DNA from: Escherichia phage T5
Sequence record: NC_005859.1
DNA: 64,000 bases
Direction: 5' to 3' (one strand)
Shown: positions 1 to 64,000 of the stretch, in pieces
How the letters are laid out: each line of letters begins with the position of its first letter
Position numbering within the stretch: the stretch's first letter is position 1
Position numbers and translations under genes: made by a program
The notes under the pieces: generated by a model
The model's input: the letters and a program-made list of their open reading frames with translations, nothing else
Databases searched by the model: none
What the model was told of the DNA's origin: nothing

Positions 1-5
1 CAATA

Positions 6-344
6 ATGATTGTTGGGGTATCTTCATGGTTCTCTGTCAGGAATGAGATGGAGAACGTTCAGATTATGACCGGGTTAGGTCTTATAGACCGTTTTCTTGG
101 TACAACGGATTTTACTGGTGGTGGGCTATCTAGGGGTAATTCTGTTCTTCGCTTCGTTGAAAAGCATAAGCTCAAACATTGGTGTGTGCTGGATGATGCT
201 GGTGCTATGATGTATCAGTATCCAACGGTTATAGTCAATGGTAGAACTGGAATAAATCTTCAAGATTTAAGAGCTGTTAGCTATATGTTAGAATTTAGTC
301 CAGATCTTGAAATGTGTAAAGCCCTACAACAATTTAAGGTGTAA
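6..344 (+). CDS. hypothetical protein (may be 5'-truncated by window edge)
   Basis: 112-aa ORF; tightly packed with downstream gene (stop 344, next ATG 347). Confidence 0.45.
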   Translation: MIVGVSSWFSVRNEMENVQIMTGLGLIDRFLGTTDFTGGGLSRGNSVLRFVEKHKLKHWCVLDDAGAMMYQYPTVIVNGRTGINLQDLRAVSYMLEFSPDLEMCKALQQFKV

Positions 345-346
345 AT

Positions 347-775
347 ATGTTTAATAATGTATTCTCTAAAGAAGCTAATCCAATATTGGTTAATTTTTGG
401 CGTACTCTTCCAGCCAACCTGTACAATGAGGCTATTAATGCTCTAAAAATATGGTGTGAGAATAATGAAATCTCCTTTGCTTTTAAAGGCGAGATTGAAG
501 AAGCTCCCTGTATTGGTTTAATTGTGCAGGTAGAGGATGGTCTTGAAGAGATTGTCGGCTGGAAAGAGTTAGATGAAATGGGCTTGGTTTTTGCATTAAA
601 CTATAAGCTGTTTATGCCTAATAAACACCGTATTGTTGTTAACTATAAAACCAGTGAATCTCCTGGCTTTCAAGTTAATGAACATTACGGTTGGTCTTAC
701 TCACCGGAAGAAGTAAATGATGGTATCCAAAAACTTCGTCGTTTTGGTTATCAAATTCCGGGTTTAACTGCCTAA
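347..775 (+). CDS. hypothetical protein, tandem paralog A
   Basis: 142-aa ORF; shares PCIG...W.EL..MGL..ALN..LF.P...RFGY.IPGL pattern with next ORF. Confidence 0.6.
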   Translation: MFNNVFSKEANPILVNFWRTLPANLYNEAINALKIWCENNEISFAFKGEIEEAPCIGLIVQVEDGLEEIVGWKELDEMGLVFALNYKLFMPNKHRIVVNYKTSESPGFQVNEHYGWSYSPEEVNDGIQKLRRFGYQIPGLTA

Positions 776-784
776 GGAGGCACA

Positions 785-1177
785 ATGGAACAAATATATT
801 GGCGTCAGATTGATCCTAGTTTGGTGAAGTGTGCAGAGAAGCTGCTACAACGTTGGTTGGGGGTAAGACAAGCCTCCTTCACTTTTCCGGAGCAGCAAAT
901 AGACGATCCCTGTATTGGTGTTTTCCTATCAGGCTACGCTGGGGAATGGGAATTGGATTGGAATGAATTGTCTGCTATGGGTTTAATTGTTGCACTAAAT
1001 TTCTCTTTGTTCCATCCACGTGGTTTGGCTATATGTCGTGTGCCTGATGATGGTTGTTCGCCCCATCTTTTACGGGTGGAAGATGATATTTGGGAGTACA
1101 CTCCAGATACTCTCAAAGAAGCTAAAGAACAGTTAAACCGTGTTGGGATCTATGTTCCAGGCCTGAATGATGAATGA
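785..1177 (+). CDS. hypothetical protein, tandem paralog B
   Basis: 130-aa ORF; RBS aaggagg upstream; clear similarity to 347..775 product. Confidence 0.6.
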   Translation: MEQIYWRQIDPSLVKCAEKLLQRWLGVRQASFTFPEQQIDDPCIGVFLSGYAGEWELDWNELSAMGLIVALNFSLFHPRGLAICRVPDDGCSPHLLRVEDDIWEYTPDTLKEAKEQLNRVGIYVPGLNDE

Positions 1178-1200
1178 TTTTTATTAGCTGAACTCTGATT

Positions 1201-1227
1201 ACCGAGTCATTTTGGCTCGGTTTTCTC
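1201..1227 (+). terminator. rho-independent terminator
   Basis: stem accgagtc/ggctcggt with following T-run, just after stop of 785..1177. Confidence 0.55.
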
Positions 1228-1268
1228 TGTACTCAAAGACACTGATAGCACCATCCGGAAAATTTTAC

Positions 1269-1297
1269 TTGCAGGATGCCCAAAATCTTGATATAAT
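1269..1297 (+). promoter_or_regulatory. sigma70-type early promoter
   Basis: -35 TTGCAG, 17-bp spacer, extended -10 TGaTATAAT, followed by T5-early-like ATTTATATTGAATTGAGAGA tract. Confidence 0.5.
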
Positions 1298-1794
1298 ATT
1301 TATATTGAATTGAGAGACATTAGTAAAAATTGATTTTGCTAATTTTTCTTGTTTACAATCCGCGATACGGAACAGTTAGGCTGCCCCATTAAGGGTTGTT
1401 TTAACTGTTACTAGTGTTTATATTGCATTAGTTAATATTCAATTAAGTGATCTGTGTACCCTGAATTCGGAAAGGTAAATCCAAACCGTGCATATTTAGC
1501 TCGTTATATAGGCAGAGTTTTATATGGGGGTGCGAACGAAAAGAGCAGCGAATGGCGGCACGTACAGTAGTCACCTACCAATAGGATAGTGAGGACAAAT
1601 AGAATCGGCTTAGCGGCCAATGACCTAGGTTCTATTCTGTATATGAGCGAAGAGAGCACAGCACTGAGATATGATAACTTATTCATATTGTTTGATGATA
1701 ATTGATGTTTACGTAAATAGTAGTAATAGTTGTTCTATTCTTTCTGAATAGTCCTAAAGAAAAGATTTCGATTAACCAACACAGGAGTATTGTT

Positions 1795-4581
1795 GTGTTT
1801 TCTATCCTCCAAGGTCACGCCGGATTTTCTCGTGATTTAGCAACAGGTATTTGGCGAGAAATCAAAGCGGAAGATTATACCTTTGCCAAGCGATTCTCGA
1901 AAGAGCATCCAGAAGGTAAACCAGCTTCTATGCCCTTCAAATTTGATGTAATAGAAGAGCACGACCCACAAAGCCTTGCCGAAATGTTACCCCTCATGAG
2001 ACGTTTAACGTCTGACCCTCATATCGTTGCGGTGCGAGGTCGATGTCTCGCACCTAAAAATAATGTGCGACGTAAGAAAGGTAACTTTAATGTATCTAAT
2101 CCTAGTAATATTATTGCTATGGACGTGGATGGTATCCTAGATACCGGTGGGTATGACAAATTTAATCTTGTTGGTATGGCCCGCCACATTATTAAGATGT
2201 TGAATAGTATTAGTGAGGATATGTTTCCTCTTGATGCAGGGTTTATTGCTCATGCATCGTCTTCGGCTGGGCTAAAACCAGGTATCCGAATGCACTTAAT
2301 GCTAGAATCTAACGTCAAGGTAACTCAGGGTCAGCTAAAGTTCTTATTTACATCTATCAACGATAGTAGTAAGCAAAAATTTGGTTTTGATATTGCCGAC
2401 CTAGCTTATTATTCATCTGTCCAGCTCCACTATTTTGCCGACCCCTTATTTAGCGATGGTATTGTTGATCCGTTTAAAGCGGAGAGTAAGCCACGTCTGG
2501 TGTATGTTAAAGGTTCGAAAGTAAATTTGCCCAATAATCTGGTTGACTATGAAACAACTAGAGGGGAGTTTAAGGAAGAGTTTTATTCTTTACTTGATCA
2601 AATTAAAGGCAAAAAGATTGCTTCTGATAAAGTAGAAGAAACCATCAGCGAGTTAGAAGAGGCTGATGATGGAGTGTATTTGCGTATTATCCCCAAACTA
2701 TACCATAGAGCATTAGAGGATGGTGTTGATTTTGCATGGCTAGAACGTGAGATTAAACCAGCTTTATCTGAATATATTGCAACTAAAGATAACAGTCGTA
2801 ATATTCAAGATTACTTTAATAACGGTCGTAAGCAGGCTCTCAAAGCGTTTGTTAATAATTCTAAACGTGAGATTCCATTAAATCTGAAAGGTGTTCCACT
2901 TAAGAAATTAGAAGTGGATTCTCCACCAGAAGTTCCATACCTGAAGATTAACATTGTGCCCCCAAAAGGCCATATAACATTTGTTAAGGCAAGTCTTGGT
3001 ACTGGTAAAACTACGGCAGTAACTAAATGGCTGGACGCAGGTGTTCTTCCAGGCAACTTTTTAGCAGTTACAAATACTAGAGCACTGGTATCTTCAAATG
3101 CCAAGAAATTTAGTGCAGGACAATACGATAAGTCTGTAGATATGCTCAACTTTAAACGTGGAGCTATCGATCGTATGTCCACAACTATTCACTCTTTGCA
3201 TAAGTTCAAAAGTTTTATTGGGCAAATAGACACCATTTTTATTGATGAATGTGACGCTGTAATGAATGACCTATTATTCGCCCCTGTTGTTAAACAACGT
3301 CGCGAGTGTATTCAAGTTCTACGTGACATCCTTATGACAGCTAAGACTGTAATCTTATCCGATGGTGATATTAGTGCTGAGACGATTGAAGCATATGGTT
3401 CTCTAATTGATTTTGATAAACCAGTAGCATTTTATAATCATCACCGTAAAATGCTGTCAAAAGCACACGCTTATGAGTTTCCTGATGAATCCAGTATTTG
3501 GGTTGCACTTCAGACTTCTCTAGAGATGGGTGAGAAATCTATTCTAGTATCTGATTGTGGCCCGGATGAGCTGAATGAGAAGGGTATGGCACTGCGTCGT
3601 AATACGGGTGCGTTAGTTAAGGAAATCCATTCAAACTCCACCTCAGATGTGGATATTCGACGTATTCTGGATTATACAACTAATGAGCTAATTGATCAAC
3701 AAATTGATTGCTTATTATGTAGTCCATCCGTAACGAGTGGCGTTGACTTTAACTATTTCGATAATGTGTTTGTTATTACTAGAACCAGTAATCAAGCGCC
3801 AAACATGCGTTTCCAAGCAATCAGGCGCGACCGTGGTGCCCAGAACATCTATTATTTTATTGATAAATCTACGAGTGGATTCTCTGCAGGTTCTGAGCAA
3901 TATAATATTGATGAAGGTTGGCTGGAGTTAGCACAGCAATTATACGCACGTCGTAGAGAGCTGGAATCTAGAAACTATACTAGTACCTTACGTTATTATT
4001 TGCTTGATCAGGGTGCAACTATTGATATTTTCAGCGAAAGCTGGGGAACTATTGAAGGTGCTGGTAAAGAATATACAGAAGAGCGAATCAAAGCTATTCT
4101 GCATTCAACTCCAGATTATTGTGCCCCACGTCATGCAGATGCATATGAAGCTAAACTACTTCTTGTTCGCTATTATCATCTTGAGTCTATTAAAGATGTA
4201 ACAGTTGAGCATGTCGAACAATATATCAAAGATAAACCGAATGATCGAGCTGCATTCTTCCATAAGATGCACGAGATGTTCTGGGAAGATATTAAGAAGT
4301 GTTCAAATGTGACCATTAAACCATTCATAGAGGCTCTGAAAGGTAAGAAGAAAGACTTCTTCCTTAAAACAGGTCAGAGTGCCAACCCAAAATATGCTAG
4401 AATGTATCTTGGTATGATGGGTATTGGTAAGGATATGAACACTGAAAATATTGTAGACTGGTACAGAACCTATTGTAAAATCGAGTGTATGCCAATTCCT
4501 TTCAAATTCATGACAGAGGAAGAGAGGGCTATGGCAGAAGAAGTAATGTCCGAACTTGGAGCAACTAATGAAGATGCATAA
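1795..4581 (+). CDS. large P-loop ATPase, putative replication/origin-binding helicase-like protein
   Basis: 928-aa ORF, GTG start with RBS aggag; Walker A LGTGKTT; Walker-B-like FIDECD. Confidence 0.7.
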   Translation: MFSILQGHAGFSRDLATGIWREIKAEDYTFAKRFSKEHPEGKPASMPFKFDVIEEHDPQSLAEMLPLMRRLTSDPHIVAVRGRCLAPKNNVRRKKGNFNVSNPSNIIAMDVDGILDTGGYDKFNLVGMARHIIKMLNSISEDMFPLDAGFIAHASSSAGLKPGIRMHLMLESNVKVTQGQLKFLFTSINDSSKQKFGFDIADLAYYSSVQLHYFADPLFSDGIVDPFKAESKPRLVYVKGSKVNLPNNLVDYETTRGEFKEEFYSLLDQIKGKKIASDKVEETISELEEADDGVYLRIIPKLYHRALEDGVDFAWLEREIKPALSEYIATKDNSRNIQDYFNNGRKQALKAFVNNSKREIPLNLKGVPLKKLEVDSPPEVPYLKINIVPPKGHITFVKASLGTGKTTAVTKWLDAGVLPGNFLAVTNTRALVSSNAKKFSAGQYDKSVDMLNFKRGAIDRMSTTIHSLHKFKSFIGQIDTIFIDECDAVMNDLLFAPVVKQRRECIQVLRDILMTAKTVILSDGDISAETIEAYGSLIDFDKPVAFYNHHRKMLSKAHAYEFPDESSIWVALQTSLEMGEKSILVSDCGPDELNEKGMALRRNTGALVKEIHSNSTSDVDIRRILDYTTNELIDQQIDCLLCSPSVTSGVDFNYFDNVFVITRTSNQAPNMRFQAIRRDRGAQNIYYFIDKSTSGFSAGSEQYNIDEGWLELAQQLYARRRELESRNYTSTLRYYLLDQGATIDIFSESWGTIEGAGKEYTEERIKAILHSTPDYCAPRHADAYEAKLLLVRYYHLESIKDVTVEHVEQYIKDKPNDRAAFFHKMHEMFWEDIKKCSNVTIKPFIEALKGKKKDFFLKTGQSANPKYARMYLGMMGIGKDMNTENIVDWYRTYCKIECMPIPFKFMTEEERAMAEEVMSELGATNEDA

Positions 4582-5086
4582 ACCAATGCCTCCTATGGCA
4601 TTTATCCTAGAAAAGCTTAGGTATGACGAAAGTACCGGGGACTTAATTTGGTTATCTGGCCCAAGGAAGGGAAAGGTGGCGGGCTCCAAAATGAAAACTG
4701 GAAGACAGTTAGAGTTTACGATAAATGGGGAGCGGACAGCTTACTTAGCCCATAGAATAATCTGGTTTATAAAGACAGGCGAAGATCCTGGGGATAAAAC
4801 TATCGACCACAAAGACGGTGATAGTTTAAACAACTTGTGGGATAATTTACGTAAGGCTACCTATTCCGAAAATGGAAAGAATAAGAAGTGTTCTACTAAT
4901 TCTACCGGATTCACTGGAGTTGTAAAACGAGGTAATAGATATATGGCCTACGCTTACTGCGAGGGAAAGCAGCATATTTTTGGTAGACGAGATACCCCGG
5001 AAGAAGCCCATCAGCTATACCTTAGGGGAGTTAAAGAACTGTTTGGTGAATTTAATCCCTCGGAGAGATATGACAGTGAAGAATAA
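4556..5086 (+). CDS. HNH homing endonuclease with AP2-like DNA-binding domain
   Basis: 176 aa; AHRIIW...IDHKDGDSLNN..NLR.AT..EN HNH motif; C-terminal TGFTGV..RGNRYMAY AP2-like segment; start overlaps preceding gene. Confidence 0.75.
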   Translation: MEQLMKMHKPMPPMAFILEKLRYDESTGDLIWLSGPRKGKVAGSKMKTGRQLEFTINGERTAYLAHRIIWFIKTGEDPGDKTIDHKDGDSLNNLWDNLRKATYSENGKNKKCSTNSTGFTGVVKRGNRYMAYAYCEGKQHIFGRRDTPEEAHQLYLRGVKELFGEFNPSERYDSEE

Positions 5087-5303
5087 AAAATGGGAAACAA
5101 GGAAGTTTCCAGTAAAAGAACGTAAAGTTCCTGTTTATGATACTTCGGAGAAGCTATGTAGGGTGGTACCGCACAGATTAGCTGGCATCCCTAACATATC
5201 CGAATGGTTACTTAAACAACGGAGGACTAGCGTATCCCTTCGCATAGGGTTTGAGTTAGATAAAGTATATGCTGAACTTTCTTCTTTGCTCAAAGAATCA
5301 TAA
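5070..5303 (+). CDS. hypothetical small protein
   Basis: ATG overlapping HNH stop, RBS ggagaga; longer upstream start at 4980 would overlap HNH coding. Confidence 0.3.
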   Translation: MTVKNKKWETRKFPVKERKVPVYDTSEKLCRVVPHRLAGIPNISEWLLKQRRTSVSLRIGFELDKVYAELSSLLKES

Positions 5304-5312
5304 AAAATTTAT

Positions 5313-5341
5313 TTGCTTTCAGGAAAATTTTTCTGTATAAT
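5313..5341 (+). promoter_or_regulatory. T5 early promoter, sequence matches PN25
   Basis: -35 TTGCTT 5313-5318, 17-bp spacer, -10 TATAAT 5336-5341, AT-rich upstream and ATAAATTTGAGAGAGGAG downstream; identical to my memory of PN25. Confidence 0.85.
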
Positions 5342-5371
5342 AGATTCATAAATTTGAGAGAGGAGTTAAAT

Positions 5372-6076
5372 ATGGCTGGTTCTCGCAGAAAGAAACATAT
5401 CCATGAAATCCCGGATGAAGTCTTTAAAAAAGTTATAGAGCATCTGGAAAACGGTGGTACTAAGAAAGCAGCATGTGAAATGCTCGGCGTATCATCCAAT
5501 CCAACTATGGAAAGGATGATTGAAGAGTGGCAAGACCGCCAGATTCAAGTTGCCGAAATGAAGAAAAAGAAACGTGGTACACTCATTGAAGGTATTGAGT
5601 TGGCCAACGTTATTGAACAGTATCTATCTGGCGATTCTTTCGAAGAGATTGCCGATCGTAATTACCGCTCTGTAGCAATGGTTAAATCTGTTCTGGAACG
5701 CTATGGTGCTCTGCTTCGTTTGAACGATATTGTAGATCCATTGAATCCACCAATTATTCCTGATGATGCTGTAGCAGAAGAATTTGAGGTAGGTGAGCTT
5801 GTTTGGGTTCCTGGATACCAGTGTATTGGTGAAATCAAAAAAGCAATGGATAACCCTGTTGGTTGTTACCGTGTTTGGCTTCTATCAGAAGGCAAACAAC
5901 AGAACGTTCATTATATGAATTATGAGCTGGCCTCTGTTAAACACCTGGAAAAGTTAGGGGTTGATGTAAAATCTCTGGGGTATAAATGGACTCGGGAAGA
6001 AGTCATTACGTTGATTAACGAAGCTGTTAAGGCCGCCTTGAAACTTGATAAAGAAAAAGGAAAACGCCGTGAGTAG
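5372..6076 (+). CDS. hypothetical protein with probable N-terminal helix-turn-helix
   Basis: ATG at 5372 sits 6 nt after RBS gagaggag and downstream of the PN25 start site; the track start 5354 lies at the transcription start. Confidence 0.7.
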   Translation: MAGSRRKKHIHEIPDEVFKKVIEHLENGGTKKAACEMLGVSSNPTMERMIEEWQDRQIQVAEMKKKKRGTLIEGIELANVIEQYLSGDSFEEIADRNYRSVAMVKSVLERYGALLRLNDIVDPLNPPIIPDDAVAEEFEVGELVWVPGYQCIGEIKKAMDNPVGCYRVWLLSEGKQQNVHYMNYELASVKHLEKLGVDVKSLGYKWTREEVITLINEAVKAALKLDKEKGKRRE

Positions 6077-6320
6077 ACTAACTGATTTACTTAAAGATGG
6101 GGAAGTAAAAACACTATATCGTAGAAGCTGGGATAACGATAATAACGGCTTAGTGTTACTAACTTTAGATGCTGACTCGGATGTAGCTACTCAGCATACC
6201 TGGGTAGCCGGTAATTATCCATATAGCGAGGTTGTTTCATTAACAGTATGCGAAGCTATTGCAGACGATTGGGAGGTTGCCAGCATTGAGGGTATGCTCG
6301 CTGTTGGCCTGGTGGAGTAA
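6045..6320 (+). CDS. hypothetical protein
   Basis: 91-aa ORF overlapping upstream gene; true start may be GTG near 6070. Confidence 0.45.
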   Translation: MIKKKENAVSRLTDLLKDGEVKTLYRRSWDNDNNGLVLLTLDADSDVATQHTWVAGNYPYSEVVSLTVCEAIADDWEVASIEGMLAVGLVE

Positions 6321-6337
6321 CTACTTAAAAATTTCAG

Positions 6338-6366
6338 TTGCTTAATCCTACAATTCTTGATATAAT
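6338..6366 (+). promoter_or_regulatory. sigma70-type early promoter
   Basis: -35 TTGCTT, 17-bp spacer, -10 TATAAT. Confidence 0.6.
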
Positions 6367-6423
6367 ATTCTCATAGTTTGAAAGAACTATTCTGTTTTAT
6401 TCTTAATTAAGGAAATATAAAAT

Positions 6424-6834
6424 ATGACTACTCCAACTCAGTGGACTGATGAACTGTTCGAAAAAATGTCTTCCGAATACGTTGCTCGTATGGAGCAATT
6501 CCCAGAGGATGAACGTCCGGGTGTTAGCATGGAAATTGTTAGCGAAATTGCCCAGGAAAATGGTGTAACTCCGAACGGTTTTCGTATGAAGCTGACTAAA
6601 GCAGGTTTGTATATTAAGAAAGCTGCTGGTTCTACTTCTAAATCTAGCGCATCTACTGGAGAAAAAGCTTCCGGTGGTTCTCGTACCTCCAAAGCTCAAG
6701 CCCACGCCGACCTTCGCGCAGCATTCTCTGATGCTGGCTTAGCACCAGATTTTCTGGATGATGCAATTATCGACAAACTGACCGGTAAAGCGGCTGCTCA
6801 TCTGGCAGAAGCAATCCGAGCTATCACTAAGTAA
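6424..6834 (+). CDS. hypothetical protein, probably abundant
   Basis: 136-aa ORF with E. coli-preferred codons (ctg, cgt, ggt); promoter plus RBS aaggaaa upstream. Confidence 0.65.
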   Translation: MTTPTQWTDELFEKMSSEYVARMEQFPEDERPGVSMEIVSEIAQENGVTPNGFRMKLTKAGLYIKKAAGSTSKSSASTGEKASGGSRTSKAQAHADLRAAFSDAGLAPDFLDDAIIDKLTGKAAAHLAEAIRAITK

Positions 6835-6870
6835 TTTTAGATAAATCCACCAACAAAAGGAACTATAGCT

Positions 6871-7167
6871 ATGACTAAAGCTGAAATTATTGCACAGTGC
6901 GAAAAATTTGGTGAGTTTTATCTTCATTACGAGAAACTTCGTCAGAAAGGAACCACGTACCTTCAGGGTACAATGGAATTTGATCCGGCCCAAGATAAAT
7001 ATCTGGCTGAGCGTATTAAACGCGAACGTATTCGTAAAGCGAAAGATGATGAAATCCTTGTCTTCTCTCGTACTAATGATAGCTTCCGTTTTATTCCTGT
7101 CGAGAAAGTCCGTCGTGTGACTAGCCTCCAATCAGAGTTAGATCGTGCTTCTCCAGTAGGCCGATAA
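6871..7167 (+). CDS. hypothetical protein
   Basis: 98-aa ORF, RBS aaaggaa. Confidence 0.55.
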   Translation: MTKAEIIAQCEKFGEFYLHYEKLRQKGTTYLQGTMEFDPAQDKYLAERIKRERIRKAKDDEILVFSRTNDSFRFIPVEKVRRVTSLQSELDRASPVGR

Positions 7168-7177
7168 GAAAACAATT

Positions 7178-7199
7178 AGCCCCTATATGGGGCTTTTTG
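7178..7199 (+). terminator. rho-independent terminator
   Basis: agcccc-tatat-ggggct hairpin followed by TTTTT. Confidence 0.7.
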
Positions 7200-7217
7200 T
7201 GTATTTGGGATATGTAA

Positions 7218-7526
7218 ATGAGCGAACAGGTAAATCAAAACTATGAAGGACACGTTGATGACCAGTCCATCATACTTTGGGAGAAGGAGGGGGAACAAGT
7301 AAGATTAACAGTATCTGAATTTCGTGGGAATCTATACATGGGTATTCGTTACTGGCTTCTTGATATTAATGATGAATGGTTTCCAACGAAATCTGGCTTC
7401 TCTTTTCCTTACACCCTAGAAACAACATCACAGCTTTTCTATGCGTTTACACAGATTCTTAGCGAATCTGAGGTTTTACATGAAGTACAGAAACGAGCTG
7501 AAGAACTCAAAGCCAAGAATGCCTAG
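7218..7526 (+). CDS. hypothetical protein
   Basis: 102-aa ORF. Confidence 0.55.
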   Translation: MSEQVNQNYEGHVDDQSIILWEKEGEQVRLTVSEFRGNLYMGIRYWLLDINDEWFPTKSGFSFPYTLETTSQLFYAFTQILSESEVLHEVQKRAEELKAKNA

Positions 7527-7540
7527 TTCTTGGCTTTTTC
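7511..7540 (+). terminator. rho-independent terminator
   Basis: gccaagaa-tgcctag-ttcttggc hairpin overlapping stop codon, then TTTTT. Confidence 0.65.
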
Positions 7541-7553
7541 TTTATAAATGTAT

Positions 7554-7582
7554 TTGCTTTCAACTCAGTTTTGTTATATAAT
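7554..7582 (+). promoter_or_regulatory. sigma70-type early promoter
   Basis: -35 TTGCTT, 17-bp spacer, -10 TATAAT, ATTTATATAAATT downstream. Confidence 0.6.
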
Positions 7583-7613
7583 ATTTATATAAATTAATGA
7601 GAGATATAAATAA

Positions 7614-8585
7614 ATGACTAATGTAAAAGAATTTATTAAACGCTGTCAAGAAGCATATTATCAAGGCATGTCTTTAATCTCTGATGAAGAATATGATCGC
7701 CTGGTAAAACGCTTCCCGTTAGAGGAAGAGATCGGGCCTAAGGGTGATATTCCACATCTATATCGTATGTATTCTTTACAGAAAGTTTACTATAACCGTG
7801 GTGATAAACCACCATTCAATCCTTTAGGTCAGGTGGAAACCGATAAGTTAGATGGTTGTGCAATTTCTCTGCTATATATTAACGGCGAATTTGTTCAAGC
7901 ATTAACCCGCGGTAATGGTATTCTGGGGAATGATGTCACAAGCAACGTAAGATTGCTGAACATTCCTAAAAAGATTTCCCAAAAAGTACCTACTCAAATC
8001 ACTGGTGAAGTTCTAATTACAAAAGAAGTAGAAAATAAACGTAACTTTGCCTCTGGTGCTATTAACCTCAAAGATAGCGATGATTTCGTACAACGTATCG
8101 GGGAAGGTGGTTTAATCTTCGTTGCATACGGTATCCAGTGTTCTGCTGAATCTGTAGGTATTACAGAAGCATATTTAAAAGATATGCTTTGGCTAGAGAA
8201 TGAGAACTTCTTAACAGTTGTTAATGTGCGTTCCTTCTTTAAATGGATTCCGACGGACGGTAAAGTTGTTCGTATTAATGACAACAACAAATTCTTCCGT
8301 GAAGGCTGGACTAATAAATTCCCTCGTGGAGCATTCGCTATTAAAGAGGATGAAGAAGGCGAGATTACAACTCTTACTAAAGTTGAATGGCAGGTAGGGG
8401 CTTCGGGTAAAGTAACTCCAGTTGGTTATTTTGAACCGGTAATTATTGATGATGCTACAATTGTTAAAGCAACTCTTAATAACGTTGATTATATTAACTC
8501 TCTCGATCTAGAGATCGGTTGCCAGATTCGAGTGATTCGTGCTGGTGGTGTAATCCCGTGCATAGTAGAGCGAGTATACGATTAA
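7614..8585 (+). CDS. NAD-dependent DNA ligase, N-terminal part (adenylation and OB domains)
   Basis: 323 aa; LigA-like N-terminus and KLDG adenylation-lysine motif. Confidence 0.8.
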   Translation: MTNVKEFIKRCQEAYYQGMSLISDEEYDRLVKRFPLEEEIGPKGDIPHLYRMYSLQKVYYNRGDKPPFNPLGQVETDKLDGCAISLLYINGEFVQALTRGNGILGNDVTSNVRLLNIPKKISQKVPTQITGEVLITKEVENKRNFASGAINLKDSDDFVQRIGEGGLIFVAYGIQCSAESVGITEAYLKDMLWLENENFLTVVNVRSFFKWIPTDGKVVRINDNNKFFREGWTNKFPRGAFAIKEDEEGEITTLTKVEWQVGASGKVTPVGYFEPVIIDDATIVKATLNNVDYINSLDLEIGCQIRVIRAGGVIPCIVERVYD

Positions 8586-8728
8586 TACATAACCCTTTGC
8601 TACCCATCTACCATATCGGAATTATAAAGTGGTTATTGACATTTTCGCCGCTTAGGTATATACTATTATCATTCAGTTGAGGGATAGAAAGTTATGGCGA
8701 GGGTAAGCAAAGTTAGTTAAAATTGTAG

Positions 8729-8757
8729 TTGCTAAATGCTTAAATACTTGCTATAAT
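8729..8757 (+). promoter_or_regulatory. sigma70-type promoter between ligase halves
   Basis: -35 TTGCTA, 17-bp spacer, extended -10 TGcTATAAT. Confidence 0.55.
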
Positions 8758-8787
8758 ATTTATATAAATTGATAAGGAAGAAATTTG

Positions 8788-9567
8788 ATGAAAATCGAAA
8801 TTCCAACACAATGTCCCTCTTGTGGTTCTAAGCTAGATCTTGTCAACGGACAATTATTCTGTCGTAATAAGTCCAACTGTCCAGCGCAATCAAGTAAGTT
8901 AATTGAGAACTTCTGTACAAAAATGAAGTTAAAGGGCTTTGGCCCGAAAACTATTGAGAAGCTGGAGCTGACGAAGATTTCAGAACTATTTTACCTAACC
9001 GAAGAAGATTTGGTTAGAGCCGTGGGTAGCAAGGTTGCCGCTAAGTTAATTAGCGAATTAAATACTAAAGTTCGCGGAGACATTGACTTTGGTTCAGTTC
9101 TCGGTTCTTTAGGAATCCCTCTAATTGGAGAGGTTGCAGCAAAGAAATTATCCCAAAATTGCACTAGCTTTCAAGATGTGAAGGCTGACGGCAAGGCTGG
9201 AGAAAACTATAAAGCCTGGCTAAATTCCCCACAAGGCAAGGATGTAATCGAATTACCGTGGAAATTCTCAAAGGGTATTAAGGGTGCTAAAGCTGAGGTC
9301 ATCATCACTGATGGTCTAGTAGCCCAGCCAAATGGAATCACGGTGTGTATTACCGGATCTTTGCAAGATTTTGCAAATCGAACGGATGCAACAAACTATT
9401 TAGAAGGTCTAGGATATACGGTTAAGAAATCCGTTACCAAAGACGTCAAATACCTAATCTGTGAGGATGAATCGAAGCGTTCTTCCTCATCTTATAAGAA
9501 AGCCGAAACGAATGGGATAGAAATCCTGTCGATTAAAGAACTATTGGAGAAAAATAATAATGTCTAA
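8788..9567 (+). CDS. NAD-dependent DNA ligase, C-terminal part (Zn finger, HhH, BRCT-like)
   Basis: Cys4 motif CPSCGS...CRNKSNCPAQ typical of LigA zinc finger; separate ORF about 200 bp after the N-terminal part. Confidence 0.75.
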   Translation: MKIEIPTQCPSCGSKLDLVNGQLFCRNKSNCPAQSSKLIENFCTKMKLKGFGPKTIEKLELTKISELFYLTEEDLVRAVGSKVAAKLISELNTKVRGDIDFGSVLGSLGIPLIGEVAAKKLSQNCTSFQDVKADGKAGENYKAWLNSPQGKDVIELPWKFSKGIKGAKAEVIITDGLVAQPNGITVCITGSLQDFANRTDATNYLEGLGYTVKKSVTKDVKYLICEDESKRSSSSYKKAETNGIEILSIKELLEKNNNV

Positions 9568-10327
9568 ACTGAACTGGAACGTAGAAGGTGTAACCGAGTC
9601 TCTGAAAGCAAAAGCCACTGCTCTGGGTGTTGATGTAATCTCTCAAGAACAAGTAGCTGCTATCGCTGCTGAACTGGCTGCTGAAACTGGCAAAGACGTT
9701 ACCGCTCGCTCTGTTGGCTCTAAGCTGCGTAAAGAAGGTTTCGAAGTACAGAAAGCTAACGAAGTACAGAAATCCCCGTGGACTCCTGAGCAGGAAGCTG
9801 AACTGGTTGATTTCCTGAACGCTCATGCTGGTCAGTATACTTATGCTGAAATCGCTGCTGCTGTAGCTGGTGGTCAATTTGGTGCTAAGCAGGTACAGGG
9901 TAAGATCCTGAGTCTGGAAATGACAGCATCTGTTAAGCCGACCGAAAAAGCTGCCGCTGTTCGTTCCTTCACTCCGGATGAAGAAACTGACTTTGTTAAT
10001 CAGGTTGTTGCTGGTGCTACTATTGAAGCTATCGCTGCTCACTTCGGTCGCAATATTAAGCAGATCCGTGGTAAAGCTCTGAGTCTGCTTCGTGAAGGTC
10101 GTATCGCGGCTATGCCGGTACAGGAAACTTCAAGTGCTAAAACTCGTGAAGATCTGCTAGAAGGTCTGGATCTGGTTAACATGACCGTTGCTGAGATCGC
10201 TGAGAAAACTGGTAAGTCTGAGCGTGGTGTTAAATCTATGCTGTCTCGTCGTGGTCTGGTTGCTAAGGACTATGATGGTGCCGCTAAGCGTGCTAAACTG
10301 GATGCAAAAGCTGCGGCTGCTGAATAA
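9560..10327 (+). CDS. hypothetical abundant protein with internal repeated HTH-like modules
   Basis: 255 aa; strongly optimised codon usage; repeated ~45-aa units (TPEQEAELVDF / TPDEETDFVNQ / MTVAEIAEKTGKSERGVKSML). Confidence 0.7.
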   Translation: MSKLNWNVEGVTESLKAKATALGVDVISQEQVAAIAAELAAETGKDVTARSVGSKLRKEGFEVQKANEVQKSPWTPEQEAELVDFLNAHAGQYTYAEIAAAVAGGQFGAKQVQGKILSLEMTASVKPTEKAAAVRSFTPDEETDFVNQVVAGATIEAIAAHFGRNIKQIRGKALSLLREGRIAAMPVQETSSAKTREDLLEGLDLVNMTVAEIAEKTGKSERGVKSMLSRRGLVAKDYDGAAKRAKLDAKAAAAE

Positions 10328-10358
10328 TCTGGTAAATTAAACCTAAGGGGAGGGGGCT

Positions 10359-11867
10359 ATGCTCCTTCCCCTTTTTGCATTTAGAAGGCACGAAAGCGTG
10401 CAAAGGAGAATGACCTTGTTTAACGTGCAAGCTGTAGTGTTGAAGATGCTTCTAGCTTCCGAACAGAAGCAAATAGCATTGGAAACATTCTCAAAACTGC
10501 ATAAAGATCATTTTAATGACGCTTTCTCCTCAATTTACCAAGCCGTCCAGAATTATTATAAAAAATATAACACAATGCCGTCCATTGACGCACTGATGCT
10601 TGAGGCTAATAGGAACGCCCGCCTTTCTCAAGCTCTAGTCGTTTTAGCTAACACTCAAATTCCAGAAGTTAGCATGGAACAGGCACTTGAAGTCCTAGAG
10701 GCCGAGTATACACAGGATTTATTCCTGAAGCTTCTAGAAACAGACGTGCTTCAAGATTTAACAATGCTGGATCAGGGAGAAATTCTTAACCGAGTTGCCT
10801 CCCTTCACTTAAAATTAGAAGAGAAAGTAACGAATACTGGAAAAGTATTCAACGCAGATAACATGCGTATTTTCCAGAGAGAAGAAGATACCAAACTGAA
10901 CTTAATCGCTCTTGGTATTTGTAATGAGTTCGACGCTCAAATTGGTTTAGCTCGCACAGAAACGTTACTGCTTGGTGGTTGGCGTGGTACTGGTAAATCC
11001 ATTATCTGTTCAAACATACAGGTTGGAGATATTGCTCCATACTTCTCAATTGAGATGAAAGAACATGAAGTATTTAGACGTAATCTAGCCATGTTAGCTG
11101 GTGTATCAGCACTAGCAATGCGAAATAATACTCTAGAAGGTGCAGCTCTGTTGAGATTAGCCAGAACTAGAGCTAGAATGTTTAACGGTGGTGAAGAGCT
11201 TTTCGATAACTTCGTTAAACAATACACAATGGCTAAGATGAGTGATTTCTACGATATGGAAAGTAAGCTAATAGAAGGATATGAGCTACATACTCCTATG
11301 ATTATTGTTTATGATCCTGAGCTGTCTATTACAACAGTTGACGTAGAATTAAATAAATTAGTTGCTAGATATGGGGATAAAGTTACAGTAGCTTTACTTG
11401 ACTATATTAACCAAACCCGACTTCCAGATTCTAAAACCATTGATATGTATGACTGGAAAGAACAGATGGTTGTTAGCTCGTCTTTCAAATCCATCTGCCA
11501 GAAACATAACGTGGCTGGTGTAGCTCCTTACCAGATTGATCAAGATGGTAGAACACGTATGTCAAAAGGGATTCTTGATTCCGCAGACATGGCTGCTAAT
11601 CTTAATGCTGCAAAAGCTGATAATGGTCAAGGTGCTATTATGTTTGACTTCGTTAAGACCCGTTCTTCTGATAGCGTGAAGTTTATGCCTAAAATGAACT
11701 GGGAAACCCTGCGGATGGATAACACTACCAACCTAGCAATGGAAGATATATCTCAAATGGAAGCTGAGTTCGTTATCCCTATTGAGAAGGATAAGCCGGC
11801 TCAATCTAAACGTGCTAAGAAAGACAAAGCTGAAAATTCAACAGGTGAACAGGCCAGCGATATATGA
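10359..11867 (+). CDS. DnaB-like replicative helicase
   Basis: Walker A GGWRGTGKS; RecA-like C-terminal half; exact start uncertain (10359 has ggagg RBS, alternatives 10410/10416). Confidence 0.75.
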   Translation: MLLPLFAFRRHESVQRRMTLFNVQAVVLKMLLASEQKQIALETFSKLHKDHFNDAFSSIYQAVQNYYKKYNTMPSIDALMLEANRNARLSQALVVLANTQIPEVSMEQALEVLEAEYTQDLFLKLLETDVLQDLTMLDQGEILNRVASLHLKLEEKVTNTGKVFNADNMRIFQREEDTKLNLIALGICNEFDAQIGLARTETLLLGGWRGTGKSIICSNIQVGDIAPYFSIEMKEHEVFRRNLAMLAGVSALAMRNNTLEGAALLRLARTRARMFNGGEELFDNFVKQYTMAKMSDFYDMESKLIEGYELHTPMIIVYDPELSITTVDVELNKLVARYGDKVTVALLDYINQTRLPDSKTIDMYDWKEQMVVSSSFKSICQKHNVAGVAPYQIDQDGRTRMSKGILDSADMAANLNAAKADNGQGAIMFDFVKTRSSDSVKFMPKMNWETLRMDNTTNLAMEDISQMEAEFVIPIEKDKPAQSKRAKKDKAENSTGEQASDI

Positions 11868-12397
11868 TAACACAGGAAAGGCTAAAAGAGTTATTTGATT
11901 ACTCCCCAGGAACTGGGGAGTTTACTAGAAAAGTATCTAGAGGTAATCAGAAAGCTGGTAGTATAGTAACCAGAAAAGACTCTAACGGTTATATAATTAT
12001 TGGTATAGATGGCAAGGATTACAAAGCCCATCGGATGGCTTTTCTATTTATGGAAAATACATTACCGGAAAAAGTAGACCATGTAAATAGAATACCCTTT
12101 GATAATAGGTGGTGTAATCTAAGAGATGCCACAGCCCAGGAAAATAGTAGAAATAAAACCGCATGTAGTAAGTCTGGATACTTGGGAGTTGCTTGGGATA
12201 TCGAAAAACAAAGATGGAGAGTTCAGGTAAGAGACTCTAATAGCACTCTTAAAAATGGTGGCAGATTTAAGTATGAGGAGCTAGAGCTAGCTGTAAATTC
12301 AGCAAATATACTAAGGACTAAGTTACATGGAGAACGTGCTGTTATAGAAATTTTTGATACATCTAATTATCCTTCACTGGAGGAGTTAAATTCATGA
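11864..12397 (+). CDS. HNH homing endonuclease with AP2-like domain
   Basis: 177 aa; AHRMAF...VDHVNRIPFDNRWCNLR..T..EN HNH motif; YLGVAWD...RWRVQV AP2-like; ATGA overlaps with both neighbours. Confidence 0.75.
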   Translation: MITQERLKELFDYSPGTGEFTRKVSRGNQKAGSIVTRKDSNGYIIIGIDGKDYKAHRMAFLFMENTLPEKVDHVNRIPFDNRWCNLRDATAQENSRNKTACSKSGYLGVAWDIEKQRWRVQVRDSNSTLKNGGRFKYEELELAVNSANILRTKLHGERAVIEIFDTSNYPSLEELNS

Positions 12398-13284
12398 GTC
12401 GAATAACAGAATTACTTGATCTTAAGGGAATTGAGTATAAAGATACTGGTGGAGATATTTTAATCTGTTGTCTCAATCCAGATCATGACGATAAACACCC
12501 AAGTTTGCGTATTGACCCTGAAACAGGTATTATGCACTGCTTGAGTTGTGGCTTCGGTAAAGGTATACCGAGCATTTACCATTATTTTAATGAGACTCAG
12601 TACCGACAGTCCCCAAGGCTATCGCAAGTACGTAAAAAGATTTCAGAGATTAGGAATGGATCAACGAATCTTGCAATTCCTGAATCTGCTTACCTTTTCG
12701 AAGGTGATTTCCGAGGTATAAGTTCTAAGACCTTGAAGAAATATTTTGCTTTCCAACACCAAGCAGACTGGGAAGGCAGAATTGTATTCCCAATCACAGA
12801 TGCTGTTGGACGCAATATCCTATTTTTGGGTCGTTCTATAAACAGTTCTGCCCCTCCTAAATACTTAGTAAAACCAAAACAAGTTTCACCACCAATTTTT
12901 CCTGTACGATATAATACTCCGGTTCTTATTCTAGTTGAAGGCATCTTTGATATGCTGAACCTAGAGGATAATGGTATAGACTATGCTTCTTGCTGCTTTG
13001 GTACACATCAGTTTACTTCGGATAACATTGCAGATAAGTTCAGTCCTTATATTATTGCCGGTGTAAAAGTTGTTGTTATCTTACTAGATAATGATGCTTC
13101 TGGTAATAAAGCTGCACAAGCATTGGCCAAGCTAATTCGTACAAAAACGCGTTTAACACCTGTAGTTGCTAACTTTCTTCTGCCTGAAGGTAAAGACCCG
13201 GGTGACTTAAATAAAGAAGAGATTGATACGTTAGCAAAACGTATTGAAATTTTAGTTGCTGAATCGCTTAAAGATTTGGTATAA
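12394..13284 (+). CDS. DNA primase (CHC2 zinc finger plus Toprim)
   Basis: C..NPDH...H..LSCGFGKG zinc finger; Toprim-like ILVEGIFD and LLDNDASG motifs. Confidence 0.8.
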   Translation: MSRITELLDLKGIEYKDTGGDILICCLNPDHDDKHPSLRIDPETGIMHCLSCGFGKGIPSIYHYFNETQYRQSPRLSQVRKKISEIRNGSTNLAIPESAYLFEGDFRGISSKTLKKYFAFQHQADWEGRIVFPITDAVGRNILFLGRSINSSAPPKYLVKPKQVSPPIFPVRYNTPVLILVEGIFDMLNLEDNGIDYASCCFGTHQFTSDNIADKFSPYIIAGVKVVVILLDNDASGNKAAQALAKLIRTKTRLTPVVANFLLPEGKDPGDLNKEEIDTLAKRIEILVAESLKDLV

Positions 13285-13288
13285 TATA

Positions 13289-13333
13289 TTGGTAAGTTAG
13301 AGAAGAAACACTGAAGTTATACTTACTTACCAA
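13289..13333 (+). promoter_or_regulatory. leader hairpin immediately 5' of DNA polymerase RBS
   Basis: 9-bp stem ttggtaagt / acttaccaa with ~27-nt loop ending 1 nt before SD aggaga; possible extended -10 TGgTATAAT at 13277-13285. Confidence 0.35.
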
Positions 13334-13346
13334 GAGGAGATTAAAT

Positions 13347-15914
13347 TTGAAAATCGCAGTAGTTGATAAAGCTCTAAACAACACTCGTTATGATAAACAT
13401 TTCCAGCTATACGGCGAGGAAGTTGATGTATTCCATATGTGTAACGAGAAGTTGTCCGGTCGTTTGCTCAAAAAGCATATTACTATCGGAACTCCGGAAA
13501 ACCCATTTGACCCGAATGATTATGATTTTGTTATACTGGTAGGTGCCGAACCTTTCCTGTACTTTGCAGGTAAGAAAGGTATTGGTGATTATACCGGTAA
13601 ACGTGTAGAGTATAATGGATATGCTAACTGGATTGCGAGTATCAGCCCAGCCCAGTTACACTTTAAACCTGAAATGAAACCAGTTTTTGATGCAACAGTA
13701 GAGAATATCCACGATATTATCAATGGTCGTGAGAAGATTGCAAAAGCTGGTGATTACCGTCCTATTACTGACCCTGATGAGGCTGAAGAATATATCAAGA
13801 TGGTGTATAATATGGTTATCGGACCCGTCGCATTCGACTCCGAAACCTCAGCACTATACTGTCGAGATGGTTATCTGCTTGGTGTTTCTATTTCTCACCA
13901 AGAGTATCAGGGTGTATATATCGATTCTGATTGTCTCACAGAGGTTGCAGTATATTATCTCCAGAAAATTCTGGATAGTGAAAACCACACTATTGTTTTT
14001 CACAACTTGAAGTTTGATATGCACTTTTATAAGTACCATCTGGGACTTACTTTTGATAAAGCACATAAAGAACGCAGGCTCCATGATACCATGTTGCAGC
14101 ACTATGTTTTAGATGAACGTCGTGGTACTCATGGCTTGAAATCTCTAGCAATGAAGTATACCGATATGGGTGACTATGACTTCGAACTAGATAAGTTCAA
14201 AGATGATTACTGTAAAGCACATAAAATCAAGAAAGAAGATTTCACCTATGATTTAATTCCGTTTGATATTATGTGGCCATATGCTGCGAAAGATACGGAT
14301 GCCACTATACGTTTGCACAACTTCTTTTTACCAAAAATTGAGAAGAATGAAAAACTTTGCAGTCTGTATTACGATGTTTTGATGCCTGGTTGCGTATTCT
14401 TGCAACGTGTTGAGGATCGTGGAGTACCTATCTCTATTGATCGTTTGAAAGAAGCTCAGTATCAGTTGACTCATAATTTGAATAAAGCCCGTGAGAAACT
14501 GTACACTTATCCAGAAGTTAAACAGCTAGAACAAGATCAGAATGAAGCATTTAACCCGAACTCTGTTAAGCAGCTACGTGTTCTTCTGTTTGATTACGTT
14601 GGCTTAACTCCAACAGGTAAACTGACGGATACTGGAGCAGATTCTACGGATGCAGAAGCTCTAAATGAACTGGCTACGCAGCATCCAATTGCTAAAACTC
14701 TGCTAGAGATTCGTAAGCTGACTAAGCTGATCTCTACTTATGTTGAGAAGATTCTACTGAGTATTGATGCAGATGGTTGCATTCGTACTGGTTTCCATGA
14801 ACATATGACTACTTCTGGTCGTCTGAGTTCTTCTGGTAAACTGAACCTGCAACAGTTACCCCGTGATGAATCTATTATCAAGGGTTGTGTAGTAGCTCCT
14901 CCTGGGTATCGTGTAATCGCGTGGGACTTAACAACTGCGGAAGTTTATTATGCTGCTGTTCTATCTGGTGATAGAAATATGCAACAGGTATTTATCAACA
15001 TGAGAAATGAACCCGATAAATACCCAGACTTCCACTCCAACATCGCACACATGGTGTTTAAGCTGCAATGCGAACCCCGTGATGTTAAAAAGCTGTTCCC
15101 AGCTCTGCGTCAGGCTGCTAAAGCAATCACCTTCGGTATTCTGTATGGTTCTGGCCCAGCTAAAGTAGCGCATTCTGTTAACGAAGCATTACTAGAACAA
15201 GCAGCCAAGACGGGCGAACCGTTTGTTGAATGTACTGTTGCAGATGCTAAAGAGTACATTGAGACTTACTTCGGTCAGTTCCCACAGCTTAAGCGTTGGA
15301 TTGATAAGTGCCACGATCAGATCAAGAATCATGGATTTATCTATAGTCACTTTGGTCGTAAACGTCGTCTGCATAATATCCATTCCGAAGACCGTGGTGT
15401 TCAGGGTGAAGAAATTCGTTCTGGATTTAATGCAATCATTCAGTCTGCTTCTTCTGATAGTCTCCTTTTAGGTGCTGTAGATGCAGATAATGAGATCATT
15501 TCTCTTGGTTTAGAACAAGAGATGAAGATTGTTATGTTGGTTCATGACTCCGTAGTTGCTATTGTTCGTGAGGATTTGATCGACCAATACAATGAAATCC
15601 TGATTCGTAATATTCAGAAAGACCGTGGTATCAGTATTCCTGGCTGTCCGATTGGTATTGATTCAGATTCTGAAGCTGGAGGTTCTCGTGACTATTCTTG
15701 TGGTAAGATGAAGAAACAGCACCCATCAATCGCTTGTATTGATGATGATGAATATACTCGTTATGTCAAGGGTGTATTACTTGATGCAGAATTCGAGTAT
15801 AAGAAACTAGCTGCAATGGATAAAGAGCATCCAGATCATAGCAAATACAAGGATGATAAGTTTATTGCTGTATGTAAAGATTTGGATAACGTGAAAAGGA
15901 TTCTCGGTGCTTGA
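13347..15914 (+). CDS. DNA polymerase, family A (PolA-like with 3'-5' exonuclease)
   Basis: 855 aa, TTG start with RBS aggaga; exo motif DSETSALY; motif B KAITFGILYGSG; motif C VHDS; length matches T5 polymerase. Confidence 0.92.
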   Translation: MKIAVVDKALNNTRYDKHFQLYGEEVDVFHMCNEKLSGRLLKKHITIGTPENPFDPNDYDFVILVGAEPFLYFAGKKGIGDYTGKRVEYNGYANWIASISPAQLHFKPEMKPVFDATVENIHDIINGREKIAKAGDYRPITDPDEAEEYIKMVYNMVIGPVAFDSETSALYCRDGYLLGVSISHQEYQGVYIDSDCLTEVAVYYLQKILDSENHTIVFHNLKFDMHFYKYHLGLTFDKAHKERRLHDTMLQHYVLDERRGTHGLKSLAMKYTDMGDYDFELDKFKDDYCKAHKIKKEDFTYDLIPFDIMWPYAAKDTDATIRLHNFFLPKIEKNEKLCSLYYDVLMPGCVFLQRVEDRGVPISIDRLKEAQYQLTHNLNKAREKLYTYPEVKQLEQDQNEAFNPNSVKQLRVLLFDYVGLTPTGKLTDTGADSTDAEALNELATQHPIAKTLLEIRKLTKLISTYVEKILLSIDADGCIRTGFHEHMTTSGRLSSSGKLNLQQLPRDESIIKGCVVAPPGYRVIAWDLTTAEVYYAAVLSGDRNMQQVFINMRNEPDKYPDFHSNIAHMVFKLQCEPRDVKKLFPALRQAAKAITFGILYGSGPAKVAHSVNEALLEQAAKTGEPFVECTVADAKEYIETYFGQFPQLKRWIDKCHDQIKNHGFIYSHFGRKRRLHNIHSEDRGVQGEEIRSGFNAIIQSASSDSLLLGAVDADNEIISLGLEQEMKIVMLVHDSVVAIVREDLIDQYNEILIRNIQKDRGISIPGCPIGIDSDSEAGGSRDYSCGKMKKQHPSIACIDDDEYTRYVKGVLLDAEFEYKKLAAMDKEHPDHSKYKDDKFIAVCKDLDNVKRILGA

Positions 15915-16404
15915 TTTCAAATTGCCCGTCTATGCGTTACGGGCGTTTGTATCAATTGAGCAAGAAGGTGATTATTCCGTAATTACAACAAGATATAATA
16001 AATATGTGCTAGATAACAGGAAGTTGCCTGGCACGTTTTCTCAACGTAGGCTTATTCTATTTGAGAAACGGAAAGAATTACCATACAAGCTCTATCCTAT
16101 TAGGGGTAGAATATCAATGTTGTCTCAATTAGTTGGGTCAAAGCGTAACCAATTTATAGATTCTGATGGAAATCTTATTAATTGGAAGAAAACTACGTTC
16201 TATGATGTTGTCACCTCTAAAGTTTTGCATTCAGCTAGAATTTATAATGGAAAATACCAATGCTATGTGGCTAAAGTCCCTTATCCATTTGTATTATCCT
16301 ATGTTCCAGCTTATATAAGCTATATTCTGGTAAATAATAGCCCTGTTATTTATCAAGTCCATCAAGAGGAGCCTGAAATTCCTAGACTTAGAATAAAATT
16401 ATGA
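15907..16404 (+). CDS. hypothetical protein
   Basis: 165-aa ORF coupled between polymerase and helicase; GTG start overlapping polymerase stop. Confidence 0.5.
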   Translation: MLDFKLPVYALRAFVSIEQEGDYSVITTRYNKYVLDNRKLPGTFSQRRLILFEKRKELPYKLYPIRGRISMLSQLVGSKRNQFIDSDGNLINWKKTTFYDVVTSKVLHSARIYNGKYQCYVAKVPYPFVLSYVPAYISYILVNNSPVIYQVHQEEPEIPRLRIKL

Positions 16405-17753
16405 AGGTTGTTATATCTAATAAAGCCTATTTCAAGCCCGATGATGAACTTTGGGATTATTGTAGTAAGCAAACCACTTATCACATAGAGACAATGACTA
16501 GTAAATACCCTATTATGTATAAGAATAGTGGTGTTGTTGCCAAAGAGATTAAGTGGATTCCTATTACGCGTCTGGACTTATTAGATGCTAAAGGAATAAA
16601 ATACGAATTAGTCGATAAACGCACACTAGCACCGGTAGATATACCAAAACCTAAGTTCAAGCTGCGTGAAGAAGATCAGCTTCCAATATACGAAGAATGC
16701 GATGATACCTGTATTATTAATGGTAAGCCTGGGTTTGGTAAAACTATCCTAGCACTTGCACTTGCGTATAAATTTGGCCAGAAAACTTTAGTAATCTGTA
16801 CGAATACATCCATTCGTGAAATGTGGGCGGCAGAAGTTCGTAAATGGTTTGGGTTTGAACCAGGTATCATAGGTTCTGGGAAATACAATATTGATCCGCC
16901 AATTGTAGTCAGTAATATTCAAACAGTGAATAAACATGCGAATAATCTTTCTAAAGTATTCGGTACTGTTATAGTTGATGAAGTTCACCATTGTGTGGCT
17001 ACAACTTTCACTAACTTCCTAGAAATATCATGTGCTCGCTATAAAATTGGACTATCCGGTACACTAAAACGAAAAGACGGTTTACAAGTTATGTTCAAAG
17101 ATTTCTTTGGATATAAGATATTTAGCCCGCCGGTTAATAATACTGTTGCACCTACAATCCATAGGTACTCCGTGCCTGTTGAGCTATCAGGAAACCAAAA
17201 CGTACCGTGGGCATTACGTGCTAACGATGTGTATAATCATCCTGAATATCGAGAGACTATTATAAACCTAGCACATTTATATGTGAATATGGGACATAAA
17301 GTACTCATTGTAAGTGATAGAACAGAGTTAATCCAAACAATACTAGAAGCTCTTACACAGCGTGGTGTTACAACCTATGAAATTATAGGAGCAACCCACT
17401 TAGATGACCGATTAAAAATTCAGGAAGATATAGCAAAAGGCGGGCCGTGTGTGCTTGCAGCAGCTCAAAGCATCTTCTCTGAAGGTATTTCACTTAACGA
17501 GCTGTCTTGTTTAATAATGGGAAGCCTCATTAATAATGAATCTCTCATTGAACAGCTTGCAGGCCGTGTTCAACGTATTGTCGAGGGTAAACTCGACCCA
17601 ATCGTTGTAGATCTAATTATGAAAGGTGGCACTGGGTTAAGGCAGGCTTCTGGACGTATGGCAGTATATCGTAACAACGGGTGGAAAACTATTACTATGA
17701 CTCCGGAGAAAGCAGTTCAATTAGCTAAAATTGCATTTGGCAACAGCTCATAA
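16401..17753 (+). CDS. SF2 helicase (DEAD/DEAH-like), T5 D10-like
   Basis: 450 aa; Walker A GKPGFGKT; Walker B DEVHH; helicase C-terminal region. Confidence 0.8.
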   Translation: MKVVISNKAYFKPDDELWDYCSKQTTYHIETMTSKYPIMYKNSGVVAKEIKWIPITRLDLLDAKGIKYELVDKRTLAPVDIPKPKFKLREEDQLPIYEECDDTCIINGKPGFGKTILALALAYKFGQKTLVICTNTSIREMWAAEVRKWFGFEPGIIGSGKYNIDPPIVVSNIQTVNKHANNLSKVFGTVIVDEVHHCVATTFTNFLEISCARYKIGLSGTLKRKDGLQVMFKDFFGYKIFSPPVNNTVAPTIHRYSVPVELSGNQNVPWALRANDVYNHPEYRETIINLAHLYVNMGHKVLIVSDRTELIQTILEALTQRGVTTYEIIGATHLDDRLKIQEDIAKGGPCVLAAAQSIFSEGISLNELSCLIMGSLINNESLIEQLAGRVQRIVEGKLDPIVVDLIMKGGTGLRQASGRMAVYRNNGWKTITMTPEKAVQLAKIAFGNSS

Positions 17754-17765
17754 ATGATGTATAAT
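17737..17765 (+). promoter_or_regulatory. sigma70-type early promoter
   Basis: -35 TTGGCA, 17-bp spacer, -10 TATAAT, then ATATACATAAATTTGAGAGAG. Confidence 0.55.
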
Positions 17766-17836
17766 ATATACATAAATTTGAGAGAGAAAGTTTCGGATTG
17801 ATAAGAAAGTCCGAAGCAGAAAAATAAAAATTTTAG

Positions 17837-17866
17837 TTGCTAAATTCTCTCGAAATCTAGTATAAT
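17837..17866 (+). promoter_or_regulatory. sigma70-type early promoter (second of a tandem pair)
   Basis: -35 TTGCTA, ~18-bp spacer, -10 TATAAT, then ATATACATAAATTCGAGGAG; near-duplicate of the promoter 100 bp upstream. Confidence 0.55.
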
Positions 17867-17973
17867 ATATACATAAATTCGAGGAGAAAACAAAAATTAA
17901 ATTCTTCGATTATGAAAAGCTATACTTACTAGCTAGAGGAAATTCCGACCTAATTATTAAGCTATTCAAAAGA

Positions 17974-18258
17974 ATGCTTACAGAGCCTGATGCTCACCAA
18001 TTATTGGTCGGTTCCTCATTCATTTTGAATGAATCAACAATAGTTGATAATCCAAATAAATTGTCTAATAGGCAACTGGCAGAATATCTAGGAATTTTAA
18101 GTCTACGAAATTATGCCGAATACAAGTTTACAAACGATCCTAGTTTGGACATACAATATGTTCCAGTATGGATACCACGTTTAGTAATCGACACTAACCC
18201 ACTAATCGCAATTAACAAATCGAAATTAATCTTTAAAGAGGAAATAAAATATGGCTAA
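17974..18258 (+). CDS. hypothetical protein
   Basis: 94-aa ORF; poor codon usage. Confidence 0.4.
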   Translation: MLTEPDAHQLLVGSSFILNESTIVDNPNKLSNRQLAEYLGILSLRNYAEYKFTNDPSLDIQYVPVWIPRLVIDTNPLIAINKSKLIFKEEIKYG

Positions 18259-19024
18259 GTCTTGGGGCGAAACTACTGGCGGTTCTAACGATAAAATCGA
18301 ATTCCTGAAGTTCAACAACGGTATCACTCGTGTTCGTATCGTTTCTGGTGTTCTTCCACGTTATGTCTATTGGCTGACTAATAAAGAGGGTAGCGTAGCT
18401 CCTTTCGAATGTCTCCGTTTTAACCGTGACAAAGAGAGCTTTGTTCGTGGTAAAGCTGATCCGGTTCATGAGTTGGGCTTCTTTGAGAAAGAGCTGGATA
18501 AAGATGGCAATCGTGTACCGCTGAAACCGAAGAAAAACTATATCGCTTTTGTTATCGACCGTTCTGATAACAAACTGAAAGTAATGGAAGTCAAAGCTAC
18601 TATTCTGAAAGGCATCCAGTCTATCATGAAGCAGTTGAATCTGGCAACTCCGTTTGATATTGATATTTCTATCGAGAAAAAAGGCAAAGGTTTCGATACT
18701 GAGTATGATGTACAGCAGATTGCTGCTATGCAGTTCCAGATTAAGCTGCAAGATCCTAACAGTGCAGAATCTAAGCAATATGCTGCAGATGTAGATCTGA
18801 TTGGTGAAGCTATGTGTGACGAAGATGGCGACATCATTAAGTTCGAGAAAGTTCCTTCTCTGGAACAAACCTATCCGGTTCCTACCTATGAAGAGCAGAA
18901 AGAAGCAATTCAAGCCTTCATGGAAGGTCGTGAGAATAAAGATGACGATGCCAAGTCTGGTAACAGCAATGCTGGTTCTCAGAAAGGTATTGACCAGGAA
19001 GCTGCAAGCGATCTGGATGACTAA
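18251..19024 (+). CDS. abundant acidic-tailed protein, possibly ssDNA-binding
   Basis: 257 aa; strong RBS agagga; optimised codons; acidic C-terminus DQEAASDLDD as in many SSBs; function inferred only. Confidence 0.65.
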   Translation: MAKSWGETTGGSNDKIEFLKFNNGITRVRIVSGVLPRYVYWLTNKEGSVAPFECLRFNRDKESFVRGKADPVHELGFFEKELDKDGNRVPLKPKKNYIAFVIDRSDNKLKVMEVKATILKGIQSIMKQLNLATPFDIDISIEKKGKGFDTEYDVQQIAAMQFQIKLQDPNSAESKQYAADVDLIGEAMCDEDGDIIKFEKVPSLEQTYPVPTYEEQKEAIQAFMEGRENKDDDAKSGNSNAGSQKGIDQEAASDLDD

Positions 19025-19030
19025 TAAATA

Positions 19031-19055
19031 GAGGGGCTTCGGCCCCTTTCTTTTT
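19031..19055 (+). terminator. rho-independent terminator
   Basis: aggggc-ttcg-gcccct hairpin followed by T-run. Confidence 0.75.
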
Positions 19056-19060
19056 AATAT

Positions 19061-20038
19061 ATGAGAATATTATTTAGTGCTGATCATCATATCAAACTAG
19101 GACAAGATAAAGTTCCAAAGGAATGGCAGAAGCGTCGCTTCCTGATGCTAGGAGAACGGTTAAATGATATATTCCATAATCATAACTGTGATCTTCATAT
19201 TGCTGGTGGTGATATACTTGATGTTGCCGACCCGTCGTCAGAAGAAATAGAACTGCTTGAACAGTTCATGTCAAGACTTGACCATCCAGGCAAAATTTTT
19301 ACTGGAAATCATGAAATGTTAACTAAAACCATTTCGTGTCTGTATCATTACGCAGGGGTTATTAATAAAGTAACTAGTGGGAAGTGGGAAGTAATTACCA
19401 AACCATATCGTTCCCCTGAATTTGATATTGTTCCGTATGATGAGATCCATAAAGCTAAGTGGAAACCTCCGGTATCAAAACTATGTTTCACGCATGTTCG
19501 TGGTGAAATCCCTCCACATGTAAAACCAGAAATTGATCTAACTAAGTACAACTGTTATGATACTGTAATTGCTGGCGATTTACATTCTTATACTAATAGC
19601 CAGACTATCGGATCTACTAGACTCCTCTACCCAGGGTCTCCATTAACTACATCGTTCCATAGAGAACGCACAAAAGGTACAAATGGTTGCTTTATTATTG
19701 ATACCGACACATTAAAAGTAGAATGGATTGAACTAGGTGATTTACCACAACTGATTCGTAAAACAATCGGAGCAGGTGAAGAGATGGAACCTAGTGATTA
19801 TGATCGTGTAGTCTACGAAGTTACTGGTGACGTTGTTCAATTAAAGTCTATCAAAGACTCTGATTTATTAGATAAGAAGATTAACCATCGAGTTACTAAA
19901 GACGCTAAGTTAAATCTTGTTGATCTTGATATGTTAGGTGAACTTGAACTTTACTTCCGTGAAGTCGAGAAGCTATCTCAAGGCGACATTGATAGAATCT
20001 TGGCTAGAGCTGCGAAATATGTCAAAGATTACAATTAA
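19061..20038 (+). CDS. SbcD/Mre11-like metallophosphoesterase nuclease (T5 D12-like)
   Basis: 325 aa; N-terminal ILFSADHH and GGDILD calcineurin-like motifs. Confidence 0.8.
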   Translation: MRILFSADHHIKLGQDKVPKEWQKRRFLMLGERLNDIFHNHNCDLHIAGGDILDVADPSSEEIELLEQFMSRLDHPGKIFTGNHEMLTKTISCLYHYAGVINKVTSGKWEVITKPYRSPEFDIVPYDEIHKAKWKPPVSKLCFTHVRGEIPPHVKPEIDLTKYNCYDTVIAGDLHSYTNSQTIGSTRLLYPGSPLTTSFHRERTKGTNGCFIIDTDTLKVEWIELGDLPQLIRKTIGAGEEMEPSDYDRVVYEVTGDVVQLKSIKDSDLLDKKINHRVTKDAKLNLVDLDMLGELELYFREVEKLSQGDIDRILARAAKYVKDYN

Positions 20039-21857
20039 GACACTAAAATTTAGTAACGTTATGTCTTACGGTAAGGACATCGTAATTCATTTCGATAAGA
20101 ATCCAGTTACTCAACTAATTGGGGGCAATGGGCTAGGGAAATCCACCATCGCTACGGTTATCGAGGAGTTGTTTTATAACAAGAACTCTCGAGGTATCAA
20201 GAAGGATGCATTGTTCTCTTGGAATGCCCCTAAGAAAGAATACGATATGCACGCTTACTTCTCAAAAGATGAAGATGAGTATGAATTGCATAAAGTAGTT
20301 AAATCAACTGCTAAAGTTACACTCATTAAGAATGGAGAAGATATTAGTGGGCATACGGCAACCCAAACATATAAGATGATTGAAGAGATTATGGGTGGTG
20401 ACTTTCAAACATTCACCAAACTAATTTATCAATCAGTGGGTTCCAACCTAGATTTTCTAAAAGCAACGGATGCAACACGTAAGGCTTTTCTTGTTAACTT
20501 GTTCAATCAAGAGCAATACAAAGAAATGTCGGAAACTATTAAGGCTGACCGTAAAGAAATAGCAAATACCTTAAATAATTTGCAGGGCCAGATGGCTGTA
20601 ATTACGAAAATCCTTAATGGGAAAAATAATCTAGGAACTTTGCAGGAACCTGTAGAAGTACCGGAGTTTGATGAAGAGCCATTAGCACAAGAACTTACTG
20701 AATCGAAAATTAAGGCGGCATTAGCCAAGTCTCAAGAGGCTAATATTACTAAGTTGCGTAATTTGGACAAAGCTGTACAAGTTGCCGAACAATCTTTCGA
20801 ACCTTTCAAAAATTTGCCCGCGCCCACCGACCAAAATGAAGAGATCTCGAGTGTTACGCGTGACCTAACGATTGTGACCTCACGTGCGAGCGAAGTTAAG
20901 AAACGTTATCAGAAGTTCAAGCAAGAGGCTTCAAATACTGAATGTCCTACTTGCGGTACTCATCTGAATACAACTGCTGCTCAAAAAGCCATGGATATGG
21001 CTAGAGTAGAATATGATCCTCTGTTCAAAGAGAAGCAATCTCTTGAAGCTAAGCTAGAACAGTTGAAGAAAGAACAACTTGAGTACGTTGCGTATACTAG
21101 AGCAAAGGATGCTTTGGATAAAGCAGTGGTAGCTAGAGACGAGTTCAAAAATTCAATGAGTGATGCTTCTTTTGAAGAACTCAATGTGCAAATCCTACAG
21201 GTGCAAATCCGACAATTAGAGCAGGAAATCGCTGATGGCCGTTCTAAGGTTGCAATTGCCAAAGAGCATAATGCAACTGTCGAATTAGCCAATGCAAAAT
21301 ATAAAGCAAAGCTAGAACAGATTGAGAAAGCAGAAGCAGAAATGACTGAGATTACCTCCAAACTGGATGGAGTATCAGAAGCTGTTGCTGATCTCGATAT
21401 TCTAATTGCTGCATTGAAAAATCTGGTGGGGTATAAACTAGAGCATAGTGTGAAAGTATTTGAAGAGCTAATTAATAAATATCTTTCTATTATGACTGGC
21501 GGTAAATTCGCACTTGGATTTGAACTTGATGAAACAAAATTACAAGTAGTAATCTTCAATGATGGAAATCGTACCAGTATGGAGAACTGCTCTACTGGTC
21601 AGCAAAGTCGAATTAATCTAGCAACCCTGTTAGCTATTCGGATGCTGTTAACATCTATTAGTAAAGTTAATATTAATCTTCTATTCCTTGATGAAGTAAT
21701 TAGCTTTATTGATACGAAAGGACTTGATACTCTCGTTGAACTATTAAATGAGGAAGAAAGTCTAAATTCTATCATTGTTTCTCATGGGCATACGCATCCA
21801 TTAGCTCATAAGATTACTGTCAAAAAAGATGCAGAAGGATTTTCCTACTTAGAATAA
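20019..21857 (+). CDS. SbcC/Rad50-like ATPase (T5 D13-like)
   Basis: Walker A GGNGLGKST; long coiled-coil middle; signature/Walker B region LFLDEV; start set at internal ATG 20019 (track start 19938 overlaps D12 by 100 nt). Confidence 0.8.
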   Translation: MSKITIKTLKFSNVMSYGKDIVIHFDKNPVTQLIGGNGLGKSTIATVIEELFYNKNSRGIKKDALFSWNAPKKEYDMHAYFSKDEDEYELHKVVKSTAKVTLIKNGEDISGHTATQTYKMIEEIMGGDFQTFTKLIYQSVGSNLDFLKATDATRKAFLVNLFNQEQYKEMSETIKADRKEIANTLNNLQGQMAVITKILNGKNNLGTLQEPVEVPEFDEEPLAQELTESKIKAALAKSQEANITKLRNLDKAVQVAEQSFEPFKNLPAPTDQNEEISSVTRDLTIVTSRASEVKKRYQKFKQEASNTECPTCGTHLNTTAAQKAMDMARVEYDPLFKEKQSLEAKLEQLKKEQLEYVAYTRAKDALDKAVVARDEFKNSMSDASFEELNVQILQVQIRQLEQEIADGRSKVAIAKEHNATVELANAKYKAKLEQIEKAEAEMTEITSKLDGVSEAVADLDILIAALKNLVGYKLEHSVKVFEELINKYLSIMTGGKFALGFELDETKLQVVIFNDGNRTSMENCSTGQQSRINLATLLAIRMLLTSISKVNINLLFLDEVISFIDTKGLDTLVELLNEEESLNSIIVSHGHTHPLAHKITVKKDAEGFSYLE

Positions 21858-21860
21858 AAC

Positions 21861-22343
21861 ATGGCTGTAGATAGTAGAGAGAAAGGTAAACGTGGAGAAT
21901 ATCAGGTAAGAGATATTCTACGTGAGCGTACAGGTCTTGAGTGGGAACGTGTTCCTGGCTCTGGTGCTTTTGGCCAGAGCCACGGACTGAAAGGTGACAT
22001 CTACCTTCCACCACAAAGTGGACACATTAGTAAATACTGCTTCGAAGTTAAGTGGTATAAAGATGATAATATATCAAGTAATTTATTTAATGTTGGTGAA
22101 TCCACTCTAGAGAAGTGGTGGCAGCAGTGCTCACGTGAAGGTGAGCAGATGAACTCCAAACCTGCATTAATATTCAAAAAAGACAGAGGACAGTGGTTAA
22201 TAGCTTTGGATAGCTCAGACCCGATGGTTGACAACTTAATGAGTCGTACCCATATGGTGTTAAATAAGAAAGACATGGAAATCGTAATTGGTTTATTTGA
22301 GCCGTGGCTACATCATGCATCTGTTGAGGACTTAATTAAATAA
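21861..22343 (+). CDS. hypothetical protein (T5 D14-like position)
   Basis: 160-aa ORF between SbcC-like and FEN genes. Confidence 0.6.
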   Translation: MAVDSREKGKRGEYQVRDILRERTGLEWERVPGSGAFGQSHGLKGDIYLPPQSGHISKYCFEVKWYKDDNISSNLFNVGESTLEKWWQQCSREGEQMNSKPALIFKKDRGQWLIALDSSDPMVDNLMSRTHMVLNKKDMEIVIGLFEPWLHHASVEDLIK

Positions 22344-23218
22344 TGAGTAAATCCTGGGGAAAATTTATTGAAGAAGAGGAAGCTGAAATGGCTTCCCGTC
22401 GTAATCTAATGATTGTCGATGGAACTAACTTAGGCTTTCGCTTCAAACATAACAATAGTAAAAAACCATTTGCCTCAAGTTATGTTTCAACTATTCAATC
22501 TCTGGCAAAATCCTACTCTGCCAGAACTACGATTGTTCTAGGTGATAAGGGAAAATCCGTATTTCGTCTAGAACATCTACCAGAGTATAAAGGTAATCGT
22601 GATGAAAAGTACGCACAACGTACGGAAGAGGAGAAAGCGCTAGATGAGCAGTTCTTTGAGTATTTGAAGGATGCTTTCGAGTTGTGTAAAACTACATTCC
22701 CAACTTTTACCATTCGTGGTGTAGAAGCAGACGATATGGCAGCTTATATTGTTAAGCTCATCGGGCATCTTTATGATCACGTTTGGCTAATATCTACAGA
22801 TGGTGACTGGGATACTTTATTAACGGATAAAGTTTCTCGTTTTTCTTTCACAACACGTCGTGAGTATCATCTTCGTGATATGTATGAACATCATAATGTT
22901 GATGATGTTGAGCAGTTTATCTCCCTGAAAGCAATTATGGGAGATCTAGGAGATAATATTCGTGGTGTTGAAGGAATAGGAGCAAAACGCGGATATAATA
23001 TTATTCGTGAGTTTGGTAACGTACTGGATATTATTGATCAGCTTCCACTGCCTGGAAAGCAGAAATATATACAGAACCTGAATGCATCGGAAGAACTGCT
23101 TTTCCGAAACTTGATTCTGGTTGATTTACCTACCTACTGTGTGGATGCTATTGCTGCTGTAGGTCAAGATGTGTTAGATAAGTTTACAAAAGATATTTTG
23201 GAGATTGCAGAACAATGA
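22343..23218 (+). CDS. D15: flap endonuclease / 5'-3' exonuclease (T5 D15-like)
   Basis: 291 aa, same length as T5 FEN; N-terminal LMIVDGTNLGFR and acidic metal-binding residues. Confidence 0.85.
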   Translation: MSKSWGKFIEEEEAEMASRRNLMIVDGTNLGFRFKHNNSKKPFASSYVSTIQSLAKSYSARTTIVLGDKGKSVFRLEHLPEYKGNRDEKYAQRTEEEKALDEQFFEYLKDAFELCKTTFPTFTIRGVEADDMAAYIVKLIGHLYDHVWLISTDGDWDTLLTDKVSRFSFTTRREYHLRDMYEHHNVDDVEQFISLKAIMGDLGDNIRGVEGIGAKRGYNIIREFGNVLDIIDQLPLPGKQKYIQNLNASEELLFRNLILVDLPTYCVDAIAAVGQDVLDKFTKDILEIAEQ

Positions 23219-23661
23219 TTAAAATTAAGTTAACTCATCCAGATTGTATGCCTAAGATTGGATCTGAAGATGCCGCAGGTATGGATCTGCGAGCATTCTT
23301 TGGTACTAATCCTGCAGCGGATTTACGAGCTATTGCACCAGGCAAATCCCTAATGATTGACACCGGTGTTGCGGTAGAAATTCCGCGAGGTTGGTTCGGT
23401 TTGGTGGTTCCTCGTAGCTCTTTAGGTAAGCGCCATTTGATGATCGCAAACACCGCAGGAGTGATCGACTCAGACTATCGTGGTACTATTAAGATGAACC
23501 TCTATAATTATGGTTCTGAAATGCAAACTCTAGAGAATTTCGAAAGACTTTGTCAGTTGGTAGTGCTACCACATTATTCAACCCATAACTTTAAAATCGT
23601 TGACGAACTAGAGGAGACTATTCGTGGAGAAGGCGGATTTGGAAGTTCAGGAAGCAAATAA
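23215..23661 (+). CDS. dut: dUTPase
   Basis: 148 aa; dUTPase motifs AAGMDL, RSSLGKR, GVIDSDYRG. Confidence 0.85.
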   Translation: MIKIKLTHPDCMPKIGSEDAAGMDLRAFFGTNPAADLRAIAPGKSLMIDTGVAVEIPRGWFGLVVPRSSLGKRHLMIANTAGVIDSDYRGTIKMNLYNYGSEMQTLENFERLCQLVVLPHYSTHNFKIVDELEETIRGEGGFGSSGSK

Positions 23662-23887
23662 TTTTACTGATCCTAATATAGTAGGTACTGATACTAGTAC
23701 ACCAACTTATCAGACTAAAACTACAGAACCAGAAACGTTTGTACTAAAAACAGACAAAGAAGGTAATGTTACTTTCTGGGATCCTGAAGGTTTTGTAGAG
23801 CTTTGTACTAATACAGATAATGATCAGTTAAAATTACTACTAACTATTTATAATCTTGGTATTATAGAAGGTTGTAGAAGTGAATAA
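23624..23887 (+). CDS. hypothetical small protein
   Basis: 87-aa ORF overlapping dUTPase end; followed by terminator. Confidence 0.4.
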   Translation: MEKADLEVQEANNFTDPNIVGTDTSTPTYQTKTTEPETFVLKTDKEGNVTFWDPEGFVELCTNTDNDQLKLLLTIYNLGIIEGCRSE

Positions 23888-23895
23888 TAGAAAAA

Positions 23896-23930
23896 CCCCA
23901 GTGGACAAAATCCACTGGGGTTTCTTTTTT
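23896..23930 (+). terminator. rho-independent terminator ending the plus-strand module
   Basis: 10-bp stem ccccagtgga / tccactgggg, loop caaaa, then 10-nt T-run. Confidence 0.85.
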
Positions 23931-24084
23931 ATTAAACCTTACTAGCAAGTAAAGAATTAACTACTTGGGTTAAGTCTGCTATTTGCTTTTTAAAATCTCT
24001 ATTAGACAATTAGCTGAGTGTTTGTCATATAATATTGCTATTGAATACCTAGCTCGATGATGTTTCCCTGTAAAATGCTATGTG

Positions 24085-24116
24085 AAAATAAAGGGGCCTA
24101 ATGACCCCTCTTTTTT
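24085..24116. terminator. bidirectional terminator-like hairpin at convergent junction
   Basis: aggggcc..gacccct hairpin flanked by A-run on one side and T-run on the other; directly 3' of tail fibre gene. Confidence 0.55.
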
Positions 24117-27100
24117 ACATACCTAATTTATCCTCAATTGCAGATAACCTCGCTTCAAATCCTTTTGCGATAAAAAGGTTTAACTCTTCAAGGCGGAATG
24201 AGTAATGATCGCCAGCCGGGATTGTTTTGTAGATCGGGTTTTCAGTTCCATCTTCATTTGCAGGGCCGTATTCAGAAACAACCGTATGTTCATCCCATTT
24301 GTCATAGCAGATGAAACCATATTTGAACGGATCAAGCCCAAAACTTTCCATGATCTCAATTGCACGCTGCACGGTCAAACCGCAGTGTTCGCGAATATCA
24401 TTCATGTCAGCTTGCTCCTTCCACGTCCAAAACCCAATCTCCTTCGCAATAGCTTTGGCCGCTTCGGTTTCAGGATCGCTCATGGCTCGAACATCGTTCT
24501 TCAATCTAGCATCGGAGGTGTTAATTGTACCATTTACGGCGTAAACCTGCTTAACCCTACCAGATCCCCAGCCTAAGTTATATCTGTTATCTGCCATCGG
24601 CATTAACGTTCCGTTATGGTCAACCCCCCACCGTGGGAGACGAGAGATGCTTCCAGACTCACATGTCTCCAACACAACCTGTGTTGGCGTTGAAGTTGGA
24701 CCCCACCCCCCAGCGGACTTAATTGCTACACTACCACGCATTGAGTCGAACTTCTCTCCATCATGACCAGACGCACCAATATAGAAAGTCGAACCGGGTT
24801 GTGTAGCGCCAATATATCGCGTCGTATCTGCTAGACTACCATCACACCACATAGCTCGAATAGCTGGCGCCGAGGCCCCAGAACCACGTGGCGCAATCAA
24901 GTCAATCTCTGGTGCCTGGGGTGCAACAATTTTCAGCCCTCGTCCATCCTGTATACTCGGGGCGTTAAACCTAGGCACAGCAGCATTTAGTGTTTCAATG
25001 CTACGCACCAACCCAAGATCTGAGTGCATAGCTCCATCTGGAACTAGCCAAAGATCTCCATTATCTGACAGTCTGAATGCCGGAACCCTATCGCTAATCG
25101 TCTTACCTTTAGGAGTGACAAGTAAACGAATCCACCCCCCGTGATTGGTTGCCGATGTATCGCCAGCCCCCAGGAAATGCAATGCTGCATTGCTATGTTC
25201 AGTATATGTAGAACCTAACCACGGGCGTGAACCATAACCACCTAAAAGCTGGTTGTTCTTCGTTACGCTATTGGACGCTCCGCGAGTGTAGTTATGGAAC
25301 ACGGCAGAACCTCCAGCCGTATTCTCAATACCAAAAGAACACTCCGTTGCGCTATCGCCGATAAAGTTAACGCCAATCCCGGTTGTCGCGGTTGTCTCCT
25401 TCAGTGGTAAGCTCTGTGACGCGGTAACATCAATCTCTTTGCTATTGACACCACCCTTAACAACCAAATCACCATTTGGTGAAAGAATCATCTGACCTTC
25501 CGATATCCCATCACCATTTGGTCGAAAATATATCATTTGACCAGCTTTTGCGCTAATGATTGGAGAGCCTGCATTGTTGCAACGAATTGCCGCACCTTGA
25601 CCAAATGAGATTTTTGTGTCTCCAGCGCTGGCCGATGTGCAAGAAATTTCAACCTGGTTATCTAGCGACGTTGCCCCCGCTGGACGAAGCTGCAATAGTC
25701 TATCAGTTCCGCCAGAGGAAGATAAAATCAATCTACCTTCACCACCTTCACGAACTATAGAGCCGCGACCAATTACGATCCCCTTATCAGACGATGGCAT
25801 TTTTGATGTAGCGCCGCCACCAACACCGAGGTTTCCGTTCAGAACGCCAGCGCCACCAACCGAAAGCTCATTACCAGACAGGCGACCTGATACGCTCATT
25901 GACTTAACACTCACATCTTGGTTCATGCCGCTGACAACAGACTCACGCCAGGCTGACCACGTGCCATTGCTACAATAACGTGTAAACTCACGATTTAAGT
26001 CAGTGCCAAAAAGTCGCTGGCGGTTAGTGAAATCAGTGTCACCCACTTTGCGGATTGACTCGACGTAAAGAATGAAGTTACCACCTATTCCGCTTGGCTT
26101 GTTGGTAATGTTGTTGCCGCCACCAGCACTAACGCACTGGTAAACACGAATCGACCCGGGATCGCTTTTCTTAATCATCAAGGAGTTAAGATCAAGTTCC
26201 TGGTCACTAATGTTTTTAGCCTCCCAAGGTCCGGCGAATCCATTAGTAAAATCCATTAGCCCAGCAACAGAGAAACCAGCATCCATCATCTTGCGCGTTA
26301 CAATCTTGCTGTTTTGTTTATGATCAGGATTCTCACCAAAAGCTAGATCTCCATCAATATCAATACCTAGAAGCTTTGCGTTCATGTTATTGAGCTTGAA
26401 TCCAACCGACACATTAGAATCTGAGTCGCGCACTAACATGATGGGCGTATGTTGCTTACCACTGACTCGCAGGTTTGTAGCAGCTGTGTTTGTGTCATCG
26501 TTGGAAAATTCAGCAGTCCGAGATGAGATCTTATAACTGATCTTTGCATCTTTCGCTTCGATTCGCCCATCGTGACGCACGATAAAATCTCCAGTACTGG
26601 TGCCGTCGGAAGTCTTAGCCCTGATGTGGATTTCGCCAAGTGAGCCATTGTTTGGTGGTGACCAAATAACACCGCGCTCGCCTCCGTCGTTGTTCATGAA
26701 CCACAGATGGGCGTTTCCTTGTGTTGATTTTAACCTGATAGACGGCGTTTCTTTCCGTATATCAAGATCACCTGACATAACATCGCCTGCTTTTTTCACC
26801 TGCGCATCGTTAGTTACGTTGCCAAGTCCAACGTCCGATTTCGACGGTTTGTTTGCCGTGCCGTAGAGAGTGTTGGCGTAAACAATGTCACTTGCAAGGT
26901 TGCGGTCAGTGGTTGCTAGCACCTTAACGATTCCAGTGTTGTACTGCACGTTAATTGCAGCATGGGTATCTCCGCAATGAGAGTAAAAGCCAGAACCGTG
27001 ATCGTTAATATCAACGTTTGCACCTGATTCGCGAGCCGCTCGCCAGTATTGACCGCCATTAGCTTTAAGCTTGTTGATCAAGTCTACGTTGCTCTGCACG

Positions 27101-28305
27101 GAGCTATAGGAAAGACCGTTACCGCCAAGACCGAAAGCGCCTACAAGCATAGCATTTTCAAGGCCCAAGTCTGCCTTAGTAGGCTTATTTACCTGGTCGT
27201 AAATCCTTGCGGCTAGGCTTTCAATAAATCCTGATGGTTGAGTATCTTGACTAACAAATCCTTCTGGAATGTATAATTCAGTCCTGCCAGTCTGTGCCAG
27301 TACTGCAACCCTTGTTTCTTTAATAAAGGCTCGCTGATAGCACCAGACTTCGAAATAGCCATCACCTTCTACAAGGCCGTAACGCAGTTGGTTATCCCAG
27401 GCAAGGTTTGGTGAACCGAGTCGGCGAACACTTAAAAATTTAGTTATATTTTCACTGGTTACCCCTCTTGCATCGTTAAGACCGCGAGCAGATATCTCTA
27501 CAAAGTCAATATTACCGTAACTTGAACCGTAGTTACCGCCATTTGTAATCATTAGCGTTAGGTGACAGCTTACTGCACCTGGATCGGTAAGTTTAGCTAT
27601 CTTGACGTAAACGCTATTGTTGTTTGTACCGACGGGCCAGTCGTATTGCGTTACTGGGCTTACGAGTTCACTTGCCATATCGAGATATTCTTTCGCCTTA
27701 TTCTCTGACGTTTTGGCATTGGTTTCGCTTGTTTTTGCTGCTGTCTCGCTTTTCTTTGCATTGGTTTCTGATGTTTTTGCTGCTGTGGCAGAGTTTGCAG
27801 CCGCTGTTTTTGATGCATCCGCCGCCTGAGCGCTATTACCAGCATTTGTTTCAGATGTTTTTGCGGCCCTCGCGGAATTTTCTGCCGCCGTTGCAAAGGA
27901 AGATGCGCTACTAGCACTTGATGCTGCGTTCGTTTCTGAAGTTTTTGCAGCATTTTTACTATTATTGGCGTTAGTCTCGGAAGTTTTTGCAGCTTTAGCA
28001 CTATTAGCAGAAGCAGTAGCAGAGGAGGCAGACTGAGTTGCAGATTGCTGAGAAGATGTTGCGGAAATTTCTGCCTCATTCTCAGAATCTTTGGCATTTA
28101 ACTCTGATTGCTTAGCATTAATTTCAGACTGCTTAGCTGCAGGGCCGGATGCTTTAGAAGACTCTATCGCAGAGGTTACGTCTGCAGCAGTAATAGAGCT
28201 AATGGAATTAGAAAGCACAACTGTATACTTAGGATATTTACTTGCAGTTATACTATTCTGGTCCATAGTGACCATTTGCTGTAGAATTATTTTAGTTATA
28301 GCCAT
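24115..28305 (-). CDS. ltf: L-shaped tail fibre protein (pb1-like) with C-terminal intramolecular chaperone domain
   Basis: 1396 aa, same length as T5 pb1; N-terminal AKTSETNA-type repeats; C-terminal ...AMSDPETEAAKAIAKEIGFWTWKE... chaperone/autoprotease-like segment. Confidence 0.85.
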   Translation of the reverse strand: MAITKIILQQMVTMDQNSITASKYPKYTVVLSNSISSITAADVTSAIESSKASGPAAKQSEINAKQSELNAKDSENEAEISATSSQQSATQSASSATASANSAKAAKTSETNANNSKNAAKTSETNAASSASSASSFATAAENSARAAKTSETNAGNSAQAADASKTAAANSATAAKTSETNAKKSETAAKTSETNAKTSENKAKEYLDMASELVSPVTQYDWPVGTNNNSVYVKIAKLTDPGAVSCHLTLMITNGGNYGSSYGNIDFVEISARGLNDARGVTSENITKFLSVRRLGSPNLAWDNQLRYGLVEGDGYFEVWCYQRAFIKETRVAVLAQTGRTELYIPEGFVSQDTQPSGFIESLAARIYDQVNKPTKADLGLENAMLVGAFGLGGNGLSYSSVQSNVDLINKLKANGGQYWRAARESGANVDINDHGSGFYSHCGDTHAAINVQYNTGIVKVLATTDRNLASDIVYANTLYGTANKPSKSDVGLGNVTNDAQVKKAGDVMSGDLDIRKETPSIRLKSTQGNAHLWFMNNDGGERGVIWSPPNNGSLGEIHIRAKTSDGTSTGDFIVRHDGRIEAKDAKISYKISSRTAEFSNDDTNTAATNLRVSGKQHTPIMLVRDSDSNVSVGFKLNNMNAKLLGIDIDGDLAFGENPDHKQNSKIVTRKMMDAGFSVAGLMDFTNGFAGPWEAKNISDQELDLNSLMIKKSDPGSIRVYQCVSAGGGNNITNKPSGIGGNFILYVESIRKVGDTDFTNRQRLFGTDLNREFTRYCSNGTWSAWRESVVSGMNQDVSVKSMSVSGRLSGNELSVGGAGVLNGNLGVGGGATSKMPSSDKGIVIGRGSIVREGGEGRLILSSSGGTDRLLQLRPAGATSLDNQVEISCTSASAGDTKISFGQGAAIRCNNAGSPIISAKAGQMIYFRPNGDGISEGQMILSPNGDLVVKGGVNSKEIDVTASQSLPLKETTATTGIGVNFIGDSATECSFGIENTAGGSAVFHNYTRGASNSVTKNNQLLGGYGSRPWLGSTYTEHSNAALHFLGAGDTSATNHGGWIRLLVTPKGKTISDRVPAFRLSDNGDLWLVPDGAMHSDLGLVRSIETLNAAVPRFNAPSIQDGRGLKIVAPQAPEIDLIAPRGSGASAPAIRAMWCDGSLADTTRYIGATQPGSTFYIGASGHDGEKFDSMRGSVAIKSAGGWGPTSTPTQVVLETCESGSISRLPRWGVDHNGTLMPMADNRYNLGWGSGRVKQVYAVNGTINTSDARLKNDVRAMSDPETEAAKAIAKEIGFWTWKEQADMNDIREHCGLTVQRAIEIMESFGLDPFKYGFICYDKWDEHTVVSEYGPANEDGTENPIYKTIPAGDHYSFRLEELNLFIAKGFEARLSAIEDKLGM
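27660..28100 (-). repeat. in-frame tandem coding repeats in tail fibre N-terminus
   Basis: reiterated gcattggtttc.gatgtttttgc.gctgt DNA units encoding AAKTSETNA-like peptide repeats. Confidence 0.7.
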
Positions 28306-28568
28306 TATTGAGTTACTCCATCACTAATATAAACCTTGCCTTCCATAATACGGAAAGAACTAGCAGCACTACCAACAGCTGTTCTAGTAATAATTACATC
28401 ATAGTATCCAGCCAATCTCTGTCTAGGGTTATATCTATCTCTTTCTTTGGATGCTTTGGAAGCAATAGTAGTTACAGCACTAACAGGTAGGCTTATAGAT
28501 GCTACACCTTGTGCAGCATCAACAATAGCTGTAGTAAAAGATGCTACAGTTTCAGCCCCATCTTCCAA
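28305..28568 (-). CDS. collar protein-like, C-terminal fragment (frame 2 of an apparently split gene)
   Basis: 87-aa ORF with weak TTG start; overlaps the end of 28544..28729 in a different frame. Confidence 0.4.
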
Positions 28569-28729
28569 GCTGCTTTTAATACTCCCTCTAAGAGAGAGAA
28601 ATCAGTAAGATCTACTGGTTTGGATGTAGATGGGTAAACACTATCATCTACGTCCATAAATTGCATAAGTAAACCATAAGGTACGTTCTCGTCTACCACT
28701 AAATCAATAACTCTATTTTCTGTACTCAT
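28544..28729 (-). CDS. collar protein-like, N-terminal fragment
   Basis: 61-aa ORF with ATG start; with the next ORF would make ~140 aa if fused. Confidence 0.4.
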
Positions 28730-28733
28730 TATT

Positions 28734-30800
28734 TTACCTTATATGGATATACCCGTTTTGCAGGTCTATCTTCATTTTGTAGGATCCCTCTGGGTTAGAG
28801 GATAGTGCTGCTGCACGATCATATATAATATTTACACCAATTTGTGATAAGAAAGCATTGTTAGCAACAATTTTACTAGCAGTTACCGTGCCATTAACTA
28901 TCATATCTCCGTGTAAAACCATTGCAGGGCTAGTCCACGCCGAACCATTCCACTGTCTAGTAAAAGCTGTCCCAGGAGCACCACTCTTATATTCAGTTAA
29001 TACGTCATATTTAACAGGACCACTGCCGAAATTAGATGTAAAAAATGAATTAGCTTGTGAGTCATTCCATGCTGTTAAATTAGCAATAGCAAGAGAATAC
29101 ATTCCAGGACCACGTTGTCCTGTAGCCCCCGGCCTGCCATCAACACCTTCTGTACCACTCCATTGAACTACGTCAGACCAACTAGTTCCCGATACTAATT
29201 GATTAGTAACTGGGTCCAGAGTACCTGTAGAACAGTAAATATTCTGAGTATTAGATGTTCTATTTGGTGGAGTTTTAGACCAACCAGAAGGTGGGTATGC
29301 AGGACTTGTTGGTTTAGCAGGTAATGAAGTACCTATAATATAGATAAATACTGTTTGCTTCCCTTGTATACCCGTCTGTATATCAATATCACCATTTGGG
29401 GTACCAATTACAACCTCACTAGAGATCCTAAGTATATTACCATCATAACGAATATACTGTGTAGCATTACCAATATCTAATTTTGGTTTAGCAGTAACAT
29501 TATCCATGCCCATCCAGATACCGGATTTTGTATCGCCCCAAGTTTTACCCTGTGTATAAATTGCTGGGTTATCTTGACCGGTTAAATTAGTCATGACAAA
29601 GTTAGCAGCATTAATAGTTTTAGTTATTACACTCCCATCAACGTTAACTATCTTTTTAACAGGGTCAAAGGATATTGGTGCTTTTCCTTCTGCGTCTAGA
29701 AGACCTATATTAATAGCACCAGTTGCAGCGTCAATTAAGAAAGTTTGTTTCCAGGTAGATCCATCTTTAATTTTACCCTTAATGTACGCATAGTTTACTT
29801 CGATACCAGTTTCATTAACAAAACTATTGTCTAATGGTGTACTCTCATTTAATATAAATGTCTGTACTGCGGAATCAGTAACATCTTGAGCATCTGGTCC
29901 CCAGGCAATAGATGACACTTTAAATTTATGCTCTACTTTCCACGGGAATGATATAATTGTTGCCGACTGAGCAGCCCCCACGTTGATTTTTTGTGCCTTA
30001 GTCCATCCAGTTCTTACAAACTCTGCCGAATCTATATAAGATAGAACGAACTCACGAACATTAGCACCCGCACCCCTATTCCAGTCCCACTGCACACGTA
30101 AATCATAACGCTCTTTACCGTCTGCTATGCGCGCAGCTTTAAACACAATATTAATAGGAGCCGCAGGAGGTACAAAGTTATATCTAACTTCAAAGACATT
30201 AGGATATTCATAGTATCCTGATGAATCAATAGTAACACCGTCTGGTAGGCTTATTTGACCAGAAATTCTTACCTTATAGGATCCAATTGGCACACCACCA
30301 AACATAATAGTAGGCATTAGTGCACCAACGTAATATTTAACCCATGGATTATTGGCATTAGAATTATCTTTTAATTCTATAGTGCAATAATCGGCCTCCC
30401 CTGTAGTATCTATATAAACTATTGGTGCTCCAACACCAACATCTACTGGTTCTGACTCGCATCGAGCACCAGTGATTCTAGGTGCTGATTTCATTTTAAA
30501 AGTTTGCTTATCAGATAGATTAATTCCTATCTGTGCATTAAGAAGTTCAGAGTCTATTATGGAATCATAAAATGCACCCTGAACTTCATAAGTTGTTGTA
30601 GGTTTTAAGTTATTAATAGTTACAGAGAAAGTATCAATACCCGTGAAATCCCTACGAGTAACGTTGCTGCCTTCTTTAAGCCAAAATGATCTACCTATAA
30701 CGTCGTAATCAGAGTAGATAGAATGCTGGATATACGCCAACGTATATCCAGTTAAGACGCTATTTAGAACCATTTTAGCTGGTGCATTATTTGAAATCAT
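28734..30800 (-). CDS. baseplate/tail tip protein pb4-like
   Basis: 688 aa, same length as T5 pb4; beta-rich, fibronectin/Ig-like repeats. Confidence 0.75.
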
Positions 30801-33650
30801 TTAAATAGTAGCCCAACCAACAGATTGCTCTCCGTTTTCCCCTTCAGCTCGTATTCTAAACCGTAATTTACGATTGATACCTAGAGCCCCCGAGTTTAGT
30901 AAAGCAAAATCCGCCTTATTATATGTTAATAGATAATCATAGGTATAGACATCTTCTATTCTAACACTACGAAGCATTCTATCTTGAGAATCATAAATTT
31001 CCAAAGTATAGTAAATTTCAGGAATTATTTCTTCCTCTGGAATCTTATCCCAAGCAAGTTTAACATCCGGTCCAACAAATTCAGTTACGTCTCCTGAAGC
31101 AGTATTAACAACCCTAAAGTTACTAACTACGCTTAAGTTCTTTGCGGAGTTAAGATCTACAGATAGTGTAACTGGAGAACTACGTCTACCATTAATATCT
31201 ACTGCGCGTAGCTCAAAAATAGCTAAACCAGCAGGCTCCCCTATAATCTCCTGAATCATTCTCTCATTAGGATTATTTTCCAGTTGTTGAACTATGTAGG
31301 GATTAACATGTCCAGAATGTGCAATAGAATAGTATACTACGTTATTTGTAAGACTAGGAAGCCAGGATAGCTCACCATTCTTACCTATAGCACCAACTAC
31401 GCCACCTGGAGTAGGGGTGTACTTAAAGTCTCTAGGCGGTAGAACGTTATTACTAATATCAGGAATATCATTACCACTATTATCTACCTGTTCGGAATTA
31501 ATAAATACATCTTCTCCATACTCTTGGAGGACTAGATTAATTTTACCATCACGAGTATTTTCTACTTCGTCAACCAGGAAGAATTTGTCCTTCCAGCCGT
31601 AACGTTCATATGTGAAAGCAATAGGATCGTTAGGCTCTATACCTATAAATTTATAGGGTACGGAAAAACTTAAAGTACGGGAGTATCTAGATTTCTTAAG
31701 TTCCCTATCTGCGTAACTCCTAGCAGTGTAGTAATTAGTAATATTAGCAAAAGATAACTGAAGTTTCTTGTCAAGACCTTTATCCTGCTCTTTAAACTTC
31801 GAGTTATAGAACGTAATAGAGTTTGTTTTCCAGCTTAGTGCAGGGTCTACTAAGGATGCCTGTACTGAGTTAAACTTATTTCTACCAGTAGTATCAGATA
31901 AGTCTAAATCTCCATAAGTATCTAGAAAATTTATTCTCAGAGGATTCGTAGAATATTTTTCTACTGTTATTCTATACTCACCTGATAGGTTATTTATAGC
32001 TCCACCAAAGGATTCTAATATACCTTGAACGTTTTTAAAAACTGATTCAGAAGTATCCAGTATAGTATTTAGTTGAACTATTTGACGATTCTCAGATAGG
32101 GGGTCATTCCACCCAACGTAACGCCAGTAGGGCTGCCAACTAGTCTGGTAGGACTCGTCAATTATATCAAGTATTTTTGCCTCTGATATTACTTTTTGTA
32201 GCGGGAACTGATCTAAAGTAATATCAGCACCATAACGATCTGAAGTCAGGTAATCCATAAGTTGCCAGATACCATTTAAGCTAGTCTTATCTGCTTTTAT
32301 AGTACCATCAGAGTTGTATACTTTAACTTTCTTACCCTGCACTTCTGCGCTAATTTCAGGAATTTCAGTTCTATTCTCATTAATAGTAAATCTAACTATA
32401 GCATAAGCTGTATCCAATAACTTATAACGAGAATCCCAGTATTCCGGTCCGTTGCCGTTCTGATTCTGTAGATAAAATCCTTTTTTCTTAGCAATGTCTA
32501 CAAGTACTTGTGCAGCAGTCTGGTCTGGTTTTCCATGAAAGGTCCAGATTCTTATATCCCCATTACCATCGTTATACTTATATTCTTGTCCATGAACAGA
32601 AGGTTGAGATGTACTTGTACCAGCAGCTAGACGGTGCATTGTATCACCGACTATCTTTTTACGTCCAAAACAAGTTCTAGTATCGGAGTCTGTTTCATCA
32701 AAACATATCATAGGGCTATCTCCGATATAGAAATCTAGAAATCCATCTATCTCACCTTCTGCAAAAGCATATACTACGTATACTATATTAGGGTTATTTA
32801 GTTCCGTATCTGCAAAAATAGGTATACCAGGAATTTTCTGAACACCATATACTACAGGTATAAATTTAGCTGCTAAGTTAAAGTCTAGGTCAACTTCTTT
32901 AGTTACAGTCTCATAGTATTTTTTAAGGCTGTAGCTTCTAGACAGACCAAATAACTTTTTCTTAGACTGTAATTTATATCGTTCTTCTTTAACTTGGTAT
33001 TTAGCTAGAATAGTTGTACTTTTATTAGAGTGGAAGAATCCATAGTCTTCTTGGTACTCAGGACGTTTAGCCCCATTTGATGGCTGAAGAGTTCCATTAA
33101 CAACTTCAAGACCTCTATGAGATGCATCATCTGTATACCTGCCGTTTACTCTATCAAAATCATAAAATTGATTAGAACAGTTCCAAGTAATAACTGATGT
33201 ACCTATTCCGGAAGTATTAACGTTATCTTTTATTCCGCCTCCGGTAATTCTACCGCGGAAGAATAATAAAGGGCCATCTGTATCAGGATCTACAGGAAGA
33301 ATATTTCCTTCTTCATTGATTATTGCCTGATGGATAGTTATACCCCTATCTAGGAAAGATACTCCATTTTGAACTAGCTTTAGTACCTCATCTTCGGCAG
33401 TACCAGTTATTGTGAAGGATAGACTACCAATAGATAATTGACGGTTCTGTTTATGGGAGCTTATACTTTTTACTTTACCTGATCTGTACAAAATACCATT
33501 ATATGTAACATCTCTAAAATAATCTGTTAAGTAGATATAAGTAGCTGCGGAACCAGATGAACTTGGCAATTCAAGAGCTATAAGACATGCTGTCTTTAAT
33601 TTATCATGGGTATTCAGGTAATTTTTAGCACTATCGAGTATTTTCTTCAT
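30801..33650 (-). CDS. baseplate hub protein pb3-like
   Basis: 949 aa, same length as T5 pb3; directly downstream of Dit-like gene. Confidence 0.75.
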   Translation of the reverse strand: MKKILDSAKNYLNTHDKLKTACLIALELPSSSGSAATYIYLTDYFRDVTYNGILYRSGKVKSISSHKQNRQLSIGSLSFTITGTAEDEVLKLVQNGVSFLDRGITIHQAIINEEGNILPVDPDTDGPLLFFRGRITGGGIKDNVNTSGIGTSVITWNCSNQFYDFDRVNGRYTDDASHRGLEVVNGTLQPSNGAKRPEYQEDYGFFHSNKSTTILAKYQVKEERYKLQSKKKLFGLSRSYSLKKYYETVTKEVDLDFNLAAKFIPVVYGVQKIPGIPIFADTELNNPNIVYVVYAFAEGEIDGFLDFYIGDSPMICFDETDSDTRTCFGRKKIVGDTMHRLAAGTSTSQPSVHGQEYKYNDGNGDIRIWTFHGKPDQTAAQVLVDIAKKKGFYLQNQNGNGPEYWDSRYKLLDTAYAIVRFTINENRTEIPEISAEVQGKKVKVYNSDGTIKADKTSLNGIWQLMDYLTSDRYGADITLDQFPLQKVISEAKILDIIDESYQTSWQPYWRYVGWNDPLSENRQIVQLNTILDTSESVFKNVQGILESFGGAINNLSGEYRITVEKYSTNPLRINFLDTYGDLDLSDTTGRNKFNSVQASLVDPALSWKTNSITFYNSKFKEQDKGLDKKLQLSFANITNYYTARSYADRELKKSRYSRTLSFSVPYKFIGIEPNDPIAFTYERYGWKDKFFLVDEVENTRDGKINLVLQEYGEDVFINSEQVDNSGNDIPDISNNVLPPRDFKYTPTPGGVVGAIGKNGELSWLPSLTNNVVYYSIAHSGHVNPYIVQQLENNPNERMIQEIIGEPAGLAIFELRAVDINGRRSSPVTLSVDLNSAKNLSVVSNFRVVNTASGDVTEFVGPDVKLAWDKIPEEEIIPEIYYTLEIYDSQDRMLRSVRIEDVYTYDYLLTYNKADFALLNSGALGINRKLRFRIRAEGENGEQSVGWATI

Positions 33651-34261
33651 AGACTTTCCCTCAAGGAAAGTGAAATACCAGAGTAAGTACCATTGTTATT
33701 TAGGGTAGAACCGAAGGAATCTCCGTTCATTAGCTTAGTTCTAAATAAGATACCATTAAAAACTGGTTTTTCACTACCCGTAGTAGTAATAAATAGATCA
33801 GGATACAGGGAAATATTCCATACGTTTCCTGAACTACTAAAATTTGTTATTTTATAAACTTTAGGATGAGTAGATAATTTAAATAAATCCCCAGCTTTTG
33901 GCTGCCCAGTTAGGGTTCCATTAGTATTTAGTATAATTTGAGAACCTTTTTGACCGGCGGGTATGGTAACACTCTTGGTATCACCACGTACTCTAAATGC
34001 TTCATACTGAGGCAGGAGTACATCTAAATAATCTCCAGTTCTTTTATACTCTAAAAGCCTAGAGTCTAGAAATGCATATTCATCCGGGAAAAGTTCCGGG
34101 TATGAGATATTAATTCCCCAGTATTGAGCAGATATTTTAACCTCTTTGACTTTACCATTAGGTAATTCATCACGAATCATAGGGTCGTTATCTACTAAAT
34201 TGACGCTTTCAAAACCTAACCCTGGGTACTCTGGGTTCGTGTATGGATCTGGTAGTCTCAT
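33647..34261 (-). CDS. distal tail protein (Dit, pb9-like)
   Basis: 204 aa, same length as T5 pb9; between tape measure and hub genes. Confidence 0.75.
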   Translation of the reverse strand: MRLPDPYTNPEYPGLGFESVNLVDNDPMIRDELPNGKVKEVKISAQYWGINISYPELFPDEYAFLDSRLLEYKRTGDYLDVLLPQYEAFRVRGDTKSVTIPAGQKGSQIILNTNGTLTGQPKAGDLFKLSTHPKVYKITNFSSSGNVWNISLYPDLFITTTGSEKPVFNGILFRTKLMNGDSFGSTLNNNGTYSGISLSLRESL

Positions 34262-34288
34262 AGTTAATTTCTCCTCTTTAATAACAAT

Positions 34289-34317
34289 ATTATAATAGTA
34301 TTGGAAAATTTTATCAA
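34289..34317 (-). promoter_or_regulatory. sigma70-like promoter upstream of Dit gene
   Basis: minus strand -35 TTGATA, 17-bp spacer, -10 TATAAT, then RBS gaggag. Confidence 0.35.
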
Positions 34318-34332
34318 GAAATTTTTATTTTT

Positions 34333-34363
34333 CCATAAAGAAAAGGAGGACATAAAGTCCTCC
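34333..34363 (-). terminator. rho-independent terminator after tape measure gene
   Basis: minus-strand hairpin ggaggac-tttat-gtcctcc followed by TTTTCTTT. Confidence 0.6.
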
Positions 34364-34370
34364 TCCAATA

Positions 34371-37300
34371 TTAAGAATTACCAAGAGATTTCAGGGTGGT
34401 TCCATTCTCATTAAGAGCCAGTTCCACGGCATCTCTGAAAGCAGTACTGTTATTCGATGCAAAATCTCTGAAGCTTGCCGCATCCATAGTGCTGATATTC
34501 AGGATAATAGGTCTTCCAGAGGTAGTCTTTGATCCATCGGAAAGCTGATCATTAGGTGTAGCTTTCATAGGAACCATAGGAGTTACTACTTCGGTACCAT
34601 GCTCACCCATTTGATAACTAACTCCAGGGTACATCATACCGCCCTCAGCACGCGGAACAAATGAGTTGGCATTACCAATACCTTTATCACCGCGTAGGTA
34701 GGATAGTTCTCCTGAACTAGCTTGCATAGATACATCAACATTTTTCTGTCGCTCACCTAGAGTTAAGTACTGAGTAGTATCTGCCCCAGAATCCGCAATA
34801 GAAGACATGCCAGATGCAGAAGATGCTTGAGCAAGAGCTAACGCACCTGCTAAACCTGCCGCCACCATCAAAGGAATAGAGAACGGGTATGGTACAGCTG
34901 TTGCTGCTTGCATTACTGCTACTGCTGTCTGAATGATGATCTGTTTCTTAGCTGCATCTTGCTGAATCTTCAGCTTTTCAGCTTCTAATTTTTTCAGCTT
35001 AGCTTTAGATGCCTCAGATTTGCCATCACGCTTCTGTTCTGCTGCAATAGCCTGATCAATTGCACTAACCTGCTGACTAGTACTGTATTGAATCATAGAA
35101 GCTACAGTCTGCATACCGGAAGCAATCATAGACGTAGTATCTAAAGATCCCTGAGAGAACTGAATCATAGCATTAGTTAAATTACCCATGCTTTGAGCCA
35201 CAGCGGTTGCTTCGGAATTTAATTCAGACAACTTAGAGATCGCCTGGTCATAAGAAGCCATTCTATTTTGCATATCAGCAAAATCTTTATCTTCTCCGAT
35301 TAACCCAGTAGTAGGAGTATAAGTAGCCCCAACAGAAGATCCTACCTGTTGCTGCATTTGACTTTCTCGCTGCTTTTTAAGCTGCTCTAAAGCTGCTGAA
35401 GTTTTATAAATCTCATTACGATACTTAAGCTCCTCTTCCGTATTACCCTTAGATAGTTCCAGCTGTTGCTGGAGAATGGATAATCTCTCCGTAAGAATTT
35501 GAGATTGACCAGTAACATTTCTCTGCGTTTGACTGACCTCTAGTGCATCCATGAGGGCTGATACATGTGAGGCTGTTCCCTGTTTCTCCGCTTCCCATAT
35601 TTCTCTACTTATTTGTGCTTGAGCACGTCTAGACTGCTCTACTTTAGCTTGACCATCCGCTTGTTTAGAGTATAATTCCGTTTTTTCCTGCTCTAACTGC
35701 AGCTCTAGTCTTAACTGCGCCAAACGATACTGAGTACTCGTCATAGTGCGGTCATTCAGAAGAGCTATTTCTCTATCAACACCAAGAATCTTATCAGTAT
35801 AGTCTTTAGTCTTCTTAGCATTTTCGAATCCCTGGGCTTTAGTATTAAGAATTTCTGTCTCTATCTTAGCTACTTGTTTTAATGCTTCGGGATCATTAGG
35901 GTTAATAGCTAGCAACGCTTTTGCCGCCGTAAGCTGTTCCTGCTGTTGTCGTAGTAACACCTCTCTAGCTGCTGCTTCTGCCTTGGCCTTATCCTTAGTC
36001 TGGTTGTAAACCTCATCTTTACGCTTAGCTACTTCCAGTGCATTTTGCTCACTCTTATCCATAGCAGTTACATATTCTGATAGACCTTTCTGTGCAGCCT
36101 TCATTTGGTCTAGGCTTGAGAAACCTAGATTTAGGTTCTTAACTAGAGTATCCGCACTTTGCCCGGTTACTTTAGAAGTATCTTCTACTGCTTTTACAAC
36201 ACTATTTAGGTCACTAGAGGCTTTTTTAGCGTTAGTAATACTACTTGCCGCCATTCTTATGTTATTTGCAGTATCACTAGAGCTTTTCTTCAGGAAATCA
36301 AAGTTCTTCTGTATCTCTGATACAGCTTTGAGGTTATTAGGATCAACTTCGAATACTCCTTTGTCTCCTGGAACAGCAGTATCAGCATACTTCATCTTAG
36401 CGCCTAACTGCTCAGCTAGTTTGCCATTACGTAACAGAGCTTCTCCAGTATCCTGTACCGCTTGTCTTAGAACCTTCTCAGTTTTAGTGCGTTCTTCTAT
36501 CTCTTTGTTTTGACGAGCCAATTCATTAGTGAGTTGTACTACTAACTTATTACTCTCATCACCACCAATACCGCCAGCAGTAAGGGCATTGGCGATAGGA
36601 GCAGTAGCCGCCTGTTTTGCCTTAAGATCATCCAATTGCTGCTTAAGCTCTTGAGCTTTCTTAACACGTTCTTCGCTTTCTTTAAGATATGTATCTAGAT
36701 CTTCTCGCGCCCCTACAGCATTCTCTATTAAAGCTGTAACGTTTTCAGCTGGAGTAGTTTTAGCGGATGCACTACGTGCCATTGCGGAAACTCTCATCTG
36801 GGAAGATTTAGTTTGGTATAAGAAAGTATTAAGGGTATCCATAACAGGATTTAAGTATGTAGCAGCACTTTGTTGTAAACTTCTTAGAGCTGAGTTAGCA
36901 TTGGCAGCAAATTGTTCCCAAGAGGTTGCCTTAAGAGCATCATCTAGGTATCCAAATCTACGAGTAGACTCTGCAATAACTTCATTTGCATACGCTTGTT
37001 GTTTCTGGTATGTAGTTAAACTATCTACAGTATATTTAATACCTGTACTGGTAGCATTTAATTGTTTAACGTAATTTTCATACGCATCGTTAAGACGAAT
37101 AGTAACACCAAGTTCATCCAGAAGTTCGATTTCTTGTTTTGATACACCCTTAATTACACGGTTAAGTGCATCAGTCATATCAACACCAAGAACAGCAGCC
37201 GCACGACGTGCTACTAAACCGAACTGCTCTAGTTGTTCGCTGTCAAATCCATAAGCGGAAGCAGAGGATGCTTGACGCATAGCCTCTTCAAAGGATATAG

Positions 37301-38030
37301 CACCATTAGTAGCGTTTTGTAGTGATAAAGCTAGTGTCTGTACCGGTGTACCTGTCATGGTGCCGACAATAGTACCGAACTGTTCCAGCCTATTTAGCTG
37401 GTCACCTACTTTTAGGCTCTCAAAAGCAGTCTGTAGGACGAATACGTTAGAAGCAAGAGCTGCGTACATAATAGGTAACCTACCGCCGATCTTAGCCATT
37501 GCTGCAAAGTCACGAGTAGCTCCGCGTGCGGAACCGGAAGTATTACCTAAAGCTCTAGAAGCCCTACCAGCAGCACCAGCAGTGTCATTAAAACCCTTAG
37601 ATGTACCACCTAAAGCTCTATTGGTGTCATACAATCTATCTTGAACTTTCTCTGTTGCAGCTGCAACATCATTACCCATTGCTTTAACAGATCTAGAAAC
37701 CCCATCGAATCCAATTTCTAGTTTATCTGTTACTTCAATAAGTTGGATAGCCAGGTAATCTAGCTTATCACCAATACCATCAATGGATTTAGTGATACCA
37801 GCCATACCCCTACTAGCCTGCATTTTAGTAAGACTTTTTGCTGCTCTATCTGCTGCCCTCTCAATGGAGTATAGAGTTCTGGGCATTTTACCTAACTGTT
37901 CATTTGTCAGTTCGGAAGCAGCAGCAGCATTTTCTAATGCATCAGATACGTTTTCAATAGACTTTGCAGTACGGGTTGCCCCCTTCTGTTTAACGTCTAT
38001 TAGTAATTCTCGTATTAGCTTATCAGTCAT
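34371..38030 (-). CDS. tape measure protein (pb2-like)
   Basis: 1219 aa, same length as T5 pb2; long coiled-coil; hydrophobic segment near C-terminus. Confidence 0.85.
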   Translation of the reverse strand: MTDKLIRELLIDVKQKGATRTAKSIENVSDALENAAAASELTNEQLGKMPRTLYSIERAADRAAKSLTKMQASRGMAGITKSIDGIGDKLDYLAIQLIEVTDKLEIGFDGVSRSVKAMGNDVAAATEKVQDRLYDTNRALGGTSKGFNDTAGAAGRASRALGNTSGSARGATRDFAAMAKIGGRLPIMYAALASNVFVLQTAFESLKVGDQLNRLEQFGTIVGTMTGTPVQTLALSLQNATNGAISFEEAMRQASSASAYGFDSEQLEQFGLVARRAAAVLGVDMTDALNRVIKGVSKQEIELLDELGVTIRLNDAYENYVKQLNATSTGIKYTVDSLTTYQKQQAYANEVIAESTRRFGYLDDALKATSWEQFAANANSALRSLQQSAATYLNPVMDTLNTFLYQTKSSQMRVSAMARSASAKTTPAENVTALIENAVGAREDLDTYLKESEERVKKAQELKQQLDDLKAKQAATAPIANALTAGGIGGDESNKLVVQLTNELARQNKEIEERTKTEKVLRQAVQDTGEALLRNGKLAEQLGAKMKYADTAVPGDKGVFEVDPNNLKAVSEIQKNFDFLKKSSSDTANNIRMAASSITNAKKASSDLNSVVKAVEDTSKVTGQSADTLVKNLNLGFSSLDQMKAAQKGLSEYVTAMDKSEQNALEVAKRKDEVYNQTKDKAKAEAAAREVLLRQQQEQLTAAKALLAINPNDPEALKQVAKIETEILNTKAQGFENAKKTKDYTDKILGVDREIALLNDRTMTSTQYRLAQLRLELQLEQEKTELYSKQADGQAKVEQSRRAQAQISREIWEAEKQGTASHVSALMDALEVSQTQRNVTGQSQILTERLSILQQQLELSKGNTEEELKYRNEIYKTSAALEQLKKQRESQMQQQVGSSVGATYTPTTGLIGEDKDFADMQNRMASYDQAISKLSELNSEATAVAQSMGNLTNAMIQFSQGSLDTTSMIASGMQTVASMIQYSTSQQVSAIDQAIAAEQKRDGKSEASKAKLKKLEAEKLKIQQDAAKKQIIIQTAVAVMQAATAVPYPFSIPLMVAAGLAGALALAQASSASGMSSIADSGADTTQYLTLGERQKNVDVSMQASSGELSYLRGDKGIGNANSFVPRAEGGMMYPGVSYQMGEHGTEVVTPMVPMKATPNDQLSDGSKTTSGRPIILNISTMDAASFRDFASNNSTAFRDAVELALNENGTTLKSLGNS

Positions 38031-38839
38031 CTAATGTTTTCCTGTATAAAACTATTAGTTAAAGATAGTATAGTTTCTAGCTCAGAGTAGTGACAAGTTT
38101 CGGTGTACCCATCTGGAAGGATACGTTTATCTAATACTCCTGTGTTTACTGAGTCCTTTACTACTTTTTCTAGCCCCCTAGCCATAGAACCATAAGAAAA
38201 AGTATGAGAAAAAATTACCGAGTGCTCGCATAGTGATTTATTGCTCTGCTGCCTCATTCTCTCTAGTACATCCTTACCAGTGATCCCAAATTTTAGAAAG
38301 TGAGTCCCTTGATACGTTAATTTCTGTATATAAAAAGTAGCTGGTATATTAGGATTAAATCCTCCTGAAGCACAATCAGGACACCCTGTATCGTGATTAA
38401 TAAAATGGTGTATAGACACATCCCAGATACAACCATCTTTTAAACACTTAAGTATAATCTTAGAATCTTTATTAATATAGGTGGAAGACCAAGATAGAAA
38501 GTTATATCCTTTCTCGGCACACTTACTTTTTATTTGTTCTTCTCTTTCTTCCTTCGTCCATCTAGCTTTGCCTGCGCATGCAGGGCATTTTTGGGCAGTA
38601 ATCCGTAAAAAGTTATCCAACCTAGGAGACCAGGTGTAATAACATTTATTACACTTAAGTGTAAGGGTGCTTTTAATATTAGTGTACTCACCTATCCAGC
38701 CAACAAAGGATAAATTTTTATCATTGCAAATGTTGCTTATCTGAGACTCTCTATCCTGTTTAGTAATCTTCTTTCCCATACTATACCAACCTATATGTTT
38801 ATAAATAAAAAAGGCTCTGGGCATATCACCCAGAGCCAA
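38027..38839 (-). CDS. putative homing endonuclease-like protein (two zinc-ribbon modules, T5orf172/GIY-YIG-like C-terminus)
   Basis: 270 aa; two CxxC...CPxC modules; paralog of 48023..48856. Confidence 0.55.
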   Translation of the reverse strand: MALGDMPRAFFIYKHIGWYSMGKKITKQDRESQISNICNDKNLSFVGWIGEYTNIKSTLTLKCNKCYYTWSPRLDNFLRITAQKCPACAGKARWTKEEREEQIKSKCAEKGYNFLSWSSTYINKDSKIILKCLKDGCIWDVSIHHFINHDTGCPDCASGGFNPNIPATFYIQKLTYQGTHFLKFGITGKDVLERMRQQSNKSLCEHSVIFSHTFSYGSMARGLEKVVKDSVNTGVLDKRILPDGYTETCHYSELETILSLTNSFIQENIR

Positions 38840-38873
38840 GCCTCATCGTGGAACGCCCCATTGGAGGAAACTT

Positions 38874-39242
38874 TTACCGTGCTCGAGATTTGGCATGTGG
38901 CTTAACGTTAGGTATTCTACCGTTTTGCGGCTTATGCTTCTCAGCACGTTTACGTGCAGCGTCTACAGCTTTAGCATCAAATATATTGATAATGTGTAGA
39001 ACAAATTCTTTCTCTATAGGATCTGTAATCCCATAAATATCAAATAAAACACCTAAAGCAGCCTTGTCTTTACCTATAAAGATAGGGAAGTCACCAGGTA
39101 TGAAACAGTCAACTAGACTATTATAAATATTCATACTAATAGCTACAATAGGTGGAAAGTCTTCAAGTTCAACAGGCATGGCCTTAGGATCAGGCTCTAT
39201 ACCCATTGATTCACAAAGTATTAAATATTGTTGTTTAGTCAT
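38874..39242 (-). CDS. putative tail assembly chaperone
   Basis: 122-aa acidic ORF upstream of tape measure region; position-based. Confidence 0.4.
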   Translation of the reverse strand: MTKQQYLILCESMGIEPDPKAMPVELEDFPPIVAISMNIYNSLVDCFIPGDFPIFIGKDKAALGVLFDIYGITDPIEKEFVLHIINIFDAKAVDAARKRAEKHKPQNGRIPNVKPHAKSRAR

Positions 39243-39303
39243 TTTAGATGCTGAGCTTTTAATACACTTATCTGCAAAATCAGCAACAGCATCTAGTAAT
39301 TCT

Positions 39304-39708
39304 TTACGCTTTTGAGCTACGAAAAGTATCTAGGTGGAACACTGTCTGGTTGATCCAAGAATCAAACGCAGCAGAGTTCTGCATAAGCATTACAGCATTA
39401 TCACGACTAAATGGAACTTCAGTAGCAGGATCAGCATCTGTTTCAATCAGCATCAGTTTTTCAACGTCACCTACAGTCAAACCAGTCCAACCTTTAATCG
39501 CAGCATCAACGAAAGCTTCAATAAACTTATCATCATCCTGTACCTGAATCAAAGTACCATTAACCCACTCGTCACGCTTAGCAGAGGTGATAACTCGTTT
39601 AGAAGTAGCACGAGACATATAATTAAGCTCTAGCTTAAAGTTTGGCATACCTGGGTATGAAAGAGTGACAGTACGAGTTTCTAAAGTAATATCTTTTAAG
39701 TTAATCAT
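39304..39708 (-). CDS. hypothetical tail-associated protein
   Basis: 134-aa ORF between tail tube and chaperone genes. Confidence 0.5.
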   Translation of the reverse strand: MINLKDITLETRTVTLSYPGMPNFKLELNYMSRATSKRVITSAKRDEWVNGTLIQVQDDDKFIEAFVDAAIKGWTGLTVGDVEKLMLIETDADPATEVPFSRDNAVMLMQNSAAFDSWINQTVFHLDTFRSSKA

Positions 39709-40604
39709 TATTTTCTTTCTCCAAAGAAGTTTATTTCTACAGGGTCTGAATCAGCAGTAGGGATTACGTCATACTCTACCTGATACAAATCTGAGAAGTT
39801 TAGGCGTTTTGAAATACGTGCTAAAGGGAATGTTATAGAAACATATTTATTTTTAATAATTAGTGGAGTTCTTGTTTCAGGATCTAGATTCAAGAACTTA
39901 TCTCCTACCAATCTCTTAACATAATAGAAAGCTAGCGTTGCGGAAGCATTCATCTCATTGACATAAGCTCGTTTATTAGTATAAATTTTATTTATATCAA
40001 ATATATTTCTATCTTCTCTCCAAGAACATTGTTGCTGGAAAGACATAGATGCTGAAATTAGCGCTGGCAACGGAGAGCTATTAGTGTACACAGCAGGAGC
40101 GCTATATGGAAGAACTTCACCCTGTGTAATTGTATATCCATCTCGGAAAGTAGATACTTCAGAGAATTTTCCAGACTCAATACCAACATTTAGGATCGGT
40201 ATACTCTTATCTAGAGAAAAATCAACTGTTGATACATAACAGTTTTCGAAATAAATACAGCTATTATTATGATTAATAATATACATATTGAACATAATAG
40301 GTTCAATATTGGGAGTATTTCTTGGCAAAAATAAAGAATTTCCCTCACGCGTGAATCCCATCCAATCAAAGAAGTTAGATTCAATAAGCGTAGTACTGAA
40401 ATTTATTGCCAATGAAATAGATGAAGGATCTTGAGCATTAATAATAGAGTCTGCATAGTTTGTACGATTATGAATAGTACGTCTAAGAGTTTTAAACTCT
40501 TGAAAAGACGTACTAGCGTCATAGTTAGAGAGGGCATCGAAATGATACCCTCTACCGTCATACTCAATAACTATTTTAGACTCTCGCATGAGAGAATAAA
40601 ACAT
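39708..40604 (-). CDS. hypothetical structural protein
   Basis: 298-aa ORF coupled downstream of tail tube gene. Confidence 0.55.
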   Translation of the reverse strand: MFYSLMRESKIVIEYDGRGYHFDALSNYDASTSFQEFKTLRRTIHNRTNYADSIINAQDPSSISLAINFSTTLIESNFFDWMGFTREGNSLFLPRNTPNIEPIMFNMYIINHNNSCIYFENCYVSTVDFSLDKSIPILNVGIESGKFSEVSTFRDGYTITQGEVLPYSAPAVYTNSSPLPALISASMSFQQQCSWREDRNIFDINKIYTNKRAYVNEMNASATLAFYYVKRLVGDKFLNLDPETRTPLIIKNKYVSITFPLARISKRLNFSDLYQVEYDVIPTADSDPVEINFFGERK

Positions 40605-40608
40605 TTAA

Positions 40609-42003
40609 TTAACCACCTGCTGTTACAGTAATAACTTTAGTGCCTTTAACACCAGAGCCGTCTTTAGCCGTGGCTTCAACAGTTACCGCACCGGTTTTAC
40701 TAGCATCTGCTCTTAGTAACCCTGTTGCATTGATAGTAGCTGCATCACCGGCAGTGATAGCCCAAGTAACTTCCTTATTCCTTGCGGAAGAAGGAGTAAC
40801 TTCAACACTCATCTGAAGAGTAGCTGATCGATTTAATGTAGTAACATTTCCAGCAGACTTAACAGTAATTGCGGTTACAGCATCAGTAGCACCGTCACCA
40901 TTAACAATTAGATTATTAATAGTTGTTCTAGTATACTTACTAGAGAAGCCTAAGTAACCTTCGTCACCAGCATCCAGATCTGACGGAATAGCCTTAAATT
41001 CTACTGAAGTACCAAGTACATCATCAGTCTCAATAGTAGGAATATTAACGTGCGCCTGTTTAGCTACTAGAATAGCTGCAGGACGTTCATCATCATACTC
41101 GCCACCAAGTACTAGGGCGATTTCAAAGCGGTTAACTACCTTCAGAGTTTTGATAAGATCTTTATACAGTTCCATAGAACCAAGAGATTTATCATTCAGG
41201 TAAGCAGTTAATGAACCAGTTAATTCAAAAGCACCAGTAAAGGAACCAATTGGAATAGTAACACGGGACATTACATTAGGTGTTAGGTAAGTAATGTTGT
41301 TGTTAATAGTAAAAGTACCACCGGTAATTGGTATATCATAAGACTTATTGGTATCCATGTCCTTGATCTTCAAGATCGTTAGTTTGTTCTTAATGTAAGA
41401 ACCCTGGATAGTCATATAAGTTTCATCATCAATACCTATTTGATCTGGATCAAATGGTTGCTCATCCAGTGGGATTAGCTGGTTACCATTACCAGACCAA
41501 GTTACACGACCAATATCTTCAATATCAACGTTAACTTCTGCCTGATTAATCTGACAGGAATCGATATAACTCCACGTTTTATCAGTCAGAATGTAAATAT
41601 GTAGCATTGCTAACTCATGATAGGAATTATCTTTAAAGTTAACCATGAAGTTAGTAGCATTATTATGTGCTCCAGTAGTTCCTTCAAGATTAATAGCTCT
41701 ACCACTAGAAAGTGCATGCCATAACATATAGTCAGGAACAATTTGTTTGCTAGTATTTTTATCTTTATACGGCAGGATATAAGTAGAGAAACTCCACTCA
41801 GCTGCGTTTAAAGAGTCGTTAAAACGTTTAGAACCACGAGTTGGACGCGGACCAGCTTCATTAACAGTAATATCTGTTGAGTTACTGTCCTGACCCCAAG
41901 AAATATCATCCTGAACTAGAATCTCTTGCGTGTTGGTCTTATTATGACCAGTCTTAACCGTAGACACGAAGATTCGAGTATTACGTAATAGTTGTAAAGA
42001 CAT
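40609..42003 (-). CDS. major tail tube protein (pb6-like) with C-terminal Ig-like domain
   Basis: 464 aa, same length as T5 pb6; C-terminal Big_2-like ...VTVEATAKDGSGVKGTKVITVTAGG. Confidence 0.8.
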   Translation of the reverse strand: MSLQLLRNTRIFVSTVKTGHNKTNTQEILVQDDISWGQDSNSTDITVNEAGPRPTRGSKRFNDSLNAAEWSFSTYILPYKDKNTSKQIVPDYMLWHALSSGRAINLEGTTGAHNNATNFMVNFKDNSYHELAMLHIYILTDKTWSYIDSCQINQAEVNVDIEDIGRVTWSGNGNQLIPLDEQPFDPDQIGIDDETYMTIQGSYIKNKLTILKIKDMDTNKSYDIPITGGTFTINNNITYLTPNVMSRVTIPIGSFTGAFELTGSLTAYLNDKSLGSMELYKDLIKTLKVVNRFEIALVLGGEYDDERPAAILVAKQAHVNIPTIETDDVLGTSVEFKAIPSDLDAGDEGYLGFSSKYTRTTINNLIVNGDGATDAVTAITVKSAGNVTTLNRSATLQMSVEVTPSSARNKEVTWAITAGDAATINATGLLRADASKTGAVTVEATAKDGSGVKGTKVITVTAGG

Positions 42004-42029
42004 TTAATTATTTTCTCCTAATCTGTAAC

Positions 42030-42515
42030 TTATCTGCGAAGTGACCTACGTGGAGGCTGATACCTCACTGTTACATTTATTTCTGCTAAACCATATGGGG
42101 CCAGTAGACCCTCATCTGTACTAACTGATGTAATGATCATATCAGTTGCCTCACATGGGAAGGTCGATCCATTAGGTTTACTAACAGTATATTCTAAATT
42201 TCCACCTGTGTCAATAACGGTTTTTATATCCGCTACGAGTTTTTCAAGTTGCTCTTGAATGTCTGTTTTCTCTTTATCGTACACCAGGATTGGAAGTTCT
42301 AAAAACATCCACTGTTGGCCTGAAGGAAGATACTGCCCAGTTTCAGTTCCGATATGAACTGCTACATAAGGAAACTCTCGTATTTCCTCAAATTTATAAG
42401 TTTGACGAGAAACGTTTCCATATAGGTTATTAAAATATTCGTCAGGTTGAGAACCATCCATTTGTTTAGAGATTCGGTCAACCATAGCTTGTGCAATACT
42501 TGTTCTATGATCCAT
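42030..42515 (-). CDS. tail terminator-like protein
   Basis: 161-aa ORF directly upstream of tail tube gene. Confidence 0.55.
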   Translation of the reverse strand: MDHRTSIAQAMVDRISKQMDGSQPDEYFNNLYGNVSRQTYKFEEIREFPYVAVHIGTETGQYLPSGQQWMFLELPILVYDKEKTDIQEQLEKLVADIKTVIDTGGNLEYTVSKPNGSTFPCEATDMIITSVSTDEGLLAPYGLAEINVTVRYQPPRRSLRR

Positions 42516-42518
42516 TTA

Positions 42519-43286
42519 TTAGGTTCCTTGATTAACCTTAATTTTATATCTGGAGTGAATCAGGTCTCTTGCAGCTTTTGCTATAGCCTCACCAATAAGT
42601 TTTTGTGGGTTTCTAGCGCCAGGATAAGGTCGTAGGGATAATCTTCTATATGTAGATACTGCCGGATTGAACACAGAATATGGACGAGTCATATAGTTAT
42701 ATGTTACGTTTAATTCAGGAGAGCCTTTACTAGTTTCAGAATCACGAAGCATAACATCTTTAATTTTTAAAGAGTTTGCAAAGCGACCAGTTCTAAACTT
42801 TAATGGTGCTCCAGCTTTTTTCATATCCTTTATTAAGTATTCTTTAGCAACTATTTCTAGTATAATCTTCATATTGCTGTTAGACACAAAACGTCCAGAA
42901 GCACCTGTTACTGCACCAGAATATCCATCTTCAACATCACTAGGATCACCAAAGTTTACCTGTACCCTACCAGTAGAACGTTTTTTACCTACTGAGGATT
43001 TTTTACCGGCGGTTGCTTGTATTAGATTCTCCAGAGCACCTAAATCTCCAGAAAGATCTAAACTAGAGGATACAGCTTTTAGTATAGAAGCTGTCCTAAT
43101 GTTAAGGAGATCTTGTGATACAGGTTTTGAAAACTTAAAGGATACTTGAGCAACAGTACCATCTCTGGTAGGATCTTTTAACCCTGTTTCAACAGAGTAT
43201 ACAACAGTATTCTTATTGTTTTCAGATCGGCTTGCAGTATCTAGCTGCTCTTTAATAATTTGTCTAGCTAGATCAGAAAGAGACAT
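42519..43286 (-). CDS. tail completion / neck protein
   Basis: 255-aa ORF in head-tail joining position. Confidence 0.5.
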   Translation of the reverse strand: MSLSDLARQIIKEQLDTASRSENNKNTVVYSVETGLKDPTRDGTVAQVSFKFSKPVSQDLLNIRTASILKAVSSSLDLSGDLGALENLIQATAGKKSSVGKKRSTGRVQVNFGDPSDVEDGYSGAVTGASGRFVSNSNMKIILEIVAKEYLIKDMKKAGAPLKFRTGRFANSLKIKDVMLRDSETSKGSPELNVTYNYMTRPYSVFNPAVSTYRRLSLRPYPGARNPQKLIGEAIAKAARDLIHSRYKIKVNQGT

Positions 43287-43798
43287 TATACTCTCCTATA
43301 CACTTCAATAATAGTACGAATATGCTCTGGAATACCAGATTTAGTGTTATTGAAGGTTACTGTTTCACCACCAATTGTTCTAGCTTGGCGATAATCTTGT
43401 TTGTGCCAATGATCTACTAGCATACATGCTGCAAGTTTGAGATCCTCAGGCATTGGGTTAAACCCACCCTGTGTATATTCTACGTCCATATAACCTTCTG
43501 GAGGATTAAATTTAAGAAGTATAACCCCATCAGAATACAACTTATACTGTTCAGGATCTATCTCCTTATCATTAATAGTCATTTTGGTTACTGAAGTAGC
43601 TGAGGGAGAACTTAAAAAGTATTTTTTACGAGTAGGTTTTGTAGTGATTAACTGGTCTACTGCGTCAGCATCATCCATACCTAAAAGGCTAGTAATCAGC
43701 GCATTGGCAGCAGTAATCATCACCTCTACTCCAGATTCTAGTTCCGGTCGTTTTAAACCACCATATAATCTATAGTCTTCAGCTGTGATTATTTGCAT
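43286..43798 (-). CDS. head completion / head-tail connector protein
   Basis: 170-aa ORF; first gene after the post-capsid terminator. Confidence 0.5.
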   Translation of the reverse strand: MQIITAEDYRLYGGLKRPELESGVEVMITAANALITSLLGMDDADAVDQLITTKPTRKKYFLSSPSATSVTKMTINDKEIDPEQYKLYSDGVILLKFNPPEGYMDVEYTQGGFNPMPEDLKLAACMLVDHWHKQDYRQARTIGGETVTFNNTKSGIPEHIRTIIEVYRRV

Positions 43799-43810
43799 TT
43801 ATTTTTCCCA

Positions 43811-43838
43811 ATAAAAAAGGAGAGCCGAAGCTCTCCTT
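43811..43838 (-). terminator. rho-independent terminator after major capsid gene
   Basis: minus-strand hairpin aaggagagc-ttcg-gctctcctt followed by TTTTTTATT. Confidence 0.8.
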
Positions 43839-43857
43839 ATCGGCTGAAAAGCCTGTA

Positions 43858-45234
43858 TTAAGACGCAGCGTAAGTACCAGATACAACGCCATTTGCAAAG
43901 TAACGTTGCAGGTTAACACGCTGAGTAACGTAGTACGCATCACGCTGTTTACCAGCTTGGCGCTCACGTTCAACAGTAACAGCGCGCTGACGTGGCATTA
44001 CGAAGTTATCTTTATAAACAATAACTGCGAACTCTGCTGAGTTAGCTTTAGCTGGGAAATACTCGGAAACTACAACCGGCAGACCATAAATACGACCAAC
44101 CTGACCTTGCAGTTTAACAGAATCGTTACCAACCTGGGCAACATCCTGCCATTCTTCATCTTCCAGCAGATCGTAGTAAGCATCCATAGATACGATCAGT
44201 ACCAGTTTGCTCAGTTTCAGACCATGACGACCCAGTTTACGACGCAGTTTGGAGATAGTTTTAGCAGTTACTAGAACAGAACCATCAGCTTTAGCCTCAG
44301 TAACAACCTTAGCACTATCTTCACTAGCAAGGGTCAGCAGACCTTTCGGCTTACCAGAACCATCACCAGTCATGAAAGCTTCTTCGATAGAAACAGCGTG
44401 TGCTTCAATCAGACGCTTACGCAACAGCGGCAGCAGGGAGAAGATTGCATCTTCTTCAGTTTCATCAGTAATAAAGGACTTGGCAGCCAGTTTGTAAGTA
44501 CTGAAGTGGATTTCTTTAAGAGCTCCTTTAACTTCCTCACCAGTAGTTGTATCGGTACCATAAGTAGAAGCAGCAACCCAAGTAGCTTTACCAGCATCCG
44601 GTTCAACCAGCATAGTAAGAATCTTACTGGACATCGGCAGTTCTTCGAACAGTGCGCCAACTACCAGCTCTTTCTGCAGGTCGCGGATAATACGCTGAGA
44701 GAAAATAGTTTCATAGCTTTCACTAGAAACTTCTACGGAAGAAGACTGATTCACTGCTTTCAGGTGTCTCTGACCATGCTCGGTCTCGAATACGCCTTTT
44801 TCCATTACATAAGATAACAGAACCAGTTTTTCTACTTCGTCTTCAAAGTTTTCCTGAGTACCATACAGTGCTTTAGCTACGCTATCACCGACGAAGGAAC
44901 GACCTTCACGAGCTGTCAGCAGAGATTTGATTTCATCCTGAAGACCAACAATAGTTTCCTGCTGTTTTTCTACTGTCTGCGCAAACAGTTCATTACTCTT
45001 CTTAGATTTCTCATCCAGCGACTTAACCAGTTCCAGAGCCTCTTCCAGACGCTTACGGTCTTCGCCAACTGCTTTAGAAACCAGGTCATTCATACGAGCC
45101 AGTTCTTTTTCTTCCTGCTCTTTACGCATACGTTCAGCTTCCTGAGCTTTCTGAGCAGCGGTCAGACCTTCCAGAGATTTAGCCAGATCACCCAGACCAA
45201 GTTCTTCTTTCAGCTTATTAATATCAATAGTCAT
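43858..45234 (-). CDS. major capsid protein (pb8-like, HK97 fold expected)
   Basis: 458 aa, same length as T5 pb8; optimised codons; strong terminator downstream. Confidence 0.85.
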   Translation of the reverse strand: MTIDINKLKEELGLGDLAKSLEGLTAAQKAQEAERMRKEQEEKELARMNDLVSKAVGEDRKRLEEALELVKSLDEKSKKSNELFAQTVEKQQETIVGLQDEIKSLLTAREGRSFVGDSVAKALYGTQENFEDEVEKLVLLSYVMEKGVFETEHGQRHLKAVNQSSSVEVSSESYETIFSQRIIRDLQKELVVGALFEELPMSSKILTMLVEPDAGKATWVAASTYGTDTTTGEEVKGALKEIHFSTYKLAAKSFITDETEEDAIFSLLPLLRKRLIEAHAVSIEEAFMTGDGSGKPKGLLTLASEDSAKVVTEAKADGSVLVTAKTISKLRRKLGRHGLKLSKLVLIVSMDAYYDLLEDEEWQDVAQVGNDSVKLQGQVGRIYGLPVVVSEYFPAKANSAEFAVIVYKDNFVMPRQRAVTVERERQAGKQRDAYYVTQRVNLQRYFANGVVSGTYAAS

Positions 45235-45251
45235 TTTTAAATAATTCTCCG

Positions 45252-45884
45252 TTATTCTTTAACGTAGCCTAAAGCTATCGCAAGTTTTTCTAGTTCAGAA
45301 AGATTACGTTCTTGAGCTGGGACAGCTTTAGAACTTATTGCAGTAAAAGATTTACGCCATTCAGTATAATCATGACCATTCATGCTCTTAGCGAGATTGA
45401 ATGTTGAGTCCTGATTACAAGGTACAGAAACTACCGAAACTTCGTATAGTTCTAAATCTTTAATAATAAATATATCAGTAGCTTCATCCCACTCTGCATC
45501 TAGGCAGCGGAATCCGATACTAAAAGTTTTCAGTACACCGTTTTTAATTAGTGAAAAGATAGCCGGGTCAGAACTTTCATTGATCTCACATTCGATTTCG
45601 AGACCCATTTCAGTAGGGTTAAGATCAATACACTTACCGATTGGACGACGATGATCGTGTCCGAAAAGAATAATCGGGTTTTTCATGTAGTTAGTAAGTG
45701 CATTAGACGTTTTCCACGCAGAAGCAGGAATTACATCACCAGCGCGATCTTTACTAATTGTGTTAGCGAATCCACGGATTTTTACAACACCTTCTTTGGA
45801 TTCGCTATCAATAGATTTAATATAAGCATCTAAATGAACGGGTGCTGATTTTAACTTGTTATAGTCAATAGCAGCTTGTGTCAT
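45252..45884 (-). CDS. prohead maturation protease (pb11-like)
   Basis: 210 aa, same length as T5 pb11; adjacent to capsid gene. Confidence 0.75.
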   Translation of the reverse strand: MTQAAIDYNKLKSAPVHLDAYIKSIDSESKEGVVKIRGFANTISKDRAGDVIPASAWKTSNALTNYMKNPIILFGHDHRRPIGKCIDLNPTEMGLEIECEINESSDPAIFSLIKNGVLKTFSIGFRCLDAEWDEATDIFIIKDLELYEVSVVSVPCNQDSTFNLAKSMNGHDYTEWRKSFTAISSKAVPAQERNLSELEKLAIALGYVKE

Positions 45885-45887
45885 TTA

Positions 45888-46382
45888 TTAGCCTCCAGGA
45901 ACAGTAGGATTAACTGTCACAGCACATGTAGTAGAATCCTTACTTACTTGCTTACTATCTGTTACAGTTACTTTATAAGAGCCGGCATCCTCAGCTGCTG
46001 CTGTAGGCTTAGTATAGGTAGCTCCTGAAGCATCCGGAATAGGAGAACCATCTTTAGTCCATGCATAAGTATATGGACCAGTACCACCAGTTGCAGTAAC
46101 AGAAAGTGTTAATGCTGCTCCCTCTTCAACTGACATGCTAGCAGTTAAATCTTTAGAAAGAGTTAATGGTGGAGCCGGTGGGGCCGGAGGAATTGCTTTA
46201 CCATAAGCCTCTACAAATTTCTTCCATACTTTACGGTTAGTATGCGCAGATGAAAGCCCTAGTTCTCTACGCAGAAAAGCATAGCTAGGAACATATTTAT
46301 GCGCAGCAACCGTAGCAAAGAAGATATGAGATTCTGGTAGTTTTTCACCAAAAATGGTCCTTAGACCACTATAATCAATCAT
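45888..46382 (-). CDS. capsid decoration protein (pb10-like) with Ig-like domain
   Basis: 164 aa; C-terminal TLSVTATGGTGPYTYAWTKDG Ig-like segment. Confidence 0.7.
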   Translation of the reverse strand: MIDYSGLRTIFGEKLPESHIFFATVAAHKYVPSYAFLRRELGLSSAHTNRKVWKKFVEAYGKAIPPAPPAPPLTLSKDLTASMSVEEGAALTLSVTATGGTGPYTYAWTKDGSPIPDASGATYTKPTAAAEDAGSYKVTVTDSKQVSKDSTTCAVTVNPTVPGG

Positions 46383-46384
46383 TC

Positions 46385-47596
46385 TTAATCTCCCTCGGTG
46401 GAACCTTTAGGTCTACCACCTTCTTGACCAGATACACCTGTTGCAGAACCAGCGACGTTAGCAGGAATACGGATCTTATTCATCTGCTCATCATCTAAAG
46501 GCTCCAGGTTCAGCTCTGAACGAGCTTCGTTACCGGTTATAATACCATTATTAACCAATGAGGTTAAATGTTTAGCCTCTGCTTCTTTATCTGGTGTTAA
46601 TGCTGCGACTTCCTTAGTATTAGGAGTGATCTTATAACCAAAAAAGAAAGTAAGAGAACTAGTCAGTTTGTTCAGCATAGGAATGATAGTCATATAATAG
46701 AACAATTCGATGTTTGGTCGAATATTCGCATTATTACCACCATCAAGCAGTACTTGCGGAACTCCAAAGGCTAGACAAATAGATTTATTAAACCCTTCTA
46801 TGTCTTCCTTAAAGTCTAGATCTTTAAAAGAGGATATTTGGGAGTACGGTTTAGCTTTCATACCACCATCTAGAATCAGGACAGAGGACTGACCCGTACT
46901 AGGATTATAATCGAGTTGTAATTCTTCTTGTTTACGCTCACGCAATTTCTTGTTCAGGATTTCATCCGTCTCAAGAATAAGACCAATCACGGTTCCGTTA
47001 TCGAGGAATTTCTCTTTAAAGTTAAGCATCTTAGAACGCTTCTCAAGAGAATCAATAACAGTAGCAACACGAGATTGGCCAGAAATTTGAGAGTTTGTGC
47101 CACACACGTAACTGTTATCCTTTATAAAGATAATCTCATCTACGCGATAGTTTATCTGATTATTAAATATAAATTTTTTGATAAACTTATTGGCATCTGC
47201 CTCGACCTGCATAAGAGCGGCCGGGACATGGTAAAGCGATGTGCCATCCCAATAGATGTATGCACAACCTTCAAAAAGTAGGTCAGTGACTACAAGTCTA
47301 CGGAATGTGCTTATATCCATGAATGGATTAGGTCGTACATTTAAGAGAGTGTCTAGAGTCTTTGTTTTGACGCCATTAGCGTACGTAACAATATTATATT
47401 TATCTCCGACAGTATAAGAACACTCCGCCGCACTATCTATAACCATATTAGCAGTTCTATTGAGAATCTCAATTTTACTGTAGGCTTGTCCAGTGGTAAA
47501 AGGCTTACGGTTAGTGCGATGACTAACTGGTTCCATGTCTCTTATAATACGTTGACCCGGATTTAGCTTTTCAGTAATCCAGCTTTTAAAACCCAT
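46385..47596 (-). CDS. portal protein (pb7-like)
   Basis: 403 aa, same length as T5 pb7; between terminase and protease. Confidence 0.8.
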   Translation of the reverse strand: MGFKSWITEKLNPGQRIIRDMEPVSHRTNRKPFTTGQAYSKIEILNRTANMVIDSAAECSYTVGDKYNIVTYANGVKTKTLDTLLNVRPNPFMDISTFRRLVVTDLLFEGCAYIYWDGTSLYHVPAALMQVEADANKFIKKFIFNNQINYRVDEIIFIKDNSYVCGTNSQISGQSRVATVIDSLEKRSKMLNFKEKFLDNGTVIGLILETDEILNKKLRERKQEELQLDYNPSTGQSSVLILDGGMKAKPYSQISSFKDLDFKEDIEGFNKSICLAFGVPQVLLDGGNNANIRPNIELFYYMTIIPMLNKLTSSLTFFFGYKITPNTKEVAALTPDKEAEAKHLTSLVNNGIITGNEARSELNLEPLDDEQMNKIRIPANVAGSATGVSGQEGGRPKGSTEGD

Positions 47597-48048
47597 TATA
47601 AGAACCTTGCGAATCCTGATTTTGTTTCAGTCTTGACTTGTGTCTTTTCTTGAGGATTCTGTATTTTGTCTTTCTGCTTTTGAACCCATGCTTTCTGTTT
47701 ATTAGCAGAAAATAATGGAGGTTCTTTCGTGTAAACCTTATGTAATAATTGGTGATGGTGCTGGCACAATGTTACCACGTCCCTAACTAACTCATGCTCA
47801 TATTTCTTGTAGAATGCTTCCCTATTTGAAAGGACGATATTCTCATCAGTGAAATCCAGCTGGAGTTCTTTAGCAAATTTTTTTATTAGCTGAGATATAG
47901 TATGATAGTGATGAAGTTCTAGGTCTTCACTACTACCACATATAGCACAGCAACCATCCTTACTATACCTAGATTTTATACCATCCCTCATTATGGAAAT
48001 GGCATCACGTTTGTACTTAGTATTAGTGGCCATACTCCTCCAATCCAA
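47596..48048 (-). CDS. HNH endonuclease
   Basis: 150 aa; CxxC...HHYH...HHHQLLH zinc/HNH motifs. Confidence 0.7.
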   Translation of the reverse strand: MDWRSMATNTKYKRDAISIMRDGIKSRYSKDGCCAICGSSEDLELHHYHTISQLIKKFAKELQLDFTDENIVLSNREAFYKKYEHELVRDVVTLCQHHHQLLHKVYTKEPPLFSANKQKAWVQKQKDKIQNPQEKTQVKTETKSGFARFL

Positions 48049-48856
48049 AGCTATTTAGAAAGATTACTATATCCTCAGGAGCAACATTAAAAAATTCCGT
48101 GCTTCCTGTAAAATTAGAAAACCCACAGTTTTTATTATAATATTCTCTGTGAACTTCCTTTTCTAAATCTAAAGCAGTCTCTCTATCTGGCAGATGATAC
48201 ATGGTGAACAAGTACAGGTCAGAAAATCCAGATTCTCTTTTAACTTCATTCAACCGTTTCTCGGGATATAAGCTTATGCCTACTTTAGTACCGCTAGAGA
48301 AGGACATGATATAGAGGAATCCACCATTCTCCCACTTAAGAGAACAATAAGGACATCTCTTACCTTGAGTCAATCCATCTAAGGTAATGAAACAGTCATG
48401 CCCATTATTGCAGCGTAGATGTAGTTTTGTTTTAGCATTAGTATAGCTGCTTAACAGAGTATACCCTATATTAGATATTCTGTTACTAACTTCATCTAAC
48501 GATATTGTATTATTGGAGCAGTGTGGACAACCTCTCCTCATATGGAGTATAGAATGTGGTGTTGCTTCCCAAACGTGTGCTCTCTGGCATTTAAATACTG
48601 TTTTTGTACGTTGGTTTACATATTCACCGACAATTTGGATTCCACGATCAGCTAATCTAATATTTATATCTTTTATTGTTAGCTTTTGTCGACCCATAGA
48701 ATCTCCTACACCCATGTAGAGCATTAATTTTTCTTGTTTACGTTCTATTATGGGAGAAGTTCTCCCGATCAATGAATATAGTATACATAATCGTATCGAA
48801 TTTGTAAAGGGGATTTTAAAATACAGGAATGGGATACCAACTGAGTAGTATCCCAT
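48023..48856 (-). CDS. putative homing endonuclease-like protein (two zinc-ribbon modules, T5orf172/GIY-YIG-like C-terminus)
   Basis: 277 aa; KCQRAHVW...GCPHCS and RCNNGH...RCPYCS modules; paralog of 38027..38839. Confidence 0.55.
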   Translation of the reverse strand: MGYYSVGIPFLYFKIPFTNSIRLCILYSLIGRTSPIIERKQEKLMLYMGVGDSMGRQKLTIKDINIRLADRGIQIVGEYVNQRTKTVFKCQRAHVWEATPHSILHMRRGCPHCSNNTISLDEVSNRISNIGYTLLSSYTNAKTKLHLRCNNGHDCFITLDGLTQGKRCPYCSLKWENGGFLYIMSFSSGTKVGISLYPEKRLNEVKRESGFSDLYLFTMYHLPDRETALDLEKEVHREYYNKNCGFSNFTGSTEFFNVAPEDIVIFLNSFGLEEYGH

Positions 48857-48867
48857 CCTATACTTAT

Positions 48868-50184
48868 TTATTTACCACGGGAAATAGAGTAAATTCCATA
48901 GCGGAGCGCATCACAAAGGTGAGAGTTAGCATCATGACGTGGTTTTTCACGTGATAATTTCTCTTCGCCTTCTTGGAAGTCCCACTTATAGTTCTGCAAT
49001 GCATGAATTAAGGAGGAACATGAAGCATCTACAATAATCTTGCCCTGCTGGAATAGCGCTTGCAGGCATGCTAGACCATCTAGGACAGACTTTTTAGCTG
49101 GAGCAGATGCAATTTCATGCTCATATGCTAAATCCTGGCGGAACTGAGCTGCTGCAGAGTCAACAAAAATACGATCAACTTTATAACGATCTATACAGTG
49201 CTGAATATAAGCAGCATGCTGAGCTGTAGTTTTCTCCGCCTGCTGGTACTCTTCTAATACATAGTAAGTATCCGTATCGTAATGATATTTAATAGTAAGA
49301 ACTGCTGTAGGATCACGATAACCAACGTCAATACCAAGCAACGTTTCGAATGCTTCATCATCTTTAAAGAAGTGACGCATACCTTTGAGGTCTTTAACAT
49401 GATCGATAGCATTAAAGGTATCAAAGATCTGGCCCTCGAATACAGAGAAGTCAGCCTCGTATTCTTGGCGGAAGTAGTTTTTACTAACTGTACGGCGTGC
49501 TTCCTCAATATCATTCAAGTCAGCACGTGGGTTATCACGATATGTACCATGAATAGATACCCAGTTAGGCAACGTATCATCAAATCCGTAGGCGTAAAAC
49601 TCTTTAAACCAGTTACCTCCACGAGGGGTGGAAATAAATAGAGCCTTAGAATTAGGTTTATCCAGAGTAGGACGCAGCTGAACCCTGAAAGCATCACCAC
49701 CCACATCGGAAATTGCCGCTTCGTCAAAGATGATAAAATCATATGAACGTCCAACTGCGGAGTCAGCCTGCGCCGCAGAAGCTAGTTTGAAGAGCGAGCC
49801 GTTTGCCAGCTCAATCTCTTTATCTTTGGCGTTTTCACGTTCGGTTTGTAGGCCATACTTCTTGATAAGACCACGAATCTGTGACCAACCAATGTTAGCC
49901 AGTGAGTAGTTAGGGGCAACTACTAGTACCTTCACATTAGGTTCCAGCAATTTTAGGAACCCAAGTGTGTATGCGATGAAGGATTTGCCTACACGACGTG
50001 ACACACACGCTGTTACAAAACGATGTCTAGGGTCCTCTAGGGCATTAATAATCGCTATTTGAGGACCATTAGGTGTAATACCTTCTTGTGCTAGTATTCC
50101 TGAAACAGGTAGACGAAAGAAACGTTTATCTATCCCGAAATCGATAACATCTACTGTATTAACGTAGGGTCTTGATACTTCCAT
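48868..50184 (-). CDS. terminase large subunit
   Basis: 438 aa; Walker A CVSRRVGKS; Walker B IIFDEAA; C-terminal RNaseH-like nuclease region. Confidence 0.85.
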   Translation of the reverse strand: MEVSRPYVNTVDVIDFGIDKRFFRLPVSGILAQEGITPNGPQIAIINALEDPRHRFVTACVSRRVGKSFIAYTLGFLKLLEPNVKVLVVAPNYSLANIGWSQIRGLIKKYGLQTERENAKDKEIELANGSLFKLASAAQADSAVGRSYDFIIFDEAAISDVGGDAFRVQLRPTLDKPNSKALFISTPRGGNWFKEFYAYGFDDTLPNWVSIHGTYRDNPRADLNDIEEARRTVSKNYFRQEYEADFSVFEGQIFDTFNAIDHVKDLKGMRHFFKDDEAFETLLGIDVGYRDPTAVLTIKYHYDTDTYYVLEEYQQAEKTTAQHAAYIQHCIDRYKVDRIFVDSAAAQFRQDLAYEHEIASAPAKKSVLDGLACLQALFQQGKIIVDASCSSLIHALQNYKWDFQEGEEKLSREKPRHDANSHLCDALRYGIYSISRGK

Positions 50185-50666
50185 TACTTCTTACCTCCAG
50201 TAGCTAGGGAAGTAATTAAGTCCATGTAGTTTTGATCCCCAGCTCCAGCAATAATATTATTCTGGATGTTGGTCTGGTTAGCTGGAGTACGGGCTGCTGC
50301 CTTCACTTTCTCCAGTTCTACCATCATTTTCATTTCTTCCATTTTCATTTTATGTGCTTTCCAGAGAATATCCATAATATCTTGGTCAGAACCCATGCCA
50401 GTTTCTTCCAGTTCCTCTAGTTTACGCTTGATAACTTCATCCAGAACACCAAATAAACGATCTCTGTTACGGAAACCACTCTCCATAAAAATATCATTTA
50501 AGTAGTTCTTAACTTCACTACGATTCATAATATCTCGAAAAGCAATTTCGGACATTCCAAGACTACGTGCGGCAGAAGGCACGTCGCTGCCACACTGTAA
50601 ATAAGCTTCAATCACATCCATCCCTTCAGGGGACATAAGATCTGGTACTAATACATCATTTGCCAT
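50184..50666 (-). CDS. putative terminase small subunit
   Basis: 160-aa ORF coupled upstream of terminase large subunit. Confidence 0.5.
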
Positions 50667-50676
50667 ATTTCCTCCT

Positions 50677-52599
50677 TTAGGTAAGGCGTTGAATTATAAG
50701 TTTAATATTAGGTAAGCATGCTTTCATGCCAATTATATTACTCATGGAAGAATCTAACCAAATAGAGATATTATTATTTCCATCATTTCTCATATAGTAA
50801 GTTAGAGTATAGTATCCTGTTTGCCCAACAGATCCAGGCAACCCAGATACCCAATATGGTGTTGGATTATACGCAGCAGCCTGCAATTTACAAGCGTTTA
50901 CAACTGTACCTTTTATAGTAAAGAATGGAACGTATTCTCCGGCTGGTAGAGATAGTATTTGATGCAGTTTTTTATTTATGGTATTCCCCCCTATCCTAAA
51001 TCTACTATCACCGTATTCTGCCCCTTGGGATAACATTTCTGTAGGATTGAAGCAACCAATACCGCCTGCGGATAGCCATGTATCATCTATAAACTCCATA
51101 GTACATACAATAGCACCATTTCTACTGCTATTAAGATCTAACCCCACAGTACCAACATGTACAGATCCATTACCCTGGAATACTATGTTTCCAGATAATA
51201 TAGTGCTACCACTACCTCCCAGGAGTCTTAATGGTAATAAATTCTCACTCCAAACGTCGCCATAGTTATTACCTATTTTTGGTGGATTACTAGATACATA
51301 CCAAGATGCTGAAGGTAAAAAATTATAAATACTAACAACATTAGCATGTAAGCCACCAACATTACCACCTTTAATACTAGGAGCATTATTGCTCTCTGTG
51401 GTTGGTAGCCCAAATGTTGCTATACCTGATATTCCTGTTGAGGGAGAATCTTTACTTAGATTACAACCAACATCACGAAAATCAGCTCTGTTACCAACGT
51501 TGAAATTTTTCTCTATAAAATTAATAAATTTCCAAGATGTATTATTAACATTAACCCCTTTAATAATAAATTCTCTTGGGCTGAGCTTAATGTCATTACC
51601 GTTAAATAACCCACCGTCTATATTATACCCAGAACCATTGTATACTAGGTTAGTAACATACCATGTAATTTTAGATGGATAAATGCCTAAATGTTCGCTG
51701 TAGATACCTATAGGTCCATTGGCAGAATCATTAGGATCTCCCATACTTTCCCAGTAAGCATAGTTAGTAGGATCAGCACGTGCGAAACCTACGGAATACT
51801 TTGGTGATTCTGGATTACTGGGGTTATACGTAAAGTTAAGGGCTCCAGAGCTCGAAGCTCCCTGCACAGCCCCACCGGTAGTATAGTTTGGTCCTTCCAT
51901 ACCATAAAGAACCCTATTACAAGACCTACCACGAACGTATATAGCATTAAAACCAAAGTTCCTAGCTCCTGGGTGTCTAACATAATCACTAGGGATAGTT
52001 AAGGTTCCTGCATCAGCCACCACATAACCGGAACCACTCCACGCAGATTTGTAAAGAGCAGCACCACCTAAGTACATTGCACTTGATGCAAACCCCCTTC
52101 TCCCACTAAAAGCACCGAACATATGTTGACATCCTGTGCCATCTCTTAACTTTTGTGGTATAGTGCCACTAGTACCCGTATTAAAATAACCTACATCAAG
52201 TGAAAGATCGGCACTAGCTGTTATTTGTGTTTTTAATCCACCCTGAGACATAATCTGAGGATTTATAATACCATAGGCTTTTGCACCTACTCCCATAGAC
52301 ATGCCAGATAGCATATGTCTAGAGCCATCAGAAAACTCAATCTCTGTTAATACAACTCTATTAGGGTCATTATTATGTAGCTGTGTAACTCTACTAGGCA
52401 TTTCAGACCAGTAATAGTCACCAGCCCCCTGATCCAATCTTAATCCAGTAGAATGAGTTTCCGTTATAATTACGTGCGACATATCTGAATGAAAGATGGT
52501 TTGGGAATCAGGGTTGATATGTTGGTTAGTATCTCCACCACTACCCCTTCGCAGTGAGAGTATAGATTTGTTATTTAGCTTGCCAGCGAAAAAACTCAT
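50677..52599 (-). CDS. oad: receptor-binding tail protein (pb5-like, FhuA-binding)
   Basis: 640 aa, same length as T5 pb5; Gly/Asn-rich beta protein; adjacent to llp. Confidence 0.75.
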
Positions 52600-52618
52600 A
52601 AGTTCTCCAAAAATTTAG

Positions 52619-52647
52619 TTGCTTATACTGCCATAATTCTGTATAAT
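52619..52647 (+). promoter_or_regulatory. sigma70-type early promoter for llp
   Basis: -35 TTGCTT, 17-bp spacer, -10 TATAAT, PN25-like TAGTATTATAAATT downstream. Confidence 0.6.
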
Positions 52648-52678
52648 AGTATTATAAATTAAATAGGGGAGAATGTAA

Positions 52679-52912
52679 ATGAAAAAATTATTTTTAGCTA
52701 TGGCAGTGGTACTTCTTTCGGCTTGCTCTACTTTTGGACCTAAAGATATTAAATGTGAGGCATACTATATGCAGGATCATGTGAAATATAAGGCTAATGT
52801 TTTTGATAGGAAAGGGGATATGTTTTTGGTGTCACCAATTATGGCCTATGGATCTTTCTGGGCCCCCGTAAGCTACTTTACCGAAGGAAATACATGCGAG
52901 GGAGTTTTCTAA
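52679..52912 (+). CDS. llp: lytic-conversion lipoprotein Llp (receptor-blocking superinfection exclusion)
   Basis: 77 aa; signal peptide with lipobox LLSAC; same length and position as T5 Llp. Confidence 0.8.
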   Translation: MKKLFLAMAVVLLSACSTFGPKDIKCEAYYMQDHVKYKANVFDRKGDMFLVSPIMAYGSFWAPVSYFTEGNTCEGVF

Positions 52913-53075
52913 GTAAAAACCACCTTAGTAACCATCACCACTTAAGATGAACCTAGTGCAGAATTAGTTCAGGATACCACACAAGACACTATGGAAGGTG
53001 TGATGGGAATATTTACACTAATCACTGCAATTGCTAGAGTATTTTAAATACCACACTTATAGGAGCATGAAAGAT

Positions 53076-53204
53076 ATGTCAAACAAAAGAAAGAGCAGAC
53101 GTGGAGAAGTGTACGATAGCTGGATTAATAGCTTTGGATTAGGAACTATTTTATTCTTTATTTTCGTAGGTTTTTGGTTAGCAGCTATGGCGGGGTGGAT
53201 TTAA
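53076..53204 (+). CDS. small membrane protein (42 aa)
   Basis: hand-translated; RBS aggag 10 nt upstream; basic N-terminus then hydrophobic helix; not in ORF track (<60 aa). Confidence 0.45.
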   Translation: MSNKRKSRRGEVYDSWINSFGLGTILFFIFVGFWLAAMAGWI

Positions 53205-53311
53205 TGGAATGGGTAATTATTGCGTTGCTAGGGGTTGTGATTATTGGACAATGTATTTTAGATAATCACTTAGCTAGAATTGAAACTTTATTAACGGAGA
53301 AGCGTAAATGA
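53204..53311 (+). CDS. small membrane protein (35 aa)
   Basis: hand-translated MEWVIIALLGVVIIGQ...; ATG overlaps upstream stop (TAATG). Confidence 0.4.
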   Translation: MEWVIIALLGVVIIGQCILDNHLARIETLLTEKRK

Positions 53312-53502
53312 TGGAAGTAGTAGCTATAATAACAGTAATACTAGTCTGGGCAATTTTCATTGCTTCTTGCACCGTGTACGTTCGCCTAAAAACTCTAGAA
53401 GCTCAAGTAAAACAACAACAATTTGCTATAGAAAAATTAGTAGAACTCCAACGTTGTGATAGCATTCGTATTCTGCAAATTGAGAGGGAATTAGATGTTT
53501 AG
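53308..53502 (+). CDS. small membrane protein (64 aa)
   Basis: N-terminal transmembrane helix then coiled region; start overlaps upstream stop. Confidence 0.5.
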   Translation: MMEVVAIITVILVWAIFIASCTVYVRLKTLEAQVKQQQFAIEKLVELQRCDSIRILQIERELDV

Positions 53503-53740
53503 CATTATAGTTGCTTTTATTATCGGAATAATCGCGGGAGTTTTCGGAATGACTGCGGCTATTAACAAGCATCGTAAATACATTGCGGAAGTATCGCGGG
53601 AGATTGCGGAAAGGGAGCGGAAGTTTGACGAAAAACGTGCGGAGTTTGAGCGGGAGTGGTCGGACGGTTCTCGGGCGTCGCGGAAGAGATTCCGTGAGTT
53701 CAGACCAAAATACGGAGTTGATGACCATTCTATGCGCTAA
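53495..53740 (+). CDS. small membrane protein (81 aa)
   Basis: N-terminal transmembrane helix then charged ER-rich tail; start overlaps upstream stop. Confidence 0.5.
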   Translation: MFSIIVAFIIGIIAGVFGMTAAINKHRKYIAEVSREIAERERKFDEKRAEFEREWSDGSRASRKRFREFRPKYGVDDHSMR

Positions 53741-53850
53741 TTGGGAAATCTCGAAATTTCATAAGATTACACATGAAGGTGTGTCCACTGCCTCCGGCGA
53801 AAATACTTAGTCTGCTAACCGCCACCCCCGTTACTATTACCATGCTAACT

Positions 53851-53887
53851 GTTTCACCCTGCAACCATTTTAATTGCAGGGTGAAAC
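53851..53887. other. perfect 14-bp-stem hairpin at late / pre-early junction
   Basis: gtttcaccctgcaa - ccattttaa - ttgcagggtgaaac; no adjacent U-tract. Confidence 0.6.
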
Positions 53888-53904
53888 AATTTCAACTTTA
53901 ATTA

Positions 53905-54639
53905 TTACGCAACTTTTAATTTCTCAATATATTGTTGCGGGCTGCAACTATATTCTGCGCGTTCTTCTTCGGTCATACCTTCCCAACATAATTGCAGGCG
54001 GTCGGCTAGGAACTGATAATCATTATCATCCTCAAGAGATTCATCAATAAAGGTTTCACCTATCAATGTCACGCCGATTGATAGAATATCATTAACGGCT
54101 TGTGCGTCCAGCGTTTTAAATCCGTATGACGCTGCCGCTGATAGCACGCCTTTATGATCATCAATCATTGTAAAATCAGCGTTCGGATATAATTGTTTGA
54201 ATAGCCCAAAATAGTAACTTTTATAAACTGCGTCTTTGCTGTGGTATATCTCGCTAACTTTATCAGCCTCAAAATATTTGTGTAGTGTATCGCGGGAAAA
54301 TACACGGATATTACTATCACCACGACCGCGCAACCCTTGTTTACGCAAATAATAATAGTCCGACTTGCTCATTAGTCGAGCGGTGCAAATAATGTTTAAA
54401 GTATTTGCGTCATTCATGCACTGGCGCATATATGTAACAAGGGGCAATAGTGTATCTTGCATTATTAAATCATGTTTGCAGGCTTCATTTTTATACTTAT
54501 TTAAATCTAAATTGCCCTCGCTATCAAAGCAAGGCGCTACACGATGAAACGAATTAATGATAGTGCCGTCCAGATCCCAAATCATGACGCGGGAAATATG
54601 CGGGAAATTACGGGTAATATTCGTTTTAACTTGATTCAT
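53905..54639 (-). CDS. dmp: 5'-deoxyribonucleotidase (HAD family), Dmp-like
   Basis: 244 aa; HAD motif I IWDLDGT; terminal-repeat-like position next to A1. Confidence 0.75.
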   Translation of the reverse strand: MNQVKTNITRNFPHISRVMIWDLDGTIINSFHRVAPCFDSEGNLDLNKYKNEACKHDLIMQDTLLPLVTYMRQCMNDANTLNIICTARLMSKSDYYYLRKQGLRGRGDSNIRVFSRDTLHKYFEADKVSEIYHSKDAVYKSYYFGLFKQLYPNADFTMIDDHKGVLSAAASYGFKTLDAQAVNDILSIGVTLIGETFIDESLEDDNDYQFLADRLQLCWEGMTEEERAEYSCSPQQYIEKLKVA

Positions 54640-54719
54640 TTTGTTACGTTCTCCATTTGAGGGATTAGATTAATTCAGCATTACCCGCTATTAAATAGCG
54701 GGTAATAATAAATTAACTA

Positions 54720-55115
54720 TTAAAGGCCATACGCTAGCGCATCAGCGATAAAACTAACATCCTCGCCCGATACGCTGGAACGAATGCCAGCGCATGTATA
54801 CACCTTTGCGCTCATTAGCTGATCATCAAGGCAAGCGGGGCAAGGTGCGACTACTGCGAAAGCTAAACCGGATTTTACCGCGTCAATAATGATTGTTTCC
54901 TGTTTCATAGTGTCAACATAAACACCTTTTGCTTTAATATGGCTTGTTAGTTTGCCCTGCATATATGCAAACGTTGTAACTTGCATCGCGTCATTGAAAT
55001 CTAATAGCTCATCAATAACGTGACCGGCCTCGACGTGATAACGCTGACCATTAGAATAAACCAGAACAATAGAAGACTGAGCGCGATCGAATGGGATACG
55101 GTTAGATTTAGCCAT
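54720..55115 (-). CDS. hypothetical pre-early protein
   Basis: 131-aa ORF between dmp and A1. Confidence 0.55.
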   Translation of the reverse strand: MAKSNRIPFDRAQSSIVLVYSNGQRYHVEAGHVIDELLDFNDAMQVTTFAYMQGKLTSHIKAKGVYVDTMKQETIIIDAVKSGLAFAVVAPCPACLDDQLMSAKVYTCAGIRSSVSGEDVSFIADALAYGL

Positions 55116-55151
55116 GTTTATAACTCCAATTAGTTTAATAAGGGATTTAAT

Positions 55152-55430
55152 TTATTTGCTAGCTTCAAGACTTACAACAAAAGCGAGATTTGTTTCTTTC
55201 CATACGTCAGGAATATCATTTTCCTGTAAATGGTCTTTCGCTTCATACTCATTTTCAAAAGAATAAAAATCGCCGGACTCAATTATATAAATATGCCCGT
55301 TTAGTTCATTTTGATAAATATAACAATTATTATCTTTTAAATTGCGGTATACAGTACCATGCCGTAAAACATCAAGCGACCATGTATCAGCGGTGTTTTT
55401 CATGCTGGGAAGATTAATTTTAATAGCCAT
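55152..55430 (-). CDS. hypothetical pre-early protein
   Basis: 92-aa ORF. Confidence 0.5.
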   Translation of the reverse strand: MAIKINLPSMKNTADTWSLDVLRHGTVYRNLKDNNCYIYQNELNGHIYIIESGDFYSFENEYEAKDHLQENDIPDVWKETNLAFVVSLEASK

Positions 55431-55486
55431 TTAATTTAGCTCCTGTAATAGCGGCTATATCTCAAGCCGCTAGGGGAATAATTTAA

Positions 55487-57157
55487 TTACGCAAAGAATT
55501 TACCATTCTTAAAGTCAATCAAAGTGCGTTGACCGTTTGCATAGGTAATAATATGCGTTTGAGTCCAGCTAGACGCGCCAACGTTGTAACCCATGTCCAG
55601 ACTACCAGTCACGCCAGCGGTATAAACGCCGCCGTAAATGCTGGCGGTGTGGGTGTGTCCGGTGTTTAATTTGCCCAATTTCTTAAACTGTTTCGGGTTG
55701 CCACGGCTCCCGTTAATGCCGTTGTGACCGTGTACGCCGCATTCAATGCCTGCAATCTTGAAAGATTGGTCAGTGGTCAGGAAAATGGCGTTAAATTCAC
55801 AGCCTGCAACCTTGCGCAGCGCATAATCAAGCACGTTAAAAGTATCGTCTTTTTCTGCAATAGCTCCATAAATCGCAGCATTCAGGCGGTGATATAGTTC
55901 CGCGTTTGCTGGGTCGTCTTTAATGTTAGCATTACGATCATCTAACCAGCGGGATAGCGCCAGATCATGATTAGATTCAACAATGATTGTTTGAGAAAAA
56001 TCACGCTCCATTGATTCCAGTACGCGCCCCGTATCGATAAGATCATCTAATACCTTATCACGTCCGGCGGCATATTGTTTCGCTAGGAATACGCCAGATG
56101 CGCGGTTGTGATGGTTGCGTGATGTAAAATCATGCACGTCGTGTACAAACTGATATTTTGGTTTAAGAATATCAACAAGCCCGTAGGTGTCACCATGCCC
56201 CCAAGACGCAGCGGCGCACTCCTCATCTAATTTTTCAGCGTGAATGTCGCCATATTGTAAACCTAAAACGTGCCCCGTTGTTTCATAACATCCGGCAGGA
56301 GTGGCGCAAGTATTCAAATCATAAAACACGCCGCTCTCGTCCATCGTTTCAAGCTGGCGCACAAAAAACTCACCGTCCTCGTCAAACTCAACAATAAGCG
56401 CACCGAAGTTATGCAGCGCCTCGGCCTTTTGTCCTGCTTTCTGCTGGATGTAATTTTTTAGCGTTGCCGTTCCGGTTGAATACATACGGCGCACAATTTC
56501 ACCTTTTAAAGCTGGCACGCTTTCGGCGGTGATTTTAGCCGCTCCAATTGCTAGACCTTCAAGATTCAGCGCGGTTGCAGTTTCAGCGAATCCAGAAAGC
56601 GGATAATCTGCGGTGGGTAAAACGTTAATTTCAGCCATGAAAGCAAATCGGCGATTATTTAAAAACACGTTTTTATTGCAGATATATTTGTCAAATGCGG
56701 AATCGTATCTGATACCGTCGGCGCCCTCGCCATTTTGAAAACCGTTTTTGTTATAGATAAACTTGCTAACCAGCAAATCAGCGCCGATAAATTGGGCGTA
56801 TTGTTCAAGTGAGGCTAAAAAGTTTTTATGCGGGAACGTATTATTCTGAATCGATGTAATAATAAAGCGTTTACCTTGTTTTACTTCCCATTGCTCAACC
56901 GTGCTAGAAACAATCCCCGCCGCTTCTGGGCGCTCATCGTTTTTAATGGCTTTTGCTACTTTCGCCGCTTTCGGTTTCGCTGGTTTATTTGCTTCCAGCC
57001 AGTCACAAATTGCGGTAGAGTGTTTTGTTGTATCGTAAACCATTTTTGAAATATCGTCGCAAACTTCCAATTTAGTAGCGCGCAGACGTTTACCGTAGAA
57101 ATTAAAGTCAGCGGCCATTTTCAGGATAACGGTTTGTTTTTCTGCGGAAATAACCAT
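55487..57157 (-). CDS. A1: A1-like pre-early protein with metallophosphoesterase domain
   Basis: 556 aa, same length as T5 A1; calcineurin-like motifs GDIH, GDTYG, ESNHD, GHNG, HTHT in C-terminal half. Confidence 0.75.
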   Translation of the reverse strand: MVISAEKQTVILKMAADFNFYGKRLRATKLEVCDDISKMVYDTTKHSTAICDWLEANKPAKPKAAKVAKAIKNDERPEAAGIVSSTVEQWEVKQGKRFIITSIQNNTFPHKNFLASLEQYAQFIGADLLVSKFIYNKNGFQNGEGADGIRYDSAFDKYICNKNVFLNNRRFAFMAEINVLPTADYPLSGFAETATALNLEGLAIGAAKITAESVPALKGEIVRRMYSTGTATLKNYIQQKAGQKAEALHNFGALIVEFDEDGEFFVRQLETMDESGVFYDLNTCATPAGCYETTGHVLGLQYGDIHAEKLDEECAAASWGHGDTYGLVDILKPKYQFVHDVHDFTSRNHHNRASGVFLAKQYAAGRDKVLDDLIDTGRVLESMERDFSQTIIVESNHDLALSRWLDDRNANIKDDPANAELYHRLNAAIYGAIAEKDDTFNVLDYALRKVAGCEFNAIFLTTDQSFKIAGIECGVHGHNGINGSRGNPKQFKKLGKLNTGHTHTASIYGGVYTAGVTGSLDMGYNVGASSWTQTHIITYANGQRTLIDFKNGKFFA

Positions 57158-57253
57158 AATAATAAAACTCCATTAAAGGGATTAAAAAACGTTTGTTATT
57201 GGCAATATTGCCAAATATAACGCCTTGAATAATAGGCGTTATAATTTGCAACA

Positions 57254-57451
57254 TTAATTTAAAGGCATAAGGCTAGAACTAACACCACAAGCAACGGCGG
57301 CAATAAAACAAATCAGACCTAAACGCTTTGCTAACTTAGATTTACGTTTAAAATAATACGAATCTAAATCATTTTGAAAATAAGCGAACAATAACGAGGC
57401 CGCCATAATAAACAAGCCTAGAATGAGGGATTCAGTAGGGTAAAAGATCAT
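57254..57451 (-). CDS. small membrane protein
   Basis: 65 aa with two hydrophobic helices. Confidence 0.45.
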   Translation of the reverse strand: MIFYPTESLILGLFIMAASLLFAYFQNDLDSYYFKRKSKLAKRLGLICFIAAVACGVSSSLMPLN

Positions 57452-57507
57452 TTTAAAACTCCAGTCAAAGGGAAATTATAGTGGGGAATATTCCCCACTA
57501 ATTAAAT

Positions 57508-57915
57508 TTATTCGCCTGCGGCTTGTTTTACTTCATCGGCAACGCCTAACAGTTGCGCCACGGCGTCCAGCGTTTCCAATTTTGCACTTTCCAGTGATGC
57601 CAGATCGTCAGCGTCTTTGATAATACCGGAATCGATGGCATGTTTTGCAATCACACGCACGTAGTGCGCTTTGCGGATAGAACTGCCGCCGCCAACCTTG
57701 CGAGGTTTATCGCTTTTCTGATACGCTTTCGCGCTGGTCAATTTTGAGCGAACAGACACGGGAGAAGCCGCGCCAACTGCTTTTGCAATCTCTTTTAAAC
57801 CGTCGCTATTTGCGAAATCTAAACCGTTTTCATTAATTAACTGCTGGTACATGGAAACAGCTTTCTGAGTGTTTTCTTCATTCCAAGCGAATTTTGCGGT
57901 TTTAGCGTTAGTCAT
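57508..57915 (-). CDS. A2: A2-like pre-early DNA-binding protein
   Basis: 135-aa ORF immediately after A1 in transcription order; size and position match T5 A2. Confidence 0.65.
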   Translation of the reverse strand: MTNAKTAKFAWNEENTQKAVSMYQQLINENGLDFANSDGLKEIAKAVGAASPVSVRSKLTSAKAYQKSDKPRKVGGGSSIRKAHYVRVIAKHAIDSGIIKDADDLASLESAKLETLDAVAQLLGVADEVKQAAGE

Positions 57916-58010
57916 GATGTAACTCCTGTTTATTTAATTTAAGGGATAAGATTAACATAATGTTAATCGTTATATCCCCCGAACTACTGGGGGATATAAA
58001 AGTAACACTA

Positions 58011-58262
58011 TTACGCTACGGCTTCCCATTTTTCGTTACGCTGGGCAACCTTTACAACGTCGCCGGATTTAACCCGAACGTTGTAAACAGTTTTTCCGTT
58101 GTTACTCCGTTCCGTTTCAGCGTATACCGCATCAATTACATCAAACGGCATAAGCGCCGCGCCTTTAATGCGTTCGGTTTTTCCGGTTACCTCATCCGTT
58201 TTAGTAACGAAAGGGATAAAAACGGATTGACCAATTTTTGGCGCAGTAGTAACGTTTTGCAT
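58011..58262 (-). CDS. hypothetical protein
   Basis: 83-aa ORF; GC-richer codon usage like the A1/A2 block. Confidence 0.5.
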   Translation of the reverse strand: MQNVTTAPKIGQSVFIPFVTKTDEVTGKTERIKGAALMPFDVIDAVYAETERSNNGKTVYNVRVKSGDVVKVAQRNEKWEAVA

Positions 58263-58495
58263 AATATAAACTCCAGTTTATTAAGGGGGATTGTTCCGCA
58301 TTACCTGCTGTAAAAGTAGTGGCAGGTAATAAGCAACAATCCGCTCGCCAATATAATCAATTTAAAGAACTCCACTCAGGCCGCTATATCCCAGTTAGGG
58401 GGCGGGACACATTATGGTAAGTGCCGACCGTCATATTTTATCAAGTTATCGCTCTCATCGAACTGGGTACATCTTAAAGCCTATCGGCTAGGGTG

Positions 58496-58699
58496 TCAAA
58501 CTATTTTTTGCAGTTTTTTATGATTTTCTTTCAAGTCAATCATAATGTTTCGCCAGATCATTTCCAGACCTTGCTGGCGGCCTTTCTTGTACTGCCTAAA
58601 TCGATATTTTACCGATTGCTGGGCTATTGTCAACAATTTTTTAGTAGTACCATCTAATTTTTTAGCTGGTTTACCAGTGATCAATAAAGTTTGTTTCAT
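58496..58699 (-). CDS. hypothetical basic small protein
   Basis: 67-aa Lys/Arg-rich ORF in an otherwise non-coding stretch. Confidence 0.3.
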   Translation of the reverse strand: MKQTLLITGKPAKKLDGTTKKLLTIAQQSVKYRFRQYKKGRQQGLEMIWRNIMIDLKENHKKLQKIV

Positions 58700-59191
58700 A
58701 TCGTCGATTCCTTATAATATATAAGTTTACCGCCGATAGACTTTAAGATGTACCCAATTTTTAAAGAGCGTGGCGGTAAACTTCCCGCCGTGTAGTTCGT
58801 CATTGCCGCCCTACGAGATAAATAATAGGGGATACCCAAAAATGGCGCAACCTTATTTTTGTAAAGAAACGTAAAGAAGGCAACACGTCCGGCGCTCACC
58901 TAAGTTTAAAGGAAACGGGCGCGCGAATACCATAAAACCTAGCAGGTTGGCAAGTAATTTTTTCCTTTATATTTGCCTTGCCCTAGTTGACAAATCTTAG
59001 AAAGCTCGTGGTGACGATAAACGGGTTATCCCCTTATGATGGGATGCCTGAAAAATTTACCGCGTCAGAAAGCGTTTTAGGCGGCTTATTTTCGATTTAA
59101 CAAATATTTAACAAAAGCAAAATTGAAAAATAGTTGGAAAAGATATTGACTTTTAAAAATCAAGACTAAACGAGTTATTTTATAAAATTAA

Positions 59192-59710
59192 TTAATTGAC
59201 AATTCCAAATTCAGCTTTTTTAGTTTCTACCCATAATAATAACTCTTGTAAATCATAACCTGATTTACTAACACTTTTGTTACTAGTAGGATCTTTAACT
59301 ATAGCGCGCAAATAGTTTCTTCCGTTATTATCAACTCTAGAACCATTATAATAGATATGCTTAGGCAACTTATTAGCACGCTTATAATCTTTCTTGTTAT
59401 TCATATTCTGCTTATGGTCTACTAAGCGAAGATTATTAATGTTATTATTAGCACGGTTACGATCATTATGATCGATTGTTAGATTGCTATCAATCTCACC
59501 ATTAAATAATACCCATATTATTCTATGCACTGCGTATTGTTCGCCTGCTAACTTTACTCGATAGTAACCTGTGTTACTATAATGCCCTGCAATATCACCC
59601 ACCTTACTATTACCTTTCTGTACTTTCCATCTTAGAAATGATGGGGATGTTTCATCATAATAAAAGTTATCATTAGCAAGCGAATAATCTATATCTTTAA
59701 ATAGACCCAT
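59192..59710 (-). CDS. HNH homing endonuclease with AP2-like domain
   Basis: 172 aa; AVHRIIW...IDHNDRNRANNNINNLR...HKQN HNH motif; third member of the family at 4556 and 11864. Confidence 0.7.
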   Translation of the reverse strand: MGLFKDIDYSLANDNFYYDETSPSFLRWKVQKGNSKVGDIAGHYSNTGYYRVKLAGEQYAVHRIIWVLFNGEIDSNLTIDHNDRNRANNNINNLRLVDHKQNMNNKKDYKRANKLPKHIYYNGSRVDNNGRNYLRAIVKDPTSNKSVSKSGYDLQELLLWVETKKAEFGIVN

Positions 59711-59876
59711 TGTTATAGTTTCCTTATGTTATTAATTTAATCTCTATTATATTATATCAAAACCATTAGCAAACTACCTAATGAGTTTTTCAGGTTTAAT
59801 TAGCAGACTCATAATCACTTTAAAATCCTATTAGCCAACTAACTATATTTTGTTATATAATAACTGCATAAATTAG

Positions 59877-60010
59877 TTAGTGAGAAACACTATCATTTAA
59901 GTTATCCACAGCCTTATACATTTTGTAAATTAACTTGACACAATAGGAAGGCTTTATAGCACTTTTACACAGACTTATCCACAGGTTATTCCACTGTATA
60001 AATATACAGG
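59877..60010. repeat. left arm of ~130-bp imperfect inverted repeat, with DnaA boxes and 16-bp palindrome
   Basis: TTATCCACA at 59903-59911 and 59975-59983; palindrome ctgtataaatatacag 59994-60009; reverse complement aligns by eye with 63192-63320. Confidence 0.65.
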
Positions 60011-60275
60011 GTAAATGGAAAACATATTATAATGATGCCCAAAATAAGCGGCCTAAAACGCTTTCTAACGAGCAAAACGCTATAGGGTAATATTAAAGTA
60101 AAGCCTCAACGCGTCGCCCTGGTGGCTTCGCCGTGTTTTGCTCTTTACTATACCGCTGCGCGGTTAGCATAAAACTAGGCGCTAGGCAAGGAAAATAAAA
60201 AGGTAAAATAATATTTGCCTATGCTAGAAAATTACCTTTATCATTCACTCACCGATTAACGAGGGAGGCCAACAA

Positions 60276-61286
60276 ATGCGGCTATATAAACCAGATAACG
60301 CAACCGTCTTAAAGGGCGCCTTGCGCAACCTGCTGGATGGTAGCAGGACAACCAGCATTAAACATTTTATTAACAAGGCTGAAACTATTCACCAAAACTT
60401 TTTTAATGATTATGATGCCTATGATATGGATAGTTTTCTACCCCTATATAAGCAGGGGGCAACGATTATCTTATATAATCGTGATTGCCATATCTTTACG
60501 GGCAGGGGAGCGGGGCCGGATACTGATTTTATTGTTGCGCAGGGTAATAATATCGTTGCGTATCATAGCAATTCAGGCCGTCAATCATTTAATATAAATA
60601 ATTTTGAGCTTGTTGGGCTTGAATTAATAAACGGACTTTCTAGCCTTGAGGGATTTTTAGATGTTATCTGGAAGTATTTATCTGCTGGATGGCATAGACC
60701 TGATAGTGATGGATCTCAATATACGGCTGTAATGGCTTTTGATGGCGACGGTAATTTTTTATTACCATCGGAATTATATCCGTATGTATATAATGAGCTA
60801 GTACAAGAAGCGGGTTTTATTTTCTGGAAAGATGAGAATCAGATCATTGACAACACGGAAAAACATGCTGTAAATTCTAACACTCAAAGCGTTAACACTC
60901 AAATCACTGAAAACAAAGGAAAAAATGCCATGACCAAGATCGCTAATATCGTTGCCGCTAATAAATCCGCCGTTGTAAATGCTGCAAAACTGGAAGCGGG
61001 CAAAATTGCATTAACTCAAATCACGAAAGTAGCGGCTAAAAAAGCACCATTTATGATTAAAGGTTATATTGATACGCCTATTGGTCGGGTAGTTATTGCT
61101 AACCTGCTGAGCGTAGCGGTTGACCAGTACGCCCCTAGCAACCAAAAGGCGAAAGCGGTAGCGGGTGCAGCTATGGAAGCGGCTATGCTAGAAATGGTGC
61201 AAAGTTTTAACATCGCTGAAATGATTGATGAAATGGTGAAAGGTATTGATATTTCTACTTTTACCGTTAACACCGAAAGCGAGTAA
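60276..61286 (+). CDS. hypothetical protein (336 aa), first gene of inverted-repeat-bounded cassette
   Basis: RBS gagggagg; mixed alpha/beta N-terminal domain, Ala-rich helical C-terminus. Confidence 0.65.
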   Translation: MRLYKPDNATVLKGALRNLLDGSRTTSIKHFINKAETIHQNFFNDYDAYDMDSFLPLYKQGATIILYNRDCHIFTGRGAGPDTDFIVAQGNNIVAYHSNSGRQSFNINNFELVGLELINGLSSLEGFLDVIWKYLSAGWHRPDSDGSQYTAVMAFDGDGNFLLPSELYPYVYNELVQEAGFIFWKDENQIIDNTEKHAVNSNTQSVNTQITENKGKNAMTKIANIVAANKSAVVNAAKLEAGKIALTQITKVAAKKAPFMIKGYIDTPIGRVVIANLLSVAVDQYAPSNQKAKAVAGAAMEAAMLEMVQSFNIAEMIDEMVKGIDISTFTVNTESE

Positions 61287-61314
61287 TAATTAACCTAATG
61301 TAAAGTTTTGTAAA

Positions 61315-61340
61315 GGTCGCCATAATCGGCGGCCTTTTTT
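61315..61340 (+). terminator. possible terminator/attenuator
   Basis: short GC stem (tcgcc/ggcgg) followed by CCTTTTTTG. Confidence 0.35.
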
Positions 61341-61404
61341 GTTATAATGCCTTTACACCGTTTGAGGACGGTTGAAAATTTTCCCAAAATTTTGGAGGCT
61401 TAAA

Positions 61405-61635
61405 ATGGTTGCTTATTCTTCTTCTGACGCTCTTTTCACTGGAAAAGGCTGGGTATCAAATCGCTGGATCATTCAAGAAATGGTGCAGGAGTTCGGCATT
61501 GCTAAAACTTACACTACCATTCAGGCGCTTTATGATAATGATCAAATCGATCAGCAAACGGCGGGCTTTTTGCTGGATACCCTGAAAGCGGAACACTGTA
61601 CTAAAAAACAAGCCGCCAAAATTGTTTTAATGTAA
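61405..61635 (+). CDS. hypothetical protein
   Basis: 76 aa from ATG with RBS ggagg 6 nt upstream (track start 61372 is TTG). Confidence 0.55.
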   Translation: MVAYSSSDALFTGKGWVSNRWIIQEMVQEFGIAKTYTTIQALYDNDQIDQQTAGFLLDTLKAEHCTKKQAAKIVLM

Positions 61636-61684
61636 TTAATAACGGGGCGTTACTTTCGCCCCACTAACTAGGGGAGTATTACAA

Positions 61685-61849
61685 ATGGTTATTTTTCGAG
61701 CTATTCTGGCAGGTATCTTGGGCGCTATTCTGACCCTTTTTGCTACCGCTTACGGTATTCAAGATTCTTATTGTGGTTTAGTAAATACTAAACCTATGGT
61801 TATTATTGGCGCGGGTATCGCTGTATTTTCTTATCTGCTGGGCTGCATG
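61685..61849 (+). CDS. small membrane protein (54 aa)
   Basis: hand-translated MVIFRAILAGILGAILTLFATAYG...; RBS gggag; not in ORF track. Confidence 0.35.
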
Positions 61850-61866
61850 AATAAAGGAGAATAAAA

Positions 61867-62079
61867 ATGATCCGCAACGTTTCTCTTGCTCGTTCAAAGG
61901 GTTTTAAGCTGGTGGATGTTAACACATTCGAGCGGGAAGATTGTAAAATCGAATATGTAGCACGTAATAAAAACGCCTTTCGTGTTACAGAAAAGAAATT
62001 TGATAAGCGCGGCAACGTGATAGCTGAAACGGTTAAACATTTTGCCACCTTTTACGCGGCTTTTCGTGGAGTGTTATAA
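61867..62079 (+). CDS. hypothetical protein
   Basis: 70-aa ORF, RBS aaaggaga. Confidence 0.55.
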   Translation: MIRNVSLARSKGFKLVDVNTFEREDCKIEYVARNKNAFRVTEKKFDKRGNVIAETVKHFATFYAAFRGVL

Positions 62080-62080
62080 A

Positions 62081-62425
62081 ATGGTAATTTATGAAGGCAA
62101 TCGCTTTGTTGCTATTTGCCGACCGGGATTATTAGCAAACTACTTAAATCAGGTGTCACCTGAATATAAAGGCGTCATTAATATTTATGAGGGCAAGGCG
62201 CATTATAAGATTAATGCGGTCGTTGCCCGTGAATTAGCATTTCAATTTTTGACTTTCGCATCTTGTGATATTCAGGTCATGGGTGAAGCGTTAATTGCAG
62301 AAAATGAAGATGATTTTATTAATATCTTCCGCAAGGTATACACCGAGCGCCTGATAATGAAAGGCGCATATATTCAGTCAACTGCGGAAAGTATTGAAAC
62401 AGCTTTCAGAAAGGTGGCGCAATGA
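62081..62425 (+). CDS. hypothetical protein
   Basis: 114 aa from ATG 62081 (RBS ggag), 1 nt after upstream stop. Confidence 0.55.
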   Translation: MVIYEGNRFVAICRPGLLANYLNQVSPEYKGVINIYEGKAHYKINAVVARELAFQFLTFASCDIQVMGEALIAENEDDFINIFRKVYTERLIMKGAYIQSTAESIETAFRKVAQ

Positions 62426-62440
62426 AGCTATATATTTTCG

Positions 62441-62719
62441 TTGGTAATGTTGAGGCTGCGAATGATTCCGCTGGTGGCGATAACGTTCGCCACTATTGGC
62501 AAAAATATATTTACTAGGGTTATTATGATTACACTGATTTGCGTTAAAGCCGAAGGCGACACGATAGCGCGAGAAGGGCAAAAATATAAAGCCCAAAAAG
62601 ATCAATTACTCAAAACAATTGAGCGTTACAAAATACCCGATCTCAAGTATTCCGTAGTAGGACGCGATGGGATTCTAAGGGCGACACTTGAGAACGCTAT
62701 CTTTGAGATAGTCAACTAA
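62441..62719 (+). CDS. hypothetical protein (start uncertain)
   Basis: track ORF begins with TTG; internal ATG at 62525 would give 64 aa. Confidence 0.35.
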   Translation: MVMLRLRMIPLVAITFATIGKNIFTRVIMITLICVKAEGDTIAREGQKYKAQKDQLLKTIERYKIPDLKYSVVGRDGILRATLENAIFEIVN

Positions 62720-62734
62720 TAACGGGGCGTTATT

Positions 62735-62938
62735 ATGAGCAATAAAATTATTGTGACCAAAACTACCACAATGGTAGACGTTTTTTATGTGCCCGATACG
62801 CCGGAGAATCGGGGAGCGGTCGAGCGGGGCGAGTATGATAGCGTTATTTATGATGCCGATGGTTATTATCAGCATTTGGTCGATTCCTACGGGGAAGAGG
62901 AGAAGATCACGCATCGATTACCCGAGGGGGATTTATGA
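62735..62938 (+). CDS. hypothetical acidic small protein
   Basis: 67-aa ORF. Confidence 0.5.
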   Translation: MSNKIIVTKTTTMVDVFYVPDTPENRGAVERGEYDSVIYDADGYYQHLVDSYGEEEKITHRLPEGDL

Positions 62939-63048
62939 AACGATGGTTTAATCACTGGTATAAACGGTTTTTAGTACGGCATCGCAAGTCTAGACAGCAA
63001 GATGATTGGCGGGAAATGGCAAAGCGTAACAATTGCCCACTTCTCTGA
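62935..63048 (+). CDS. small basic protein (37 aa)
   Basis: hand-translated MKRWFNHWYKRFLVRHRKSRQQDDWREMAKRNNCPLL; ATGA overlap with upstream stop; followed by terminator. Confidence 0.35.
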   Translation: MKRWFNHWYKRFLVRHRKSRQQDDWREMAKRNNCPLL

Positions 63049-63055
63049 TAACCGA

Positions 63056-63077
63056 CGGGGATCAGCTCCCCGTTTTT
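63056..63077 (+). terminator. rho-independent terminator closing the plus-strand cassette
   Basis: cgggga-tcagc-tccccg hairpin followed by TTTTT. Confidence 0.7.
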
Positions 63078-63191
63078 CACGCCTCCAGTTAAATCCCCCT
63101 TTGTTTTAGTATCCCCATCAAAATTAAACGCGTTAGAATGCGATCTAGGACGTTTTAGGCATATATTAGAATTATTCACTGCGTAGGAATA

Positions 63192-63320
63192 CTGTATAAA
63201 TATACAGTAGGATAACCTGGGGATAAGTCTGTTGATAACGCTTCAAAATGGCTAGGATTTTGTCAAGGCGAATCGTGCTGTTGATAAGTCTGTGGATAAC
63301 TTAAATAACAGTGTTTCTCA
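63192..63320. repeat. right arm of inverted repeat, with DnaA-box cluster and 16-bp palindrome
   Basis: palindrome ctgtataaatatacag 63192-63207; DnaA-box-like 9-mers (rc TTATCCACA at 63291-63299; variants at 63209-63239 and 63279-63287); tail cttaaataacagtgtttctcac mirrors the left arm. Confidence 0.65.
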
Positions 63321-63323
63321 CTT

Positions 63324-63480
63324 CCGTTTTTAAATACGAATCATTATCATTCGTATTCCGCTTTTTAAATGAGAATCATTCCGCTTTTTAAATGAGAATC
63401 ATTTCACTTCCTGAATAGTTCTCATTCCCTTTCTTAAATGAGAATCATTATCATTTGCATTTCACTTTTTAAATGAGATT
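63324..63480. repeat. array of ~22-bp direct repeats (CCGCTTTTTAAATGAGAATCATT)
   Basis: two perfect tandem copies 63358-63403 plus three degenerate copies; each holds the small dyad AATGA-n3-TCATT. Confidence 0.75.
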
Positions 63481-63509
63481 GATTCTCATTATCATTCGCA
63501 TTCAGGCGA

Positions 63510-63527
63510 GCAGGGCAATTGCCCTGC
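63510..63527. other. perfect 18-bp palindrome
   Basis: gcagggcaattgccctgc followed by gcttttg. Confidence 0.7.
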
Positions 63528-63533
63528 GCTTTT

Positions 63534-63756
63534 GTGCAAATCCGACATTTGCCCCCATGGATTACGCGTGGGCGTGTATGTGCAAATCCGACAATTTTTG
63601 GTAGTGTGCGAATCCGACCCGAAAAATTTTTATAGTGTGCAAATCCGACAATGAATTTTCCCAAAAACTCCAGCAATCACGAACTGCGTTCGAATCCTGT
63701 GGAATTAGCTAGAGTATGTGCAAATCCGACATGTGTTGAGATGTGCGAATCCGACA
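63534..63756. repeat. iteron-like array: six copies of 14-bp GTGC(A/G)AATCCGAC(A/C)
   Basis: copies at 63534, 63580, 63606, 63646, 63718, 63743 with irregular 25-72 bp spacing, all same orientation, non-coding. Confidence 0.8.
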
Positions 63757-63892
63757 AGATTTTTGTGACTTCGATGGGAGGGTGTGTGATTGTATGGGTT
63801 TGAGGGGAAGATGAGAGAGCGAGAGAAATTTGGGAGGCTAGAAGGATATGGGCGCAGGATTGGTGCGGAGCACCTGATTTGCGGGGATTTTG

Positions 63893-63936
63893 GGGAAGAG
63901 TTGAGATAATTTGGGAAGATTTGAGATAGGTGCAGA
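63893..63936. repeat. purine-rich tandem repeat (TTTGGGGAAGAGTTGAGATA-like, 2 copies)
   Basis: within a strongly G+A-skewed plus-strand tract 63770-63940. Confidence 0.5.
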
Positions 63937-64000
63937 AAAAGTAAAATTTTATTAGCTAAAGGGGGCAAAATAGCTTGACAAGTGAAAATTTCTGTGGCTC

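Follow-up and report, generated by a model that had tools for sequence, protein, structure and literature searches.

The lipoprotein Cor of phages T1, phi80 and related phages, a small protein that inactivates FhuA, is responsible for superinfection exclusion at this receptor, and Llp of phage T5 acts likewise. To our knowledge, cor genes do not divergently adjoin a gene for a receptor-binding protein (RBP) as llp does. FhuA is the receptor bound by the T5 tail protein pb5, and structures of both pb5 and Llp bound to FhuA have been solved. Llp, a small lipoprotein like Cor but with low sequence similarity to it, inactivates FhuA: loops EL7 and EL8 are folded inward and pb5 binding is lost (PMC9586334), and FhuA-dependent infection is blocked upon llp expression (PMC9586334 and references therein). 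According to the title of Decker et al. 1994, cited in PMC9586334, llp is "expressed early during infection". The BF23-type module is also a known system, going by the 2006 work to which PMC10644984, PMC4728585 and PMC8624392 refer; the T5 and BF23-type Llp proteins are non-homologous (PMC10644984).

The pb5/oad-llp locus has been in GenBank since 1994, with both of its promoters annotated. All coordinates below refer to a window of 64,000 nucleotides from Escherichia phage T5 (NC_005859.1). The segment 50400-54000 matches T5 AY587007.1 at 100% identity; that record names the two genes pb5 and llp. The locus is 99.9-100% identical to GenBank X75922 ("Bacteriophage T5 llp, oad, dmp genes"), positions 82-110 of the X75922.1 record corresponding to 52619-52647 of the window (offset 52537). 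Both records already carry the two genes, the two promoters, orf1-orf4, the inverted repeat and the 3' end of dmp, so that the initial annotation of this DNA was right to present the arrangement as known for T5. The divergent pb5-llp pair is thus real, ordinary and already known, and the sole addition to the X75922 and AY587007 annotation is that orf1-4 are explicitly proposed as members of the llp transcription unit. With a probability of roughly 0.7, this is the T5 host-recognition and lytic-conversion locus, with overlapping divergent promoters and an llp-ORF148-151 unit that ends at a hairpin at 53850-53888.

The divergent gene pair

50677..52599, minus strand: pb5 (oad), the T5 receptor-binding tail protein, 640 aa (AY587007; PHROG and PDB matches)
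52679..52912, plus strand: llp, precursor of the lytic-conversion (receptor-blocking) lipoprotein, 77 aa (AY587007, X75922, PHROG, PDB)

The initial annotation had placed both open reading frames, as well as the promoter at 52619-52647 considered below, exactly. Residues 1-640 of the minus-strand product match the PDB entries 8B14_B and 8A8C_B over the full length (1470 bits), and the PHROG match is phrog_4815, "receptor binding tail protein" (E 3.7e-260). A full-length match to the experimentally characterised pb5 establishes this product as a receptor-binding protein; the earlier wording, a "pb5-like" gene, named the right kind of protein but was too weak, as the gene is T5 pb5 itself. It heads a leftward run of genes that continues with terS and terL.

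Llp matches the PDB entries 8A60_B (residues 1-77) and 7QJF_A (17-77), as well as phrog_1119, "Cor superinfection exclusion protein" (E 1.1e-19). The N-terminus of the protein, MKKLFLAMAVVLLSAC, is a signal peptide with the lipobox LSAC and the lipobox cysteine at position 16 (Cys16). The sequence match combined with these features assigns the protein to the Llp/Cor-type lipoproteins.

The divergence of the two genes agrees with the AY587007 and X75922 annotation and is a hallmark of such modules (PMC8624392). The layout, in which RBP and lipoprotein genes diverge from a short common control region, is found in T5 (79 bp) and in 11/11 relatives. BF23-type modules have a different type of RBP and Llp but resemble T5 in the divergent RBP and lipoprotein genes with a 79-85 bp intergenic region, in a rightward TTGCTT-17-TATAAT promoter, and in the same four small ORFs and dmp-proximal hairpin downstream.

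Overlapping promoters in the intergenic region

52619..52647, plus strand: P-llp, a promoter of the T5 early family ("promoter llp" in X75922; "putative early promoter T5P41" in AY587007)
52651..52679, minus strand: P-oad, the leftward pb5 promoter (the oad promoter of X75922; "putative late promoter T5P42" in AY587007)
52642..52656, no strand: 15-bp palindrome TATAAT-AGT-ATTATA, composed of two -10 hexamers, read from the sequence

P-llp consists of a -35 element TTGCTT (52619-24), a 17-nt spacer and a -10 element TATAAT (52642-47), flanked by AAAAATTTAG upstream (52609-18) and by AGTATT-ATAAATT downstream; the predicted start site is at ~52654. The same bases are labelled as the llp promoter in X75922, and their assignment to the T5 early type is borne out by a motif search. 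The pattern TTGCT-N17-19-TATAAT occurs at seven sites in the window, all on the plus strand, against 0.50 expected, a 14-fold enrichment over shuffled sequence (0/100 shuffles reached seven). The family is defined by TTGCTw, 17-18 nt and TATAAT, and all seven sites share the flanks AAAAATTTnAG-TTGCTw ... TATAAT-A..ATAAATT. P-llp belongs to this family by its -35, spacer, -10, upstream A/T tract and ATAAAT-like start region. The term "consensus" promoter used for it in the initial annotation holds for the T5 early-promoter family and fails for sigma-70: TTGCTT matches TTGACA at only 3/6 positions, which is why a generic sigma-70 scan omits P-llp.

We take this family to be the classical strong T5 early promoters, including PN25, P25 and P26, that are used in expression vectors. 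P-llp is like them in the TTGCTT -35, the 17-nt spacer, the TATAAT -10, AAAAATTT upstream and ATAAATT downstream, the nearest classical early promoter being the window site 5313, which reads ...CTGTATAATAGATTCATAAATT. All of the other six family sites lie in the early replication-gene region, five of them inside the annotated early promoters T5P33, 34, 35, 37 and 38, the sixth preceding the DNA polymerase gene; P-llp, unlike these, stands by itself at the right-hand end of the unique region, ~35 kb away, and, unlike classical early promoters, it overlaps a divergent promoter. An "ATATT" discriminator element has been reported for T5 early promoters (Klimuk et al. 2020). P-llp lacks it, since TATAAT-AGTATT gives ATAGT at that position, and so does the 5313 site (TATAAT-AGATTC), whereas TATAAT-ATT or TATAAT-ATA is found at the remaining five; P-llp therefore falls into a two-member sub-type. 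The P-llp -10 is invariant in 12/12 T5-like phages, and TTGCyT-17-TATAAT is present in all 12, even in BF23-type modules, in which the RBP and llp genes are unlike those of T5.

The opposing promoter, P-oad, has a -35 element TTTACA (52679-74), a 17-nt spacer and a -10 element TATAAT (52656-51), with 11/12 sigma-70 consensus positions, and is the top promoter-like match of the sigma-70 scan in 50000-55500; at 17-nt spacing, six sites in the window have no more than one mismatch, against 0.83 expected. Its -35 overlaps the llp start codon. P-oad drives pb5, a late-class gene, and the genes to its left, the terminase genes first.

Two overlapping divergent sigma-70 promoters thus occupy the 79-bp pb5-llp intergenic region. 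Each of the predicted start sites (~52654 on the plus strand, ~52644 on the minus strand) lies inside the -10 of the opposite promoter, so that both promoters would melt the same DNA; given this and the -10 palindrome, RNA polymerase would be expected at only one promoter at a time, and occupancy of P-llp and P-oad would be mutually exclusive. The palindrome is retained in 9/9 T5-type modules and absent from 3/3 BF23-type modules. A leftward-promoter equivalent was sought in the BF23-type intergenic regions and none was found; these regions, unlike that of T5, contain neither a near-consensus leftward promoter nor the palindromic -10 pair. Mutual exclusion therefore fails as a genus-wide idea and would apply to T5-type modules only.

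Four small membrane protein genes and the terminal hairpin

52913..53075, plus strand: untranslated gap of 163 nt, without an intrinsic terminator
53076..53204, plus strand: ORF148 (orf1), 42 aa, basic N-terminus and C-terminal transmembrane segment (phrog_8596, E 3.8e-32)
53204..53311, plus strand: ORF149 (orf2), 35 aa, N-terminal transmembrane segment; start overlaps the ORF148 stop, TAATG (phrog_6369)
53308..53502, plus strand: ORF150 (orf3), 63-64 aa, N-terminal transmembrane segment and charged C-terminal region; ATG overlaps the ORF149 stop, ATGA (phrog_5851)
53495..53740, plus strand: ORF151 (orf4), 81 aa, N-terminal transmembrane segment and highly charged C-terminal tail (phrog_6447, "membrane protein")
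53850..53888, no strand: 15-bp perfect hairpin, dG -23.2 kcal/mol ("putative rho-independent terminator" in AY587007)

The small membrane-protein genes that the initial annotation had pointed out downstream of llp are indeed present at 53076-53740, each with one hydrophobic segment, and ORF151 overlaps ORF150 by 8 nt. A tblastn search recovers all four in 11/11 relatives (71-100% identity), where the gene order of the unit is also retained, and each belongs to a PHROG family of its own (E 1e-26 to 1e-47). ORF148 shows 74-100% identity in 11/11 relatives and is 100% identical in BF23 and HdH2, despite RBP/llp modules unrelated to that of T5. Annotators differ on this gene, which is absent from several records; its invariant start is the ATG at 53076, whereas AY587007 annotates the TTG at 53031. 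A Pfam search with the four small proteins yields nothing above the cut-off (for ORF151, LapA_dom reaches 22.5 bits vs a cut-off of 28), and a homologue search with ORF151 retrieves only Tequintavirus-like proteins and contigs, without functional names.

The hairpin is located 70-106 nt into the right terminal repeat and is flanked by ORF151 and dmp, which converge on it. It is stable and contains GC pairs (fold z -3.0), and comparison among relatives shows covariation: 6/15 pairs are changed on both sides, and 88.7% of the cells are paired vs 29-46% in slid controls. It is the strongest hairpin of the llp-ORF151 unit and the first strong one downstream, after ORF151. A canonical U-tract, sought 3' of the hairpin on both strands, is absent; the tail reads AAUUUCAACUUU on the plus strand and is U-poor on the minus strand. 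The terminator scan omits this hairpin because the loop is 9 nt and there are fewer than five T in any 8-nt window. Even so, the hairpin is probably a bidirectional 3' end or terminator. The Davison preprint on the terminal repeat mentions neither the hairpin nor llp.

Extent of the llp transcript

53012..53040, plus strand: candidate internal promoter, TTTACA, 17 nt, TGc-TAGAGT (9/12 match with TG)

Co-transcription of llp and ORF148-151 from P-llp is plausible, is consistent with the sequence and appears to be the most likely arrangement. It is favored by the terminator-free gap, the ORF overlaps (TAATG, ATGA and 8 nt), the gene order shared by 11/11 relatives and the covarying hairpin after ORF151. 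Two scans for an intrinsic terminator in 52913-53075 of T5 and in the matching gap of 11 relatives found none, so that no such terminator separates llp from ORF148, as expected of a single operon. The P-llp transcript would accordingly run on through the 163-nt gap and through the translationally coupled ORF148-151 (53076-53740), each for a tiny single-pass membrane protein, to the hairpin that it shares with dmp, a convergent pre-early gene. The possibility that the gap contains a known structured RNA can be rejected: an Rfam scan of 52400-54100 gives nothing above threshold, the two eukaryotic matches being at chance level and far below the gathering scores.

A literature search for transcript maps of T5 or T5-like phages found none for this locus. 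The nearest data, weak and indirect, are RNA-seq counts for the T5-like phage Bas33 at 20 min, from a library whose strandedness is not stated: 219/127 TPM for the llp homologue, and 162/137 and 462/408 TPM for downstream homologues. When second-step transfer is blocked, the TPM of all these homologues fall to approximately zero. The TPM of the ORF150 homologue is ~2-3-fold that of the llp homologue, in a set where neighbouring tiny genes that overlap have erratic counts (from 0.5 to 462 TPM). This excess would fit an extra promoter; the alternation of ~1 and ~460 TPM in adjacent overlapping tiny genes looks like a read-assignment artefact.

Such an extra promoter is the core of the strongest alternative, in which ORF148-151 have a promoter of their own in the gap (-10 at 53035-53040, start near 53047), besides or instead of read-through from P-llp. 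An alignment of 12 phages shows that the 5' two-thirds of the gap diverges among relatives, with insertions in some (~90 nt in HK6), and that the last ~50 nt are retained, conservation beginning exactly at TAGAnT. TAGAnT-ATT precedes the ORF148 start codon by 36-41 nt in 12/12 phages; A53036, G53037 and T53040 are invariant, among them the key -10 positions A(2) and T(6), and T53035 and A53038 are nearly so. In most relatives the sequence is TAGAAT-ATT, which reproduces the "ATATT" discriminator of Klimuk et al., a predicted promoter is annotated in the equivalent gap of the BF23 record, and downstream genes exceed llp in the Bas33 counts. Against this promoter, conservation is limited to the -10-like TAGAnT (53035-40) and the ATT next to it and does not extend to the -35, and BF23-type phages lack the TG. 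Matches of this quality (9/12) are about as frequent as chance would give (23 vs 19.7 expected), the element has neither the TTGCTw -35 nor the A-tract of the T5 early family, and no promoter is annotated at this position in AY587007. The conserved block might just as well represent the 5'UTR and ribosome-binding region of ORF148, or the edge of the swapped RBP-llp module. On balance, a separate promoter is a serious possibility, with the odds somewhat against it.

Alternatively, the llp transcript might stop in the gap, through Rho or a weak hairpin at the llp 3' end, so that llp would be monocistronic and ORF148-151 would be expressed from another promoter only. The gap is a long untranslated stretch, and its first 78 nt have a C/G ratio of 1.82, between the 90th and 95th percentiles of the window; this moderately C-rich, G-poor stretch is not a strong Rho-loading signal, yet Rho might act on it. 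At 52864-52902, an irregular hairpin is followed by GUUUUCU, and versions of it exist in SUT_E1520, HK6 and slur09, with dG from -8.8 to -11.6 kcal/mol (the latter in slur09). In T5, however, this hairpin reaches only -6.1 kcal/mol over 39 nt and lies inside translated llp sequence, scans of the 12 phages turned up no canonical terminator, the C/G ratio is below the 95th percentile, and folding of the gap RNA gives no more structure than that of shuffled sequence (z = +0.67). Termination in the gap thus seems decidedly improbable. Finally, that ORF148-151 are not genes but mere spacer between llp and the terminal repeat, as their very short length (35-81 aa) and the discordant annotation of ORF148 could suggest, is hardly credible given their recovery in every relative, the separate PHROG families, the single clear hydrophobic segment in each, the overlapping start and stop codons, and the identity of ORF148 in BF23 and HdH2.

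Implications for lytic conversion in T5-like phages

P-llp would fire once second-step DNA transfer brings the region into the cell, yielding Llp, a periplasm-facing outer-membrane lipoprotein that binds FhuA and protects against superinfection as well as against loss of progeny on cell debris. The two promoters of the T5-type modules would melt the same ~14 bp on opposite strands, a simple mutual exclusion built into the site, which makes an early/late toggle possible. Should the separate gap promoter prove real, regulation of the small membrane proteins would be at least partly uncoupled from that of llp.

A more speculative proposal, which we consider rather unlikely, is that ORF148-151 are early proteins made from the llp transcript that together would add to lytic conversion a second, receptor-independent layer, located at the inner membrane. 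Such a layer would explain the linkage of these genes to the RBP/llp module whatever the receptor, FhuA-type or BF23-type. Its possible actions include blocking of incoming DNA and protection of the envelope. In a bolder variant, read-through past the hairpin, which has no U-tract, might produce RNA antisense to dmp and A1, only after second-step transfer, and so aid pre-early shut-off.

The locus is a reference example of a phage that pairs a receptor-binding protein with a receptor-blocking protein, and in itself adds little to that picture. Early production of ORF148-151 alongside Llp, if it occurs, would however make these proteins clear candidates for additional roles at the host envelope or in superinfection.

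The pb5-llp locus

Between 50400 and 54000, the sequence shows 100.0% identity to Escherichia phage T5 AY587007.1 (108232-111832 of that record) and 99.9% identity to AY692264.1. At this locus, the window coordinate equals the AY587007 coordinate minus 57832; the offset is 57819 at the window start and 57752 at its end (1-400 and 63600-64000 compared), so that the window represents a different T5 record with indels of about 13 and 80 nt, and the right end of the window lies inside the terminal repeat, at most a few bases from where the genome ends on the right.

Genes and promoters of the pb5-llp locus
50677-52599, minus strand: pb5 (oad), receptor-binding protein gene, 640 aa; 'tail protein Pb5' in AY587007
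52679-52912, plus strand: llp, 77 aa; 'lytic conversion lipoprotein precursor' in AY587007
52619-52647, plus strand: P-llp, the llp promoter, TTGCTT, 17 nt, TATAAT
52679-52651, minus strand: P-oad, the pb5 promoter, TTTACA-17-TATAAT, 11 of 12 consensus positions

The PDB chains 8B14_B and 8A8C_B match pb5 across all 640 residues, and PHROGs assigns it to 'receptor binding tail protein' (E 3.7e-260). For Llp, the matches are 8A60_B, 7QJF_A and the PHROG 'Cor superinfection exclusion protein' (E 1.1e-19), and its N-terminus, MKKLFLAMAVVLLSAC, consists of a signal peptide and a lipobox cysteine. The initial annotation described a divergent gene pair with an early promoter for llp, an arrangement said to be known for T5. 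All its coordinates are exact, including the promoter bases, and the genes and both promoters are indeed present in AY587007 and in X75922.1 ('Bacteriophage T5 llp, oad, dmp genes'). With llp at record position 142 set to window position 52679, 'promoter llp' of X75922 (82-110) falls on 52619-52647 and 'promoter oad' on 52651-52679, on the opposite strand; in AY587007, these sites are named 'putative early promoter T5P41' and 'putative late promoter T5P42', respectively. The divergent layout is a hallmark of modules that combine a receptor-binding protein (RBP) gene with llp (PMC8624392), which are exchanged as units among T5-like phages (PMC10644984; PMC4728585), and the mechanism of Llp has been solved structurally: Llp binds FhuA, the loops EL7 and EL8 are folded inward, and pb5 binding is prevented (PMC9586334). 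The locus is a reference case, and only the proposal that ORF148-151 form an operon with llp goes beyond published knowledge. Thus, the observation is confirmed; support for the interpretation is partial, since co-transcription, the only part of it that is new, is something that we infer.

The llp promoter belongs to a T5 early family

The 64-kb window contains seven copies of the motif TTGCT-N17-19-TATAAT, all on the plus strand, compared with a shuffle mean of 0.50 (seven reached in 0 of 100 shuffles). The description of P-llp as a 'consensus early promoter' therefore holds with respect to this T5 family but not to the sigma-70 consensus: its -35 hexamer agrees with TTGACA at 3 of 6 positions, which is why a generic sigma-70 scan omits it. 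Alignment with flanks reveals a common layout in all seven: AAAAATTTnAG comes first, then TTGCTw, 17-18 nt of spacer, TATAAT and, further downstream, an ATAAATT-like start region. Five of the six other sites lie inside annotated early promoters (T5P33, 34, 35, 37 and 38), which precede early genes including two DNA ligase genes and D10/D11; the sixth is upstream of the DNA polymerase gene. The nearest family member is the site at 5313 (CTG-TATAAT-AGATTC-ATAAATT vs CTG-TATAAT-AGTATT-ATAAATT in P-llp). An 'ATATT' discriminator is reported for T5 early promoters (Klimuk et al.); this element is missing from P-llp and the 5313 site, which accordingly form a two-member sub-type, and the other five sites have ATT or ATA right after the -10. 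The P-llp element is kept in 11 related phages: all nine T5-type modules (T5 included) contain TTGCyT-17-TATAAT-AGTATTATAAATT, and the three BF23-type modules, the other kind of RBP/llp module, have an intergenic region of different sequence, yet retain TTGCTT-17-TATAAT-AGAyTCATAAATT. The early expression of llp is taken from the literature: PMC9586334 cites Decker et al. 1994, whose title states it.

Small membrane proteins downstream of llp

ORF148-151 (orf1-orf4 of X75922)
53076-53204, plus strand: ORF148, 42 aa; basic N-terminus, C-terminal hydrophobic segment
53204-53311, plus strand: ORF149, 35 aa; N-terminal hydrophobic segment
53308-53502, plus strand: ORF150, 63-64 aa; N-terminal hydrophobic segment, charged C-terminal region
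53495-53740, plus strand: ORF151, 81 aa; N-terminal hydrophobic segment, charged C-terminal region

Each of these proteins contains one hydrophobic segment (Kyte-Doolittle mean 2.2-2.7 over 19 residues), and the neighboring genes overlap, by TAATG (ORF148/149), ATGA (ORF149/150) and 8 nt (ORF150/151). A Pfam search with the four proteins finds nothing above the cut-off; each belongs to a separate PHROG family (E 1e-26 to 1e-47) labeled as unknown function or 'membrane protein'. All four are found in 11 of 11 relatives with 71-100% identity, ORF148 of BF23 and HdH2, which carry the other type of RBP/llp module, is 100% identical to that of T5, and ORF151 homologs occur in Tequintavirus-like contigs only. 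All four are genuine genes of the conserved backbone rather than receptor-specific ones. In the 12-phage alignment, ORF148 invariably starts with the ATG at 53076 (42 aa, matching X75922 orf1), and the TTG start at 53031 in AY587007 (57 aa) is not supported; an upstream ATG at 53069 is missing in S131 and phiLLS. In several relatives, ORF148 is present in the DNA and unannotated in the record.

An extra 51-aa gene lies between ORF148 and ORF149 in SUT_E1520 (locus L005, 3105-3260), HK6 (L009, 3187-3339) and Bas33 (bas33_0190); it is a paralog of the 35-aa ORF149 (35-37% identity), indicating a tandem duplication. An HNH homing-endonuclease gene at the ORF151 3' end in slur09 (L010, 3598-4095), SP15 (L013, 3907-4443) and Bas33 (bas33_0186) takes the place of the last ~14 codons, with the match limited to residues 1-67, so that the C-terminal tail of ORF151 appears dispensable.

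Probable read-through from llp into ORF148-151

The gap between llp and ORF148 (52913-53075, 163 nt) contains no terminator-like site in a consensus terminator scan, no hairpin followed by a T-run in T5 or 11 relatives, and nothing above threshold in an Rfam scan; its RNA fold is no better than that of shuffled sequence (z +0.67). The sole long inverted repeat within 52550-53950 (53847-53891) comes after ORF151. Both findings argue for co-transcription of ORF148-151 with llp by read-through, to which we assign a probability of about 0.65; one point against it is that the downstream hairpin lacks a canonical U-tract on either strand.

Hairpin downstream of ORF151
53850-53888: 15-bp stem, dG -23.2 kcal/mol

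This hairpin, a putative terminator in the AY587007 annotation, is located between the convergent ORF151 and dmp, 70-106 nt into the right terminal repeat (start 53782), and a copy is therefore expected at the extreme left genome end. In relatives, the hairpin is identical, differs by a C:G to U:A exchange, or is replaced by one of different sequence in the same register. In the alignment of loci L003-L012, pairing is retained in 88.7% of cells vs 29-46% with the partner slid; changes on both sides affect 6 of 15 pairs and come from only two or three lineages. The hairpin may be a bidirectional terminator, an RNA-stabilizing 3' hairpin, or an element with a role at the repeat boundary.

A contribution of an internal promoter in the gap, which is compatible with read-through, is a tentative possibility. 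The phages share the final ~50 nt of the gap and diverge in the rest; the conserved block starts with a -10-like TAGAnT (53035-53040; positions 2, 3 and 6 identical in all 12 phages) and continues with ATT, the T5 copy is accompanied by a TG and, 17 nt upstream, by TTTACA (9 of 12 matches), and the BF23 record has a predicted promoter in the equivalent gap. However, matches of this class occur at chance frequency (23 vs 19.7 expected), and conservation does not extend to the -35. HK6 has a ~90-nt insertion just upstream of the conserved block (L009 ~2900-3060; window ~52990), which shows that large changes are tolerated in the 5' part of the gap. A monocistronic llp is unlikely given the gap scans and fold, even though Rho might act on the first 78 nt past llp (C/G 1.82, between the 90th and 95th percentiles of the window) and the llp 3' end forms a weak irregular hairpin followed by GUUUUCU (dG -6.1 in T5, up to -11.6 in slur09).

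Expression in the T5-like phage Bas33 (per-gene TPM at 20 min, replicate 1 / replicate 2)
llp homolog: 219 / 127
ORF148 homolog: 0.8 / 1.0
extra ORF149 paralog: 162 / 137
ORF149 homolog: 0.5 / 1.2
ORF150 homolog: 462 / 408
ORF151 homolog: 22 / 13

With second-step DNA transfer blocked, all these values are close to zero, which shows that the region is transcribed and not pre-early; they are uninformative on transcript continuity, being erratic for overlapping tiny genes and coming from a paper silent on library strand-specificity. That ORF148-151 are early membrane proteins co-expressed with Llp, with a receptor-independent role in lytic conversion, appears improbable.

Overlapping divergent promoters

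P-oad is the top-scoring promoter-like site within 50000-55500. The leftward pb5-terS-terL transcript must begin in or near the 79-bp intergenic region because llp, on the right, runs rightward. TTGACA-N17-TATAAT with at most one mismatch occurs 6 times in the window vs 0.83 expected (~7x shuffles). The further near-consensus sites are at 17259, 34289 and 42186 (minus strand) and at 8636 and 17737 (plus strand); the former three, on the same strand as P-oad, may be late promoters. The comparison weakly suggests that T5 early and late promoters differ in the -35 hexamer, TTGCTw vs TTGACA-like.

The -10 hexamers of P-llp and P-oad form a 15-bp palindrome (52642-52656, TATAAT-AGT-ATTATA), perfect except for the central base and present in 9 of 9 T5-type modules and 0 of 3 BF23-type modules. 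With start sites predicted 7 nt past each -10 (~52654, plus; ~52644, minus), each start lies inside the opposite -10, so that the same ~14 bp would be melted in either open complex and occupancy of the two promoters would be mutually exclusive. A search of the BF23-type intergenic regions finds no comparable leftward promoter, and hence the mechanism would not be general. At the pb5-llp intergenic region of T5, such exclusive occupancy would constitute a simple early/late toggle.

Follow-up and report, generated by a model that had tools for sequence, protein, structure and literature searches.

Exclusion proteins of small size located in the inner membrane are known from T4 (Imm and Sp), HK97 (gp15) and P22 (SieA), and p16.7 of phi29 serves as the comparison system for the membrane tethering of phage DNA. 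A known exclusion gene of T5 is llp, whose product, a lytic-conversion lipoprotein, blocks FhuA. Although T5 has long served as a model phage, the majority of its genes are without an assigned function, and this applies to the four small genes analysed here, which are located directly downstream of llp and co-oriented with it. The analysed window comprised the final 64,000 nt of the 121,750-nt T5 reference (the T5.159 coordinate 110826 equals window position 53076 plus 57750), and its part 52600–54000 matched phage T5 AY587007 in megablast with 100% identity over the entire length. In the local gene order the terminase large subunit is followed by sciB, the terminase small subunit (both on the minus strand), and the llp region, with llp as the 5' neighbor and possible co-transcription partner of the cluster, is organized as follows:

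50677–52599, minus strand: pb5/oad, receptor-binding protein
52679–52912, plus strand: llp, lytic-conversion lipoprotein (annotated in AY587007, X75922 and AY692264)
53012–53040, plus strand: candidate sigma-70 promoter (TTTACA, 17 nt, TG-n-TAGAGT), with 9 of 12 consensus matches and an extended -10 TG; absent from the GenBank annotation
53076–53204, plus strand: orf1, 42 aa (T5.159, T5p155, ORF148, phrog_8596)
53204–53311, plus strand: orf2, 35 aa (T5.160, phrog_6369)
53308–53502, plus strand: orf3, 64 aa (T5.161, phrog_5851)
53495–53740, plus strand: orf4, 81 aa (T5.162, phrog_6447 "membrane protein")
from about 53782: right terminal repeat (boundary annotated in AY587007)
53850–53888, no strand assigned: putative terminator within the repeat (hairpin with 15 perfectly paired bp), common to the cluster and the convergent dmp
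53905–54639, minus strand: dmp
55487–57157, minus strand: A1

The cluster was already present as orf1–orf4 in the 1994 llp/oad/dmp entry X75922 and has since been named ORF148–151 in AY587007, T5p155–158 in AY692264 and T5.159–162 in the annotation used in PMC11879866. The sequences and coordinates in these entries were identical to those of the cluster, the start of the first gene being the sole disagreement, and all records label the four genes either as hypothetical or as "membrane protein". The four proteins matched the PHROG families 8596, 6369, 5851 and 6447 with E-values of 4e-32, 1e-26, 1e-31 and 7e-47, respectively, covering the full profile each time; the matched families carry no function. 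A literature search found no paper naming T5.159–162 or T5p155–158 in its text, and the publications on Llp, BF23, DT57C, BASEL and the T5 pre-early genes were silent on the cluster. The ORFs themselves are not new, and the earlier note, made from the sequence of the window, is a correct re-description of known hypothetical T5 genes. That they are real genes for membrane proteins is almost certain. The best explanation overall, i.e. known, translationally coupled membrane-protein genes which condition the cell membrane, is proposed tentatively and at clearly less than even confidence.

Coding status and expression signals

The four ORFs of 42, 35, 64 and 81 aa were found on the plus strand as had been described, and their claimed overlap and translational coupling were confirmed: the junctions overlap by 1 nt (TAATG, orf1/orf2), 4 nt (ATGA, orf2/orf3) and 8 nt (orf3/orf4), and the whole unit has the orientation of llp. 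A Shine-Dalgarno duplex with the 16S 3' end was predicted at every start, with energies of -6.3 to -6.8 kcal/mol (AGGAG with -6.5 kcal/mol for orf1), against a background in which just 8.8% of 388 other ATGs of the window reached -6 kcal/mol.

The GenBank entries disagree on the start of the first gene, which is either TTG at 53031, giving 57 aa (AY587007, AY692264), or ATG at 53076, giving 42 aa (X75922 and the T5.159 annotation). Both upstream candidates, TTG 53031 and a further ATG at 53067, lack a Shine-Dalgarno sequence, and the latter is frequently replaced by ACG, ATA or ATT in relatives. Since ATG 53067 is not conserved and neither upstream start has a ribosome-binding sequence, ATG 53076 was taken as the start of orf1.

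Orthologues were collected from 25 fetched T5-like loci. The dN/dS ratios, calculated by the Nei-Gojobori method and pooled over 17–25 relatives, were 0.12 for orf1, 0.21 for orf2, 0.31 for orf3 and 0.35 for orf4, the last value being raised by the replaceable tail of the protein. In 12 collinear loci the variable sites peaked at codon position 3 in orf1 (24 of 37), orf3 (30 of 60) and orf4 (34 of 65), and the signal was equivocal in orf2 (12 of 27). Judging from these ratios, all four genes are under purifying selection, and the low dN/dS together with the position-3 excess in three of the four ORFs places their coding status far beyond chance. A different explanation, in which AT-rich intergenic DNA produced the ORFs by chance or the true gene would be a 100-aa ORF on the opposite strand (53426–53728, minus strand), could refer to the very small size of two of the ORFs and to the antisense frame being open in T5. 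It retains practically no probability and is already refuted by the comparative data: apart from the selection and codon-position signals and the Shine-Dalgarno sequence at each of the four starts, hundreds of genomes contain the ORFs in intact form, while the antisense ORF has no start codon in most of the relatives and is interrupted by stops in several. The antisense ORF is an artefact produced by the codons for E, R and K that abound on the sense strand in orf3 and orf4.

A scan found no terminator between llp and orf1, and the fold of 52905–53080 had a z-score of +0.93. AY587007 lists the llp promoter as the putative early promoter T5P41, and with no terminator-like structure in between, transcription reading through from it into the cluster is plausible. 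The -10-like TA(G/A)A(A/G)T element of the candidate promoter directly upstream of orf1 was retained at the same place in loci with either of the two llp types described below. Early expression of the four genes was assumed, and it would follow either from read-through from the llp promoter or from the predicted upstream promoter.

Downstream of the cluster, the region 53735–53910 folded with -40.9 kcal/mol (z = -3.0), and a rho-independent terminator is annotated there in AY587007. Because the hairpin lies inside the terminal repeat, a copy of it should also be located at the extreme left end of the genome. The right terminal repeat starts only 42 nt past the orf4 stop codon. Its non-coding part at 63217–63763 contains dense short direct repeats (TGTGCRAATCCGAC in six copies and ATTCCGCTTTTTAAATGAGAATC in five), paired TGTNGATAAC motifs resembling DnaA boxes, and inverted repeats at 63368–63490; presumably, this is the repeat-rich untranslated region said to hold the T5 injection stop signal.

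Conservation and natural variation of the cluster

In a tblastn search of 50,697 phage records, orf1 was found in 446 and orf4 in 442 records, and T5 Dmp at an identity of at least 80% in 440 records of the same set, which suggests, by comparison of the record totals alone, that orf1 and orf4 are core genes of the T5-like group. The orf3 gene was present in 302 records, 110 of which had less than 60% identity. The 189 records obtained for orf2 are an unreliable count, since 35 aa is too short for this search. In the 25 examined loci, orf2 was always present; orf3 was gone from seven of them and truncated in one more, and overall roughly one third of the relatives lack it. The seven loci lacking orf3 carried two distinct 34-aa forms of orf2 (MGV... 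and MEVV...), and another locus (L027) combined the MEVV form with a divergent orf3. Because the orf3-less loci differ in their orf2 form and L027 keeps orf3 next to the MEVV form, the pattern suggests that orf3 may have been lost more than once. Two loci (L013 and L015, positions 2555–2710) had an additional 51-aa gene between orf1 and orf2, a paralogue of orf2 (hhalign 95.7%) with the same MEWVII start and RIETLLEERK end and a 16-residue insertion.

The C-terminal residues 68–81 of orf4 are replaceable: in approximately 10 loci they were swapped for alternative tails, in most cases with a homing-endonuclease gene located directly 3'. Such genes, coding for 157–184 aa, either overlapped the orf4 3' end or followed it immediately in L015, L016, L020, L021, L022, L024, L025, L026 and L028, at approximately 3160–3830 in locus coordinates, equivalent to about 53700–53780 in the window. 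From its sequence, the junction between the orf4 3' end and the terminal repeat looks like a homing hot spot. The L028 allele of orf4 lacked 17 residues, which removed the C-terminal portion of the helix together with the basic residues behind it. In other orf4 alleles the charged helix was shortened in frame by 7 residues or lengthened by a duplication of 4, and both kinds of change fit a continuous helix. In two loci (L014, 3243–3458, and L017, 3071–3274) an extra soluble ORF of 67–71 aa (MKEFG...ITQEELEKMGITQ...), missing in T5, was present between orf4 and dmp.

The earlier proposal had connected the cluster with the neighboring genes for Llp and the receptor-binding protein. An envelope-directed function was a reasonable, if unspecific, suggestion, but the connection turned out to be positional only, and the comparative data weaken the argument drawn from it. 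The cluster was the same next to the T5-type llp (FhuA; L004, L009 and L017) and next to the unrelated BF23-type llp (BtuB; most other loci), with DNA homology between loci of the two llp types beginning only about 40 nt upstream of orf1. A primer published for cloning of the BF23/DT57C llp corresponds, in reverse complement, to the region around the start of orf1 (PMC4728585).

The comparison was extended across Demerecviridae for the position between the receptor-binding gene and dmp. The divergent phage Eos (L030, 2911–4398) is devoid of llp and has an orf1 homologue directly behind the receptor-binding gene; next come four ORFs unrelated to those of T5, of 80, 107, 76 and 183 aa, each with an N-terminal helix and a coiled coil. 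The Klebsiella phage GlastoCabaret of Sugarlandvirus (L031, 5341–6030) contained two unrelated ORFs of the same build at this position. Homology was undetectable between the T5 proteins and the same-position ORFs of Klebsiella Sugarlandvirus, as well as between the large ORFs of Eos and Sugarlandvirus. The longest ORFs of Eos (183 aa) and Sugarlandvirus (153 aa) had Ser-rich, Cys-containing tails. The Proteus phage M4H10_20 of Novosibvirus (L032, 5635–7424) had five tandem soluble proteins of 115–126 aa, which look like a paralogue array and likewise gave no detectable homology to the T5 proteins. Overall, proteins built from a single membrane helix and a coiled coil seem to accumulate at this position. 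The retention of the cluster beside either llp type and of the position in the llp-less Eos points to a function independent of the receptor.

The functional data found came solely from the CRISPRi-ART screen of T5 (PMC11879866, supplementary file 16), in which the genes T5.159–162 had scores of -3.9, -3.6, -4.1 and -3.6, respectively, with p = 0.24–0.91, and all four, together with llp, were called "Not Fit". The authors of the screen described its sensitivity as low outside the pre-early region (PMC11879866), so that for these genes a "Not Fit" call is weak evidence of dispensability. The knock-down data suggest that the four genes are individually dispensable, and the natural loss of orf3 and the L028 deletion allele of orf4 were also counted toward this.

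Predicted topology and homology searches

According to the earlier note, each of the proteins starts with a hydrophobic helix. This was correct for orf2–4, but in orf1 the helix is C-terminal (residues 20–42), preceded by 19 basic and polar residues (MSNKRKSRRGEVYDSWINS). The topology check which it had recommended gave one strongly hydrophobic segment of 18–19 residues in each protein, with a mean Kyte-Doolittle hydropathy of 2.2–2.7. Five of the first nine residues of orf1 are K or R, and its N-terminus contains a KRKSRR cluster; orf2–4 have zero K/R ahead of the helix and 2.4–4.2 within 15 residues behind it. By the positive-inside charge distribution, all soluble parts were predicted to be cytoplasmic: orf1 would be tail-anchored in the inner membrane with its basic N-terminus in the cytoplasm, and orf2–4 would have an N-out/C-in orientation with their helical and basic C-terminal parts also in the cytoplasm.

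The invariant positions were distributed differently among the four proteins. In orf1 they formed the C-terminal FWLAAMAGW. In orf2 the N-terminal transmembrane helix is followed by a near-invariant GQCxLDNHLARIE and a basic C-terminus, and in orf3 by a heptad-patterned helix with an invariant QxERELDV at its end. The N-terminal helix of orf4 (invariant G11, G15 and G18) is followed by a charged helix and a basic tail, with ERER...FExEW invariant and SRASRKRFR of the tail largely so. Small-residue motifs in the helices, as well as the heptad patterning, suggest that the proteins undergo self- or hetero-association within the inner membrane. When the four sequences were connected through glycine-serine linkers and modelled with AlphaFold2 from a paired 15-sequence alignment, each was drawn as one long helix, at low confidence (pLDDT 40.8, pTM 0.22).

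The K/R clusters of orf1 (KRKSRR) and of the orf4 tail (SRASRKRFR), as well as the layout of a transmembrane helix, coiled coil and basic region, would agree with a membrane tether for the phage DNA or for the replication/packaging machinery, comparable to p16.7 of phi29, in which nucleic acid would be bound by the basic orf1 N-terminus and orf4 tail. We consider this improbable, since a DNA-binding domain was undetectable in profile and family searches, the genes appeared dispensable in the CRISPRi-ART screen, and the last 14 residues of orf4 are freely replaced.

The predicted topology also bears on the suggestion of a holin- or antiholin-like activity made in the earlier note, here considered more broadly as lysis timing by holin-, antiholin- or spanin-like proteins. 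Apart from the small size and membrane location of the products, such a role would be consistent with the i-spanin outline of orf3 and orf4 (N-terminal helix and coiled coil) and with the adjoining lipoprotein gene llp. Nevertheless, it was judged even more improbable than the tether. A holin gene belongs in a lysis cassette beside the endolysin, while the cluster sits between llp and the terminal repeat, at a distance from the T5 lys at 19.9–20.3 kb, and C1 was listed as a separate holin by the authors of the screen (PMC11879866). In the T5-like phage OSYSP, Rz-like spanins were reported beside the holin and endolysin (PMC11664485). An i-spanin has a periplasmic coiled coil reaching an outer-membrane partner, whereas the positive-inside rule places the C-termini of orf2–4, and with them the coiled coils, in the cytoplasm, and the soluble parts of the four proteins comprise 16–60 residues; even 40–60 residues look, in our judgement, too short to span the periplasm. 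Moreover, the function of Llp is known, and the expression of the cluster is probably early, not late.

The searches for relatives gave nothing above threshold for orf1–4 in Pfam, NCBIfam and PADLOC; PADLOC had no matches, and those in NCBIfam were far below the cut-offs. In Pfam, orf4 gave matches under the gathering threshold to LapA_dom (PF06305; 22.5 against 28 bits), with weak matches also in 16 of 20 orthologues, and to the ZapG-like family (PF06295; 16.4 against 33.5 bits). Homology of orf4 to E. coli YhcB (ZapG/LapD) was rejected at an hhalign probability of only 22%. A profile search of PDB sequences gave only weak coiled-coil noise. A word-indexed search of 5.8 billion proteins produced 81 matches, every one of them T5-like, and when 1.84 billion representative proteins were searched exhaustively with an HMM of orf4, five clusters resulted, all T5-like. 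As far as these searches can tell, what the four genes encode is specific to the lineage of T5-like phages. Among the four proteins, paralogy was supported neither for orf2 and orf3 (22.9%) nor for orf3 and orf4 (0.6%), and visual inspection of the small terminal-repeat ORFs (T5.005 and T5.009, for instance) revealed no paralogue.

The weak family matches of orf4 and its layout, which is that of the N-terminal third of YhcB, belong to the evidence for a host take-over or counter-defence function exerted from the cytoplasmic side of the membrane. In this case the membrane-anchored helices with their basic tails would inhibit, by binding, a host factor in or near the inner membrane (the divisome, FtsH and regulators of envelope biogenesis are examples) or an abortive-infection effector acting on the membrane. 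Such a function fits the predicted location of all soluble parts in the cytoplasm better than an exclusion role does. It would also agree with the possible early expression, with the dispensability in a laboratory K-12 host and with the unrelated ORFs of the same build at this position in Eos and Klebsiella Sugarlandvirus, a turnover expected of host-interaction genes. Against it, the family matches stay under the Pfam cut-offs (22.5 against 28 bits for the best one) and the YhcB comparison at its 22%, no PADLOC match and no NCBIfam match above the cut-offs was obtained, and orf1, with a dN/dS of 0.12, shows a degree of conservation atypical of an arms-race gene. Host take-over is a possible but doubtful explanation, almost as likely as the exclusion role considered next.

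Proposed role and comparison with known systems

The preferred reading is that the four genes would form an accessory early module which, whatever the outer-membrane receptor, would condition or protect the inner membrane of the infected cell. Most likely it would add a further layer of lytic conversion or superinfection exclusion, effective when the DNA crosses the inner membrane, which is assumed to be a step common to T5-like phages regardless of their receptor. Such a receptor-independent role in membrane conditioning or exclusion is a possibility about which doubt prevails. It was favored because the cluster adjoins llp, may be expressed early, is apparently dispensable and is conserved across receptor types. 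A small inner-membrane protein dispensable for single infection is what would be looked for in this case, and the hydropathy, the "Not Fit" calls (in a screen of low sensitivity) and the loss of orf3 correspond to it. The more specific version, in which the four peptides would make up one inner-membrane complex, conserved across the T5-like phages and lacking homologues elsewhere, that guards or reseals the membrane so that no more DNA is injected via the tape-measure channel, whatever the receptor, is unlikely. Against the exclusion role stands the predicted topology, since cytoplasmic soluble parts are unexpected in a protein meeting the incoming DNA or tape-measure protein from the periplasm. 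Furthermore, llp alone reportedly gives full T5 resistance (Decker et al., 1994), in which case a second layer is not needed to explain exclusion.

Should the cluster act during inner-membrane passage of the DNA, or on a membrane factor of the host, it would offer a handle on poorly understood membrane events of T5, among them the opening and closing of the channel during the two-step DNA transfer. It might also add an exclusion or counter-defence function useful in the design of phage cocktails.

Among the known systems, the two-component spanins Rz/Rz1 share with the T5 locus the proximity of a lipoprotein gene to genes whose products combine an N-terminal helix with a coiled coil. They differ in that Llp blocks a receptor, while the T5 proteins have the opposite predicted topology and are much shorter. 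In common with the N-terminal third of YhcB, orf4 has a glycine-rich N-terminal transmembrane helix, a basic stretch and a cytoplasmic E/K/R-rich helix, but it is only 81 aa long compared to 132 aa and its family scores are below the curated cut-offs, so the resemblance is one of architecture and not of family membership. The exclusion proteins Imm and Sp of T4, gp15 of HK97 and SieA of P22 differ from the T5 cluster in showing no sequence similarity to it and in the location of the soluble parts, which in T5 are predicted to be cytoplasmic rather than periplasmic. Yet, like them, the T5 products are small membrane proteins apparently unneeded for single infection, and their genes adjoin the exclusion gene llp.

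Follow-up and report, generated by a model that had tools for sequence, protein, structure and literature searches.

A conserved stem-loop just inside the phage T5 terminal repeat, predicted to define and protect the 3' end of the leftward pre-early transcripts

We use sequence comparison, RNA folding and published annotation to study a hairpin in a 64,000-nucleotide stretch of phage T5 DNA (the window; positions are counted from its first base unless another record is named). The window corresponds to bases 57751-121750 of the 121,750-bp T5 contig in IMG/VR, as worked out from the positions of the dmp gene, and around the hairpin (53300-54500) it is 100% identical to phage T5 strain ATCC 11303-B5 (AY587007). 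The basic layout of the locus is collected in Table 1. From the left come the + strand genes ORF148-151, which encode small proteins and whose last stop codon is at 53740, and from the right comes the leftward pre-early transcription unit of A2, A1, ORF153 and dmp. A first, sequence-only reading of this DNA had placed the hairpin between a convergent small-protein operon and dmp, and the annotation confirms this arrangement, with ORF148-151 on the + strand and dmp on the − strand. Within the pre-early unit, A1 is a single 556-aa ORF at 55487-57157 (− strand), as it also is in AY692264. AY587007 annotates it otherwise, listing a shorter 'probable A1 protein' (1584 nt) and a separate 'A1 protein precursor', so the records differ in sequence or annotation across A1. 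The final 4263 bases of the window match the right end of the left terminal repeat of the T5 contig (that end was confirmed through IMG/VR locus L167), beyond which the contig runs on into unique DNA. The T5 genome therefore ends on the right at base 64000, as the sequence-only reading had supposed.

Table 1. Features at and around the hairpin, in window coordinates (^ marks the terminus)
Feature	Position	Strand	Description
ORF151	53495..53740	+	Last gene of the convergent llp-ORF148-151 unit; stop about 107 nt ahead of the hairpin
Boundary sequence	53741-53795	read on −	CCACTGGAC^ACACCTCCATGTGTAATCTTATGAAATTT; conserved
T5 right terminal repeat	53782..64000		10,219 bp; left-repeat position 1 aligns to 53782
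T5 diverged left-terminus element	53782..53832	−	GGGGGTGGCGGTTAGCAGACTAAGTATTTTCGCCGGAGGCAGTGGACA^; between hairpin and boundary
Full stem-loop in dmp-sense (pre-early) RNA	53847..53891	−	21 pairs, including 3 G·U
Hairpin left arm	53850..53864		TGTTTCACCCTGCAA; perfect complement of 53874-53888
Hairpin loop	53865..53873		9 nt; CCATTTTAA on the + strand, UUAAAAUGG in − strand RNA
Hairpin right arm	53874..53888		TTGCAGGGTGAAACA; pairs with 53850-53864
dmp (5'-deoxyribonucleotidase)	53905..54639	−	Last gene of the leftward pre-early operon; stop 13-16 nt upstream of the stem-loop
Pre-early operon intergenic palindromes	54670-54716, 57204-57255, 57479-57500, 58288-58342		In the leftward operon

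On the + strand, bases 53851-53887 read GTTTCACCCTGCAA-CCATTTTAA-TTGCAGGGTGAAAC. The hairpin had been described as a perfect 14-bp stem around a nine-nucleotide loop; the sequence and the loop stand, and the stem is one pair longer, at 15 bp. If one C·A mismatch is allowed it grows to 18 bp and spans 53847-53891. Read as + strand RNA, the hairpin remains at 15 bp and folds with −21.6 kcal/mol (z −7.2). Read as − strand RNA, the 37-mer folds with −24.9 kcal/mol (z −8.2), or −30.8 in context; here the loop is closed further by U·G, U·G and A-U pairs down to an AAA triloop, and the base of the stem gains one U·G pair, for a total stem of 21 bp. The hairpin is beyond chance expectation: it is the only perfect stem of at least 14 bp with a loop of 3-20 nt in the 64-kb window, and 100 dinucleotide-preserving shuffles produced no 14-bp stem at all and a mean of 0.1 12-bp stems per window. 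Several simpler identities for this DNA were considered and rejected. A scan of 53600-54100 against Rfam 15 returned sub-threshold chance matches only, the best being mir-3036 at 25.6 bits against a gathering threshold of 70 (a chance match to a long hairpin), and membership of a curated RNA family is rejected on that score. A sigma-70-like promoter match overlaps the hairpin at 53895..53867 on the − strand (TTGAAA, a 17-nt spacer and TAAAAT, 10/12, with the −10 hexamer in the loop); it is treated as chance because the −10 hexamer is lost in relatives that carry the type-B stem described below. Two small ORFs that span the hairpin (53773-53901 on the + strand and 53730-53864 on the − strand) are annotated in no record and are taken as spurious.

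The sequence-only reading had further proposed that a terminal repeat of about 10.1 kb starts exactly at the hairpin, near 53.86 kb. Alignment, one of the refuting tests which that reading had itself named, rules this out. The first base of the repeat is 53782, which puts the hairpin 69 bases in, at positions 70-106 of the repeat. In the T5 contig the left-end locus ends in ...GGCAGTGGACA, the reverse complement of the window from 53782 on, and the annotation of both AY587007 and AY692264 starts the right repeat 69 bases ahead of the hairpin. In phage BF23, whose repeats were determined with PhageTerm, the boundary aligns to the same base as 53782 of T5 (...ACACATGAGGATG / TGCTCACTGCC in BF23 and ...ACACATGAAGGTG / TGTCCACTGCC in T5, with the boundary at the slash), and the MM-1 boundary is 1 base off this position. 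For several other relatives, too, the left end as deposited lies within this conserved stretch, CCACTGGAC^ACACC, and the termini of T5, BF23, MM-1, HdH2 and chee24-like phages, whether deposited or called by PhageTerm, agree within 1-2 nt. A repeat boundary at the hairpin itself is thus ruled out by the left-repeat alignment, by the annotations of three records and by the PhageTerm boundary of BF23. A small inverted repeat, ACAC-n6-GTGT, lies just outside the repeat at the boundary sequence.

The earlier figure of 53.86 kb came from assuming a 10,139-bp repeat, which is its length in AY587007. In the present record the repeat is 10,219 bp long because of about 80 extra bases near 59384-59445, where the pieces of the alignment to AY587007 lie about 60 bases apart. 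The extra segment is flanked by the near-repeat TTATTAGCACG(C/G)TTA and amounts to a single indel between the two records; Tandem Repeats Finder reported nothing at this site, which is not a tandem array. The suggestion that the hairpin might be a nicking site fares no better than the boundary. The repeat has its annotated major nicks at 9661-9668 and 121274-121281 of the record, about 9.6 kb from the hairpin, and GCGC, which we take to be the T5 nick motif, is absent from the hairpin sequence. We therefore reject a single-strand nick site here.

What does lie at the boundary is a separate and strongly conserved terminal element, apparently undescribed. In relatives of T5 it reads GGGCGGTAATGAGACTCATTCTCAT...CCACTGGAC^ACACC and is distinct from the hairpin. 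At T5-like left termini it forms a module of about 65 nt, made up of GGGGCGGTAATGAGACTCATTCTCAT(Y)T, a GC-rich block of about 12-20 nt and CaCCCCcaCACGT-ACAACTT, and its GGGGCGGTAATGAGACTCATTCTCAT(Y)T part holds a 7-bp inverted repeat, AATGAGA-n5-TCTCATT. The exact 16-mer GGGCGGTAATGAGACT, whose T5 equivalent is GGCGGTTAGCAGACT, has 106 matches in IMG/VR, many of them in marine metagenome contigs; in deposited genomes it lies 27-42 nt from the contig end, and it was located in relatives L049-L154 (for example at 3683-3698 in L049 and 40-55 in L072). A literature search for the 12-mer GGTAATGAGACT found no paper that contains it. We regard the terminal element as a candidate site for recognition by terminase or in terminus formation. 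One marine viral contig of 78.7 kb (L062) carries the element at 4872-4887, just upstream of a terminase small-subunit gene (3628-4281, − strand; phrog_3802, E 6.5e-39), and a dmp-like phosphatase gene (phrog_415) diverges on its other side; L082 is similarly divergent. These two layouts imply that the element travels with packaging genes in phages unlike T5 in arrangement. At the other end of the T5 repeat, in the injection-stop region, palindromes AATGAGAATCATT / AATAGTTCTCATT at 63391-63449 and 63430-63500 resemble the AATGAGA...TCTCATT of the left-terminus element. Because of this resemblance, one DNA-binding factor may recognise both repeat ends.

We now return to the hairpin and ask how closely it resembles a transcription terminator. 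The stem is as strong as an intrinsic terminator calls for (15-21 bp, −21.6 to −24.9 kcal/mol, z below −7), and its position suits one as well, 13-16 nt past the dmp stop codon and about 107 nt past that of ORF151. The tail is a different matter. A U-tract is typically required to hold, for example, at least 5 U in the 8 nt directly 3' of the stem, and a consensus terminator scan of the T5 window lists the hairpin on neither strand, the U-tract falling short. The − strand tail of T5, AGCAUGGUAA, has 2 U in 10 nt and the + strand tail has 4 in 10, so the earlier observation that this is not a classical intrinsic terminator holds. Across relatives, the dmp-sense tail carries 1-3 U in 10 in all 15 dmp-adjacent hairpins tabulated and 4-5 in 10 in two metagenome and Vibrio contexts; a U-tract on the dmp-sense side is found in no lineage. 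The + strand tail varies over 3-7 U in 10 and is weak in T5 at 4, with canonical tails (6-7 in 10) in phi3 (UUUUUUAUU), in DU_PP_V and in one Salmonella group (L037-type). Over the 78 nt immediately before the hairpin, the T5 + strand RNA is rich in C and poor in G (C/G 2-3), a composition that resembles a Rho loading site. Taken together, the element looks asymmetric: nearer to a terminator in the rightward direction and, leftward, nearer to a hairpin that protects the 3' end of the pre-early mRNA.

The hairpin has been annotated before. In AY587007 both repeats have a + strand regulatory feature named 'putative rho-independent terminator', at 69..105 and 111683..111719, and the second of these corresponds to window 53851-53887, base for base over all 37. 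The hairpin is thus already public, and it is real, conserved and ordinary in kind. The AY587007 entry gives no stated evidence and uses the + strand, whereas our comparisons favour mainly the − strand, dmp-sense RNA; its label 'rho-independent' also differs from what we find, in that the classical U-tract is missing. The Davison preprint on the T5 left repeat leaves the hairpin unmentioned, and our literature search found neither a map of T5 transcript 3' ends nor any account of the hairpin or the terminal element. ARNold, run on BF23, calls no terminator at the corresponding site, which is consistent with the missing U-tract.

To see which properties of the hairpin are retained, we gathered the DNA that follows dmp from 38 IMG/VR loci and six distant Demerecviridae. 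Every collected sequence that includes the region has a strong hairpin soon after the dmp stop codon, and in all lineages compared it lies 57-65 bp from the left terminus. The site is shared and the stems are unrelated, falling into at least five sequence types: type A of T5, type B, a Klebsiella type, two Pectobacterium types, that of Vibrio phi3 and a long Providencia hairpin. The type-B stem-loop, AATAGTCACGGTGTGT-AATGATA-ACATGCCGTGACTATT (ATAGTCACGGTGTGT...), occurs in chee24-like phages and many Salmonella phages, and the equivalent stems in the type B, Klebsiella, Pectobacterium and Vibrio homologues are 10-16 bp long. Types A and B share the flanks GTTGAAAT... and ...TTAGC, which implies that the upper stem was swapped as a cassette. 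Unrelated stems at one site indicate that selection has acted on shape and not on a recognition sequence. In MM-1 (L157, locus about 750-790) the stem is of the T5 type and the 9-nt loop is inverted, reading GCAATTAAAATGGTTGC in the + orientation of the window; such a flip is what recombination between the arms of a palindrome would be expected to produce.

Quantitative inspection of the two alignable types shows that pairing is kept while sequence changes. In type A (12 distinct sequences) 96.4% of cells are paired, and in type B (9 distinct sequences) 99.3%, with three pairs changed on both sides in each type; shifting the partner columns 1-3 positions out of register leaves 27-52% and 20-53% paired, respectively. 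Scoring the reverse complement of the same helices gives 80.2% (type A) and 88.9% (type B), so that the structure is 96-99% paired in the sense RNA versus 80-89% in the antisense, as expected of a protective 3' stem-loop in the sense transcript. The difference comes from the cells that depart from Watson-Crick pairing: in the dmp-sense strand 11 helix positions have G·U and 1 has A·C (an A·C there being a would-be G·U in the antisense strand), counts which, like those of covariation, rest on few independent events among closely related sequences. BF23 adds one further sense-strand U·G, and MM-1 is a counter-example, its flipped loop removing two loop-proximal sense-strand G·U pairs. Because this wobble pattern would be pointless for a DNA duplex, a cruciform or + strand RNA, selection appears to act on the dmp-sense (window minus) RNA.

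The same bias is seen in three of the other intergenic palindromes of the pre-early operon, a series in which AY587007 names two as 'palindrome A' and 'palindrome B'. In those at 54670-54716, 57204-57255 and 58288-58342 the C·A mismatches of the + strand are G·U pairs on the − strand, with none of the G·T type, and the first of them folds with −25.1 kcal/mol on the − strand versus −20.3 on the + strand. No clear U-tract accompanies any of the pre-early intergenic palindromes. The mismatch pattern suggests intercistronic RNA stem-loops in the pre-early transcript.

If the hairpin serves transcripts, it should follow the direction of the neighbouring genes, and this can be examined in contigs that carry the terminal element. 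Where an ORF reads toward the element and ends at most 80 nt away, a strong hairpin nearly always lies between the two, and the median best 50-nt fold is −21 kcal/mol over all convergent contigs versus −9 where the genes diverge, in a comparison that is rough and phylogenetically non-independent. Given the stronger folds in convergent contigs, the hairpin goes with transcription that runs toward the element and not with the element itself.

On balance, then, the hairpin probably works as an RNA stem-loop that sets and shields the 3' ends of the dmp/A1/A2 messages transcribed leftward from the pre-early operon, a function predicted from comparison of sequences. The dmp-sense transcript would carry a 21-bp stem with an AAA triloop that starts 13-16 nt past the dmp stop codon. 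Classical intrinsic release of E. coli RNA polymerase is unlikely, since no U-tract follows the stem. In first-step transfer there are only 69 bp of template beyond the hairpin, and the polymerase would run off; on a right repeat or a concatemer something else would have to stop it further on. Exonucleases working 3' to 5' would then trim the transcript back to the hairpin, so that the 3' end of the mRNA would be both fixed and protected. On a right repeat or a concatemer the palindrome also faces the llp-ORF151 unit, where it probably limits read-through into dmp/A1 antisense, given the 15-bp hairpin, the C-rich, G-poor leader and the weakly U-rich tail on that strand. The hairpin would then probably act as a two-way barrier between the pre-early operon and the convergent llp unit. 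The sequence-only reading had named a bidirectional transcription barrier among its options; that option comes close to the best-supported reading, in which run-off, trimming, protection of the 3' end and any termination activity are the parts that we infer. The terminator annotation of the same 37 bases in both repeats of AY587007 supports a role at transcript ends, and the counterpoint is that the only U-rich tail lies on the + strand, which speaks for termination on that strand, at least as a co-function. The flipped loop of MM-1 and the missing ARNold call in BF23 also count against the reading.

Known systems offer two points of comparison. In E. coli, protective 3' stem-loops act as exonuclease barriers at ends that arise by run-off or by Rho-dependent termination and trimming. 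The T5 hairpin is like them in being stable, in lying just past the last stop codon without a U-tract and in having a conserved sense-strand structure; it differs in that the left-repeat template ends 69 bp downstream, so that the ends would come from run-off and not from Rho. With bidirectional intrinsic terminators it shares a single palindrome between convergent genes, here ORF151 and dmp, and some relatives of T5 have an A-rich 5' flank that amounts to a U-tail on the other strand. Unlike those terminators, it has a dmp-sense U-tract in no lineage, and its + side is weak in T5.

Several other readings share parts of this evidence. That the hairpin is solely a + strand terminator of the llp-ORF148-151 unit, stopping antisense entry into dmp/A1 and playing no part in the pre-early mRNA, we consider unlikely. 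The strand given in AY587007, the confinement of U-rich tails to the + strand (canonical in several relatives) and the Rho-loading-like leader all speak for it, but the T5 tail misses the standard U-tract, and on the + strand the wobbles become C·A mismatches, which lower pairing to the antisense values given above and in type B open a 2x2 internal loop. Moreover, the left repeat has no outside rightward transcription running into the hairpin during first-step transfer, and the hairpin follows the end of dmp family-wide, even where the downstream neighbours differ. A quite improbable reading is that of an RNase III processing or retroregulation site, comparable to the T7 early-region sites or to lambda sib, in which cutting of the double-stranded stem would control decay of the pre-early mRNA. 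RNase III calls for double-stranded RNA that is nearly unbroken over some 20 bp or more, a length that the sense-strand stem of T5 reaches, and several similar intercistronic palindromes lie along the operon; however, the relatives' stems, at 10-16 bp, are short for the enzyme, and a T7-type internal loop is missing.

Readings at the level of DNA start from the location. We think it very improbable that the palindrome is a terminus element, acting as a palindrome or cruciform for terminase, for a nickase or in duplication of the terminal repeat. It does keep within 57-65 bp of the left terminus in all lineages and adjoins the highly conserved terminal element, and the flipped loop of MM-1 shows that it recombines as DNA. 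Yet neither the boundary nor any annotated nick falls at the hairpin, the stem is replaced wholesale between lineages while the adjacent terminal element is kept, a bias of G·U over A·C is meaningless in duplex or cruciform DNA, and the hairpin is weak or absent where genes diverge from the same terminal element. A more elaborate version, for us a long shot, would make the palindrome a working DNA part of a left-terminus module composed of the hairpin, GGGCGGTAATGAGACTCATTCTCAT, the GC-rich block and the cut site. If it were true, a cruciform or hairpin might aid the final cut by terminase, or the hairpin might prime the duplication of a 10-kb repeat that is present once at a concatemer junction, as proposed for T7. 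For T7, Chung, Nardone and Hinkle reportedly proposed in 1990 that an inverted repeat near the concatemer junction forms a hairpin intermediate in repeat duplication. The two cases are alike in having a palindrome near the terminal-repeat boundary of a phage with exact direct terminal repeats; they differ in that the T7 inverted repeat is reported to lie outside the terminal repeat, whereas the T5 hairpin is inside it, varies freely in sequence and has an RNA-type wobble bias. Finally, we give next to no credence to a chance or selfish palindrome without function: against it stand the shuffles, none of which gave a 14-bp stem, and the compensatory changes and positional conservation across Demerecviridae.

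What the role of the hairpin at the 3' end of the pre-early transcripts would mean for T5 can be stated briefly. Transcript-end hairpins are routine and this one carries little weight as a discovery; the value of the analysis is in its corrections and refinements. The first mRNAs of the infection come from the injected 8% of T5 DNA, and the element gives a specific picture of how their 3' ends would be made beside a free DNA end. The terminal element at the true repeat boundary is the more promising lead for work on the cutting and renewal of termini in T5-like phages.

Follow-up and report, generated by a model that had tools for sequence, protein, structure and literature searches.

The right-repeat copy of the pre-early operon

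The window analysed here is a stretch of 64,000 nucleotides from Escherichia phage T5 (NC_005859.1). Positions 53905-57915 were compared with the T5 records AY692264 and AY587007 and showed 100% nucleotide identity across 4011 nt; within the terminal repeat the genes run in the order dmp-002-003-A1-005-A2, as do the annotated T5 genes (dmp, ORF002, ORF003, A1, a 65-aa ORF and A2). The promoters and palindromes of the T5 pre-early operon (NC_005859, AY692264, AY587007) were also the same, with zero sequence difference. By blastn, nucleotides 1-10136 of AY587007 aligned from window position 53782 to about 63997, and the DNA upstream of 53782 was unmatched. The region is the right terminal repeat (RTR) copy, which duplicates the T5 left-end first-step-transfer DNA, and not the first-injected left-end copy. 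All six minus-strand ORFs named in the preliminary description were present in the ORF list as it described them, and its identification of Dmp, A1 and A2 was exact (100% T5). The features of the locus are as follows:

53782..64000, strand not applicable: right terminal repeat (blastn; T5 terminal-repeat annotation)
53847..53891, minus: strong hairpin just 3' of dmp, at the operon end; in T5 a putative rho-independent terminator
53905..54639, minus: dmp, deoxynucleoside-5'-monophosphatase, 244 aa (100% T5 dmp; phrog_415, E 3.6e-57)
54670..54716, minus: intercistronic hairpin 002/dmp, annotated in T5 as palindrome A (-25.1 kcal/mol, z -7.4)
54720..55115, minus: ORF 002, 131 aa, conserved, dispensable (phrog_4576)
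55152..55430, minus: ORF 003, 92 aa, poorly conserved occupant of a variable slot (GC3 0.26)
55487-57157, minus: A1, 556 aa (ORF list; 100% T5)
57204..57255, minus: intercistronic hairpin 005/A1, overlapping a 48-aa ORF (-23.5 kcal/mol, z -5.6)
57254..57451, minus: ORF 005, 65 aa, two predicted transmembrane segments, conserved, dispensable (phrog_4820, 'membrane protein')
57479..57500, minus: intercistronic hairpin A2/005, annotated in T5 as palindrome B (-15.2 kcal/mol, z -3.8)
57508..57915, minus: A2, 135 aa, DNA-binding protein (100% T5 A2; phrog_1725, 'DNA binding protein')
58011..58262, minus: ORF 007, 83 aa, DUF7177 (Pfam PF23801, E 4.4e-43), the next upstream gene of the same operon
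58471..58633, minus: two strong sigma-70 promoter-like sites driving the operon, inside the annotated T5 pre-early promoters T5P1 and T5P2

The two promoter-like sites read TTGACA-17-TAAGAT (58499-58471) and TTGACA-16-TAAAAT (58633-58606); the promoters annotated in AY587007 (4663-4737 and 4795-4880) fall at window positions 58444-58518 and 58576-58661. At the other end of the operon, the hairpin 3' of dmp is formed by an 18-nt inverted repeat with 94% complementarity (RNA fold -30.8 kcal/mol, z -8.1) and matches the terminator annotated at 69-105 of AY587007 (window 53850-53886); no U-run follows it on the minus strand. An Rfam scan of 53000-60500 returned no real non-coding RNA. A GGAG Shine-Dalgarno sequence precedes the ATG of each of the six ORFs in 53905-57915. 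The 48-aa ORF at 57108-57254 (ORF005 in AY587007) was rejected as probably spurious because no Shine-Dalgarno sequence precedes it and it overlaps the true start of A1.

The operon is ordered as promoters, (hdi)-007-A2-005-A1-003-002-dmp and terminal hairpin; its left-end copy, identical to the RTR copy, enters the cell in first-step transfer and is transcribed by unmodified host RNA polymerase. The order A2, A1, dmp is retained in a Vibrio T5-like phage (A1 at 35% identity), where the small ORFs are missing. The GC-richer codon usage ascribed to this block held in aggregate, with a GC3 of 0.402 in seven pre-early ORFs versus 0.300 in 20 late ORFs (Mann-Whitney p = 0.004); ORFs 003 (0.26) and 005 (0.32) were the exceptions among the pre-early set.

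Dmp, A2 and the small ORFs

The motifs of haloacid dehalogenase (HAD)-type phosphatases were sought in Dmp as a set of four, namely DxDx[TV], S/T, K/R and DD or [DE]D. Dmp has the DxDxT nucleophile, Thr, Lys and DD in canonical order (D22-L-D24-G-T26, T86, K140 and D160-D161), and these residues did not vary among 22 homologues with identities as low as 43%. Local Pfam and NCBIfam HAD models gave no match, a PDB phmmer search with Dmp returned nothing, and a Dmp profile against the PDB gave weak HAD matches over motif I only (E 0.09-0.28). The matching family, phrog_415, is annotated as 'polynucleotide kinase'; unlike the phage polynucleotide kinase phosphatase domain, Dmp has no kinase domain, and its published substrate is free dNMP. 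A2, for which a PDB search gave no match, is essential for second-step transfer. When the seven proteins were scanned against Pfam, NCBIfam and PADLOC, no match was obtained for Dmp, ORF 002, ORF 003, A1 or A2.

Conservation of the small ORFs in relatives was uneven: ORF 002 (437 phage records by tblastn) and ORF 005 (451 records) were widely retained, whereas ORF 003 was found in only 31 records, compared with about 440-470 for the genes beside it, and relatives carry an unrelated 85-aa ORF in its place. ORF 003 thus did not pass the conservation check that the preliminary description had set. Since the hydropathy profile of ORF 005 shows two hydrophobic stretches, at residues of about 7-24 and of about 43-60, on either side of a KRKSKLAKR loop, the 'membrane' label given to it earlier is reasonable, and it agrees with phrog_4820.

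The preliminary description also put the small ORFs forward as additional takeover factors, which published genetics does not bear out. ORFs 002, 003 and 005 are non-toxic, and deletions of 002, 005, 007 or the dmp-002-003 block are viable and leave host DNA degradation unaffected (10.64898/2026.04.02.716235). In that work 002, 005 and 007 were thus dispensable singly and 003 as part of the block deletion, and virulence was unchanged in the deletion mutants that retained dmp (10.64898/2026.04.02.716235). We consider it unlikely, against this evidence and the lack of matches to 002, 003 and 005 in Pfam, NCBIfam, PADLOC and the PDB, that the three are takeover or anti-defence factors that matter only in hosts with particular defence systems. 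Such a role would fit the conservation of 002 and 005 in about 440-450 phage records and the presence of at least two unrelated alleles in the 003 slot, a pattern frequent for accessory and anti-defence genes, and the authors of 10.64898/2026.04.02.716235 left conditional essentiality possible. The preferred reading is that 002, 003 and 005 would be accessory, with no required role under laboratory conditions.

A separate search of ORF 002 against 1.84 billion representatives recovered two close clusters and weak, repeated matches to fasciclin domains; the latter lie as repeats within a pair of giant secreted proteins (summed E 3.6e-8 for six repeats), and the Pfam Fasciclin model did not match ORF 002. 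A weak match of ORF 002 to a PARP1 zinc finger (E 0.068) was dismissed as chance.

Domain organisation of A1

A1 is predicted to consist of a variable N-terminal DNA-binding domain, a metallophosphoesterase (MPE) fold without metal ligands and a canonical C-terminal dinuclear MPE domain:

56894..57157, minus: A1 residues 1-88, a helical N-terminal domain (1-60) and then a flexible linker rich in Lys, Ala and Pro
56273..56893, minus: A1 residues about 89-295, predicted second MPE fold, with canonical Asp/His ligands missing and invariant residues of its own
55490..56272, minus: A1 residues about 296-556, canonical MPE domain in which all metal ligands are present, presumed to be the catalytic DNase domain

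The N-terminal domain is modelled as three helices (residues 5-17, 26-41 and 47-56), with pLDDT <50 at residues 62-85. It has been published as a GcrA-like DNA-binding domain (HHpred) in which retron-Ec67 escape mutations lie, and the published HHpred analysis places a nuclease domain at the A1 C-terminus. In relatives, the N-terminal region is variable or is replaced by Pfam HTH domains.

MPE motifs I-VI were taken as D-x-H, G-D-x-x-D, G-N-H-[DE], H, G-H and G-H-x-H. The C-terminal half of A1 carries G303-D304-x-H306, H339-D340-x-x-D343, S395-N396-H397-D398, H476/H478 and G500-H501-x-H503, which depart from the consensus by His for Gly in HD340xxD343 and Ser for Gly in SN396H397D398. The full motif set reported in the preliminary description is therefore present. 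Its ligand residues were invariant in 32 homologues and then in 121/121, down to 42% identity, so that the search for homologues lacking conserved metal-binding residues found none among the 121. The set was also invariant in homologues at 29-39% identity from four unrelated phage groups, namely Autographiviridae and jumbo Caulobacter, Flavobacterium and Vibrio phages. Residues 296-556 are predicted to form a beta-alpha-beta-alpha-beta sandwich, a fold that resembles MPE nucleases.

The profile search that had been suggested for this domain was run and did not detect an MPE in Pfam, NCBIfam or the PDB. Pfam (PF00149 Metallophos and Metallophos_2) and NCBIfam gave no match to A1 at E <= 0.1; PDB searches by phmmer with A1 and with a profile of 32 A1 homologues returned chance matches only and no MPE; and when the PDB was searched by Foldseek with the full-length A1 model, no match reached significance (best E 0.05, an MPE). 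Because sequence methods miss the domain, its assignment rests on the motif pattern together with the predicted structure.

The predicted structure of residues 89-295 likewise matches an MPE fold. Its invariant polar residues are Q104, T107, Y135, N235, Y236, H249 and R267, and the segments that follow its strands are Q104-N-N-T107..H110 (strand 1), Y135-N-K-N-G-F-Q-N (strand 2) and N178-x-L-P-T (strand 3); a D-x-H or G-D motif occurred in this region in 0/121 homologues. We are evenly divided on whether the A1 core is a tandem of MPE folds, the first ligand-less and the second catalytic, that would together form a pseudo-dimer and make 'DNA transfer protein' a misnomer. An hhalign comparison of the middle and C-terminal profiles gave no signal of internal duplication (E 0.28, 12 columns at the last hairpin), and the tandem arrangement therefore rests on the predicted structure. 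No description of it was found in the accessible literature.

The unit conserved across records is the two-fold core and not the N-terminal DNA-binding domain. This core was found in >1,100 phage records, many of which lie beyond the T5 group, with carriers including Autographiviridae, jumbo Caulobacter phages, Flavobacterium podoviruses and a contig with T4-type baseplate genes; these non-T5 carriers have no adjacent A2 or dmp. A1 homologues in other phages lie within DNA-replication modules, with primase/helicase genes on one side and polymerase genes on the other. The predicted tandem architecture and the spread outside T5-like phages suggest that annotation pipelines mislabel the family. 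If the tandem architecture is true, the widely propagated label 'DNA transfer protein' would misname a broad family of phage nucleases, and the ligand-less domain might serve in substrate binding or in discrimination between host and phage DNA. Architecture and spread together could aid construct design and mutagenesis.

A1 in host DNA degradation and its relation to known nucleases

Rapid destruction of the host chromosome and two-step DNA injection by T5 are classic problems, and A1 is central to both. The region is the RTR copy of the T5 pre-early operon, and it probably encodes a three-part A1 whose C-terminal MPE domain is the presumed DNase. The operon and the nuclease prediction are already known from the literature, in which A1 has been termed a predicted metallophosphatase/nuclease and is described as highly toxic and co-purifying with RNA polymerase. 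The proposal that A1 is an MPE-type nuclease accords with the existing prediction of specialists, who are testing it, and therefore opens no new question.

In vivo, host DNA degradation requires A1, and A1 alone suffices for it: in the absence of other phage proteins it degrades the chromosome of two E. coli strains, and A1-dependent degradation hits chromosomal DNA while sparing rRNA (10.64898/2026.04.02.716235). We infer that A1 itself is a DNase with metal-dependent catalysis, and any role for its first MPE-like domain is likewise inferred. The C-terminal domain would hydrolyse DNA phosphodiester bonds, degrading the host chromosome, and Dmp, as a HAD-type phosphatase, would then dephosphorylate the liberated dNMPs at the 5' position. 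A2, a DNA-binding partner of A1, is required jointly with it to restart DNA transfer.

Two other accounts of A1 were weighed. In the first, which we judge improbable, A1 is not a DNase itself: its MPE domain would act on a protein phosphate, a nucleotide or a cyclic-nucleotide signal, or A1 would activate or unleash a host nuclease, so that degradation is indirect. Against this stand the sufficiency of A1 alone in the two E. coli strains, the N-terminal DNA-binding domain, the DNA exonuclease that is its top structural match, and the position of homologues within the DNA-replication modules of other phages. More improbable still is the hypothesis of Davison, proposed in 10.1101/866236, of a site-specific, restriction-like endonuclease whose sites occur in host DNA and are absent from the first-step-transfer DNA, with host exonucleases completing the degradation and A1 and A2 cleaving phage DNA to release the injection block. 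It would explain the survival of unmodified T5 DNA, and the N-terminal domain could give sequence specificity, but the predicted catalytic fold is that of an MPE, and conservation is lowest in the N-terminal domain, which many homologues lack or have replaced, in contrast to an invariant two-fold core. To our knowledge, MPE nucleases are structure- or end-directed and not sequence-specific.

Among known systems, the best structural match to the predicted fold of A1 was the proofreading exonuclease PolD DP1 (PDB 5ihe). Archaeal PolD DP1, a 3'-5' proofreading exonuclease, and the eukaryotic polymerase B-subunits have no detectable sequence similarity to A1. DP1 has an OB fold before its phosphodiesterase domain, whereas the domain before the catalytic one in A1 is predicted to be an MPE fold; A1 also has no polymerase partner, and no polymerase gene is adjacent to it.

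The suggestion that A1 is an Mre11-like nuclease acting in host DNA degradation was upheld for the MPE fold and the published in vivo role and not for a likeness to Mre11 beyond the fold; as modelled, A1 is Mre11-like at the fold level only. Unlike Mre11/SbcD, it has no capping domain, its model ending at residue 556, eight residues past the last core strand (544-548), and no Rad50/SbcC-type ATPase gene lies in 53905-58262. Pfam Metallophos is silent on A1 but recognises T5's own SbcD (29.2 bits), which is encoded with SbcC at window 19061-21857; this pair has no sequence similarity to A1. With the T4 DenA/DenB and T7 gp3/gp6 nucleases A1 has in common a role in early destruction of the host chromosome, but it is unrelated to them in fold, and no homology in sequence has been reported. 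T5 also differs from the T4 and T7 nuclease systems in that it excretes the DNA breakdown products rather than recycling them.

The right-terminal copy of the T5 pre-early operon

Few loci in phage biology are better known than the T5 pre-early operon, and the minus-strand block at 53905-57915 is the copy of this region in the right terminal repeat. In a megablast search of 50,697 phage records the block matched Escherichia phage T5 (AY692264 and AY587007) at 100% identity over its full 4011 bases; matches were obtained in 469 records. The T5 left-end match begins exactly at window position 53782 and extends to the last bases of the window, and just upstream of the repeat start lie a small lipoprotein gene and the gene for the 640-aa receptor-binding protein (50677-52599), which together place the window as the last 64 kb of T5. 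First-step transfer injects the left-end copy, which is sequence-identical to the right-repeat copy. An ORF scan returned the six ORFs just as given in the preliminary description, labeled in the T5 records dmp, ORF002, ORF003, A1, a 65-aa ORF and A2.

Genes of the block
53905-54639, minus, dmp, 244 aa
54720-55115, minus, ORF 002, 131 aa
55152-55430, minus, ORF 003, 92 aa
55487-57157, minus, A1, 556 aa
57254-57451, minus, ORF 005, 65 aa
57508-57915, minus, A2, 135 aa

The terminal repeat is ~75 nt longer here than in AY587007 near left-repeat position 5603 (window about 59384-59445). The extra sequence falls within a 172-aa HNH-endonuclease-like ORF (59192-59710) that is intact in the window; AY587007 annotates two small ORFs there.

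A GGAG ribosome-binding site precedes all six block genes and the upstream gene 007 (58011-58262), and most intergenic gaps of the operon bear a stable hairpin.

Promoter and hairpin features
58499-58471, strong sigma-70-like site, within an annotated T5 pre-early promoter
58633-58606, strong sigma-70-like site, within an annotated T5 pre-early promoter
53847-53891, very stable hairpin, downstream of dmp
54670-54716, hairpin, dmp/002 gap
57204-57255, hairpin, 005/A1 gap
57479-57500, hairpin, 005/A2 gap
57970-57999, hairpin, A2/007 gap
58288-58342, hairpin, upstream of 007

RNA fold z-scores were -3.8 to -8.1 for five hairpins (all except 58288-58342), and no U-run follows any of the operon hairpins on the coding strand; candidate roles are mRNA processing, stability or attenuation. 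Two of the hairpins carry plain T5 labels, palindromes A and B. A 48-aa ORF at 57108-57254 is probably spurious, as it has no Shine-Dalgarno site and overlaps the A1 start. AY587007 labels this ORF as ORF005, gives A1 only 527 aa and names the 65-aa membrane ORF 'A1 protein precursor', all of which look like annotation artefacts.

Codons in the block are GC-richer than in the late genes, as the preliminary description had stated: GC3 was 0.402 in seven pre-early ORFs (53905-58262) versus 0.300 in 20 late ORFs (24115-52599; p = 0.004), and the value for 16 early ORFs was 0.323. The share of classical rare E. coli codons was 3.4% in the pre-early genes against 8.1% in the late (p = 0.0007) and 6.0% in the early ones; AGA, AGG and ATA occurred 1, 0 and 4 times in 1306 pre-early codons, and 120, 51 and 172 times in 8974 late codons. 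Rare-codon avoidance plausibly reflects translation of the pre-early genes at a time when the remaining genome, with the T5 tRNA genes, has yet to enter the cell. These tRNA genes lie outside the first-step-transfer DNA; none was found within the 64-kb window.

Small ORFs, Dmp and A2

The small ORFs had been put forward as candidate takeover factors, a proposal that published work leaves unsupported. Toxicity was reported for dmp, A1, hdi, hegG, 011, 013 and 015, and 002, 003, 005, 007 and A2 were non-toxic; deletions of 002, 005, 007 and the dmp-002-003 block were viable, and growth persisted in a phage reduced to A1, A2, hdi and 009 (Annor et al., 10.64898/2026.04.02.716235). The small-ORF experiments suggested earlier had thus largely been done, with negative outcomes under laboratory conditions.

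Conservation in relatives held for 002 and 005 but not for 003: tblastn against the phage collection gave matches in 437, 451 and only 31 records, respectively, the last in agreement with a published share of under 15% (Annor et al.). The 002/A1 gap (window 55116-55486) is occupied in most relatives by an unrelated 85-aa ORF (183 records; e.g., L002:1371-1628, in another phage) that did not align with 003 at E <= 100, and both ORFs stand in tandem in at least one phage, KookSpook. Because the 85-aa ORF replaces it in most relatives, 003 occupies a variable slot. At 0.26, the GC3 of ORF 003 is also the lowest in the block.

Exhaustive searches with ORF 002 returned its own family and weak, repeated fasciclin-repeat matches. 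This tentative similarity is between residues about 20-116 and the fasciclin-domain repeats within P0165, a secreted protein of 1215 aa, with a weak alignment at 28% identity; the E-value of 3.6e-8 is summed over six repeats, and the Pfam Fasciclin model did not match 002. ORF 005 has two hydrophobic segments either side of a basic loop. Since older work states that A1 is membrane-associated and A1 has no hydrophobic segment (19-residue hydropathy maximum 0.99), it is conceivable that 005 tethers A1 to the membrane; the mild 005-deletion phenotype argues against essential tethering.

Dmp is 100% identical to T5 Dmp. Its residues D22-L-D24-G-T26, T86, K140 and D160-D161, invariant in 22 homologues of at least 43% identity, read as the four-motif HAD signature in canonical order. 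A Dmp profile gave weak HAD matches in the PDB over motif I (E 0.09-0.28), and HAD models in local Pfam and NCBIfam copies gave no match. Dmp falls in phrog_415 ('polynucleotide kinase'), a label presumably derived from the HAD-type phosphatase domain of polynucleotide kinases. A2 is 100% identical to T5 A2 and matches phrog_1725 ('DNA binding protein'); no relative was found in the PDB. In the distant T5-like Vibrio phage D17 (L008:2408-5329; 35% A1 identity), A2-like, A1-like and dmp-like genes follow one another without intervening small ORFs; the conserved operon core is thus the A2-A1-dmp trio.

Motifs and distribution of the A1 core

The preliminary description had read a full calcineurin-like metallophosphoesterase (MPE) motif set in the C-terminal half of A1 and had proposed profile searches for the domain. 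Sequence profiles did not recover it: Pfam, NCBIfam and PADLOC recognized no domain in A1, and the PDB was negative too, whether queried with A1 alone or with a profile of 32 sequences. The motif set itself held up. G303-D304-x-H306, H339-D340-x-x-D343, S395-N396-H397, H476 and G500-H501-x-H503 are invariant in 32 homologues (at least 43% identity) and correspond to the six-motif MPE signature. D304, H306, D340, N396, H397, H476, H501 and H503 were present in 121/121 sequences (a set that includes 120 cluster representatives, none below 42% identity), and the same ligands are kept at 29-39% identity in an Autographiviridae phage, a 308-kb Caulobacter phage, a Flavobacterium podovirus and a Vibrio T5-like phage; no homologue lacking them was found among the 121 or these distant relatives. 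Matches to a predicted A1 structure also recovered the fold, and Foldseek with the same model gave no significant match.

Matches to the A1 model (score)
Archaeal PolD DP1 proofreading exonuclease, 14.1 (218 residues aligned)
MJ0936, 12.9
Vps29, 12.7
YfcE, 12.6
LpxH, 12.3
Pol delta B-subunit, 11.4
SbcD, 11.4
Mre11, 11.3

The model may indicate a tandem MPE architecture for the A1 core, in which residues 89-295 would form the first MPE-like domain, a reading to which we give even weight for and against and which would be a modest increment over prior work.

A tblastn search turned up A1 homologues in 1133 phage records; identity is below 60% in 603 of these, and many come from phages that are not T5-like. 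The conserved unit comprises residues about 93-556, over which non-T5-like homologues share 29-46% identity; the N-terminal domain is missing or swapped for Pfam HTH domains.

A1 homologues in other phages
L004:8001-9623, 153-kb contig with T4-type baseplate genes
L005:2968-4425, Agrobacterium Autographiviridae phage
L006:2785-4572, 308-kb Caulobacter phage
L007:2770-4359, Flavobacterium podoviruses

In non-T5-like phages the gene neighborhood is one of replication genes. In Agrobacterium phage Atu_ph02, which does not inject its DNA in two steps, the homologue (gp09) lies with primase/helicase genes on one side and polymerase genes on the other. It adjoins genes for ClpP and a primase-like protein in the 153-kb contig, and in Caulobacter phage CcrPW (L006:1992-6439) it adjoins a polymerase gene and sits between two DNA methyltransferase genes, a possible hint that methylation protects that phage from the nuclease. 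Neither A2 nor dmp was found near any of the homologues listed above. This setting points to DNA degradation, not DNA transfer, as the ancestral and general role of the A1 family and suggests that the propagated label 'DNA transfer protein', borne by many A1-matching records, is misleading. The broad spread of the core goes beyond the prior literature found, as a modest increment.

A1 as a predicted nuclease and comparison with Mre11 and SbcD

The nuclease hypothesis for A1 has already been published and is being tested. HHpred predicted a nuclease domain at the A1 C-terminus, residues 1-60 were described as a GcrA-like DNA-binding domain, and retron-Ec67 escape mutations were mapped in A1 (A15T, C33R, I36T, S47P and V214M; Stokar-Avihail et al., bioRxiv 10.1101/2022.08.27.505566). 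Expressed by itself, A1 degrades the E. coli chromosome and spares rRNA, and host DNA stays undegraded with an A1 amber mutant; the same authors allow for an indirect mechanism (Annor et al.). RNA polymerase co-purifies with A1, which has been too toxic to express.

The earlier proposal of an Mre11-like nuclease therefore stands in outline, as a predicted MPE-type nuclease that was already published, and 'Mre11-like' applies at the level of fold, not of family membership. Unlike Mre11/SbcD, A1 stops eight residues past the last core strand, and hence has no capping domain, and no Rad50/SbcC gene adjoins it. T5 encodes a genuine SbcD-like protein elsewhere in the window (19061-20038; Pfam Metallophos 29.2 bits versus a cut-off of 21.5), which shows no similarity to the A1 sequence and is followed in this early region by the gene for an SbcC-like ATPase (639-aa SMC/AAA, 19938-21857).
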